Shown here piece by piece: positions 1 to 41,697 of a stretch of 41,697 bases of DNA. Below the pieces are notes generated by a model, which saw only the letters and a program-made list of their open reading frames with translations, was not told the origin of the DNA and searched no databases. The stretch comes from Actinomycetota bacterium (GTDB lineage: Bacteria; Actinomycetota; UBA4738): positions 1 to 41,697 of the forward strand of contig VAYJ01000060.1 of NCBI GenBank assembly GCA_005888465.1. The letters are read 5' to 3'. How positions within the stretch are numbered: position 1 is the first letter of the stretch; each line of letters starts with the position of its first letter. Position numbers and translations under genes: made by a program.

Positions 1-56
1 ATCCCGACATCATGAGCGATCTCATGAAGAACCTCGGCGGGCTGGGGGTCATGTGA
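1..56 (+). CDS. 3' end of an upstream gene (partial, product not identifiable)
   Basis: An open frame runs in from the window edge (...PDIMSDLMKNLGGLGVM*). Its TGA at 54-56 overlaps the GTG start of the next gene (GTGA). Confidence 0.3.
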   Translation, partial: PDIMSDLMKNLGGLGVM

Positions 57-1000
57 CGCCGAACGAGCTGGAGCTCCCCGAGAGCCGGTGGGTGGACCTG
101 CGGGGGCCCGTCCACTACCTCGAGTGGCCCGGCCCGGGCGGCGCGCCGGCCTTCGTCTGCCTCCACGGCCTGGGCGGGTCGCTCCTGAACTGGGCGCTCG
201 TCGCACCCGGCCTCGCCGAGCGGGGACGGGTGCTGGCGGTCGACCTGGCCGGGTTCGGCCTCACGCCTCCGGCCGGCCGGCGAACGAGCGTCGGCGCGAA
301 CTGGAAGCTCCTGCACGAATTCCTGCGAACGGTGGAGGTCGGCCCCGCGATCCTGGTCGGCAACTCCATGGGCGGGATGATCGCGATGATCGAGGCGGCG
401 CACGCGCCGGAGCGCGTGCACGCCCTGGTTCTGGCCGATGCCGTATTCCCGCGGACGGCGCGGCTCGACGGCCAGTTCCGCCCGCGGACGTCGCTCCTGT
501 TCGCCATCTACAACAGTCGGCGGGTGGGCCTGCGGGTCCTCAACCGCATCGCCGAGCGCCTGGGGCCGGAGGGGCTCGTTCGCGAAGCGCTCCGGGTCTC
601 CGCCGCCGATCCCGGTTCGATCGACCCACGGCTCGTCCAGGCGATCGTCGAGCTCACCGCCACGCGGAATACGTTCGAGCACGCTGGACCGGCGTTCATC
701 GAGGCCGCGCAGTCGATCTTCCAGGCGCAGGTCCGTCCCGCGAAGTTCCGGGCGCTCGTACGCGCGATCTCGGCGCCGACACTCGTCGTGCACGGCGCAC
801 TGGACCAGCTGGTGCCGGTCGGTGCGGCCGTCGCAGCGGCGGAGTCCCATCGGAACTGGAAGCTCGTGGTCTTCGACGACCTCGGCCACGTCCCGCAGAT
901 GGAGGCGCCGGAACGGTTCCTGGGCGCCGTGCGGACGTGGCTCGACGACTACTTGCCGGCCGACTTGCGAAGGGACGCGAGCGACTCCTCCATCGCCTGA
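53..1000 (+). CDS. alpha/beta-fold hydrolase
   Basis: 315-aa ORF with an HGLGGS motif, a GNSMGG nucleophile elbow (G-x-S-x-G) and a C-terminal D..LGH. Composition is coding-like, unlike the overlapping Arg-rich ORFs. Confidence 0.85.
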   Translation: MTPNELELPESRWVDLRGPVHYLEWPGPGGAPAFVCLHGLGGSLLNWALVAPGLAERGRVLAVDLAGFGLTPPAGRRTSVGANWKLLHEFLRTVEVGPAILVGNSMGGMIAMIEAAHAPERVHALVLADAVFPRTARLDGQFRPRTSLLFAIYNSRRVGLRVLNRIAERLGPEGLVREALRVSAADPGSIDPRLVQAIVELTATRNTFEHAGPAFIEAAQSIFQAQVRPAKFRALVRAISAPTLVVHGALDQLVPVGAAVAAAESHRNWKLVVFDDLGHVPQMEAPERFLGAVRTWLDDYLPADLRRDASDSSIA

Positions 1001-2340
1001 GCGAGCACGGCGATGTCGGGGAGCGTGTCCCAGTCCGCGGTGATCCCGAAGGCCATCGTGCCCGCCAGGCTCGTGACGGCGATCGAGAGGCCCATGTGCT
1101 CGGCGATCGGCATGATCGGGTACTGCGCGAGCAGCTTCGCGCCCGCGATGTACATGGGCACCTGCGGGCCGGGGACGTTCGAGACGACGAGGTTGATGAG
1201 TCGTGCCCGTGACGCTGCGCGCGCCGCCATCGCGTGGATGGTCGGTGGCGCCCACGTCCCGATGTTGATGAGGAATTCCGCGCCGACGGCCGTGTTCGAC
1301 TCCTTCAGGTAGCGCGTGCGATCCGTGATCTGCCGCAGGCGACGCTTCGCGCCCATCTCGCCGATGGGCAGGTCGACGAACATCGAGGACACGCGGTTGC
1401 CGAGCGCCGTCCGCTCGGAGTCGGCGCGCACCGAGATCGGGACCATGGCCCGCAGCACGCGGTCGCGCGTCGGCTCGCCGCGGGCCTGCAGCAGGCCGTG
1501 CAGCCCGCCTGCCGCGGTGGCGAGCACCACGTCGTTCACCGTCCCGCCGAGCGCGTTCTTGACGTCCTTGAGCGTCTGCACAGGCGCTTCGACCATCGCG
1601 AACCGCCGGTTGGGCCCGACCGGTCGGTTGAACGGGCCCTCCGGCGCGAGGACGCCCCCGCCCAGGATCTCACGAAGGCCGCCGAGCACCTCGCCGATCT
1701 GCGCCGCGACGCGCGACGGCGCCTGCAGCGCTCGGTTCGCGAACTGCACGAGGCCCCCCAGGGGATGCGTGATGCCCTCACGGATGGCGTCACCCAGGAG
1801 CGTCGCGCGGTCCGGCTCCGGCTCCGGCTCCCACGGCGGCGGCGTGAGGACGTGCGCGGACGGCGCGAAGTCGTACATCGCCGACGCGAGGTCGATGGCG
1901 GCGATCCCGTCGACCATCGCGTGATGGACCTTCGTGAGGATCGCGGCGAGGCCGTCCTGCATGCCCTCGATCAGGTACAGCTCCCAGAGCGGCTTGGTGC
2001 GATCGAGCGGCCGCGAGATTACGCGTTGCACGTAGTCGATCAGCTCGGCCCGTCCGCCCGGCGAGGGTAGCGCCGCCCGGCGCATGTGGAAGTCGAGGTC
2101 GAAGTTCGCGTCGTCGACCCAGAGCGGACGAACCGTGTTGATCGGCGGGAACACGACCTTCTGGCGGAACCGCGGCGCGAGGTGCAGGCGCGACCCGATG
2201 ACCGCGACGAGGTCGGCGAACCGAAGCGCGCCGCCGGGCACCGTCGAAGGATCGACGATCGCGAGCCCCCCGACGTGCTGGTGCACGCTCGGGGTCTCGA
2301 GATAGAGGAAGGACGCGTCCTGCGGTCCGAGCCGCTCCAC
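949..2340 (-). CDS. wax ester synthase / diacylglycerol acyltransferase (WS/DGAT family)
   Basis: Carries the HHAMVDG (HHxxxDG) catalytic motif, an N-terminal LGPQDASFLYLE and a C-terminal SNVPGP. The listed 702-aa ORF is over-extended across the EamA gene. GTG at 2338-2340 gives a family-typical 463 aa. Confidence 0.85.
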   Translation of the reverse strand: MERLGPQDASFLYLETPSVHQHVGGLAIVDPSTVPGGALRFADLVAVIGSRLHLAPRFRQKVVFPPINTVRPLWVDDANFDLDFHMRRAALPSPGGRAELIDYVQRVISRPLDRTKPLWELYLIEGMQDGLAAILTKVHHAMVDGIAAIDLASAMYDFAPSAHVLTPPPWEPEPEPDRATLLGDAIREGITHPLGGLVQFANRALQAPSRVAAQIGEVLGGLREILGGGVLAPEGPFNRPVGPNRRFAMVEAPVQTLKDVKNALGGTVNDVVLATAAGGLHGLLQARGEPTRDRVLRAMVPISVRADSERTALGNRVSSMFVDLPIGEMGAKRRLRQITDRTRYLKESNTAVGAEFLINIGTWAPPTIHAMAARAASRARLINLVVSNVPGPQVPMYIAGAKLLAQYPIMPIAEHMGLSIAVTSLAGTMAFGITADWDTLPDIAVLAQAMEESLASLRKSAGK

Positions 2341-2366
2341 CGAGCTCAGGCTACACCGCTGGAGGC

Positions 2367-3293
2367 CTAGGGAACCGGCGCCTCCTCGGGCGGCGGGCGC
2401 CGCGCGACCGATGCGATCATGGCCCCCGCCAGGATCAGGACCCCACCGGCGACGACCCCCGGCCGGATCGATTGATGCAGGAAGATGGCGGCGAGCGTGG
2501 CCGCCGCCAGCGGTTCGGAGGCCGACACGATCGAGGTTCGGACCGCACCCAGACGTCGAAGCCCGGCGAACAGGCAGCCGAAGGCACCGGCGGTGAACAG
2601 TCCGGTCGCCAGCACCGGAACCCACTGATGCGCGCCGCTCGGCGCGTGGGCATTGCCGGAGAGGACCGCGAGGATCGCGAGGCCGGCGGCCGCCGACCCG
2701 CTCACCCACATCGCGCCGGCGAGCGAGCTCGTCCCCTTCAGCACCACGTCGGCCCCGATGAGATACAGCGAGAACGCGATCGCCGCGGCGAACGCGAAGA
2801 GCACACCGGTGCCGTCGATTTGGATCCCGTGCCCGGTCGCGACCACGAGGGCCGCCCCCGCGACCGCGCACGCGAGGGCGATCCCGAGCAGCTTTCCCGG
2901 GAGCCCCTTGCCGAGGGCAGCCGAGAGGAGCGAAACGAAGACGGGGTACGTGAAGAACAGGAGCGTCGCCGTCGCGGCCGTCCCGTGGCGAAGCGCCAAG
3001 AAGAACAGCGCCGACTCGGACGCGTACCCGAACATGCCGAGGAGAAACAGGCGCCATCCCTCACCGCGGGCGGCGCCGAGCGGGCTCCGCAGGGCGATCG
3101 CGGCGAGCGCCAGCAGGACAGCCGCCACGGCGAACCGAACCGCGAGGAACGACGGGATCGAGAGGCCCGAGTCGGTGATGACCTTCCCCAACACGACGAC
3201 GCTCCCGAACTGCGCCGCGGTGAGCGCGACGAGGCCAGCGCCTAGGAGGTCGGCCTTCCCTTCGTCGACACGTGGAGCCTGACGATTCCCCAT
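2367..3293 (-). CDS. EamA/DMT-family transporter
   Basis: 308 aa, almost entirely hydrophobic, with about 10 helix-length segments and a two-halves architecture typical of drug/metabolite transporters. Confidence 0.8.
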   Translation of the reverse strand: MGNRQAPRVDEGKADLLGAGLVALTAAQFGSVVVLGKVITDSGLSIPSFLAVRFAVAAVLLALAAIALRSPLGAARGEGWRLFLLGMFGYASESALFFLALRHGTAATATLLFFTYPVFVSLLSAALGKGLPGKLLGIALACAVAGAALVVATGHGIQIDGTGVLFAFAAAIAFSLYLIGADVVLKGTSSLAGAMWVSGSAAAGLAILAVLSGNAHAPSGAHQWVPVLATGLFTAGAFGCLFAGLRRLGAVRTSIVSASEPLAAATLAAIFLHQSIRPGVVAGGVLILAGAMIASVARRPPPEEAPVP

Positions 3294-4691
3294 TCAGGCC
3301 GGGACGCGCGGATGCTGAGGCCGGTAGCCGGCGGTCTCCTCCCACGTCGCGGCGAGCCGCAGCAGCGTCTCCTCCTGCCTCTCGTTCCCGACCAGGGTGA
3401 CGCCGATGGGCAGGCCCTCGGAGGATCGTCCGGCGGGCATGGAGATCGCGGGGAGGCCCGCAAGGTTGACCGAGCTCGTGAGCCAGCCGGGACCGATCTC
3501 GTTGATCGAGACGGTCCGTCCGCCGCCCAGATCGATCTCGGTCTGGTCGGCGAGCGGCGCCGGGTACGGCGAGGTCGGTATCAGCAGCGCGTCGAAGCCA
3601 TCCAGGCGCTCCCTGAACCAACGGGCGATCTCGCTACGCCGCCGGGTCGCCGCCGCCCGTTCGTCGGCCGAGAGGCCCTCGCCGATGTCCAGCCAGGCCT
3701 GGACCGACGGGCTGATCTGGTCGCGACGTTCCCGCAAGCGTGGATGCGCGGCGAAGAACTCTGGCGTGCACACCCGCAGCCACACCGAGCGAGCGTCCTC
3801 GATGCCGCGGCCGTCGACGGGCTCGGCCGGCACCTTCGCGGCGGCGAAGGTCGCTCGAACCTGCTCAAGTGCTGCGAGGACGTCCGGATGGATCGCCGTC
3901 GCGAAGAAGCCGTCGGGGACGCCGATGCGGAACTGCCGCAGCAAGTAGCCGTCCCCGGCCGCGGGCTTCGCCGGCGCGCGCATGGCGAGGTACAGGAGCC
4001 GGAGATCGGCCACCGTCGACGCGAGCGGACCCGGGCAGTCGAGCGACGGCGCGAGCGGCATCATGCCGTCGGTCGGAAGCTGACCGGTGGTCGGCTTCAG
4101 GCCGAACGTCCCGCAGAACCCCGCCGGGATCCGGATGGAGCCGCCCGTGTCGGAACCGAGCGCGATCGGCACGATGCCGGCGGCGACGGCCGCCGCCGAG
4201 CCGCCGCTCGACCCGCCGGTCATGCGCCTGGGCGCCCATGGGTTCCCGGTCCGCCCGCACGCGGAGACGGTGTTCGTGCCGCCGGCCGCAAGCTCGTGCT
4301 GGTTGGTCTTGCCGAAAAAGATCGCCTCGGCCTCGCGCATGCGCGCGATCACGGTCGAGTCCTGCTCGCGCAGGTTGTCCCGATAGGCGGCGCAGCATCC
4401 GGTCGTTCGATAGCCGGCGACGTCGAAGAGGTCCTTGACGCCGAGCGGGACGAAGAGCAGCGGATGCTCGACGATCGGGCGCCACTCTGGGCGCGGGAGC
4501 GCGTCGATGCGCTTGGCCGCTTCGAGGGCGACATCGGCCCAGATCTCCGTGAACGCGTTGATCGAGGGTTGCCAGGCCTCGGCGCGTTCGAGGGCTCGCT
4601 GGACGATCTCGACGCAGAGCACGTGACCCTCCTCGAGGGCTCGGTCGACCTCGACCGCCGTCTCCAGCTCACCGTCCGGAATCAGGCTCAC
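3294..4691 (-). CDS. amidase (amidase-signature family, GatA-like)
   Basis: Has the GGSSGGSAAAVAAG and GSDTGGSIRIPA amidase-signature motifs. 465 aa. Its start overlaps the upstream stop (ATGA at 4688-4691). Confidence 0.9.
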   Translation of the reverse strand: MSLIPDGELETAVEVDRALEEGHVLCVEIVQRALERAEAWQPSINAFTEIWADVALEAAKRIDALPRPEWRPIVEHPLLFVPLGVKDLFDVAGYRTTGCCAAYRDNLREQDSTVIARMREAEAIFFGKTNQHELAAGGTNTVSACGRTGNPWAPRRMTGGSSGGSAAAVAAGIVPIALGSDTGGSIRIPAGFCGTFGLKPTTGQLPTDGMMPLAPSLDCPGPLASTVADLRLLYLAMRAPAKPAAGDGYLLRQFRIGVPDGFFATAIHPDVLAALEQVRATFAAAKVPAEPVDGRGIEDARSVWLRVCTPEFFAAHPRLRERRDQISPSVQAWLDIGEGLSADERAAATRRRSEIARWFRERLDGFDALLIPTSPYPAPLADQTEIDLGGGRTVSINEIGPGWLTSSVNLAGLPAISMPAGRSSEGLPIGVTLVGNERQEETLLRLAATWEETAGYRPQHPRVPA

Positions 4692-5467
4692 GAGAGCAGG
4701 AAGTCCCGGACCCGCTGCACGAGCTGCGGGATCGAGGTGTACAGCTGCATCCCGTCTTCGAACAGGATGAGCTCGGCGTTCGGCATGACGTTCACCAGGA
4801 TCCGGCCGATCTCGGCCGGGTGGATGGCGTCGCCCTCACGGCAGATGAGGAGCGTGGGCGCGGTCACGGCCCGCATCTGCTCGCGATTCTTGATCGGCTG
4901 GTCGTCGATGATCTCGCGGATCGCGCGCGGCACCCCGACAGGGTTGAGTTCCGCGGTGAGCTGGCGGTCGATGTCCCGCAGCCACGGGTACTCGGCGTAG
5001 TTCGCGAGGCGCTGCGGATCGGACAGGACCGCCTCGATCGCCTCCTCCCTGGTCTTGCCCTCGACGAGCTCGGCCGTGTGCAGCATCCGGTCGTGGTACT
5101 GGAACGGGAGGTCGAGGCCCGCGGGGAGCAGGAACAAGAGCTTCTCGAACCGGTCCGGGTCGTTCGCCACGACGTGGGTGATGGCGCCGGCGCCGAGCGA
5201 CGTGCCCATCGCCACCGTCGCGCCGTACGCATCGGCGACCGCCACGACGTCGCGACCGAAGTCGGCGAAGCGGTAGCCGCGCTCGGGCGAGGAGCTGTGG
5301 CCGTGTCCCCGGAAGCAGAAGCGAACCTGCGTGCCCGGCATGAGCGGCGTGAGCGCCGCCAGCTCGCCACAGGAGTTCGTGAGCCCGTGCGCCACGACCG
5401 CGACCGGGGCCCCCGCGCCGTCCACCTCGACGTGCAGGGTCGCGTCCTCGGTGACGATCTCAGGCAC
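4688..5467 (-). CDS. alpha/beta-fold hydrolase
   Basis: 259 aa with an AHGLTNS motif, a GTSLGAG nucleophile elbow and a late His. It is chained to its neighbours by overlaps. Confidence 0.8.
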   Translation of the reverse strand: MPEIVTEDATLHVEVDGAGAPVAVVAHGLTNSCGELAALTPLMPGTQVRFCFRGHGHSSSPERGYRFADFGRDVVAVADAYGATVAMGTSLGAGAITHVVANDPDRFEKLLFLLPAGLDLPFQYHDRMLHTAELVEGKTREEAIEAVLSDPQRLANYAEYPWLRDIDRQLTAELNPVGVPRAIREIIDDQPIKNREQMRAVTAPTLLICREGDAIHPAEIGRILVNVMPNAELILFEDGMQLYTSIPQLVQRVRDFLLS

Positions 5468-6200
5468 CGAATGAGCTTACCGGGGTCCCCACCAGGGTCG
5501 AGGTGTACTCGGTCACCCGGGCGAACTTCGCCGACTGCCGGCGGTCCACGTCGTGCACGATGAGGATCGCGAGGACGGCCGCCGCGATCTCGACGACGAT
5601 CGCCACTAGCTCGAACGTCTGGCCGTGGAGGAGCGCGCCGACCGACGTGGCGTTGCGGCTGACCGTCCGCCCGATCGACCCGATCACGGTTCGGCCGAGG
5701 AAAGCCGCCCACCACAGACCCACGAGCGCCGGCGTTCGCTGCGCGGCCCAATCAGCCACCCCTGTGGTCGGCTCGCTCGCCTTGACCAGCTCCCGCATCG
5801 TGAGATACGGAAACACGAAGTCGGCGAACGGGATGAACCACCATCCAACGACCCACCCGGGCGTGAACCGGAGGTTGCCCGCCCCCAGTGCACGGAGGTT
5901 GGCATGCGATCGGTGCTGCCAGACCAGCCAGACGATGAGGATGGCGAGCGTCACCAGTCCCCCGACGACTCCGACCGCGCGGAGCCGGTTGGAGTCATCG
6001 GCGACGCTCGCGAGGGAGCGCTCGCCGAGCTCGACCTGACGAAGCGCGTCGATGCGCGCGATCAGGAGGAACAGGCCGACGACGTCGACGAGACAGTCGG
6101 CGAGGAGGAGCCACGTCACCCACCGTGCGAGCGTATGGCCCGAACGATAGGAGCGAAGGTTCGCGGCCAGATCGGGCGCGGCGGCGCTCGCGTGCGGCAC
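5460..6200 (-). CDS. DUF4328-domain membrane protein
   Basis: Contains the motif GWVVGWWFIPFADFVFPYLTMRELVKASEP and several TM segments, both typical of DUF4328. Its first about 68 codons overlap the upstream ORF in another frame. Confidence 0.75.
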   Translation of the reverse strand: MPHASAAAPDLAANLRSYRSGHTLARWVTWLLLADCLVDVVGLFLLIARIDALRQVELGERSLASVADDSNRLRAVGVVGGLVTLAILIVWLVWQHRSHANLRALGAGNLRFTPGWVVGWWFIPFADFVFPYLTMRELVKASEPTTGVADWAAQRTPALVGLWWAAFLGRTVIGSIGRTVSRNATSVGALLHGQTFELVAIVVEIAAAVLAILIVHDVDRRQSAKFARVTEYTSTLVGTPVSSFGA

Positions 6201-6507
6201 CTCGACGGCCCGCGGCTCCCAGGCGAGGTAGTGGGAACGTGAGCACCGGGCCTCCGGGGCTCGTTCGATCCCAGATCCCGAAGAAGCCCGTGCCGAAGCC
6301 CAGGATGTAGTGGTCGCCCGAGTGACTGAAGCGGATCGCGCCTTCGCCCACTCTCGGGCCGGCCGGGGCAGGCGGCGCGGCGGGAACCTCGGGGATCGGC
6401 GGATCGACGGTCTGATCGCTCCTGCAGTACGAGCAGACGACCGCGTCAGCCGAGATATCCTCGGCGCAGTACCGGCACCGCTTCATCGAAGGATCCATCG
6501 ACCCCAC
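5995..6507 (-). CDS. zinc-ribbon protein; only about the first 90 aa look coding, the 3' part looks off-frame
   Basis: Has CRYC...CSYC zinc-ribbon cysteines, a Pro-rich linker, then GAIRFSHSGDHYILGFGTGFFGIWDR. After ...TFPLP the sequence becomes Arg-rich shadow and overlaps the DUF4328 gene by 206 nt. Confidence 0.5.
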   Translation of the reverse strand: MGSMDPSMKRCRYCAEDISADAVVCSYCRSDQTVDPPIPEVPAAPPAPAGPRVGEGAIRFSHSGDHYILGFGTGFFGIWDRTSPGGPVLTFPLPRLGAAGRRGAARERRRARSGREPSLLSFGPYARTVGDVAPPRRLSRRRRRPVPPDRAHRRASSGRARRALPRERRR

Positions 6508-6530
6508 GTCGAGCGGAGCTTAGCCTTTCC

Positions 6531-8369
6531 CTAGTCCCGGGCAAGCGCCTCGCGAACTGCGTCGGCGATGCGCGCGGCGGAGATGCCTGCCCACTCGCGA
6601 AGCTCCTCCGCGGATCCCGAGCCGGCCATTTCCGTGACGCCCAGCTTCAGCACGCGCCCGCCGACCGGGTGGCCCCCTGATGCGAGCGCCTCCAGGACCG
6701 CGTCACCGAGCCCGCCCTGCACCCAGTGGTCCTCGACGGTGACAATGAGGCCGGTGCGATCCATCGCCTCGCGGAGCGTCGCCGCGTCGATGGGCTTGAT
6801 CGAATACGCGTCCACGACGCGGACCGCGATGCCCTTGGCCGCGAGCGCGTCGGCGGCCGCGATCGATTCGAACAGCGTGATCCCCGCGGCCACGATCGTC
6901 GCCTGATCGGCCGTCGACGAACGAACGACCTTGCTGCCACCGATCGGGAACGCGTCGCCCGGGTCGTAGAGGACGGGCGTCTTCTCCCGCGTCGTGCGCA
7001 GGTAGGAGATGCCGGGATGATCCGCCATCGCGGCCACGAGCTGCGCGGTGGCGTTCGCGTCGGCCGGGTAGAGCACGGTCGAGCCGTGCACGGCGCGCAT
7101 CATCGCGAGGTCCTCGAGCGCCATCTGCGACGGGCCGTCCTCGCCGATCGAGACGCCGGCGTGCGACCCGCACAGGCGCAGGTTCGCGCGGCTGATCGCC
7201 GCCATCCGGACGAAGTCGTAGGCGCGTGTGAGGAACGCGCCGAACGTGGCGGCGAACGCGACCTTCCCCATCGCCTGCAGCCCGACGGCGGCGCCAACCA
7301 TGTTCTGCTCGCCGATGTACATCTCGAAGAAGCGCTCCGGCGCCGCCTTCTGGAAGTCCTCGGTGTGGGTCGAGTTCCCCACCTCGCCGTCGAGCACGAC
7401 GATGTCGGGACGCGCGGCGAGGGCGGCGAGGCTCTCGCCGAACGCCTTGCGCGTTGCCTGCGGCGCATCGTACGAGGGGAGCGCCACACCGACCCCTCGC
7501 GCGGGGACCGGCGAGACGTGCTCGGGCTTGGGCGGCGTGATCGTGATCGAACGCTCCCCGCCCAGCTCCTCGATCGCTTGCTTCGCCTGCTGCTCGTCGA
7601 GGGCCTTGCCGTGCCAGCCCTCCTGGTCTGCCAGAAACGACACGCCGTTGCCCTTGACCGTTCTGGCGACGATCAGCGTGGGCAAGCTGCCGTCGGATGC
7701 CTCTCGGTAGGCCCGGTCGATCTCGGCCACGTCGTGCCCGTCGATCTCGATCGCGCGCCAGCCGAACGCCCGCGCTCGGGCCGCGTAGTCCTCACCGTCC
7801 CACTGCAGCATGGTCGGGCCGCGCTGGCCGAGCCGGTTCATGTCCAGCATCGCGACCAGGTTCCGCACCTGGTGGAAGGACGCGTTCGCCATCGCCTCCC
7901 AGACCGACCCCTCGACGATCTCCGAGTCGCCCATCAGGACCCAGACGCGGCCGGGCAGCTCGTCCAGACGCATGGCGAGCGCCATCCCGAGCCCGACCGG
8001 GAGTCCCTGCCCGAGCGAACCGGTCGCCACGTCTACCCACGGCATCTCGGGCACCGGCACGGGGTGGCCCTGCACCGGCGAGCCGAACGTCCGAAACGTC
8101 AGTAGCTCCGCGTCCGAGATCGCCCCGATCGCCTTGAACATGGAGAACAGGAGCGGCGAGGCGTGGCCCTTCGACAGCACGAACCGGTCGTTCCCCAGGG
8201 CCTTCGGATCCTCGACGTCGTAGCGGAGGTGGTCCGCGAACAGCACCGCGAGCAGGTGCGCGGCCGACATCGAGGACGTGGGGTGGCCCGACCCCGCAGC
8301 GGTCGAGGCGCGGATGCTGTCCACGCAGAGCTGCGCCGCCAACTCGTTCCACTCGTGCGTCTTCTCCAT
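6531..8369 (-). CDS. tkt: transketolase (about 610-aa single-chain type)
   Basis: Has GSGHPTSSMSAAHL, GDSEIVEGSVWEA and EDGPSQMALEDL motifs. ATG at 8367-8369 is preceded by a GGAGGG ribosome-binding site, and the 17 codons upstream in the track ORF are unnecessary. Confidence 0.9.
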   Translation of the reverse strand: MEKTHEWNELAAQLCVDSIRASTAAGSGHPTSSMSAAHLLAVLFADHLRYDVEDPKALGNDRFVLSKGHASPLLFSMFKAIGAISDAELLTFRTFGSPVQGHPVPVPEMPWVDVATGSLGQGLPVGLGMALAMRLDELPGRVWVLMGDSEIVEGSVWEAMANASFHQVRNLVAMLDMNRLGQRGPTMLQWDGEDYAARARAFGWRAIEIDGHDVAEIDRAYREASDGSLPTLIVARTVKGNGVSFLADQEGWHGKALDEQQAKQAIEELGGERSITITPPKPEHVSPVPARGVGVALPSYDAPQATRKAFGESLAALAARPDIVVLDGEVGNSTHTEDFQKAAPERFFEMYIGEQNMVGAAVGLQAMGKVAFAATFGAFLTRAYDFVRMAAISRANLRLCGSHAGVSIGEDGPSQMALEDLAMMRAVHGSTVLYPADANATAQLVAAMADHPGISYLRTTREKTPVLYDPGDAFPIGGSKVVRSSTADQATIVAAGITLFESIAAADALAAKGIAVRVVDAYSIKPIDAATLREAMDRTGLIVTVEDHWVQGGLGDAVLEALASGGHPVGGRVLKLGVTEMAGSGSAEELREWAGISAARIADAVREALARD

Positions 8370-8395
8370 CGGATCCCTCCGGACTCGTCCTCGCG

Positions 8396-8412
8396 GAATG
8401 CGGGACGCATTC
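8396..8412. promoter_or_regulatory. 7-bp inverted repeat GAATGCG-GGA-CGCATTC in the divergent tkt / LLM-oxidoreductase intergenic region
   Basis: Perfect palindrome read directly from the sequence, 27-43 nt upstream of the tkt start and 54-70 nt upstream of the 8466 start. Confidence 0.25.
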
Positions 8413-8465
8413 TCTCCCACCTTACCCGGCCCCGCGAGTCATGGGGTTCCGGGTAGGGTTCCCGC

Positions 8466-9503
8466 GTGGCCGTGCACATCGGGATCGGGCTCTTCACCGC
8501 GCAAGTGCCGCCCGGAAGCGACCGCACGTTCACGCAGGAGTACCGCGAGGCGCTCGATCTCGTTCGCCTGGCGGAGACCCTCGGGTTCGACTCAGCGTGG
8601 GTGAGCGAGCACCATGGCGCCGGTGATGGCTACCTCGCGTCGCTGCTCCCGACCCTTGCGGCGTTCGCCGCGGCGACCGAGCGCATCCGGCTCGGGACGG
8701 GTGTGGTGCTCACGCCGTTCCACCACCCGCTCCGCCTGGCCGAGGACGCGGCGGCGGTCGATCTCCTGTCCGGCGGGCGGCTCATCCTGGGGCTCGGGAT
8801 GGGCTGGCGAGAGGAAGAGTTCCGCATGTTCGGCGTGCCGATCGGCGAGCGCCTCCGGCGAACGATCGAGACGATCGACATCCTCAGGCTGGCCTGGACC
8901 GGGGAGCGGTTCTCCTACGAGGGTCGTGCGTTCTCCTTCGACCAGGTGCAGGTCAGGCCGCCGCCCGCGCGTCCCGGGGGCCCGCCGATCTTCCTCGGCG
9001 GGAGCGCCGAGGCCGCGGTCCGGCGCGCGGGCCGCATCGCCGACGGGTACATCCGCACCCGGGGCGGTGGCGTCGAACGGATGCGCGAGGACGCGCACGT
9101 GCTCGACCAGGCCATTCGCGACGCGGGCCGGGACGTGCACTCGGTCGCGTTCGCGCAGCTGCAGAACGCGTTCGTCTGGGAGGACGGAGACGCCTGGGAG
9201 GTGGTGCGCCAGGGCGCGGCGGCGCACATCGGCGTCTACGGCGGATGGGATCAGGGGAGTGACACGCCGGGCAAGGGCTTCTTCATCGTGCCGCCGAACG
9301 ACGAGACGCTTCGGCGCGTGACGCCCGCCGGGACACCCCGCGAGGTGCTGCATGCCCTTCGCCCGATCGTCGAGGCGTTCGGGGGCCGCGACGAGTTCCA
9401 CCTGGTCGTGCGGCTGCACTACCCGGGGATGGACTTCGACACGTCGGCTCGGTCCGTCGAGCTGTTCGCGGAGAAGGTCCTGCCATCGCTGAAGGGCTCG
9501 TGA
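8466..9503 (+). CDS. LLM-class (luciferase-like) flavin/F420-dependent oxidoreductase
   Basis: 345 aa. The sequence FDSAWVSEHHG...RIRLGTGVVLTPFHHPLRLAEDAAAVDLLSGGRLILGLGMGW is typical of luciferase-like monooxygenases. GTG start. Confidence 0.85.
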   Translation: MAVHIGIGLFTAQVPPGSDRTFTQEYREALDLVRLAETLGFDSAWVSEHHGAGDGYLASLLPTLAAFAAATERIRLGTGVVLTPFHHPLRLAEDAAAVDLLSGGRLILGLGMGWREEEFRMFGVPIGERLRRTIETIDILRLAWTGERFSYEGRAFSFDQVQVRPPPARPGGPPIFLGGSAEAAVRRAGRIADGYIRTRGGGVERMREDAHVLDQAIRDAGRDVHSVAFAQLQNAFVWEDGDAWEVVRQGAAAHIGVYGGWDQGSDTPGKGFFIVPPNDETLRRVTPAGTPREVLHALRPIVEAFGGRDEFHLVVRLHYPGMDFDTSARSVELFAEKVLPSLKGS

Positions 9504-9507
9504 GCGG

Positions 9508-9696
9508 CTAGAAACCGGCGCGGGTCCGGTCGGGCAGGTCTTGCGCCCCGGCCTTCAGCGCCTCCCAGATCTCCCGGAAGAGCTCGGCCGCATACGCGGG
9601 CGGCTGGCTCCCCTCGCCTCCCATCGCGCCGCGGAGCGCGGTCGCGGTCACCTCGATCGCCTTGTCGAACAACGCCCTGTCGATCTCGCCTGCCAA
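9508..9696 (-). CDS. small hypothetical protein (62 aa)
   Basis: Only the 3' end of the 317-aa track ORF has coding-like composition (AGEIDRALFDKAIEVTATALRGAMGG...). TTG at 9694-9696 lies 6 nt downstream of AAGGAGG. Confidence 0.4.
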   Translation of the reverse strand: MAGEIDRALFDKAIEVTATALRGAMGGEGSQPPAYAAELFREIWEALKAGAQDLPDRTRAGF

Positions 9697-9765
9697 CGTG
9701 CGCCTCCTTGCGTGGACTAAGGCCCTCTCGGCAACGTAGGCTACTGGACCCCGCGCCGCTATGGT

Positions 9766-10671
9766 GTGGTCGTGCTCGTCTCCACCGAGTGGCTCGCCGC
9801 GCACCTGGACGACCCAGGGCTCGTCGTGGTCGACCTTCGCTGGCGGCAGGACGGCTCGGGCCGCGCGCGATACGAGGCCGGGCACGTCCCGGGCGCCCGG
9901 TTCCTCGACTGGACCGCGGACATCGTCGATCCGGATCATCGCGTCGCGTTCATGCTCGCGCCGCCCGATCGGTTCGCGAGCGCGCTCGAGCGGCTGGGGA
10001 TCGGCGACGACACCACGATCGTCGCCTACGCCGACGACCACGGGTCGGGTCCGTACCGGCTCTGGTGGGGCTGCCGCGTCTACGGTCACGACATCGTGCA
10101 CGTGCTGGACGGCGCCTTCGAGAAGTGGACCGCGGAGGGGCGGCCGATCAGCGTCGAGCCCGCATCCGAGCCTCGCGCGGGTGCCCGGTTCGCTTCGGGG
10201 CCGAGCGCTGCCCGCCTCCGCGCGCAGGCCGAGGACGTGGCGGCAGCGGCGACCGACCCGCGGACCGTCGTGCTCGACTCCCGTCCCGCCGAGCAGTACC
10301 GCGGGCTGGCCGTCTGGTTCGAGACCGGCCCGATCGCGGCCGGCACCGACGGGGTCGCCGACACACCACGGGGACGCCTGCGCGCCGGCCACGTGCCGTG
10401 GGCGGAGAACGTGCCGGCCGCCTCGTTGTATCGCCCCGATTTCACGATGAAGGATCCCCAAGAGCTTCGCGAGCTGCTCGGCGGCGCGGGCGTCACGGAC
10501 GGGTGCCGCGCGATCACCTACTGCGGGGTCGGCATCTCGGCGTCGGCGCTCCTCTTCGCGCTCGATCGCGCCGGCGTCACCGACGCCGCGCTCTACGACG
10601 CGTCGTGGGAGGAATGGGGACGGGACCCCTCGCGGCCCGTCGCGCGGGAGGTCAGCTCGACGCGGCCGTGA
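9766..10671 (+). CDS. tandem-rhodanese sulfurtransferase (thiosulfate/3-mercaptopyruvate type)
   Basis: Two rhodanese modules. Motifs are YEAGHVPGARFLDW, the active-site loop YCGVGISAS and YDASWEEWG. Confidence 0.85.
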   Translation: MVVLVSTEWLAAHLDDPGLVVVDLRWRQDGSGRARYEAGHVPGARFLDWTADIVDPDHRVAFMLAPPDRFASALERLGIGDDTTIVAYADDHGSGPYRLWWGCRVYGHDIVHVLDGAFEKWTAEGRPISVEPASEPRAGARFASGPSAARLRAQAEDVAAAATDPRTVVLDSRPAEQYRGLAVWFETGPIAAGTDGVADTPRGRLRAGHVPWAENVPAASLYRPDFTMKDPQELRELLGGAGVTDGCRAITYCGVGISASALLFALDRAGVTDAALYDASWEEWGRDPSRPVAREVSSTRP

Positions 10672-11896
10672 GCGACGCGGCGAGCTGCTTGAGGTCGACG
10701 TCCTCGTCGCGGAGCGCCACCGGATCGACCGGCCGGGCCGCGGCGACGATGCCCATCGCGCGGCGCACGTCCCGGCCCCGGTCCATGCCGGCCACGCCGC
10801 GAACGAGGCCGTCCTTCACATAGAACGCCACGAAGCGACGGTCCCGCAAGCTCCCACGGATCACGAGCTCGTCCCATTCCGTAGCGAAGCCGACGTACTG
10901 GAGGTTCGTGTCGTACTGGTCGGACCAGAACCAGTGCGGGTGCTCGAAGGCGCCGCCCGTGCCCAGCATGCTCTGCGCCGCCGCCACGCCCATCCGAAGC
11001 GCGTTGTCCCAGTGCTCCACCCGCATCCTGCGGCCGAAGAGCGGATGGTCGTGGTTCGCCACGTCACCCGCCGCGTACACGTCCGGGTTCGAGGTGCGCA
11101 GAGTCGCGTCCACCGCCACGCCGTTCGTGAGATCGAGCCCGGATCCATCCACGGCGTCGGTGACCGGCCGGATGCCGACCCCCACCACGACGAAGTCGCA
11201 CCCGAGCTCGAGCCCGGACTGCGTCTGGACTGCCTCGACGCGACCATTCGACCCACGCAGGGCAGCCACCCTCTCCTCGAAGTGGAACCGCACGCCGTGA
11301 TCGCGGTGGATGGCGTCATAGACGGCTGCGATCTCGGGCCCGAGGACCCGCAGGAGCGGCGCCTTCCCGGGATCGACGACATCGACCTCGACGCCGAGCT
11401 GGCGAAGCGACGCGCTCACCTCGCAGCCGATGAAGCCCGAGCCGATCACGACGGCGTGCCGTCCGGAGCGCGCCTCTTCACGGAGCGCATCGGCGTCCTC
11501 GAACGTCCGCAGGCTGTGCACGCCCTCGAGCTCTACCCCCGGCACCGAGAGGCGGCGGTTGCGCCCGCCGGTCGCGATCAGAGCCTTGTCGAAGGCGACC
11601 GCGTCGCCCGTGTCCAGGTGCACGGTCTTTGCCTCGACGTCGACCCGAGTCGCGGTCGTGGCCAGGAGCACCTCGACACCGTTCTCTTCCCACCAACCCT
11701 TGGGCCGCAGGAACGCGCGGTCGCGGGGCACCTCTCCCCGCAGATACTCCTTCGAAAGCGGCGGCCGCTCGTACGGCAGGTGTGGCTCGGCGCCGACCAG
11801 CACGATCCGACCGTCGAACCCCTCGGTGCGAAGGGTCGCGGCGGCGGTCCCGCCCGCCGAGTTCGCCCCCACGACGACGAAGGTCTGTTCGCTCAT
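10652..11896 (-). CDS. FAD/NAD(P)-dependent oxidoreductase (ferredoxin-reductase-type pyridine nucleotide-disulfide family)
   Basis: Has VVVGANSAGG (FAD GxGxxG), VVIGSGFIGCEV (NAD GxGxxG), YAAGDV and PYERPPLSK motifs. ATG at 11894-11896 gives 414 aa. Confidence 0.85.
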   Translation of the reverse strand: MSEQTFVVVGANSAGGTAAATLRTEGFDGRIVLVGAEPHLPYERPPLSKEYLRGEVPRDRAFLRPKGWWEENGVEVLLATTATRVDVEAKTVHLDTGDAVAFDKALIATGGRNRRLSVPGVELEGVHSLRTFEDADALREEARSGRHAVVIGSGFIGCEVSASLRQLGVEVDVVDPGKAPLLRVLGPEIAAVYDAIHRDHGVRFHFEERVAALRGSNGRVEAVQTQSGLELGCDFVVVGVGIRPVTDAVDGSGLDLTNGVAVDATLRTSNPDVYAAGDVANHDHPLFGRRMRVEHWDNALRMGVAAAQSMLGTGGAFEHPHWFWSDQYDTNLQYVGFATEWDELVIRGSLRDRRFVAFYVKDGLVRGVAGMDRGRDVRRAMGIVAAARPVDPVALRDEDVDLKQLAASLTAASS

Positions 11897-11938
11897 CCGT
11901 CCAACTCGCGCACGAGTGTGCCAGACGGACGGGGTAGC

Positions 11939-12160
11939 ATGAACGACGTGACGCCGACCCGGAAGTTCGGTGCGACGGCCGCGCTCTTCGCGCTCGCCCT
12001 CGTGTGCGTGGGCCTCGCGGCGGCAACCCACCGCGTCTGGCCGCTCTTCGTCGCGTGGCTCCCGCTGCTCTCGGTCGCCTGGGTGCTCACCCGGCCCGAG
12101 CCGGGCTCGGCCGGCCCGCCCGAGGCGACCCCGATCGAGGTCGCCTCCGAAGAGTCCTAA
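11939..12160 (+). CDS. small membrane protein (73 aa, two hydrophobic helices)
   Basis: ATG at 11939. The sequence ATAALFALALVCVGLAAA...WPLFVAWLPLLSVAWVL is followed by a Pro/Glu tail. It is the only coding-like part of a 408-aa track ORF. Confidence 0.45.
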   Translation: MNDVTPTRKFGATAALFALALVCVGLAAATHRVWPLFVAWLPLLSVAWVLTRPEPGSAGPPEATPIEVASEES

Positions 12161-12606
12161 CTCTCAGACCCCTTCGCGCTCGACTTCGCCCGCGACTTCG
12201 CCGTGGACTTTTTCTTGGGCGCGGTGACCACTTTCGCCGAGGAGGACTTCGTCGCGGCCTTCGCCGAGGGATGCGTCCGCTTCGCCTCGTCCTCGCTCAG
12301 AACCCGCATCGAGCGCATGGAGCCCTGTGCCTGGGAAAGCAGGCGCTGCCCGGCGGCGGCCGCCGAGAGGCCAGCCTTGACGGCCACCTCCGGTGCGCGG
12401 CGAACGACCTTCCGGGCGATGTCGGGGGCCTGCTCCGCCACCTTGCGCGCCATCGGCGGCCCGTGCTTGGTGACCGCCTCGGCCGCCTGCCGAGCCACCT
12501 TCGGTGCTCGCTCGGCGACCGACTTCGCGATGGGGACCGCCGTCTCGGCCACCTTCTTCGCCACCTTCGATGCCGTGTCGGCCATCTTGCCCATCTGATC
12601 GGGCAT
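12157..12606 (-). CDS. hypothetical protein with 11-residue amphipathic repeats and a Lys/Ser/Ala-rich basic tail
   Basis: ATG at 12604-12606 follows GGAGGAG. 149 aa. It is the 3' part of a 317-aa track ORF whose upstream part is Arg-rich shadow. Confidence 0.7.
   Translation of the reverse strand: MPDQMGKMADTASKVAKKVAETAVPIAKSVAERAPKVARQAAEAVTKHGPPMARKVAEQAPDIARKVVRRAPEVAVKAGLSAAAAGQRLLSQAQGSMRSMRVLSEDEAKRTHPSAKAATKSSSAKVVTAPKKKSTAKSRAKSSAKGSES
12373..12582 (-). repeat. coding tandem 11-mer repeats (consensus AExAPxVARKV, six units, one with a 4-aa insert)
   Basis: The units are ADTASKVAKKV / AETAVPIAKSV / AERAPKVARQA / AEAVTKHGPPMARKV / AEQAPDIARKV / VRRAPEVAVKA, read from the translation. 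Confidence 0.6.
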
Positions 12607-12708
12607 GGCTCCTCCTTCCGTCTCCCGCCTTGCCCACGAGTCTGGACCACGCGCGGGAGAGCGGCAACCTTCCGTCCGGGCCGGCTCGCGGCGTAGGCTT
12701 CGCCTGGC

Positions 12709-13380
12709 ATGAAGGCGGACCGGACGAAGGGGGAGGCGCCGCGAATCCGAGACATGCCGGCGCCCCGTCGCGCGCAGGGCGCGATCGGACCGCTCTTCCA
12801 GCGGGTGTTCGCGTGGCCGTATCGTCTCGCGCTGCACGCGCTCTACCGCGCCGGCGTGCGGCCGTGGCAGCTGACGTTGCTGTCCCTCGCGACGAACGTC
12901 CTCATCGGGGTGCTCCTGATCGCGGGCGATCGCTTCGTGCCCGGGATGCTCCTCATCGTCGCGGGGCTTCTGGACATCTTCGACGGTGGGGTCGCCCGTC
13001 TGCGCGGCGAGGCCGGACCCGCCGGCGCGTTTCTCGATTCGGTGCTCGATCGGGTGTCCGACGCGATCCTGTTCGGCGCGCTCTTCTGGTCCCTCCGGGC
13101 GCAGGGCCACGACCTGGCCGCCGGTCTCTCGCTCGCGAGCCTCGTCGTCTCGCTCCTAGTGAGCCAGGTCCGGGCCGAGGGCGAGGCGATGGGGCTCGCC
13201 CCGACGGAGGGGCTAGTCCAGCGGCTCGAGCGGTACGTGATCCTCATGGTGGCGCTCACCGCGCCCGGCGCGCTCACCCCGGCGCTTGCGGTGCTCGCCG
13301 GCCTCGGCACGGTGACGGTGATCCAGCGAACCGACGCCGTGCTTCGCCAACTCGGCCGCCGCGACCGCAAATCGGAGTGA
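12709..13380 (+). CDS. CDP-alcohol phosphatidyltransferase family protein
   Basis: The sequence DIFDGGVARLRGEAGPAGAFLDSVLDRVSD matches D-x2-DG-x2-AR-x8-G-x3-D-x3-D. It has multiple TM helices. The start could instead be the ATG 15 codons downstream. Confidence 0.85.
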   Translation: MKADRTKGEAPRIRDMPAPRRAQGAIGPLFQRVFAWPYRLALHALYRAGVRPWQLTLLSLATNVLIGVLLIAGDRFVPGMLLIVAGLLDIFDGGVARLRGEAGPAGAFLDSVLDRVSDAILFGALFWSLRAQGHDLAAGLSLASLVVSLLVSQVRAEGEAMGLAPTEGLVQRLERYVILMVALTAPGALTPALAVLAGLGTVTVIQRTDAVLRQLGRRDRKSE

Positions 13381-13435
13381 CAAAAGCAGCCCGGCGGATT
13401 TGACGCGCGGGGCCGCTGCGCAGTACAAACGCGCT

Positions 13436-13475
13436 GGAACTGCTGGGGCCTTCGGGCTCCGGCAGTTCCGTTTCT
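13436..13475 (+). terminator. 15-bp stem / UUCG-tetraloop hairpin followed by GTTTCT
   Basis: GGAACUGCUGGGGCC-UUCG-GGCUCCGGCAGUUCC forms 13 Watson-Crick and 2 G-U pairs on the + strand. These would be C-A mismatches on the - strand. It lies 56 nt after the 13380 stop and 58 nt before the 13527 start. Confidence 0.4.
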
Positions 13476-13526
13476 GGGGCCTTTCGGATTTGCCCCGCGG
13501 GCCGCACGTTCCCCATAATCTGCCGC

Positions 13527-15125
13527 ATGGTAGAGAGCATCCGCGAGGGTCTCCGCGGCAAGCGCATCCTCCTCACCGGCGTCACGGGCTTCCTGGGCAT
13601 GGCTCTGTTCGAGCGACTGCTCGCGGACGTGCCCGACACGGAGATCGTGGTCCTCGCCCGAGGGCGCTACGGCAGCCCGGCCGAGGACCGCATCCGCGAG
13701 CTCGTCACGCGTTCCGGGTTCAACACGCTCCGCGAGCGGATCGGCGACGAGGGGATCCGCGGAGCGCTGGCGGAGCGGGTGACGACCGTCGAAGGCGACG
13801 TGGCCGAGGACCTTCCCTCGTTCCCCGATGGCATCGACGTCGTGTTCCACTGCGCGGCGACGGTCTCGTTCGACTCCCCGGTCGACCTCGCGTTCGCGAT
13901 CAACGTGACCGGCGCCCGTCGCCTCTACGAGGCGGTGCTCGCCTCGGGGAGCCGCCCCCACCTGGTGCACGTCTCGACGGCGTACGTGGCCGGGCTCACG
14001 AAGGGCGTCGTGGCCGAGGAGCCACTCGGGCATCGGATCGACTGGCGCGTCGAGGCCGACGCGGCCGCCGCCGCGAAGCGGTCGGTCGAGGACGCCTCGC
14101 GCCGGCCCGAGATGCTGGATGCCTTCGTCGCGAAGGCGACGGCCCTGCACGGCCGCGCCGGCCCTCAGGAGGTGGCCGCCGACACCGAGGAGCGCCGCCG
14201 GGACTGGGTGGCACGCCGGCTCGTCCAGTACGGCCGGGCTCGCGCGCAGGCCCTGGGGTGGCCGGACGTCTACACGTTCTCCAAGGCGCTCGGCGAACGG
14301 GCGACGGAGGAGCTCGCCCAGGAGGCGGGCGTGCCGCTCTCGGTGGTTCGCCCCGCGATCGTGGAGAGCGCGCTCGAGCACCCCTACCCAGGGTGGATCG
14401 AGGGCTTCAAGATGGCCGAGCCCATCATCCTGGCGTACGGGCGCGGCGCGATCCCCGAGTTCCCGGCGATCCCCGAGGGGATCCTCGACATCATCCCAGT
14501 GGACCTGGTGGTGAACGCGATGCTCGCCGTCGCGGTCGCCGTGCCGCCCGTGGAGGCGCCCGGCTACTACCACGTGTGCTCGGGCTCGCGGAACCCGCTC
14601 ACCTTCCACAGGCTGTACGAGCTGGTCCGCGAGTACTTCCGGCAGCATCCGCTGCCCGAGCGGGGCCGCGGCGAGATCCGCGTCCCCGAGTGGGAGTTTC
14701 CCGGCCGTCGCCGGGTCGAGGCGAAGCTCCGCGCCGGCGAGCGGCTGCTCGATCGCGCCGACTGGGTCGTGCGGCGGCTGCCGCGCTCCGGTCGTGTGCG
14801 GGAGTTGGTCCGACGCCTGGATCGCGAGCGCGGGCGCGTGGACTTCATCCGTCGCTACGCCGACCTCTACGGCGCCTACACCGAGCTCGAGGTCATCTAC
14901 ACGGATGCCAGAGCGCTCGAGCTGCACCGGTCGCTCATCCCCGAAGATCGGCGCGACTTTCCGTTCGACGCTACTACCTGCAGGAGGTGCACTGCCCCAC
15001 GGTCACGCTCGCCATGCGCTTCCCCGCCCCCGCGCGGCCCGAACCGGAGGTTCGCGTCCGGCCGAGCAACAACGGCGCGCTGGCGGTGTTCGACATGGAG
15101 GGCACGCTCCTTGACTCGAACGTGA
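13527..15125 (+). CDS. fatty acyl-CoA/ACP reductase (SDR, NAD_binding_4 'male sterility' type); the last about 50 codons look off-frame
   Basis: Has ILLTGVTGFLG (Rossmann), STAYVAG and YTFSKALGE (YxxxK) motifs. The coding-like sequence stops at ...EDRRDFPFDA (about 14970) and is followed by Arg/Cys/Ser-rich text. Confidence 0.8.
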   Translation: MVESIREGLRGKRILLTGVTGFLGMALFERLLADVPDTEIVVLARGRYGSPAEDRIRELVTRSGFNTLRERIGDEGIRGALAERVTTVEGDVAEDLPSFPDGIDVVFHCAATVSFDSPVDLAFAINVTGARRLYEAVLASGSRPHLVHVSTAYVAGLTKGVVAEEPLGHRIDWRVEADAAAAAKRSVEDASRRPEMLDAFVAKATALHGRAGPQEVAADTEERRRDWVARRLVQYGRARAQALGWPDVYTFSKALGERATEELAQEAGVPLSVVRPAIVESALEHPYPGWIEGFKMAEPIILAYGRGAIPEFPAIPEGILDIIPVDLVVNAMLAVAVAVPPVEAPGYYHVCSGSRNPLTFHRLYELVREYFRQHPLPERGRGEIRVPEWEFPGRRRVEAKLRAGERLLDRADWVVRRLPRSGRVRELVRRLDRERGRVDFIRRYADLYGAYTELEVIYTDARALELHRSLIPEDRRDFPFDATTCRRCTAPRSRSPCASPPPRGPNRRFASGRATTARWRCSTWRARSLTRT

Positions 15126-15778
15126 TCGAGTCCTACCTCTGGCTCCGGCTGGCCGAGCTGCCGCCAGAGCGCTGGCCGGGCGAGGTGGCGGCGATCGCCC
15201 GCCGGCTGCCGCGCTACCTCTCAGCGGAGCGGCGCGACCGGGGCGAGTTCCTTCGTGCCTTCTACCGCCGGTACGCGGGCGCGTCCACCGAGGGCATCGA
15301 TCGCCTCATGGACGACCAGGTCGGGGAGCTCGTGCTGCAGCGCCTGTCACCGGCCGCGATCCGGCGCATCCGCGAGCATCGGACGGCGGGTCACCGGACC
15401 GTCCTCATCACCGGCGCGCTCGAGTGCTTCGTGCGCCCGCTCCGGCCGCTCTTCGACGAGGTGCTCGCGACGCGCCTAGGCGCGTCCGACGGCCGCCTCA
15501 GCGGTCGACTCTCCACCCCTCCGGTCGTGGGCGAGGCGCGGGCGAACTGGCTGCGACAGTACGCGGCCGGTCAGGGCGCCGACCTCAAAGCGTCATACGG
15601 CTACGCGGACAGCCACTCCGACCTGCCGATGCTCCGCGCGGTCGGCAACCCCGTCGCGGTGAACCCCGACGTGGCGCTCTACCGTGTCGCCCGCAAGCGC
15701 CGCTGGCCGATCGAGGACTGGCGAAGGACGAACGGCACCCCGCGGATCCTCATCCCGGAACCTGTGGTGAGCCGGTGA
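15014..15778 (+). CDS. HAD-IB family hydrolase (phosphoserine-phosphatase-like); the frame is open and coding-like from about 14969
   Basis: Has FDMEGTLL (motif I), VLITGAL (motif II) and YADSHSDLPML (motif IV). ATG at 15014 is the first Met. The same frame upstream reads RRYYLQEVHCPTVTLA. Confidence 0.8.
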   Translation: MRFPAPARPEPEVRVRPSNNGALAVFDMEGTLLDSNVIESYLWLRLAELPPERWPGEVAAIARRLPRYLSAERRDRGEFLRAFYRRYAGASTEGIDRLMDDQVGELVLQRLSPAAIRRIREHRTAGHRTVLITGALECFVRPLRPLFDEVLATRLGASDGRLSGRLSTPPVVGEARANWLRQYAAGQGADLKASYGYADSHSDLPMLRAVGNPVAVNPDVALYRVARKRRWPIEDWRRTNGTPRILIPEPVVSR

Positions 15779-16974
15779 TCGCGCTCGAGCTGTACCGATC
15801 GGCGACGCGCTACGCCGCGGCCCGGATCGTGGGGGACCGCGTGCCGGGCCTGGTGGCCGGGCCGCTCGCGCCGCTTCGGCTGGTGAACCGCGAGGAGCCG
15901 GCCGTCCCGGCAACAGGGTGGGCCCGCGTCCAGCCACGACTCTCGGGGATCTGCGGCTCGGACCTCGCGACGCTCTCCGGGCGAGCTTCGTTCTACTTCT
16001 CCCCGCTCGTGTCCATGCCGTTCGTCCCGGGGCACGAAGTGGTTGGCGACCTCTACGACGACCTCGAGGACCTCCCGGCGGGGACGCGCGTGGTGCTCGA
16101 GCCGGTGCTCTCGTGCGCGGCCCGCGGGCTGGAGCCGTGCCCGTCCTGCGCGAGCGGCCAGACCGGCCGGTGCGACCGTATCACGGTTGGGCACGTGGCC
16201 CCCGGGCTGCAGACGGGCTACTGCGCCGACACCGGCGGCGGGTGGGGACGGATGCTGGTCGCGCATCGGTCGCAGCTCGTGCCCGTGCCCGATTCGATGA
16301 CCGACACGCGCGCCGTCCTGGTGGAGCCCCTCGCGTGCGCGATCCACGCCGTGCGGCGCGCCCGCATCGAACCTGGTGCGTCCGTGCTCGTCGTGGGCGC
16401 GGGAACCGTCGGACTCCTCACGACGCTCGCGCTCCGCGAACACAGCGCGGCCGGCGAGGTGCTGGTGGTCGCCAAGCACGCTCGGCAGCGCGAGTGGGCC
16501 CGGCTCTTCGGCGCGAGCGACGTGGTGGCTGCTGGCGATGCCGTCACCGAGCTTCGGCGCGCCACCCATGCCTACAGGCTCCGCCCCGAGCGGGGCAGCG
16601 CGTATCTCCTGGGCGGGGTCGACACGAGCTTCGACTGCGTCGGCTCGCGGGCCTCACTCGACCTGGCGCTGCGAACGACCCAAGCCGGCGGGCGCGTGGT
16701 CCTGGCGGGGATGCCCGCCCCCGGCGCCGATCTGTCGCCGGTCTGGTTCCGGGAGCTGGAGCTCTTCGGCGCCTACACCGCCGGCGTGGAGCTCACCGAC
16801 GACGGGCCCGTCCCGACGTTCGATCTGGCGATCGACCTCGCCGCCGAAGCGCCCCTCGAGGGCATGGTGGGCGCCACCTATCCACTCGCCCGCTGGCGAG
16901 AGGCGCTCGACCACGCGTTCGGCGCGGGGCGGCTCGGCACGGTCAAGGTCGCGTTCGACCCGAGAGAGGACTAG
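15775..16974 (+). CDS. Zn-dependent alcohol dehydrogenase (MDR family, threonine/sorbitol-DH-like)
   Basis: Has GICGSDL, PGHEVVG, CPSCASGQTGRC (structural-Zn Cys cluster) and VVGAGTVGL motifs. GTG at 15775 overlaps the upstream TGA (GTGA). Confidence 0.85.
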   Translation: MIALELYRSATRYAAARIVGDRVPGLVAGPLAPLRLVNREEPAVPATGWARVQPRLSGICGSDLATLSGRASFYFSPLVSMPFVPGHEVVGDLYDDLEDLPAGTRVVLEPVLSCAARGLEPCPSCASGQTGRCDRITVGHVAPGLQTGYCADTGGGWGRMLVAHRSQLVPVPDSMTDTRAVLVEPLACAIHAVRRARIEPGASVLVVGAGTVGLLTTLALREHSAAGEVLVVAKHARQREWARLFGASDVVAAGDAVTELRRATHAYRLRPERGSAYLLGGVDTSFDCVGSRASLDLALRTTQAGGRVVLAGMPAPGADLSPVWFRELELFGAYTAGVELTDDGPVPTFDLAIDLAAEAPLEGMVGATYPLARWREALDHAFGAGRLGTVKVAFDPRED

Positions 16975-16987
16975 AGGAGAGGATCCC

Positions 16988-18571
16988 ATGGGCAGACCCG
17001 GCTTCGTCCTGGAGGTCGACGAACGCACCCCGCCGCTCCTCGTCCACGCCGGCGAAGGGTTCGGCGTCCAGCGCTTCCCGCTCGGCACCAAGGTGATCTA
17101 CCCGCCCGACTCGCTGCCCGGCATCCGCGACGTGAATGCCGCCATCCAGGACGCGCTGCTGCATCCCATCGCCTCCGACCCGCTCCCGGAGCTGCTGCAC
17201 CCCGGGATGCGCCTGACGATCGCGTTCGACGACATCTCGCTGCCGCTCCCGCCCATGCAGACGCCCGACATCCGCGGGCGCGTGATCGAACACGTCCTGG
17301 AGCTCGCGGCCCGCGCCGGCGTCGACGACGTCCGGCTGATCGTGGCGAACTCGCTCCACCGGCGCATGACGCCCGCCGAGATCAAGCGGGCCGTCGGCGA
17401 GCGCGTCTTTCGGTCGTTCTATCCCGACGCGCTCACCAATCACGACGCCGAGGACTCCGCGAACCTCATCCACCTTGGCGTGACGGAGCAGGGCGAGGAC
17501 GTCGAGATCAACCGTCGGGCGGCCGAATCGGACCTCCTCGTCTACGCGAACATCAACCTCGTGGCGATGGACGGCGGCCACAAGTCGGTGCCGGTCGGCC
17601 TCGGCTCCTATCGGAGCCTCCGGCACCACCACAACGTGCACACGATGCTCAACTCGCGCTCGTACATGGACCCGCGCGAAGGGCACTCGGCCATCCACGA
17701 CTCGTGCACCCGCATGGGGCGGCTCCTGTCCGGGCACCTGCGGATCTTCACGATCGAGACCACGCTCAACAACGACACCTTCCCGTCGCCGTTCGAGTTC
17801 ATGAATAAGCGCGAGTGGGAGTGGTCGTTCAAGGACCAGGCGAGCTACCTCGCGGCGAAGCGGGCCAACGAGCGCGCGCCGGGGCGCATGCGGCGGGAGG
17901 TCTTCCGCCGCGTCGCGGCGCCGTACGGCGTGACCGGCGTTACGGCGGGCGACACCGAGACCGTGCACCAGCGCACGCTGGCGACCCTGCACCGGCAGCA
18001 GCTGACCGAGGTCAACGGGCAGTCGGACATCCTGGTCGTCGGGCTGCCCTACATCTGCCCGTACAACGTGAACTCGATCATGAACCCGATCCTGGTGCAG
18101 TGCCTGGGGCTCGGCTACCTGTTCAACATGTACGTGAACAAGCCGGTCGTGCGGCCGGGCGGCGTGATGATCCTGCACCATCCGGTGCCGTGGGAGTTCC
18201 ACCAGGTGCACCACCCGTCGTACATCGACTTCTTCGACGAGGTGCTCGCCGAGACGACCGACCCTGCCGCGATCGAGGCGAAGTACGAGGCGCAGTACGC
18301 GCAGGATCCCTGGTACGTGCACCTGTACCGCAACTCCTACGCGTACCACGGCGTGCATCCGTTCTACATGTGGTACTGGGGCGCGCACGCGATGGAGTAC
18401 CTGCGCGACGTGATCTTCGTGGGCGCCGATCGCAAGGCCGTCGGCCGGATGGGCTTTCGCACCGCCTCGACGTTCGCGGACGCCCTCGAGATGGCGAGCG
18501 AGACCGTCGGGCGGAGCCCCTCGGTCACGTACCTGCACACGCCGCCGCTCACGCTCGCGGAGGTGCGCTGA
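16988..18571 (+). CDS. LarA-family (DUF2088 / lactate-racemase-like) nickel-pincer-cofactor enzyme, 527 aa
   Basis: IVANSLHRRMTPAEI aligns with L. plantarum LarA VATGFHRPSTHEEL. MDGGHKSVPVGLGSY aligns with FSGGRKSVLPGIASY, and a His triplet lies at +14 to +16 from the Lys. ATG is preceded by GGAGAGGA. Confidence 0.85.
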   Translation: MGRPGFVLEVDERTPPLLVHAGEGFGVQRFPLGTKVIYPPDSLPGIRDVNAAIQDALLHPIASDPLPELLHPGMRLTIAFDDISLPLPPMQTPDIRGRVIEHVLELAARAGVDDVRLIVANSLHRRMTPAEIKRAVGERVFRSFYPDALTNHDAEDSANLIHLGVTEQGEDVEINRRAAESDLLVYANINLVAMDGGHKSVPVGLGSYRSLRHHHNVHTMLNSRSYMDPREGHSAIHDSCTRMGRLLSGHLRIFTIETTLNNDTFPSPFEFMNKREWEWSFKDQASYLAAKRANERAPGRMRREVFRRVAAPYGVTGVTAGDTETVHQRTLATLHRQQLTEVNGQSDILVVGLPYICPYNVNSIMNPILVQCLGLGYLFNMYVNKPVVRPGGVMILHHPVPWEFHQVHHPSYIDFFDEVLAETTDPAAIEAKYEAQYAQDPWYVHLYRNSYAYHGVHPFYMWYWGAHAMEYLRDVIFVGADRKAVGRMGFRTASTFADALEMASETVGRSPSVTYLHTPPLTLAEVR

Positions 18572-19488
18572 TGCGCGGGCGCTCGCTCGCGGACGACGTG
18601 CGCGAGGTCGCGCGCGGGTGGCGGTGGACCCGCCGGCCGCTCACGCCGCGTTCGGCCGAAGCGTGGGCTCCGCGCCCGGAGCCACGGGAGTTCCCGACCG
18701 ACTGGGCCCGGACGCGGGTCGCCAAGGCCACCCGCGAGGCGGTGCTCAGCTACGGGTTCCGCCCCGTGATCCACGTGGAGACCGAGATGGCGGTCGACGG
18801 CCTGGACCACCTCGACGGCGTGCGCACGCCCGTGATGTTCGTCGCGAACCACGCGAGCCACATGGACACCCCGCTCATCCTCTGCGCGCTCCCCAAGGCC
18901 TGGCGCGAGCGCACGGCCGTGGCCGCGGCGGCCGACTACTTCTTCGACGTCTGGTGGCGCGCCGCGTCGACCGCCCTCGCGTTCAACACGTTCCCCATCG
19001 AACGCACCGGGGGCGCCCGCGCCACGGACACCGCCAGGCGTCTGGTCGGCGAGGGGTGGAGCCTGGTCGTCTACCCGGAGGGGACGCGCTCGCGCGACGG
19101 GTGGGTGGGCCGCTTCCGGCACGGTGCCGCGCGCCTGGCGCTGGAGTTCGGCATCCCGGTGGTGCCGATCGCGCTGCGGGGGACCTTCGCGGCGATGCCT
19201 CGCGGCCGATCGTGGCCGGTGAAGGGCCGCCTGCCGGTCTCAGTTCGGTTCGGGCCGGCCCTGCAGGCGGAGCCCGGCGAGGACTTCCGGTCGTTCTCCC
19301 GGCGGATCCAGCAGGCGATGGGCCGGCTGTGGGACGAGGACGCGACCGACTGGTTCCGATCGCTCCGGCACCAGGCCGAGGGGACCACCCCGAGCCTGGC
19401 TGGTCCACCCGCCCCGCGATGGCGACGCATGTGGGAGTCGAGCCGCCCGCTGCCGCGTCGCGGCCCCGAGCGCGTCTGGCCGCGATGA
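18571..19488 (+). CDS. lysophospholipid (PlsC-type, HX4D) acyltransferase
   Basis: Has NHASHMD (HX4D), FPIER, YPEGTRS and VPIALRG motifs. Its ATG shares one nt with the upstream TGA (TGATG). Confidence 0.85.
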   Translation: MRGRSLADDVREVARGWRWTRRPLTPRSAEAWAPRPEPREFPTDWARTRVAKATREAVLSYGFRPVIHVETEMAVDGLDHLDGVRTPVMFVANHASHMDTPLILCALPKAWRERTAVAAAADYFFDVWWRAASTALAFNTFPIERTGGARATDTARRLVGEGWSLVVYPEGTRSRDGWVGRFRHGAARLALEFGIPVVPIALRGTFAAMPRGRSWPVKGRLPVSVRFGPALQAEPGEDFRSFSRRIQQAMGRLWDEDATDWFRSLRHQAEGTTPSLAGPPAPRWRRMWESSRPLPRRGPERVWPR

Positions 19489-20150
19489 CCGAGCCCGCCG
19501 CCCGCAGGACCCGTATGCCGGGCGAGGCGCGCCGGCGGCGGCTCCTCGAGGAGGCGATCCGGCTCTTCGGCAAGCGCGGGTTCGAGGGGACGAGCCTCGA
19601 GGCGGTCGCGACGTCGGCCGGCGTGCGCAAGCAGACCCTCCTGTACTACTTCCCGACGAAGGACGCGCTGCTCGAGGCGTGCGTCCAGGAGACCAGCCGA
19701 CGGGTCGCCGAGACGCTCACCGCCGCGCTCGAGGAGGAGACGTCCAGTTCGCACAAGGCCGAGGCCGTCATCCACACGCTGTTCCGGGTAGCCGAGGAGT
19801 GGCCGGACTTCCCGCAGTTCATCCGCGAGGCGAGCAGGCTGGGGCCCGAGGTGATCGAACGCTTCGCGGGGGTGCTCGAACCCCTCCGGCGCCGGGCGCT
19901 GCTGTTCCTGCAGCAGGGGATGTCGGAGGGCGCGATCCGCTCGCAGGACCCCGCCCTCCTGCTGTTCACGCTCTACACCGCGGTCGTTGGCTCCATCACC
20001 GAGGCCGGCGTGCTGCGCGCGGTGGTCGGCGAGGACCAGAGCCGGACGGCGCTTCACCGTCGCGAGCAGGAGCTGCTGCGGTTCGTTCGCAACGCGCTGG
20101 CACCTGGGGAGGGTGGAACGGCCGGGACCGGCGCGTCGACGGGCGCCTGA
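19485..20150 (+). CDS. TetR/AcrR-family transcriptional regulator
   Basis: The N-terminal HTH region reads RRRLLEEAIRLFGKRGFEGTSLEAVATSAGVRKQTLLYYFPTKDALL. ATGA overlap with the upstream gene. Confidence 0.9.
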   Translation: MTEPAARRTRMPGEARRRRLLEEAIRLFGKRGFEGTSLEAVATSAGVRKQTLLYYFPTKDALLEACVQETSRRVAETLTAALEEETSSSHKAEAVIHTLFRVAEEWPDFPQFIREASRLGPEVIERFAGVLEPLRRRALLFLQQGMSEGAIRSQDPALLLFTLYTAVVGSITEAGVLRAVVGEDQSRTALHRREQELLRFVRNALAPGEGGTAGTGASTGA

Positions 20151-20242
20151 GCTCATGTGTTGCCGTCGGCGTGGTCCGGGGGTCCGGCATACCGTCCCAA
20201 AAATCTTCAATGGGATATATTGCGACTTGTAGATCATTTTCG

Positions 20243-21607
20243 TCAGGGAGCTGCAGGAGAGCCGGTCACTGTCGCGAACAGACGGAGATACTCCTGCGCC
20301 GAGACCGCCCACGAAAAGTCCTTCGCCATCCCGGCCCGCTGCATCCGCCGCCACGTGACCTGGTCGCCGCGGTAGCGCTCGACCGCGCGCCGGATCGCAT
20401 CCGCCAGCCCTGCAGGCGCGTCGACGTCGAACTTGAACCCGGTGCGGCCCTCCTCGATCGTGTCGTCGAGCCCGCCCACCGCGCTCACCACGGGCAGCGT
20501 GCCGTACCGCATGGCGTACATCTGGTTCAGCCCACATGGCTCCCATCGCGACGGCATGAGCAGCATGTCCGAGCCGCCCTGGATGAGGTGCGCGAGAGAA
20601 TCGACGAAACCGATCCGCACGCCCACCCGGCCCGCATGGCGGGCAGCCAGCCGGGTGAGCCGGCGCTCCAGGGCCGGGTCGCCGTTGCCGAGGATCGCGA
20701 GCTGCACGCCCAGCTCCACGAGGTCCGGCGCGAGTTCGATCACGAGGTCCACGCCCTTCTGCCGGTCGAGGCGGGTCACCATGCCGAGCAGCGGCGCGTC
20801 GCGCCGGACCTCGAGGCCGAGCTCACGCTGCAGCGCGGCCTTCGCAAGCCGCTTTGGCGACAGACGCCTGGCCGTGTACGGCTGGGGGAGATTGGGATCC
20901 ACCTCGGGTGACCAGTCGGTGTAGTCCGCGCCGTTCAGGATGCCGTGCAGCTCGCCCGCCGCCGCTCGTTCGCGAAGCACCCCCTCGAGGCCGAACCCGA
21001 ACGCCGGAGCCTGGATCTCGCGTGCGTACCTCGGTGACACGGTCGTGACCGCGTCGGCGAAAACGAGGCCCGCCTTCATGTACGAGACGTTCCCGTGGAA
21101 CTCGAGCCCTCGGAACGTGAACGCGGAAGCCGGGAGCCCGACGCGCGTGAGTGTGGCCGGCGGGAACACGCCCTGATACGCGAGGTTGTGCACCGTGTAC
21201 ACGACGCTCGACCCGGGGAGCGCTCCCTCGGATCGCACTAGGAACGCCGCGAGGGCCGCCTGCCAGTCGTGCAGGTGCACGACGTCGGGGGCGAGACCCT
21301 GCGCGGCCGCAGCGTCGAGCGACGCGCGGGCGAAGTACGCGAAGCGGCGGTCGTTGTCGGGATAGTCGACACCGTCCTCGCCGTAGAGACCGGCGCGGTC
21401 GAAGTACCCCTCATGCTCGACGAAGTGGAACCGCCGGCCGGGGACCGAGGGCGTTCGTTCGGGCTGCACGCCCCGATACCGCGGCGTGCTCACCAGGACC
21501 TCGTGGCCAAGGACGGCGAACGCCCCGGAGAGCGCGCTCGCGACGTCGGCGAGCCCTCCGGTCTTCGAGAACGGGCGGCATTCCGAGGCGACGAACAGGA
21601 TCCTCAT
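20243..21607 (-). CDS. glgA: glycogen synthase (GT5, GlgA)
   Basis: Has MRILFVASECRPFSKTGGLADV (KTGGL), HDWQAAL, TVSPRYA, and SRWEPCGLNQMYAMRYGTLPV. ATG at 21605-21607. The track ORF is over-extended by 67 codons. Confidence 0.9.
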   Translation of the reverse strand: MRILFVASECRPFSKTGGLADVASALSGAFAVLGHEVLVSTPRYRGVQPERTPSVPGRRFHFVEHEGYFDRAGLYGEDGVDYPDNDRRFAYFARASLDAAAAQGLAPDVVHLHDWQAALAAFLVRSEGALPGSSVVYTVHNLAYQGVFPPATLTRVGLPASAFTFRGLEFHGNVSYMKAGLVFADAVTTVSPRYAREIQAPAFGFGLEGVLRERAAAGELHGILNGADYTDWSPEVDPNLPQPYTARRLSPKRLAKAALQRELGLEVRRDAPLLGMVTRLDRQKGVDLVIELAPDLVELGVQLAILGNGDPALERRLTRLAARHAGRVGVRIGFVDSLAHLIQGGSDMLLMPSRWEPCGLNQMYAMRYGTLPVVSAVGGLDDTIEEGRTGFKFDVDAPAGLADAIRRAVERYRGDQVTWRRMQRAGMAKDFSWAVSAQEYLRLFATVTGSPAAP

Positions 21608-21678
21608 GACGGCCCACGATAGCGGCCGGAATCTCGCAACGTATCCTTGCGCGGCTCGCAACCGCCGGAGGAGGAGCG

Positions 21679-23787
21679 ATGCAGCGCGGCGAACCTCGTG
21701 AGGACGAACGAGCGCTGGCGGCGCTCGCGCGGCTGCACGGGATCCAACGCTCCTACGTCGATACGCACGACCGCCGGATCCGAGCGAGCCGCGAGGCGAT
21801 CCTGGCAACGCTCGGGGCCCTCGGCGCCCCCGTGGCCGGCATTCGCGACGTGCCGGGCGCGATCCGCGAGCGTCACCGCTGGAGCTGGGAGCGTCCTCTC
21901 GAGCCCGTGATGGTCGCGTGGGACGGGCGGCTGGACGAGCTGACGCTCCGTGTTCCGCTGCGCGGAGTCGGGGGCACGGTCGCGTGTCGCATCGAGCTCG
22001 AGGGCGGCGGGCTGCCGTTCACCTGGCGCGGCCGCGGCGAGGAGATCGGCGGGGCCGAGCTCGATGGACGCCGGTTCGTGCAGCTTCGGCTCCGGGCGGA
22101 CCTCGGCCTGCCCCTCGGCTACCACGCGCTGACCGTGCGCGCGGGCACGACCGAGGCGGATGCGCTCGTGATCGCCGCGCCGAAGGCGGCGCCGGCGACC
22201 GGGCCTGGGCGCGCGTGGGGACTGTCGCTCCCGCTGCACGCGCTGCGGTCGCGGCGTTCGTTCGGCGTGGGAGACCTGACCGATCTCGCCCGCCTCACCG
22301 AGTGGGTGGCCGGCCTCGGCGGTCGCGCCGTCGGCCCGCTCCCGCTCCACGCGGCGCTAGGCGGGCCGCTCTTCGAGCCAAGCCCCTACTCCCCCGCGAG
22401 CCGGCTCTGCTGGAACGAGGCCTATCTCGATCTCGAACGCCTGCCCGAGCTCGCCGCGTCGGAGGAGGCGCGGCGCGTCCTCTCGTCGAACGCGACGCGC
22501 CTGGCCGCGCGGCGGCTGCTGCATGCGCCGCTCGTCGACCTTCGCGCCGCCGCGGAGTTGAAGCTTCGCGTCCTCGAAGCCGTCACTCGGGACTTCCTCG
22601 CGCAGCCTGGGGGCTCGCCGCGTCGACGAGCGCATCGAGCGTTCCTCCGCGCGAACCCCACGGTCGCCGACTACGCGGTGTTCCGCGCGGCCTGCGATCG
22701 ACGGGCGACGCCGTGGTGGGAATGGGACGAGCCCGAGCGGTCCGGCCGGCTTTCCCGGCGGCGGGACATAGGCGCGGACGTGCACGCGTACGCGCAGTGG
22801 GCGCTCGCCGAGCAGCTCGAGGACGTCGCGGCCGGCGCGCGCGCCAGCGGCGCGACGCTCTACCTCGACGTCCCCCTCGGCGTGAACGCCGCCGGCTACG
22901 ACGTCTGGCGCGAACCCGGGCTGTTCGCGTTGCGGGCGACGGTCGGCGCGCCGCCGGACGACTTCTTCGCGAAGGGCCAGGACTGGGGATTCCCGCCGAT
23001 GCGCTCCGACGCGGTCCGCGAGCGACGCTACCGGTACCCGATCGCCTGCCTTCGCACGGTCCTTCGCCACGCGAGCCTCGTGCGCCTGGATCACGTGATG
23101 GGTCTGCACCGCCTGTTCTGGGTCCCGAAGGGCTTCGCCGCCACCGACGGCGTCTACGTGCGTGGCCGGCCGGAGGAGGGCTACGCGATCCTCACCCTCG
23201 AGGCCGCGCGCTCCGGTGCGACGATCGTCGGCGAGGACCTCGGGACCGTCCCACGGTCGCTTCGGCCATCCATGGCCCGGCACGGGATCCGCCGGTCCTG
23301 GGTCCTGCCGCTCGAGCTCACCGGGAAAGGCCTCAAGCAACCGACGGCACGATCGGTCGCGAGCCTAAACACCCACGACCTCTTCCCGTTCGCCGGGTTC
23401 TGGCGCGGGATGGACCTGGACCTCTGGCGGGAGCGCGGATGGCTCGATGGCGCGGGCGAGCGGGCGGCGCGCGCGACACGTCGAACGAAGGAGCGAGCGC
23501 TCACGGCGCTCCTTCGACGGCAGGGCTGGCTCGGGCCCGGGGACCCGAGCGAGTCCGACGTCCTCGACGCGCTGCTCCGATTCCTCGCCGCGAGCGACGC
23601 CGGGCTGCTCATGGTCGGCCTCGACGACCTCCTCGGTGAGACCCGGCCGCAGAACGTGCCGGGCACGACCGGCGGCGCGAACTGGCGGCGGCCGGCTCGT
23701 GAGTCCTTCGAGCGCTTCCGCGCGCTCCCCGAGGTGACGAGTACGCTACGAGCGGTCGATGCGCTCCGCTCGACCCAACCCCGATGA
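21679..23787 (+). CDS. malQ: 4-alpha-glucanotransferase (GH77, long actinobacterial type)
   Basis: Has [24 protein letters not shown] and GEDLGTVP motifs. 702 aa. GGAGGAGGAG lies before the ATG. Confidence 0.9.
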
Positions 23788-25700
23788 CCACGACGCCACC
23801 GACGCACGCCGCCTCGCTCCTCCGGCCGGAGGACGTCTACCTGTTTAACGAGGGCACCCACGCGCGTCTCTACGAGCGGCTGGGGGCCCATCCGGCCGAG
23901 GTCGATGGCACGCCCGGCTTCACGTTCGCGGTCTGGGCGCCGAACGCCCGCTCCGTCGGCCTCATCGGCGACGTCAACGGATGGGATCCGAAGGCCTCGC
24001 CGCTTCGGGCGCGCGAGTCCTCCGGCATCTGGGAGGGCTTCGTGCCGGGGGTGAAGCCCGGCGATCGATACAAGTTCGCGATTGCCTCTCGACACCGTGG
24101 GTATCGCGTCGCGAAGGCGGACCCGCTCGCGTTCCGCTCCGAGCCACCGCCCGCCACGGCGAGCATCATCTGGGACCTCGCCTACGACTGGGGTGACACG
24201 GAGTGGATGAGCTCGCGCCGCTCGCGATCCTCGCTCGACGCGCCGATCGCCACCTACGAGGTGCACCTTGGCTCCTGGATGCGCACGCCCGGCGGCATCC
24301 CGCTCAGCTACCGCGACCTCGCGCCGAGGCTCGCCGAGCACGCGACCCGGATGGGGTTCACGCACGTCGAGCTGCTGCCGGTGATGGAGCACCCGTTCTA
24401 CGGCTCGTGGGGCTACCAGGTCACGGGCTTCTTCAGCCCCACCGCCCGCTACGGCACGCCGCAGGACCTCATGTACCTGATCGACGTGCTGCACCGGCAC
24501 GGAATCGGCGTGATCCTGGACTGGGTGCCCTCGCACTTCCCCGACGACGAGCACGGCCTCGGCTATTTCGACGGAACGCATCTGTACGAGCACGAGGACC
24601 CGCGCAGGGGCCGCCACCCCGACTGGCAGAGCTTGATCTTCAACTATGGGCGGAACGAGGTTCGGAGCTTCCTGCTCTCGAGCGCGATGTTCTGGCTCAC
24701 CGAGTACCATGCCGACGGCCTGCGGTTCGATGCGGTGGCATCGATGCTGTACCTCGACTACTCGCGCCGCGAGGGGGAGTGGATCCCGAACGAGCACGGC
24801 GGTCGCGAGAACCTCGAGGCCATCTCGTTCCTCCGCCAGCTGAACGAGACCGTGTACCGGCTCGAGCCCGACGTGCAGACGATCGCCGAGGAGTCGACGT
24901 CCTGGCCGCTCGTCTCCCGCCCGACCGACGTCGGCGGCCTGGGGTTCGGGCTCAAGTGGGACATGGGGTGGATGCACGACACGCTCCGCTACCTCTCGCG
25001 CGACCCGATCGACCGGAAGTCCCACCATGGCGACCTGACGTTTCGCCAGTTCTATGCCGGCGCGGAGAACTTCGTGCTGCCGCTCTCCCACGACGAGGTC
25101 GTGCACGGCAAGGGCTCGCTCCTCGAGAAGATGCCCGGCGATGAGTGGCAGCGCTTCGCGAACCTGCGGCTCCTGTTCGGCTACCAGTACGCGCTGGCCG
25201 GCAAGAAGCTCCTGTTCATGGGGAACGAGTTCGGCCAGCGACGCGAGTGGGCGCACGAGCGGAGCCTCGACTGGCACCTTTTGGAGCAGCCCGAGCACGC
25301 CGGGGTTCTGCGCTGGGTCCAGGATCTGAACCGGATCTACCGGGACGAGCCCGCGCTGCACGAGAAGGACGCGGACCCCGCCGGGTTCGAATGGATGGAG
25401 CCCGACGACGCTTCGATCAGCATCGTCGCGTTCATCCGGACCGGGCTGACGAGCGATGACATCATCCTGGTGGCCTGCAACTTCACGCCGGTCCCCCGCT
25501 CGAACTACCGTCTCGGCGTCCCTCGCGGCGGGCCCTGGCGGGAGATCCTGAACAGTGACGCGCATACCTACGGCGGGAGCGGGTGGGGGAACCTGGGCGG
25601 GCTCGAGACGGCACCGACCCTCTCGCACGGGCGCAAGCTGTCGGTGGCCCTGACGCTCCCTCCGCTCGCATGCGTGTTCCTGAAGAACGTGGCCGCATGA
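23784..25700 (+). CDS. glgB: 1,4-alpha-glucan branching enzyme (GH13)
   Basis: Has [27 protein letters not shown] and [10 protein letters not shown] motifs. ATGA overlap with malQ. Confidence 0.95.
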
Positions 25701-27803
25701 CCGGCGTGCGCCCGTGGCCGGGTCGGCCCTATCCCCAGGGGGCGACGTGGGACGGCGCTGGCGTGAACTTCGCGATCTTCTCCGAGCACGCGACGGGCGT
25801 GGACCTCTGTCTCTTCCACGGGCCGAGCGACGCCGTCGCCGCGGAAACGATCCCGCTCCGCGAGCGCACCGATCTCATCTGGCACGCGTACCTGCCCGAC
25901 GCCCGGCCCGGGCAGCTCTACGGCTTCCGCGTCCACGGCCCCTACGAGCCGGAGCAGGGTCACCGGTTCAACCCCGGGAAGCTCCTCCTCGACCCGTACG
26001 CGAAGGCGATCAGCGGCACCATCGAGCCAACGGACGAGACCTTCGGCTACCCGATCGGCGGCCCGGAGGAAGACCTCGTGCCCGACCCACGAGACAGCGC
26101 TGGCGCGATGCCGAAGTCGGTCGTCGTCGACGACGCGTTCACGTGGGGCGACGACCGTCCGCCGCGCGTGCCCTGGAACCAGACCCTCATCTACGAATGC
26201 CATGTGCGCGGGATGACGATGCTTCGGCCCGGCGTCCCCGACCGTATCCGCGGCACGTTCCTGGGCATCGTCCACGACCCGATCCTCGAGCACTTGCGCT
26301 CGCTCGGCGTCACGGCCGTGGAGCTCCTGCCGATCCACCAGTTCGTCTCCGAACGCGCCCTGGCCGATCGAGGCCTGACGAACTACTGGGGCTACAACTC
26401 CGTTGCCTTCTTCGCCCCCCACGCCCGCTACGCGACCGGAGCGCTCGGCCAGCAGGTCGACGAGTTCAAGTCGATGGTGAAGGGCCTGCACGCGGCCGGC
26501 ATCGAGGTGATCCTGGACGTCGTCTACAACCACACGGGCGAGGGCAACCACCTCGGCCCCACGCTCTGCCTTCGTGGGATCGACAACGACGCCTTCTATC
26601 GCCTGCAGCCCGACGCGCGGCGCTTCTACATGGACTTCACGGGGACCGGCAACAGCCTCAACATGCTTCATCCCCGCACCATCCAGCTGATCATGGACAG
26701 CCTCCGCTACTGGATCCGGGAGATGCACGTCGACGGGTTCCGGTTCGACCTCGCGCCCGTGCTCGCCCTGTACGAGGTGAACCGCCTGGGAACCTTCTTC
26801 GACATCATCCAACAGGATCCCGTGCTGTCCCAGGTGAAGCTCATCGCCGAGCCATGGGACCTCGGCGAGGGCGGGTACCAGGTCGGGAACTTCCCCGTCG
26901 GCTGGGCCGAGTGGAACGGCAAATACCGCGACTGTGTCCGCCGCTTCTGGCGCGGCGACCCCGGCCAGGTCCCCGAGCTCGCATCGCGGCTCGCAGGATC
27001 GAGCGACCTGTACCAGGCATCGGGACGACAGACGTATGCGGCCGTCAACTTCGTCACGGCGCACGACGGCTTCACGCTGCACGATCTGGTGAGCTACGAA
27101 CGCAAGCACAACGAGGCGAACGGCGACGACAATCGCGACGGGACCGACGCGAACGACAGCCGCAACTGGGGAGCGGAAGGCCCGACCGACGCGCCCCGCA
27201 TCCGCCAGACCAGAGAGCGGATGAAGCGGAACTTCCTGGCCACGCTCCTGCTCTCACAGGGCGTCCCGATGATCTCCGCGGGCGACGAGATGGGCCGCAC
27301 GCAGCGGGGCAACAACAACGCGTACTGCCATGTCGAAGGAAGACCGGGCCCTCCTCGAGTTCACCCGGGCCGCTATGGAGATCGTCCGGTGGAACCCGAT
27401 CCTCCGGCGGCGTGCTTTCTTCGCCGGCCGCCCCGCAAACACCGGCGGTGCCAAGGACCTGACGTGGATCCGCTGGGACGGCCACGAGATCGAGCAGGAC
27501 GATTGGCAGAACCCCGACCTCCGTGCGCTCGGCATGCTGATCGACGGCCTCGCAACCGACGAGGTGGACGAGCGCGGCAATCCCATCGAGGGCGACACGC
27601 TGCTGCTCATTCTCAACGGCGGCCACCGCTCGATGCGCTTCGCGCTCCCAAGCATGGGCCGACAAGGCACGTGGACCGAGATCCTCAACACGGCGCGTCC
27701 GGGCCCACCGCGCGCATCCCGCGCGCCGTCGGTGCGGCTGATGTCGAACTCGCTGATCTTGCTCCGCCACGGCGAGGAGCCGAACGAGCCGCTCGGCAGC
27801 TAG
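25697..27803 (+). pseudogene. glgX: glycogen debranching enzyme GlgX, split over two frames
   Basis: Frame 1 (from ATG 25697, ATGA overlap with glgB) reads through GH13 motifs to ...GNNNAYC and then becomes Arg/Pro-rich. Frame 2 (27330-27803) continues with [32 protein letters not shown] and the C-terminal domain. Confidence 0.85.
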
Positions 27804-28609
27804 CGCGTCGGGTTCAGGCTTCCCTGGCGATACCCGGCGGGATCGACCGACACCTCGTCCCAGCCGAGGGACCGTAGTTTGGCCAGAAGCTGCTCGAGCG
27901 CCTCATATTCGCGCAAGCGATCCAGATCCTCGACTGGAACCTCGATCGTGGCAGAGGGGCCGCGATGACGCACGCGGACCGAGTCGAACCCGAGCTGTCG
28001 GATGGCCTGCTCCGCGCGGTCGACGCGCGACAGCAGCGACGGCATGATGCGCAGGCCGAAGGCAACGCGGGAGGAGAGGCAGGCGAGCGCCGGCTTGTCT
28101 GCGACGGAGAGTCCGAGGGCGCTCGCGATCGCGCGAACATCGACCTTGCCGACGTTCTCCTCGAGGAGCGGGTTGCGCACCCCGTGCTGCGTCGCCGCGC
28201 GCAGGCCCGGGCGCACGTCGGCGAGGTCGTCGGCGTTCGCGCCGGCGAGCACCGCGACGCCGGGGCCGGCAGTGGCGGCGAGACGACTGAGCGTCGCGTA
28301 TAGCTCGGTCTTGCAGTGGAAGCAGCGCAGCTCGTCGTTGCGCGCGTACGCCTCGCGCTCCACCTCGTGGGTCTCGATCACGCGGTGGGTGACTCCGATC
28401 TCGGCCGCGAGCGAACGCGCGGTTTCGAGCTCGCCGGCCGGGTAGCTCGGTGAAACGGCCGTGACGGCGGTGACGTTGGCGTGGCCCCGAGCTCGGGCAC
28501 TGACGGCCGTGACCACGGCGGAATCGACGCCGCCGGAAAGGGCCACCAGCACGGCCGTCGAACCGTAGGAGCTGACGCGGGCCTCGAGTCGCTCGAGCAG
28601 TTCGTTCAT
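27800..28609 (-). CDS. larE: LarE, ATP-dependent sulfur transferase of NPN biosynthesis (PP-loop ATP pyrophosphatase)
   Basis: Has an SGGVDS PP-loop, [10 protein letters not shown] (equivalent to the LarE sulfur-donor Cys) and an additional CFHC pair. ATGA overlap with larC. Confidence 0.9.
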
Positions 28610-29779
28610 CGGTCGGCCGGCTCGAACCGGAGGGCGCGGGCGGCGGCCGCCGCTTCCTCGTAGACGTCGCGAACAGACCGGCCCGAGCGCTCCGCGAGCC
28701 CGGCGACGTCGTCGTGCTCGGGCGTCGCGCTCATGACGCGGTCGCCGAGGAGCCCGACCTTCACGCGAACCGCGCCGTCGGCGAGCGTCACGGTTGCCAC
28801 CCGACGGGCCAGCTCCGCGCGCCGAACAGGCCGGATCCGAACGCCGAACGTCGTCGTGGCCTCAAAGAAGACGGTGAGCACACGGGATTCCGCGGCCGGC
28901 TCGCAGAGGGCAGACAGCAGGACTCCGAGGCGGCCCTTCTTCATCACGATCGGCATGGTCCAGGCGTCGAGCGCGCCGGCGCCGAACACCGCCTGCACGG
29001 CATCTGCGACGAGCTCCGGCGTCAGGTCGTCGATGTTGGCCTCGAGCAGAACGAGGTCGCGCTCGAGCAAGCCGGTCGCGGCGCGCGCGGCCGGCTTCGA
29101 TCCGATGAGCACGCGAACGACGTTCGGGACGCCTGCGGGGTCGCGGCTGCCCGGCGCCGTAGCCGATGGATTCGAGCTCGAAGTCGGGAAGCTCGGCCGG
29201 CTCGCCGAGCGCCGACAGGATGGCGGCGGCTGTCGGCGTCACGGTCTCGCCGGAGACCTCGGCCGAACGGACGCGGAAGCCCCGGAGCAGCTCGAGCATC
29301 GCGGGGCCGGGCTCGCCGAGCGGGATGCTCGAAACCGCCATGCGCCCGATGCTCAGCAGGTCCAGGGCAGCGGCGACCCCGACGACGTCGAGGATCGTGT
29401 CCGGGTCGCCGAGCTCGTGGAGATGGACCTCCTCGATCGGCACGCCATGGACTCGGGCCTCGGCCTCTCCCAGACGCTCGAGCACGGCTCGCGCGCGGGC
29501 TCGGATGGGTTCGGGGAGCCCGGCTCCGTCGAGCATGTCGAGCATTCGGGGAAGGCGTGGCGTCCGCCACGGTTCGGAGCTCGCTTCAATGTGCAGCGCC
29601 CGCGAGCGGATGCCGGCGCGCGTGACCTCGACGGTCCGGACGCGGAACCGAGTTGGGATCACGCGCTCGACGAGCTCGAAGATCTGTTGCTCGGGCGCGC
29701 CGGCGTCGATGAGGGCCGCGAGCAGCATGTCTCCGGCGGCGCCGCCGAGGACGTCGACGTAGAGGGTTCGTTCGCTCAT
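28606..29779 (-). CDS. larC: LarC, nickel-inserting cyclometallase (DUF111 family), encoded in two overlapping frames
   Basis: The N-terminal frame reads MSERTLYVDVLGGAAGDMLLAALIDAG...SIGYGAG. The other frame reads GSRDPAGVPNVVRVLIGS...LLEANIDDLTPE...ATPEHDD. The frame changes at about 29146-29152. TGATG overlap with larB. Confidence 0.85.
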
Positions 29780-30600
29780 CACGGGACCCGCCGCGCGATG
29801 AGCGCGGCCGCGTACCCCGCGCCCACCCCGTCGTCGATGTCGACGCACACCGTGCCCGGCGTGCAGGACGAGAGCATCGCGAGGAGCGCCGCAAGGCCGC
29901 CGAAGCTCGCGCCGTACCCCACGCTGGTGGGACAGGCGATCACGGGGCATGTCGCCATCCCGCCGACGACGCTCGCGAGCGCACCTTCCATCCCCGCGAT
30001 CACGACGATCGCATCGGCGCTGGCAAGCCGCTCCCGCGCCGCGGCCAGGCGGTGCAGGCCCGCGACGCCGACGTCGGCCACGATCTCAGCGCCGGCGCCG
30101 AGCAACGTCGCGGTGAGCTCGGCCTCTTCGGCCACGGGCAGGTCCGCGGTTCCCGCGGTGAGGACGAGCACTTCGCCGACGGGCGCCGGGATGTTTCGCG
30201 CGAGCGCGATCGCACCGGCGGCAGGCCGTTCGACGACGGGGATGCCGTGCGCCGCGCCGAGCCTGCGGACCGCGGATGACTGCTCGGGCGCCGCCCGGCT
30301 CACAAGCACCGGCCCGTCGTTCCCCGAGAGCAACCGCTCGACGATCGCCACCACCTGCTCGGTGGTCTTGCCCTGCGCGAACACGATCTCGCACGCGCCC
30401 TGGCGAAGCTCGCGGTGGTGGTCCACCTTCGCGAAGCCGAGGTCGGTGAACGGCAGGTCGCGGAGCGCCCGACGGGCCTCCTCCGGGCTCGTCGCGCCGG
30501 ATGCGACCGATTCCAACAGCTCGCCCAGCCGTCGCTCGTAGGGCGTCTCGGACGGCCCAGGTTCCTGCTCGGGATGGAGCCGAGCCACCTCTCCGGACAT
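29779..30600 (-). CDS. larB: LarB, NaAD carboxylase/hydrolase of NPN biosynthesis (PurE-like)
   Basis: The sequence DLGFAKVDHHRELRQG...VLVLTAGTADLPVAEEA...VIAGMEGALASVVGG...VIACPTSVGYG is typical of LarB / AIR-carboxylase-fold proteins. Confidence 0.9.
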   Translation of the reverse strand: MSGEVARLHPEQEPGPSETPYERRLGELLESVASGATSPEEARRALRDLPFTDLGFAKVDHHRELRQGACEIVFAQGKTTEQVVAIVERLLSGNDGPVLVSRAAPEQSSAVRRLGAAHGIPVVERPAAGAIALARNIPAPVGEVLVLTAGTADLPVAEEAELTATLLGAGAEIVADVGVAGLHRLAAARERLASADAIVVIAGMEGALASVVGGMATCPVIACPTSVGYGASFGGLAALLAMLSSCTPGTVCVDIDDGVGAGYAAALIARRVP

Positions 30601-30610
30601 GGGGCCAACC

Positions 30611-31015
30611 TTATCGGTCCCGCCCGGCCCGCGACCAGACGAACCGGCTCAGATTGATGGTCGTGCTCTGGGTCTGCCCGACCGCGTTCACCACGTCGAT
30701 GCTCGTGTTCGGCACGGTGAACGAGTGCGTGGCCGAGCCGACGTTGGCGATCGTGAGGGAGGAACCCTTGGCCACCGTGATGGTCGTGGGTGCGAAGACG
30801 AACGCGTTGCCCGCACCCTGCTGCAGTGTGTCGGCCGCGAGCGAGGGAGCCGGTGACGGGGAGCCGCTGCCGTACCGGCCGTAGCCGCCGCTCGAGCTGT
30901 ACGAGGGCGAAGGCGTCGGCGAGCCAGCCTGGGCCCCCGTCGTGCTCTTCGCGCACGCAGCGCCGAGGAGCGCTGCAGCCATCACGATCGCGGGAATGCT
31001 CTTTCTCATGATCAT
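30611..31015 (-). CDS. secreted or lipoprotein cupredoxin-like protein, apparently lacking the C-terminal ligand loop
   Basis: Has a signal peptide with LLGAAC and a Ser/Pro/Gly linker. Then comes FVFAPTTITVAKGSSLTIANVGSATHSFTV, the cupredoxin strand pattern with the first His. It ends 10 nt before larB without a Cys-x-His-x-Met segment. Confidence 0.55.
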   Translation of the reverse strand: MIMRKSIPAIVMAAALLGAACAKSTTGAQAGSPTPSPSYSSSGGYGRYGSGSPSPAPSLAADTLQQGAGNAFVFAPTTITVAKGSSLTIANVGSATHSFTVPNTSIDVVNAVGQTQSTTINLSRFVWSRAGRDR

Positions 31016-31094
31016 CGACCTCCGTGAGAGGAGTACGCACGAAGGCCGCGCGCAGCCTGATCGAACTGTTGCGATCCCGTGGCGAGCCGGACGG

Positions 31095-31637
31095 TCACGA
31101 CGCCGGCCGATGCAGCTTCAGCTCCACCACCTCGTAGGCGAACGTGCCGCCGGGCGCCTCGTAGGTGACCCGCTCCCCGACGCGCCTGCCGATGAGCACG
31201 GAGCCGAGGGGCGAGGTCGCCGTCACCGTGCGGACCCCCGCGGCGCGCTCCTCGCCGGAGAGCGCCACGAGGTAGGTCTCGTCGTCGGGATCCTCCTCGT
31301 CGAGCGGGCGAAGGGTAACCAGCATCCCGGCCGCGACCTCGTCGCCGTCCACGACCTCGATGATCTCGGGGTCCTTCAGCTTGTGCTCGAGGTTCCGGAT
31401 CCGGGCCTCCATCAGCCCCTGCTCGTTCTTCGCCGAGTCGTACTCGGCGTTCTCGCGAATGTCGCCGTGCTCGCGGGCGCGAAGCAGACGCTCGGCAATG
31501 TGGTCGCGGCCCTGGGTGCGGAGCTGCTCCAGCTCCTTGCGCATCCGGACGTACGCTTCGAGCGTCAGCCGTGCCGACGGCTCTTGTCCCGGCGCGCGCG
31601 GCGGTCGGTCGGGGGGAAGGAAGTCCTCGTCGCCCAT
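31095..31637 (-). CDS. greA: transcription elongation factor GreA
   Basis: Has GDIRENAEYDSAKNEQG and a C-terminal SPLGSVLIGRRVGERV motif. The N-terminal extension is about 20 aa, so the start is uncertain. Confidence 0.9.
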   Translation of the reverse strand: MGDEDFLPPDRPPRAPGQEPSARLTLEAYVRMRKELEQLRTQGRDHIAERLLRAREHGDIRENAEYDSAKNEQGLMEARIRNLEHKLKDPEIIEVVDGDEVAAGMLVTLRPLDEEDPDDETYLVALSGEERAAGVRTVTATSPLGSVLIGRRVGERVTYEAPGGTFAYEVVELKLHRPAS

Positions 31638-31700
31638 CCCCCGAATCTACCAACCCGCGCCGGGCGACCCGTTGACATCGTGCCCGATACTGAGCGGACC

Positions 31701-32585
31701 ATGAACCCTGAAACGATCATCGAGCGGCTCTGGCCGGGCCGGCACGCCCGGTTTGAGCCCCTCGGCGGGGGCATCACGAACCACAACTACAAGATCGAGG
31801 TCGACGGGGACACGGTCGTCCTTCGCGTCGGAGGCAAGGACACCGAGCTCCTCGGCATCGATCGCCGTGCCGAGGAGGCGGCGGCCCGCATGGCGGCCTC
31901 GGTCGGGGTGGGCCCGGAGGTGGTGACCGTCGTCCAACCAGAGGGATACCTCGTGACGCGGTTCATCGAAGGGCGGCCTGTTCCCCTGGAAGCCATGCAG
32001 CGGCCCGAGACCCTGACGGCGGTCGCCGATTCGGTCCGGGCGATCCACAACGGCTCGCCGCTCCCCAGCCGCTTCAACGCCCACCGCGTGGTCGAGGCCT
32101 ACGCGGCCACCGCGGCGGCCCGCGGCGTGTCCCCACCGAGGGAGTTCGCGTGGGCGAAGGACCTCGCCGATCGCATCGAGGCCGCGCGCGGCCCGCTGCC
32201 GCTCGTGCCCTGCCACGACGATCTCCTGAACGCGAACTTCATCGACGACGGGACCCGCATCCGGATCGTCGACTGGGAGTATGCGGGGATGGGCGACCGC
32301 TTCTTCGACCTCGGGAACTTCTCGGTGAAGCACGACCTCGACGTCGAGCACGACGAGGCCCTGCTCCGCGCTTACGCCGGCGACGTGCGGGCCGCCGACC
32401 TCGCTTCGGTACGACTGATGCGCTTCATGGGCGCGTTCTTCGAGTCGATGTGGGGCGTGGTCCAGCAAGCGATCTCGGAGCTCGACTTCGACTTCGTCGC
32501 CTACGCGCGGGAGAACTTCGAGCGGCTTCGCGCCATCGGCTCGGACGCGCGTTTCTGGGGATGGCTCGAGCAGGCCTCCGCTTAG
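31701..32585 (+). CDS. choline/ethanolamine-kinase-like phosphotransferase (APH fold)
   Basis: Has LGGGITNHNY, PCHDDLLNANFI (Brenner-type HxDxxxxN) and IVDWEYAGMGDRFFDLGN motifs. ATG at 31701. It is the only coding-like part of a 547-aa track ORF. Confidence 0.8.
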   Translation: MNPETIIERLWPGRHARFEPLGGGITNHNYKIEVDGDTVVLRVGGKDTELLGIDRRAEEAAARMAASVGVGPEVVTVVQPEGYLVTRFIEGRPVPLEAMQRPETLTAVADSVRAIHNGSPLPSRFNAHRVVEAYAATAAARGVSPPREFAWAKDLADRIEAARGPLPLVPCHDDLLNANFIDDGTRIRIVDWEYAGMGDRFFDLGNFSVKHDLDVEHDEALLRAYAGDVRAADLASVRLMRFMGAFFESMWGVVQQAISELDFDFVAYARENFERLRAIGSDARFWGWLEQASA

Positions 32586-32586
32586 C

Positions 32587-34937
32587 TCACGCCCGGATGC
32601 GCTCGCCGCGGGGGTCGAACAGCGGCTCCCTCGCCACCCGGCCCACTCGGCGGCCGGCAGGAACGCGTAGGCGATCGAGCGACCCACGGTGTAGCCGTAG
32701 CCACCGCTCGTGACCCGGCCCACGACCCGGCCGTCGACGCGGACCGGCTCCTCGCCGAGCGCGACCGATCTCGCATCGTCCAGCACCAGGCACGCGAGGC
32801 GCTTGGTCTCCGGTTCCTCACGAGCCGCCATGAGGGCCTCGCGTCCGATGAACTCGACCCCCTTGTCGAGCTTCACGGCGAACCCCAGGCCGGCTTGATA
32901 GGGCGTCAGGTCCGGGGTGATGTCCGCGCCCCAGACGCGATACCCCTTCTCCAGTCGCATCGAGTCGATCGCGCGGTAGCCTCCCGCGACCATGGCGTGG
33001 GGCCGGCCGGCCTCCCAGAGCGTCTCCCACAGCTTCGCGCCGAACTCCATCGGGCAGTACAGCTCCCACCCGAGCTCCCCCACATACGTCACGCGAAGCG
33101 CGAGACACGGGACGAACCCGACCGTCAGCGGTCGCGCGCACATGTAGGGGAACGCCTCGTTCGCGAGGTCACTCGCCGTGAGCGGCTGCAGGATGTCCCG
33201 GGCCCGCGTGCCCCAGAGCCCGAGGCACGCCAGCGCCGACGTGACATCCGACACCTCCACCGATCCATCGTCGGGGACGTGCGCCCGGATCCACGCGAGG
33301 TCGTGCTGCCCGAACGCCGTCCCGGTCACGATCCGGAACCGCTCCTCGGCGAGCCGCGTGACGGTGAAGTCGCCTTCGATCCCGCCTCGCGGGTTCAGCA
33401 TCGAGGTGTAGACGACCGAGCCCACAGGGCGGGCGACGTCGTTGGCGCAGAGCCGCTGGAGGAACGCTTCCGCGCCTTGCCCGCCGACCTCGATCTTCGA
33501 GAACGACGTCTCGTCGAAGAGCGCCGCCCGCTCCCGGCACGCGCGATGCTCCGCGCCGATCGCGGGCGACCAGATCTCGCCGGCCCACCCGCGCGGGCGA
33601 AGGCCCTCGTCGCCGTCGGCCGCGTTGGACTCGAACCAATTCGCTCGTTCCCACCCCGACTTCTCGCCCCAGGACGCGCCGAGCGGCTCGAGCTGCGCGT
33701 AGGTGGGCGAGAGCCGCAGGGGCCTGCCGGCCTGTCGCTCCTGGCCCGGATAGCGGATGTCGTAGTAGGTGGCGTAGACCTCCACCGTCTTCGCGAGCGT
33801 GTATTCGCGGCTCCGGTAGTGGCGGCCGAAGCGGCGCGAGTCCATGTGCCACACGTCGAACGCGGGCTGTCCCTCGACGATCCATTCGGCCATGAGCTGG
33901 CCCATTCCCCCGGCGCCCGCGAGCCCGTGGGCGCAGAACCCGGCGGCCACCCAGAACCCCGGGACCTCCGATTCGCCGAGGATGAACTCGCCGTCCGGGG
34001 TGAACGCCTCGGGCCCGTTGATGAGGCGGATCACCTCCGCGTGCTCCAGGTCGGGGACGCGGACGATCGCGTTTCGGAGCAGCGGCTCGAAGCGCTCCCA
34101 GTCCTCGGGCAGGAGCTTGCTGTTGAAGTCCGCCGGGATCCCGTCCAGGCCCCAGGGCGCTGGGTCGCGCTCGTACCCGCCAGCCACCAGGCCGCCTGAC
34201 TCCCCGCGGAAGTAGACCAGGAGCGAGGGGTCGCGCATCGTCGGCAGGTCGAGCGGCAGGCCGCTGGGCTTCGTGATGAGGTACTCGTGCGCCATCGGGA
34301 CGAGTGGGACGTTGACGCCGAGCATCGCCCCGATCTCGCGCGCGAACATCCCGCCGGCGTTCACCACGAGCTCGGTGTCGATGGCACCGCGGTCGGTGAC
34401 GACCCGGCTCACACGTCCGCGCGCCGCCTCGATCCCGACGACTCGCGTGTTCGCCTCGATCGCCGCGCCCCCACGCCGCGCGCCCTGCGCGAGCGCGAGC
34501 GTGAGCTGGCTCGGGTCGATGAACCCGTCCGTTGGGAGGTACGCCGCGCCGAGCACGCTGTCGATCGACATCGGCGGGAACCGCTCCCGGGCCTCCTCGG
34601 CGGAGACGAGCTCCAGGGGCAGCCCGAAGGTCTTCGCCCACCCGGCCTGTCTCGCCAACTCCTGCATGCGCTCGGGCGAGGAGGCGAGCCGGAGCGACCC
34701 GACCTCGCGCCACCCCGTCGGGAGTCCCACCTCCGCCTCGAGCGATCGGTAGAGGTCGACGGAGCGCATCATCATGCGCGTCAGGCTTTCGGTGCTCCGA
34801 AGCTGACCCGAGCCGCTCGTGAGGTCCGCGCGCTCGACCATCACGACGTCCTGCCAGCCGAGGCGGGTGAGCCAGTACAGGATCGAAGCGCCGCCGACGC
34901 CGCCGCCGATGACGACGGCGCGGGCCCGGTCCCTCAC
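32587..34937 (-). pseudogene. dimethylglycine/sarcosine oxidase-dehydrogenase-like protein (FAD domain + GcvT folate domain) with an internal deletion and a C-terminal frame change
   Basis: Has VVIGGGVGG, and the GcvT-type YVGELGWELY and RLEKGY motifs. The GTG start at 34935-34937 overlaps the GntR stop (GTGA). The family-typical C-terminus VAREPLFDPRGERIRA* is in a different frame (32587-32637). Confidence 0.8.
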
Positions 34938-35716
34938 CGCCCCGCCGACTCCACCGGCGTGGGGATCGGGCTCTCGAGGACGATGCGCGTGCGGTCTCCC
35001 CGGAACAGGTCCCTCGCGTACTCGAGCGGCGTCCCGTGGGCGTTGTACGCCGTGCGCTCGACCAGCAGCAGGGGGGCGCCCGGCTTGATACCGAGCGCCT
35101 CGGCCTCGGCGTGATCGGCGATGACGGGTTCGATCCGCTCGACCGCCCGCCAGGGGACCTGGCCGAACCGGGTCTCGATCAGCTCGTAGAGGGAACCGTC
35201 GAGCGGCATGCCGAGCAGTCCCGGGAAGAGCTCCACCGAGAAGAGCGAGCGCTCGAGCGCGAGCGGCGCCCCGTCGGACAGGCGAAGCCGCACCACCTCG
35301 AAGACGCGATGGCCCGGCTGCAGGCCGAGCGCCGCCGCGGTCCGCTGCCCGCACGGGCCCTCTCGGGCCGAGAGGACCTTCGCCCCCGCCTCATGCCCCT
35401 GGCGCCGGAGCTCCTGCGTCAGCCCGGCTAGCCGGGTCATGTCCCGCTCGATCTTCGCCGCTGCGACGAACGTGCCCCCGCGGCGGCCGCGAGCGCGCAC
35501 GACCATGCCGCGGCGCTCGAGCGAGTCCAGGGCTTGCCGCAGGGTCATACGACTCACGCCGATGCCTTCCGCCAGCTCGCGCTCCGGCGGTAGGCGGTCG
35601 CCCGCCCGGAGCTCCCCGGCGGCGATCGCCTCCGCCAAGCGGTCCTCGATCTGGGCGTGGGCGGGGACCCCGTCCCGCTCGAGACGGCGAAAGATCCGAC
35701 GCAGCGCCGCGTTCAA
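34934..35716 (-). CDS. GntR/HutC-family transcriptional regulator (wHTH + UTRA)
   Basis: Has LPPERELAEGIGVSRMTLRQALDSLERRGMV and a C-terminal UTRA-like domain. 260 aa. Confidence 0.9.
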   Translation of the reverse strand: MNAALRRIFRRLERDGVPAHAQIEDRLAEAIAAGELRAGDRLPPERELAEGIGVSRMTLRQALDSLERRGMVVRARGRRGGTFVAAAKIERDMTRLAGLTQELRRQGHEAGAKVLSAREGPCGQRTAAALGLQPGHRVFEVVRLRLSDGAPLALERSLFSVELFPGLLGMPLDGSLYELIETRFGQVPWRAVERIEPVIADHAEAEALGIKPGAPLLLVERTAYNAHGTPLEYARDLFRGDRTRIVLESPIPTPVESAGR

Positions 35717-35759
35717 CCGAGAAGCACCCCTTCGAACGGCCGAGCCTTCCCGGACCGAT

Positions 35760-37316
35760 CTAACGCGCCGCCTCGGTCACCTCCTCCGGCGGGATCACCG
35801 GAGTGAATGGCTTCCGCCGTTGGAATCCGAAGTAGTAGACGGCTCCGACGACGATGACGGCGACCATGACCAACTCGATGACCGGGATCTTGTTCAGGAA
35901 AGCGACGTGGAAGTTCACGAGCCCTCCCGTTTGGTTGGCCTTCGGGTTGGAGAACACGCGAAGCGAATCCGTGTTCTTCGCCGGTGTGAGGAAGTTCACG
36001 AGCATCGCTCCGCCCCAGACCAAGCCCAGGACATTGACCACGACTCCCCACTTGCCCAGGCTGAACGGCGCCTTGACTCGTGGCCACCCCTTCGACCGCG
36101 CCCGGAGCACGGCGATGCCTCCCAGGAAGTAGCTCAGGTAGATCATGGCGGTGGCCGAGACCGCGATGATCGTCGCTCCGGCGAACTGGATGAAGGGAAT
36201 CGCCGAGAACAAGGCCACGACGATGCACGACCAGATCGGCGTGTGCAGACGCGGGCTCACTCGGGCCAACGACTTCGCGGCCGGCAACTGATCGTCTCGC
36301 GACATCCCGAAGCACAGCCGCACCGTCGAGGTCATGATCGACATGCAGCAGACGAAGATCGCCGCCGAGACCACCAGCAGATAGACCGTGGCGAACGCGC
36401 TGGACAGGTTGGCTTCGATGATGGTCTGCGGTCCGACGAAGTTCGACGTGTTGATGGCGTCCTTCATGCTGGGGATGGCCATGAGTGTGCCCCAGAGGAA
36501 AATCGCCCCGATGACGAACGCCCCGATGATCGAGGCGAGCACCGCCTTGGGCGCCTCCCGTCTCGGGTCCTTCGTCTCCTCAGCGAGCGTCGACGCGGTG
36601 TCGAACCCGTAGATGACGAACAGGCTCATGAACATCGCGATGAGGAAAGTGCTTCCGTTGAGCTTCGCTCCGCCGGTCTTGAAGATCACCCCCACGCCTT
36701 GGTGGTTGTGGAACAGCGCCAGGACGAACGCAAACACGACCATGCCGAGGATCTCGAAGATGACGCCGGTGTTGTTGACGATGGCGACGAGCCTGACGCC
36801 GTAGATGTTCAGGACGGTGATGACGACCAGGGTGATGAGTGCGATCGTCCGCTGGTCGCTGCTTCCCAAGGTGTTGTTCAGGTGCGAGCCGAACATTGAG
36901 TTCAGCGCGGGGATCAGCGCGAGCGGAAGCGTGGCCACGACCGCCGCGACGGTGATGATGCCGGCGAAGAGGTAGATCCAGCCGGTGAACCACGCGTATG
37001 TGCGACCCGAGAGGTACTTCGTCCACTGGAAGACCGAGCCCGCGATCGGATAGTGGCTCGAGAGCTCGGCCCAGTTGAGCGCGATCAAGAGCTGACCGAA
37101 CGCCACGACCGGCCAGGTCCAGAACATGGCCCCGCCGATCGACAACGCAAGGAAATAGAGGGTGAAGATTCCCGTGGAGGGGGAGATGTAGCTGAACGCG
37201 ACGGCGAACGAGCTGAACACCCCAAGGGTCCGCTTCAGCTCCTGTTTGTAGCCGAACCTCGCGAGATCGGCCGCGTCCCGTGCGTGCTGGTCGTGCTGCG
37301 GCTCCGTGGTAGCCAT
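35760..37316 (-). CDS. APC-family amino acid/amine permease
   Basis: 518 aa from ATG 37314-37316, preceded by GGGAGGGGGG. About 12 TM segments. The N-terminal sequence FGYKQELKRTLGVFSSFAVAFSYISPSTG is typical of APC permeases. Confidence 0.9.
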   Translation of the reverse strand: MATTEPQHDQHARDAADLARFGYKQELKRTLGVFSSFAVAFSYISPSTGIFTLYFLALSIGGAMFWTWPVVAFGQLLIALNWAELSSHYPIAGSVFQWTKYLSGRTYAWFTGWIYLFAGIITVAAVVATLPLALIPALNSMFGSHLNNTLGSSDQRTIALITLVVITVLNIYGVRLVAIVNNTGVIFEILGMVVFAFVLALFHNHQGVGVIFKTGGAKLNGSTFLIAMFMSLFVIYGFDTASTLAEETKDPRREAPKAVLASIIGAFVIGAIFLWGTLMAIPSMKDAINTSNFVGPQTIIEANLSSAFATVYLLVVSAAIFVCCMSIMTSTVRLCFGMSRDDQLPAAKSLARVSPRLHTPIWSCIVVALFSAIPFIQFAGATIIAVSATAMIYLSYFLGGIAVLRARSKGWPRVKAPFSLGKWGVVVNVLGLVWGGAMLVNFLTPAKNTDSLRVFSNPKANQTGGLVNFHVAFLNKIPVIELVMVAVIVVGAVYYFGFQRRKPFTPVIPPEEVTEAAR

Positions 37317-37411
37317 CAGCCCCCCTCCCTCGTCCGACGACCCGTGACGGCCGTACGCTAGCTCGGGCCCGCGCAAAAGTCCAGACCATTACCCGGTGGT
37401 ACGGTCGCCGC

Positions 37412-37699
37412 ATGAAGATCGAGGTGACCCCGGGAGCCGGCGCGTTCGTGCGCGACCACGGGGGTCGGCTCTACGTCTGGGCGAGCGGTGCCGCATGCTG
37501 CGGCGGCACCCGATTCATCGAAGCCTCGACGGACACGCCTCGGGACGCGGCGCGGTTCGTTCCGATCGACGCGACGGGGATCGAGCTCCTCGTCCGGCCG
37601 GCGAACGCCCAGCTCCCCGAGGAGCTCCGTATCGACGTGAGAGGATGGCGCCGCCCGCGCGTCGAGGCGTCCTGGAACGGCTGCGCCTACCTCGTCTGA
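37412..37699 (+). CDS. small conserved-type protein with a central CC motif (possible 'CC/Se motif family')
   Basis: 95 aa. The sequence is MKIEVTPGAGAFVRDHGGRLYVW...AACCGGT...IELLV...LRIDV. The family assignment is from memory of its architecture, not from a search. Confidence 0.5.
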   Translation: MKIEVTPGAGAFVRDHGGRLYVWASGAACCGGTRFIEASTDTPRDAARFVPIDATGIELLVRPANAQLPEELRIDVRGWRRPRVEASWNGCAYLV

Positions 37700-37717
37700 C
37701 CCTCATACTCGCGGGCG

Positions 37718-38215
37718 ATGGACGTCGCAGGGTTCCTCGCGCGCCACCCGCCGTTCGACGCCCTGACCCCCCAGGCGCTCGCGCGTGTCGCAGGCTCGGT
37801 CCGGGTCGAGTTCTTCCCCGAGCAGACGGTGATCCTCGACGAGTCGGGCGCCCCAGCGCGCTTCCTCTACGTCGTCCGCAAGGGCGCCATCGAGCTCTTG
37901 AGCGAAGGCCGCCTGCTGGACCTCCTGGGCGAAGGCGAGGCGTTCGGTTACCTCTCGCTCGTGTCGGGGCTCTCCCCCACGGCGACGGTCCGGGCGAACG
38001 AGGACACGCTCTGCTACCTCATCGCCCCGGCGCTCGCCGACGAGGTGCTGGGGACGCCGTCCGGGCTCGCCTTCGTGGACTCGGGCCTTCGCCAGCGGAT
38101 GATGCGGCGCGACGCCGACGCGGGCGGCGGCGCGATCCTTCGCACCGCAGTCGGGACGCAGATCCGCCGGCCGCCGGTCACCTGTTCGCCCGATACCTCG
38201 ACGACGCGTTCATGA
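37718..38215 (+). CDS. cyclic-nucleotide-binding-domain protein, truncated at the start of a CBS domain
   Basis: The cNMP-binding fold reads FLYVVRKGAIELL...GEGEAFGYLSL...TVRANEDTLCYLI. VGTQIRRPPVTCSPDTS is the first CBS strand and is immediately followed by TTRS*. Confidence 0.7.
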   Translation: MDVAGFLARHPPFDALTPQALARVAGSVRVEFFPEQTVILDESGAPARFLYVVRKGAIELLSEGRLLDLLGEGEAFGYLSLVSGLSPTATVRANEDTLCYLIAPALADEVLGTPSGLAFVDSGLRQRMMRRDADAGGGAILRTAVGTQIRRPPVTCSPDTSTTRS

Positions 38216-38302
38216 CCGCCGAGCTGTTCCTGATCCTCGCGACGCGGCTGGGCGACCCTCGTGTGTCCGCGTTGCTTCGTCGGGGGCGCGGCTGATCGAG
38301 GG

Positions 38303-38815
38303 TCAGGCCGAACCGGGACCCGCCGGCAGCATGGGCGGCGACGGCATCGCCCGAAGGTGCTCCATCACCGCATTCAGGCGCCGCTGGAGCGCGATCTCCC
38401 GCTCGCCGATCGGCGCGAAGGCCTGCTGGACGCGTTCGGGGACCGCATCGAGGCTCCCGTGGAACGCGGCCAGGCGCTGCGCGATCGGACCCGACATGGA
38501 CCCGACGCGCGTCCGCCATTCGCCGAGCGCCCGCGCCTCGCCCTGGACACGCTGGCGTCCGCGCTCGAGCTCGCCGAGCCTGGCGGTCGCCTCCACGAGC
38601 TCCCCCTCCAAGCGGGCAAGCTCCTTGTCCTTGCGTGCCATGTCGTTCGTCACCGCGGTCAGCTGGGCTTCCAGGCCGGCCACCCGCCCCTCCGCGTCCC
38701 GCGTGCGCTGCTGGAGGTACCGCAGCATCAGGTCGCGGTCCTGCAGCACCTGCTCGACCGCGGACTTGCGGTAGAAGAAGGACCCCTTGCCGAGATCGGG
38801 CGGCTTCGTGCTCAT
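38303..38815 (-). CDS. coiled-coil hypothetical protein
   Basis: 170 aa with heptad-like Leu/Glu/Arg/Ala-rich sequence and coding-like composition. No recognisable catalytic motif. Confidence 0.55.
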   Translation of the reverse strand: MSTKPPDLGKGSFFYRKSAVEQVLQDRDLMLRYLQQRTRDAEGRVAGLEAQLTAVTNDMARKDKELARLEGELVEATARLGELERGRQRVQGEARALGEWRTRVGSMSGPIAQRLAAFHGSLDAVPERVQQAFAPIGEREIALQRRLNAVMEHLRAMPSPPMLPAGPGSA

Positions 38816-38831
38816 CGCGGGCGCGGGGCGA

Positions 38832-39518
38832 TCAGCCGGCGAGTCTCGCCTGCCGGTCGCCGGGTTCCTGCGCCGACCCGCCAGAGGCGGGTCCGAGCGC
38901 GCGGGCGAGCTCCGCGAGGTCCTGTTGGATCGCGGGGACGCGGTCGGCCACCAGGGCGAAGGCTTCCGAGATGCGCTGGGGGATCTCCTCGAGCGCCGAG
39001 CGGAAGACTTCGATCTCGGCCGCCATGGGCCGGATCACGGCGGTGAGCTGCTCGCGCCACGCGGCGAGCTGCGCGGCGTGGTCCTCAAGGTCGCTCCGCT
39101 GCTGACGCATGTCGGCGAGCTGCATCTGGGCGCTCTCCTGCGCTCGCTCGACGATCCGCCGGGCCGCCTGCTCGGCCGCCTGCAGGACGCCAGCGATCTC
39201 CTCACCGGCGAGGACCGAGGTGAGATCCGGCGCGGCTTGTGCGGGAGCGGGCCGTGCCGCGACCGGTGCCGGCGCAGTCGCCACCGGAGCCGGCGGCTGC
39301 TCGGGAGCAGGCTCGGGAGCGGGCGGCGGCGGGGCGGGGACGAACGAGTTCTCAGGAGCCTCGGACGGCTCCTCGGCAGGCGCGTCGGCCCACGACACGC
39401 CGACCTCGGAGGCAGGCGCGGCCACGGCCCACACGGGAGTGTGGGCGCCGTACAGGGCCTGTTCGTCCTCCGCCGAAGGGTCAGCCTGTTCCCATTCGGG
39501 GGATGCACCGTCGGTCAT
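38832..39518 (-). CDS. hypothetical protein with an acidic/Pro-Ala-rich N-terminus and a coiled-coil C-terminus
   Basis: ATG at 39516-39518 gives 228 aa. The PAPPPPAPEPAPEQPPAPVATAPAPVAARPAPAQ linker is followed by helical AAEQAARRIVERAQESAQMQLADMRQQ. Confidence 0.5.
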   Translation of the reverse strand: MTDGASPEWEQADPSAEDEQALYGAHTPVWAVAAPASEVGVSWADAPAEEPSEAPENSFVPAPPPPAPEPAPEQPPAPVATAPAPVAARPAPAQAAPDLTSVLAGEEIAGVLQAAEQAARRIVERAQESAQMQLADMRQQRSDLEDHAAQLAAWREQLTAVIRPMAAEIEVFRSALEEIPQRISEAFALVADRVPAIQQDLAELARALGPASGGSAQEPGDRQARLAG

Positions 39519-39592
39519 GGAAGACGCACCTTTCTCACGGGTAGTTTGCCGTCTGTATCGGCATCCAACGGCCGATGGTTCAGTGAACGGGG

Positions 39593-40969
39593 CTATTCCG
39601 AAGAGAAGTAGACGTTCTTGACCTCGGTGTAGAGCTGGGTCGCGTGCATGCCCATCTCGCGGCCCATCCCACTCTTCTTGAACCCGCCGAAGGGTGCCTC
39701 CAGATGCACGCTGTGGCTCGAGTTCACCGAGATCACGCCGGTGCGGATCCCCTTCGCCACTCGGATGGCGCGGCCGAGATCCCTGGTCCACACGGAGCCG
39801 GACAGGCCATAATCGTTGTCGTTCGCGATCCGGATCGCCTCGTCCTCGGTGTCGAACGGGATGATGGACGCGACGGGACCGAAGATCTCCTCGCGTGCGA
39901 CGCGCAGGGCCTGGCCGCCGGTCACGAGCCGCGCGCCCTCGTGTTGTCCGACAGCGACGTACTCGAGCGAGGCGGCGCGCTGGCGCTCGGAGATCATGGG
40001 CCCGATCTCCGTGGACTCGTCGAGCGGCTGGCCGATCGTGAGTGCCTTCGTCCGCGTGGCGAACGCGCCCACGAACTCGTCGTAGGTCGGCCGCTGCACG
40101 ATCACGCGCGAGCGCGCGCAGCAGTCCTGGCCGCAGTTGCCGTAGACACTCGCGACGGAGCGCTCGACGCAGCGGTCGAAATCGGCGTCGGCGAAGACCA
40201 CGTTCGCCGACTTGCCTCCCAGCTCGAGCGAGACTCGGGTGACGTTCGGCGAGGACTGCGCGAGGACCTGCGCCCCGATCTCGGTCGACCCCGTGAACGA
40301 GATCTTGTTGACGCGTGGGTCGGTGACGAGCGCGGTGCCGACACTCCCGCCGGGCCCGGGCAGGACGGAAACCGCTTCATCGGGGACGCCGGCTTCGAAC
40401 AGGATATCGGCGAGCAGAAGGACCGAAAGCGGCGTCGCGGTCGCGGGCTTGACCACGATCGTGTTGCCGCACGTCAGGGCGGGGGCGATCTTCCACGTCG
40501 CGATAAGGAGCGGGAAGTTCCAGGGGACGATGAGCGCGCACACGCCAACCGGCTCGCGAAGCGTCACGTCGAGCCCGGGGTCCTGGATCGGGATCGTCTC
40601 GCCGACGATCTTGTTCGCCGCGCCGGCGAAGTACTCGAAGTACGCCGCCACCCCCGCGATCTCGTCGCGGGCGTCACGGATCGGCTTGCCGCCGTTGCGT
40701 GCCTCGACCGTGGCGATCGCCTCGAGGCGTTCCCGCACGAGGTTCGCCACACGCTGCAGGACGCGGCCGCGCTCGGTCGCGGACGTGCGCGGCCACGGGC
40801 CCTCGTCGAACGCGCGGCGCGCCGCGGCGACCGCTCGGCGGGCGTCCTCGACGCCGGCCTGCGCGCCCTCGGCCATCGGCTCCCCGCGCGCCGGTTCCTC
40901 GACCGTGAACGTCGCACCGTCGGCGGCGGTTCGGTGCTCACCGCCGATGATCAGGTCGAACCGATCCAT
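39593..40969 (-). CDS. NAD(P)-dependent aldehyde dehydrogenase (with an apparent in-frame internal deletion)
   Basis: Has [29 protein letters not shown] and GQDCCARSR (catalytic Cys) motifs. ATG at 40967-40969 gives 458 aa, shorter than the usual 480-500 or so. Confidence 0.9.
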
Positions 40970-41079
40970 GGACCGCCAGGGTAGTGCAAACGCGCCGGGG
41001 CTGGTGCTGACGTTGAGTCCTGACGATCCACGCCGCGATCCCTTGACCATTCGGGGGTGCGGCCCGTACCGTTCGGGCC

Positions 41080-41697
41080 ATGGCAAAGAAGCGCTCGCTC
41101 GCCAAACGCATGTCCCGGCTCGGCACCGAGTCGGCGTTCGAGGTCCTGGCACGCGCCCGCGCGCTGGAGGCCGAGGGCCACCGCATCATTCACCTGGAGA
41201 TCGGCGAGCCGGACTTCGACACGCCACGGCACATCGTCGACGCCGCGGCCGAGGCACTCCACGCCGGGTTCACGCACTACAACCCCGCGCCGGGCTACCC
41301 GGACGTCCGCGACGCCATCGGACGGCCGCGGTACGCCGGGGATCGCATCGTGATCACTCCCGGCGCGAAGCCGATCATGTTCTTCGCCATCATGGCCCTC
41401 TGCGGCAAGGGCGACGAAGTCCTCTACCCGAACCCCGGCTTCCCGATGTACGAGTCCATCACCGCGTTCGCCGGCGCCCGGCCCGTGGCGATCCCGCTTC
41501 GCGAACGCAACCAGTTCCGCATGGACCCCGACGAGGTCGCGTCGCTCGTGACGAAGCGAACCAGGATGCTCGTCATCAACTCACCGCACAACCCGTGCGG
41601 GAGCGCGCTCACGAAGGCGGACGTGGAGGCGCTCGCGGCGATCGCGATCGAACACGACCTGATCGTGCTCTCCGACGAGATGTACTGGGCGATCCGC
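41080..41697 (+). CDS. class I/II PLP-dependent aminotransferase (AspC-like), 5' partial, runs off the window
   Basis: My own translation from ATG 41080 is [49 protein letters not shown]...ITPGAKP...[11 protein letters not shown]...[13 protein letters not shown]. There is no stop before the window end, which explains its absence from the ORF track. Confidence 0.85.

Follow-up and report, generated by a model that had tools for sequence, protein, structure and literature searches.

The elbABCDE operon of Myxococcus xanthus (elbA to elbE, MXAN_1531 to MXAN_1527) is an ether-lipid operon. Alkyl and vinyl ether lipids are lost in elbD and elbE mutants, on which the assignment of the operon rests; the elbB phenotype was ascribed to polarity. 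The i15:0 aldehyde, and not the alcohol, is elbD-dependent, and the AGPS homologue MXAN_1676 makes a minor contribution to the ether lipids of M. xanthus. ElbC (MXAN_1529) is described in the elb literature as of "unknown function", and it is listed as a group 15 LarA homologue (LarAH) in Table S3 of Desguin 2020. A neighbourhood of LarAH, PlsC, HAD and reductase genes is already tabulated in Table S1 of the same work. In our literature searches, no paper was found that joins the nickel-pincer cofactor (NPN) to elb.

We analyzed a 41,697-nucleotide stretch of DNA from a member of the Actinomycetota (hereafter, the window). A preliminary description of it had proposed an undescribed lipid pathway and held that no LarA-family enzyme had been tied to lipid metabolism; the tabulated neighbourhood and the presence of the elbC product in group 15 speak against both statements. 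Judging from homology and gene order, we read the cluster as an elb-type ether-lipid pathway, with a probability of roughly 0.6.

Layout, conservation and control of the cluster

The cluster and its upstream region contain the following features.

12709–13380, plus strand: CDP-alcohol phosphatidyltransferase, closest to PIP synthase, a neighbour outside the conserved core
13435–13470, plus strand: hairpin predicted by folding (16-bp stem, TTCG loop), with GTTTCT after it
13490–13519, plus strand: promoter-like TTGCCC-18-CATAAT, a sigma-70-like match
13519–13534, plus strand: candidate TetR operator, palindrome TCTGCCGCATGGTAGA over the start codon (pattern TCTACCG-NN-CGGTAGA)
13527–15778, plus strand: FAR-HAD fusion gene, fatty acyl-CoA reductase (FAR; NAD_binding_4 and Sterile) with HAD-IB phosphatase, frameshifted here
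15775–16974, plus strand: Zn-dependent MDR dehydrogenase (Zn-ADH; ADH_N and ADH_zinc_N) of polyol or secondary-alcohol type
16988–18571, plus strand: LarAH of group 14 (NF052592), ElbC orthologue and candidate NPN enzyme
18571–19488, plus strand: PlsC/AGPAT-type acyltransferase (PF01553, 84 bits)
19485–20150, plus strand: TetR-family regulator (TetR_N, 58 bits), translationally coupled to PlsC

Coding sequence runs on one strand from 12709 to 20150, with a GC3 frame pattern typical of true genes. The four junctions quoted in the preliminary description were all located: GTGA at 15775–15778 between FAR-HAD and Zn-ADH; the Zn-ADH stop TAG at 16972–16974, followed by the 13-nt spacer AGGAGAGGATCCC and the LarAH ATG at 16988; TGATG at 18569–18573 between LarAH and PlsC; and the ATGA overlap at 19485–19488 between PlsC and TetR. 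Its family assignments also hold for all products in profile searches. The coordinates and strand of its seven genes stand, but its separate reductase and HAD genes do not, as they form one unbroken open reading frame in 65 of the 68 assessable relatives and are split here by a deletion. A WS/DGAT gene, at 949–2340 in the window, is not conserved near the cluster.

The FAR part of the fusion matched NAD_binding_4 with 168.7 bits and the fatty acyl-CoA reductase of PDB 7eoz with an E value of 2e-53, and it carries the motifs GVTGFLG and YTFSK. The HAD part matched PF12710 (126 bits) and TIGR01490 (108.8 bits, over its cutoff); its motif I is FDMEGTL, which reads D-x-[D/E]-G-T in relatives. The closest solved structures to Zn-ADH are ketose reductase and sorbitol, butanediol and xylitol dehydrogenases, and the acyltransferase shows the HX4D motif as HASHMD together with YPEGTR.

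The conserved core, FAR-HAD, Zn-ADH, LarAH and PlsC in this order, recurs in 77 of the 81 loci, which span many actinobacterial orders. This arrangement is far beyond chance. In nearly every locus, LarAH is better conserved than the other cluster proteins; in L011, for example, it is 72% identical, compared with 49–55% for the others.

The CDP-alcohol transferase does not share this conservation. It matched CDP-OH_P_transf (PF01066) with 43.9 bits and the models NF045883 (PIP synthase, 112 bits) and NF040950 (113 bits) under their cutoffs. It adjoins the cluster only in the two closest relatives, L001 and L081, and is missing from 78 of the 81 loci. The 153-nt spacer that follows it folds at -77.8 kcal/mol (z = -3.06) and holds the hairpin, which showed no Rfam family match and is kept in L081 and also in L001, where compensatory changes occur. 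The hairpin is probably the terminator of the transferase gene. The promoter-like site beyond it is the sole sigma-70-like match in 12400–20400 (0.2 expected), and its CATAAT is invariant across the window, L081 and L001. The transferase, which had been counted as an operon member, is thus set apart from the cluster by the hairpin and the promoter-like site. The notion that the HAD enzyme removes a phosphate left by the transferase is not supported either, because the phosphatase domain is part of the reductase gene and is kept where the transferase is missing.

The promoter-like site ends 7 nt ahead of the ATG at 13527, suggesting that the FAR-HAD mRNA is leaderless or near-leaderless. Among loci in which a TetR gene adjoins the cluster, 20 of 21 carry the operator pattern no more than 150 nt ahead of the FAR start, compared with 2 of 43 loci that have no such gene; the window holds two matches against 0.12 expected. 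A TetR gene is present in 24 of the 81 loci, and its presence correlates with the palindrome, which supports the proposed role of TetR as the local regulator.

The LarA homologue and linked cofactor genes

LarAH matched Lar_N with 139 bits and the NCBIfam model NF052592 (LarAH14/15/16) with 901 bits (cutoff 740). An AlphaFold2 model (pLDDT 81) matched PDB 9q3k best (TM 0.74/0.81), and the predicted fold resembles NPN-bound single-His LarA enzymes. Profile and predicted fold therefore agree on the LarA-family assignment. D82, H124, K199 and H215 do not vary in either clade (group 14 and its sister group 15). LarAH thus retains the Lys that tethers the cofactor, the His that binds nickel, an Asp and a single catalytic His. 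The genes for NPN biosynthesis lie in the window, 7.6 kb downstream of the cluster.

27800–28609, minus strand: larE, sulfur-insertion enzyme of NPN biosynthesis (TIGR00268, 273.5 bits, cutoff 150; SGGVDS PP-loop)
28606–29779, minus strand: larC, nickel insertase (joined translation: LarC1, 140 bits, cutoff 90; LarC2, 133 bits, cutoff 50)
29779–30600, minus strand: larB, NaAD carboxylase/hydrolase of NPN biosynthesis (NF033503, 236 bits, cutoff 175), with an uncertain start codon at 30516, 30588 or 30600

The larBCE genes also lie 1–6 kb from the cluster in 25 other loci and are, apart from TetR, its top non-core neighbours, so the co-occurrence raised in the preliminary description is borne out. 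Together, the invariant residues, the fold match and the larBCE linkage make LarAH a candidate NPN-dependent enzyme.

The same description cited racemization or epimerization of 2-hydroxy acids as LarA chemistry and had LarAH invert or transiently oxidize a secondary-alcohol centre. In a reading that follows it, LarAH would be a true racemase or epimerase of 2-hydroxy (fatty) acids or acyl-CoAs, and the cluster would yield a hydroxy-acid or 1,2-diol phospholipid, with the CDP-alcohol transferase adding the head group and HAD removing its phosphate. All characterized members of the LarA superfamily invert C2 of 2-hydroxy acids, and the NCBIfam family is named "hydroxyacid isomerase". A reductase acting on 2-hydroxyacyl-CoA would yield a 1,2-diol. 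However, LarAH has no equivalent of the second catalytic His (H174) or has Asn in its place, and groups 14 and 15 do not conserve the carboxylate binders R75, Q295 and K298. With these residues lost, LarAH is unlikely to be a 2-hydroxy-acid racemase. Frankia LarAH14 showed no activity with any of seven 2-hydroxy acids, a panel that contained no long-chain ones. These losses and the inactive Frankia enzyme indicate that the substrate of LarAH is probably not a hydroxy acid. The rarity of the transferase, the HAD-reductase fusion irrespective of its presence, and the homologous elb operon, which leads to glycerol ether lipids and not diol lipids, also argue against such a pathway, and we consider it highly improbable.

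Frameshifts in the window

A 19-nt frameshifting deletion in FAR-HAD, at about 14968–14972, removes ..AAAIRW.. and leaves the FAR frame with an out-of-frame tail of about 50 residues that stops at 15125, while the frame of the HAD part is open from 14969. In larC, a single additional base at 29149 puts the N-terminal part out of frame with the C-terminal part, whereas larC is a single open reading frame in relatives such as L017 and L030. Counting glgX, which lacks about 10 codons at 27330, frameshifts affect three genes in 41.7 kb, two of them from the pathway. The pathway could thus be decaying in this genome, the cluster being a pseudogene relic rather than a working operon. However, the remaining cluster genes are intact, show a strong coding signal and have 80–98% identical relatives. 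Contig L081, which is 92% identical, carries the fusion as a single intact 756-aa gene (NAD_binding_4, Sterile and HAD), and the HAD part in the window could restart at GTG 14987 or ATG 15014. Moreover, the unrelated glgX is frameshifted as well, which fits assembly or consensus errors. We regard decay as possible but doubtful; given the frameshifts in FAR-HAD and larC, the window copy may be inactive, or the assembly faulty.

Comparison with elb and a proposed pathway

We compared the cluster proteins with those of elb using blastp. Over the full length, LarAH and ElbC share 48.5% identity (E 2.5e-180), and ElbC also matched the NF052592 equivalog model (849 bits). The HAD domain is 34% identical to the entire ElbB (E 2e-35), the FAR domain 29% identical to the ElbD N-terminus (residues 8–539, E 5e-44), and PlsC 33% identical to the acyltransferase domain at the ElbD C-terminus (residues 1229–1440, E 6e-25). 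Four of the five core functions are therefore homologous to elb parts, and since these parts match ElbC, ElbB and both ends of ElbD, the cluster appears to be an unbundled actinobacterial elb-type cluster. Among the products that the preliminary description had listed, the ether is the one backed by homology.

Alternatively, the cluster could make ordinary ester glycerolipids or neutral lipids (fatty alcohol or wax type, or lysolipid turnover), with LarAH acting on a small soluble polyol phosphate and providing the backbone, for example by interconverting or oxidizing G3P, DHAP or a sugar phosphate, and with no ether bond formed. Lipid genes of actinobacteria commonly pair HAD-IB with PlsC, the closest solved relatives of LarAH are tied to carbohydrate metabolism via genomic context, and Zn-ADH resembles polyol dehydrogenases. 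The window holds the WS/DGAT gene, and in the literature that we searched, ether lipids are not reported for these Actinomycetota. On the other hand, LarAH shows orthologue-level identity to ElbC and stands beside three further elb-homologous parts, and the output of elb is, by genetics, ether lipid. The reductase-phosphatase fusion is always coupled to LarAH, which backbone supply alone explains poorly, and WS/DGAT is not a conserved neighbour. We find this alternative rather unlikely.

Under the elb-type reading, the most likely products are 1-O-alkyl glycerolipids, formed by a route without alkyl-DHAP synthase (AGPS); we infer both the product and the LarAH step. The FAR domain would reduce a long-chain acyl-CoA, giving a fatty aldehyde or alcohol. 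LarAH, with the NPN cofactor on Lys199, His215 on nickel, Asp82 on ribose and His124 as the sole acid/base, would abstract a hydride from the sn-2 carbinol of an acceptor of the glycerol-phosphate type. This transient oxidation might serve to trap an aldehyde-derived hemiacetal as an ether ("borrowed hydrogen"); alternatively, it might permit an acyl-to-alkyl exchange at C1 like that of AGPS. Either option would give 1-alkyl-DHAP. The sorbitol-dehydrogenase-like Zn-ADH would then reduce the 2-keto group, a step that would fall to the SDR ElbE in myxobacteria. PlsC would acylate sn-2, and the HAD-IB domain would remove the phosphate, yielding alkylacylglycerol for neutral or polar ether lipids. 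By elimination, the ether step would fall to ElbC/LarAH, as it is the only component without an assigned step. Such etherification is without precedent among LarA enzymes, which counts against it, and we propose only tentatively that LarAH/ElbC forms the ether bond.

The two systems also differ. The ACS and ACP domains present in ElbD have no equivalent in the actinobacterial cluster, nor does an ElbE-type SDR occur there, which counts against the elb-type reading. Its Zn-ADH has no elb counterpart, ElbA and ElbE being SDRs. In favour of that reading, each cluster keeps a further enzyme of ketoreductase type, although the families are unrelated (SDR in elb, MDR here). The order HAD, Lar_N, [FAR-ACS-ACP-AT], SDR was found in M. 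xanthus (L082) and three further Myxococcota loci. No larBCE genes lie within 10 kb in these four loci, so that NPN use by ElbC is without linkage support there. As ElbC is the orthologue of LarAH, a candidate nickel enzyme, bacterial ether-lipid synthesis may include an unrecognized nickel-dependent step.

Gene order and conservation of the cluster

The window has a G+C content of 71%, and the third-position GC frame plot showed an unbroken coding run on one strand from 12709 to 20150. The preliminary description had read this run as a seven-gene lipid-type operon around a LarA-family enzyme. All four of its gene junctions were present, i.e., GTGA at 15775-15778, TGATG at 18569-18573, ATGA at 19485-19488, and a 13-nt spacer, AGGAGAGGATCCC, that precedes the ATG at 16988. 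Profile searches upheld each of its family assignments. The seven-gene operon itself was ruled out, as the fatty acyl-CoA reductase (FAR) and the HAD-IB phosphatase (HAD) are one gene and the CDP-alcohol transferase gene is a separate, non-conserved unit.

Genes of the coding run and their profile matches
12709..13380 (+), CDP-alcohol transferase: CDP-OH_P_transf; nearest is PIP synthase, with a score below the PIP synthase cutoff
13527..15778 (+), FAR-HAD: NAD_binding_4; HAD-IB (TIGR01490, score above cutoff)
15775..16974 (+), zinc-dependent alcohol dehydrogenase (Zn-ADH): ADH_N + ADH_zinc_N
16988..18571 (+), LarA homologue (LarAH): Lar_N (PF09861, 139 bits)
18571..19488 (+), PlsC acyltransferase: PlsC, motifs HASHMD and YPEGTR
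19485..20150 (+), TetR regulator: TetR_N (58 bits)

The last about 50 residues of the reductase ORF in the window were out of frame, and the GC3 signal changed frame near 14980. L081, a metagenomic contig that is 92% identical, contains one 756-aa gene in which NAD_binding_4, Sterile and HAD domains are joined; alignment to L081 showed that 19 nt are missing from the window at about 14968-14972. FAR and HAD formed one uninterrupted ORF in 65 of 68 assessable relatives. Therefore, the FAR-HAD fusion is the native unit and the window copy is frameshifted.

Two more genes in the 41.7-kb window are frameshifted. The nickel-pincer cofactor gene larC (28606-29779, minus strand) carries one extra base at 29149, between ..IGYGAG and SRDPAGV.., which splits it over two frames, and larC is a single ORF in relatives such as L017 and L030. 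The larC gene of L. plantarum requires a programmed frameshift; because other window genes are also broken, an error or lesion seems more likely here. The unrelated glgX-like debranching-enzyme gene (25718-27767, plus strand) has lost about 10 codons at about 27330 (between ..AYC and QDNE..), where its frame passes from +2 to +3. These three frameshifts point to either assembly errors or real decay.

Conservation was assessed by scanning one genome per GTDB species. At least 600 species matched, and the best 80 loci were taken; these were nearly all from Actinomycetota and included Actinomadura, Micromonospora, Streptomyces, Frankia, Pseudonocardiales, Jiangellaceae and Acidimicrobiales. Neighbours were counted over 81 loci using tblastn and all-against-all clustering of adjoining genes.

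Occurrence of gene families among the loci
LarAH: 81/81
FAR-HAD and ADH: 77/81
PlsC: 77/81
TetR: 24/81
LarC: 24/81
LarB: 23/81
LarE: 18/81

On these counts, the conserved core is FAR-HAD / ADH / LarAH / PlsC, in fixed order on one strand in 77 of the 81 loci, and LarAH showed the highest conservation in nearly every locus. Neighbouring genes were also screened for clues to the substrate, such as transporters, acyl-CoA synthetase, glycosyltransferase or desaturase; beyond the core, TetR and LarB/C/E, the count of every family was at most 9 of 81 loci. A variant order, larE-larB-larC-(FAR)-HAD-LarAH-PlsC, without Zn-ADH at its usual position, occurs in L061 and L073 (Streptomyces spp.), indicating that Zn-ADH is dispensable or encoded elsewhere in some lineages.

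Two observations concern single groups of loci. A 292-aa diiron-type protein (L048, 2762-3640, plus strand) with EEFWHGE and QETRH (E-x-x-H) motifs lies beside larE and the cluster in nine Pseudonocardiales-type loci. Its sole Pfam match was FA_desaturase_2, weak and below cutoff at 16.5 bits, and it might be a desaturase of the pathway product. The LarAH (70% identical), PlsC and TetR genes on L055, a 2.7-kb contig from the bin of Candidatus Velamenicoccus archaeovorus, are of actinobacterial type; mis-binning of an actinobacterial contig is the most likely explanation, and L055 is not counted as evidence for the cluster in Omnitrophota.

The CDP-alcohol transferase gene, previously counted as an operon member, is set apart from FAR-HAD by a hairpin and a promoter-like site, and the two genes adjoin in the two closest relatives only (L001 and L081). 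The hairpin (13435-13470) has a perfect 16-bp stem and is conserved, with compensatory changes in L001. It had no Rfam match at E <= 1, which argues against a known riboswitch or RNA family, and it is probably a terminator. The promoter-like site, TTGCCC-18-CATAAT, lies upstream of FAR-HAD and ends 7 nt short of the start codon.

The hairpin was also considered as the TetR operator and was dropped in favour of a palindrome, TCTACCG-NN-CGGTAGA, that follows the presence of TetR among the loci. Where TetR is present, 20 of 21 loci carry this palindrome upstream of FAR-HAD, compared with 2 of the 43 loci lacking TetR; there are often two copies, one over the -35 region and one over the -10/+1 region. 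In the window, TCTGCCGCATGGTAGA at 13519-13534 extends across the ATG, overlaps the -10 box and is a candidate operator. Its arrangement suggests a leaderless transcript starting within the candidate operator. Since the palindrome accompanies the TetR gene across loci, the proposal that TetR is the local regulator is supported.

Other genes lie further out. A WS/DGAT gene (949-2340, minus strand) is not kept with the cluster among relatives; its product may consume fatty alcohols or alkylacylglycerol. A minus-strand ORF (31647-34937) encodes a sarcosine/dimethylglycine oxidase-like protein (DAO + GCV_T) and overlaps a choline/ethanolamine-kinase-like gene (31701-32585, plus strand) with good coding statistics. 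The last Pfam match of the minus-strand ORF stops at residue 765 of 1096, so this ORF probably overruns its true stop by about 270 codons, perhaps via a further frameshift.

The LarA homologue and its cofactor genes

LarAH matched the NCBIfam model NF052592 (LarAH14/15/16 family) with 901.3 bits against a cutoff of 740, over model positions 1-520 of 520. Its AlphaFold2 model (pLDDT 81) matched 19 LarA-family PDB chains at E <= 1e-12; the closest solved structures were the single-histidine LarA-like octamers 9q3k and 9q3j, with a best TM of 0.74/0.81. The assignment of the 16988-18571 product to the LarA family is thus supported by both sequence (Lar_N, NF052592) and fold.

Residues D82, H124, K199 and H215 of LarAH align to D72, H108, K184 (cofactor tether) and H200 (nickel ligand) of lactate racemase, and all four were invariant in 20 sequences from the actinobacterial clade and that of ElbC, a myxobacterial homologue, i.e., in two phyla. 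The same cofactor and catalytic residues are given for LarA group 14 in Table S3 of Desguin et al. 2020. The second catalytic histidine (His174, on the opposite face) is absent from LarAH, which has N190 where the single-histidine enzymes have their Asn; this position is a gap in groups 14 and 15 in the Desguin alignment, and both groups are described as being without that histidine. The carboxylate binders R75, Q295 and K298 are not conserved in LarAH either (R75 is replaced by L85), and the corresponding positions in group 14 are I, gap and N (Desguin 2020, Table S3). As judged from these alignments, LarAH lacks both residue features of the 2-hydroxy-acid racemase/epimerase class. None of the seven hydroxy acids tried was a substrate for the purified Frankia group 14 enzyme, and such enzymes may catalyze another hydride-mediated reaction, as proposed by Desguin et al. 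2020. Inversion of G3P to G1P by LarAH was set aside because it requires two bases on opposite faces, and because the products of the M. xanthus elb operon have the normal sn-1-alkyl-sn-glycero-3-phospho configuration.

The preliminary description had suggested looking for co-occurrence with larBCE. The minus strand of the window encodes larB, larC and larE at 27800-30600, each scoring above its NCBIfam cutoff, and larBCE-type genes were found within 1-6 kb of the cluster in 25 other loci of the 81 surveyed. This linkage is the strongest indirect support for predicted use of the nickel-pincer cofactor (NPN) by LarAH. The window LarE (27800-28609, minus strand) has an SGGVDS PP-loop, CFHC and a later ACL cysteine, i.e., three Cys in total. 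We take it to be like the [4Fe-4S]-type LarE of Thermotoga and unlike the sacrificial single-Cys type.

The paralogues of group 16 (Frankia alni FRAAL3757, Microlunatus and P. propionicum) also lie among PlsC and HAD genes; their tether Lys is replaced by G, A or M, and some have lost the catalytic His as well (Desguin 2020, Table S3). To go by these replacements, the group 16 paralogues are probably non-catalytic or NPN-independent.

Relationship to the elb operon and a proposed ether-lipid model

Desguin 2020 (Table S1) records COGs for PlsC, HAD-IB, Zn-ADH and thioester reductase in the surroundings of group 14; for group 15, it records a pair of SDRs, HAD-IB and a long-chain acyl-CoA synthetase. 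Group 15 is wholly myxobacterial, with MXAN_1529 among its members (Table S3). The elbABCDE operon extends from MXAN_1531 (elbA) to MXAN_1527 (elbE) (Lorenzen et al. 2014, reviewed in PMC9131029), indicating that MXAN_1529 is elbC; ElbC is labelled in the ether-lipid literature as being of "unknown function". The M. xanthus locus has the order SDR, HAD, Lar_N, a NAD_binding_4-Sterile-AMP-binding-PP-binding-Acyltransferase protein, and SDR, and this order was repeated in three more Myxococcota loci. We compared the window cluster with the M. xanthus elb proteins using pairwise blastp.

Pairwise blastp matches between window and elb proteins
LarAH and ElbC: 48.5% identity over the full length, E 2.5e-180
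HAD domain and ElbB: 34%, E 2e-35
FAR domain and ElbD N-terminus: 29%, E 5e-44
PlsC and ElbD C-terminal acyltransferase: 33%, E 6e-25

Zn-ADH had no blastp match to ElbA or ElbE and has no elb counterpart. ElbC matched NF052592, the model of LarAH, with 848.8 bits. By this pairwise homology and the shared model, the window cluster is an elb-type cluster with different domain packaging, and ElbC and the orphan LarA groups 14/15 are one protein family.

Glycogen/alpha-glucan genes flank the window cluster at 20243-27877 (GT5 glycogen synthase-like, MalQ, GlgB-like and GlgX-like), and similar genes flank M. xanthus elb (two alpha-amylase-family genes and one GlgC-like gene; 2181-7420 and 18517-19746 of locus L082). 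This may be a coincidence or a storage-metabolism neighbourhood.

The pathway had been suggested to be undescribed; however, the gene neighbourhood is tabulated in the Desguin 2020 supplementary table, and the elb operon is published, so both are already known. No paper joining nickel-pincer/LarA enzymes and elb/ether lipids was found in the searchable literature: the LarA papers do not mention lipids, and the elb papers mention neither LarA nor nickel.

According to the ether-lipid literature, alkyl and vinyl ether lipids in M. xanthus need elbD and probably elbE. The same literature describes a small contribution of the AGPS homologue to M. xanthus ether lipids, and detection of fatty aldehyde dependent on elbD but not of fatty alcohol. 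We assign a probability of about 0.6 to the window cluster making ether lipids by an elb-type pathway. Within this pathway, every other component has a candidate step; therefore, we tentatively propose, as a doubtful assignment, that LarAH/ElbC is the ether-bond-forming enzyme of an AGPS-independent bacterial pathway, acting via an NPN "borrowing-hydrogen" reaction.

In the proposed scheme, FAR would reduce the acyl group to the fatty aldehyde. The NPN of LarAH would reversibly abstract a hydride from a secondary carbinol, namely the sn-2 alcohol on either glycerol-3-phosphate or a lyso-lipid. The hydride could then be handed back to a hemiacetal/oxocarbenium formed with the fatty aldehyde, i.e., a borrowed-hydride reductive etherification; alternatively, an AGPS-like exchange could occur on transiently oxidised acyl-G3P. 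Both routes would give 1-alkyl-DHAP, followed by keto reduction by the extra reductase (SDR or MDR), acylation by PlsC/AT and dephosphorylation by HAD. Such a scheme would explain why there is only one catalytic base, why the carboxylate site has been lost and why the ketoreductase has been replaced by a non-orthologous enzyme. Counting against the ether-lipid model, no larBCE genes were found within 10 kb of the elb-type locus in four Myxococcota loci, and FAR-HAD and larC are frameshifted in the window. The searchable literature documents no ether lipids in cluster-carrying organisms, nor were any found for Actinomycetota.

How elb makes the ether bond without alkyl-DHAP synthase has been a question since 2014, and it merges with that of the orphan LarA groups 14/15 into one testable experiment, as the ElbC/LarAH family adjoins nickel-pincer cofactor genes in Actinomycetota. 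If the proposal is true, lipid biosynthesis would gain its first nickel-dependent step, and bacterial membrane-lipid synthesis thus a nickel requirement; LarAH/ElbC would also be the first non-isomerase LarA-family enzyme, extending nickel-pincer chemistry past racemisation. The proposal would further provide a genetic marker for non-isoprenoid alkyl glycerol ethers, matched in at least 600 GTDB species representatives, that bears on the reading of ether-lipid biomarkers in soils and sediments.

Comparison with known systems

The elb operon and the window cluster share a LarA homologue, an HAD-IB phosphatase, a FAR, an AGPAT-type acyltransferase and an extra NAD(P)-type reductase; the genes are densely arranged on a single strand. 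In elb, FAR and acyltransferase are fused with an acyl-CoA-synthetase domain and ACP in the 1470-aa ElbD, whereas in the window cluster FAR is fused to HAD and the acyltransferase is free-standing; no AMP-binding or PP-binding domains were found in the window proteins or conserved neighbours, and the Myxococcota loci have both. The ElbE-type SDR (NAD-dependent epimerase/dehydratase family) is absent from the core, and the extra reductase, its fifth gene, is a Zn-MDR dehydrogenase instead of an SDR (ElbA/ElbE). Linkage of larBCE to the cluster occurs in many Actinomycetota and in 0/4 Myxococcota loci examined, and TetR with its candidate operator is confined to some actinobacterial lineages.

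The best sequence match of LarAH was to LarA_Sp and LarA_Bw (PDB 9q2u, 9q3k, 9q3j; Gatreddi et al. 2025, PMC12611868; Desguin group 17), with E 3e-31 over both domains and identity of about 20-22%. These enzymes, which show no lactate racemisation (PMC12611868), share with LarAH the NPN tether Lys, the Ni-ligand His, the ribose Asp, a single catalytic His and Asn at the His174 position. The R75 position is Lys in LarA_Sp/LarA_Bw and Leu, Ile or Val in the LarAH family, and the genomic context of LarA_Sp/LarA_Bw suggests a link with carbohydrate metabolism, not lipid genes. Lactate racemase has in common with LarAH the Lar_N domain, the two-domain fold, the D72/K184/H200 NPN residues, the catalytic H108 and, as predicted for LarAH, LarB/LarC/LarE dependence. 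However, H174, R75, Q295 and K298 are gone from LarAH, which is about 100 residues longer and, unlike lactate racemase, carries invariant motifs rich in His/Tyr/Trp in its C-terminal domain.

The canonical aerobic ether-lipid route comprises FAR1, GNPAT, AGPS, alkyl-DHAP reductase and AGPAT (in animals; MXAN_1676-1674 in M. xanthus). Its fatty acyl-CoA reductase, PlsC/GNPAT-type acyltransferase, ketoreductase and phosphatase steps have one candidate each in the window cluster. Unlike the canonical route, the window cluster and its conserved neighbours lack the FAD-dependent alkyl-DHAP synthase; the place without an assigned step is taken here by the nickel-pincer LarA homologue.
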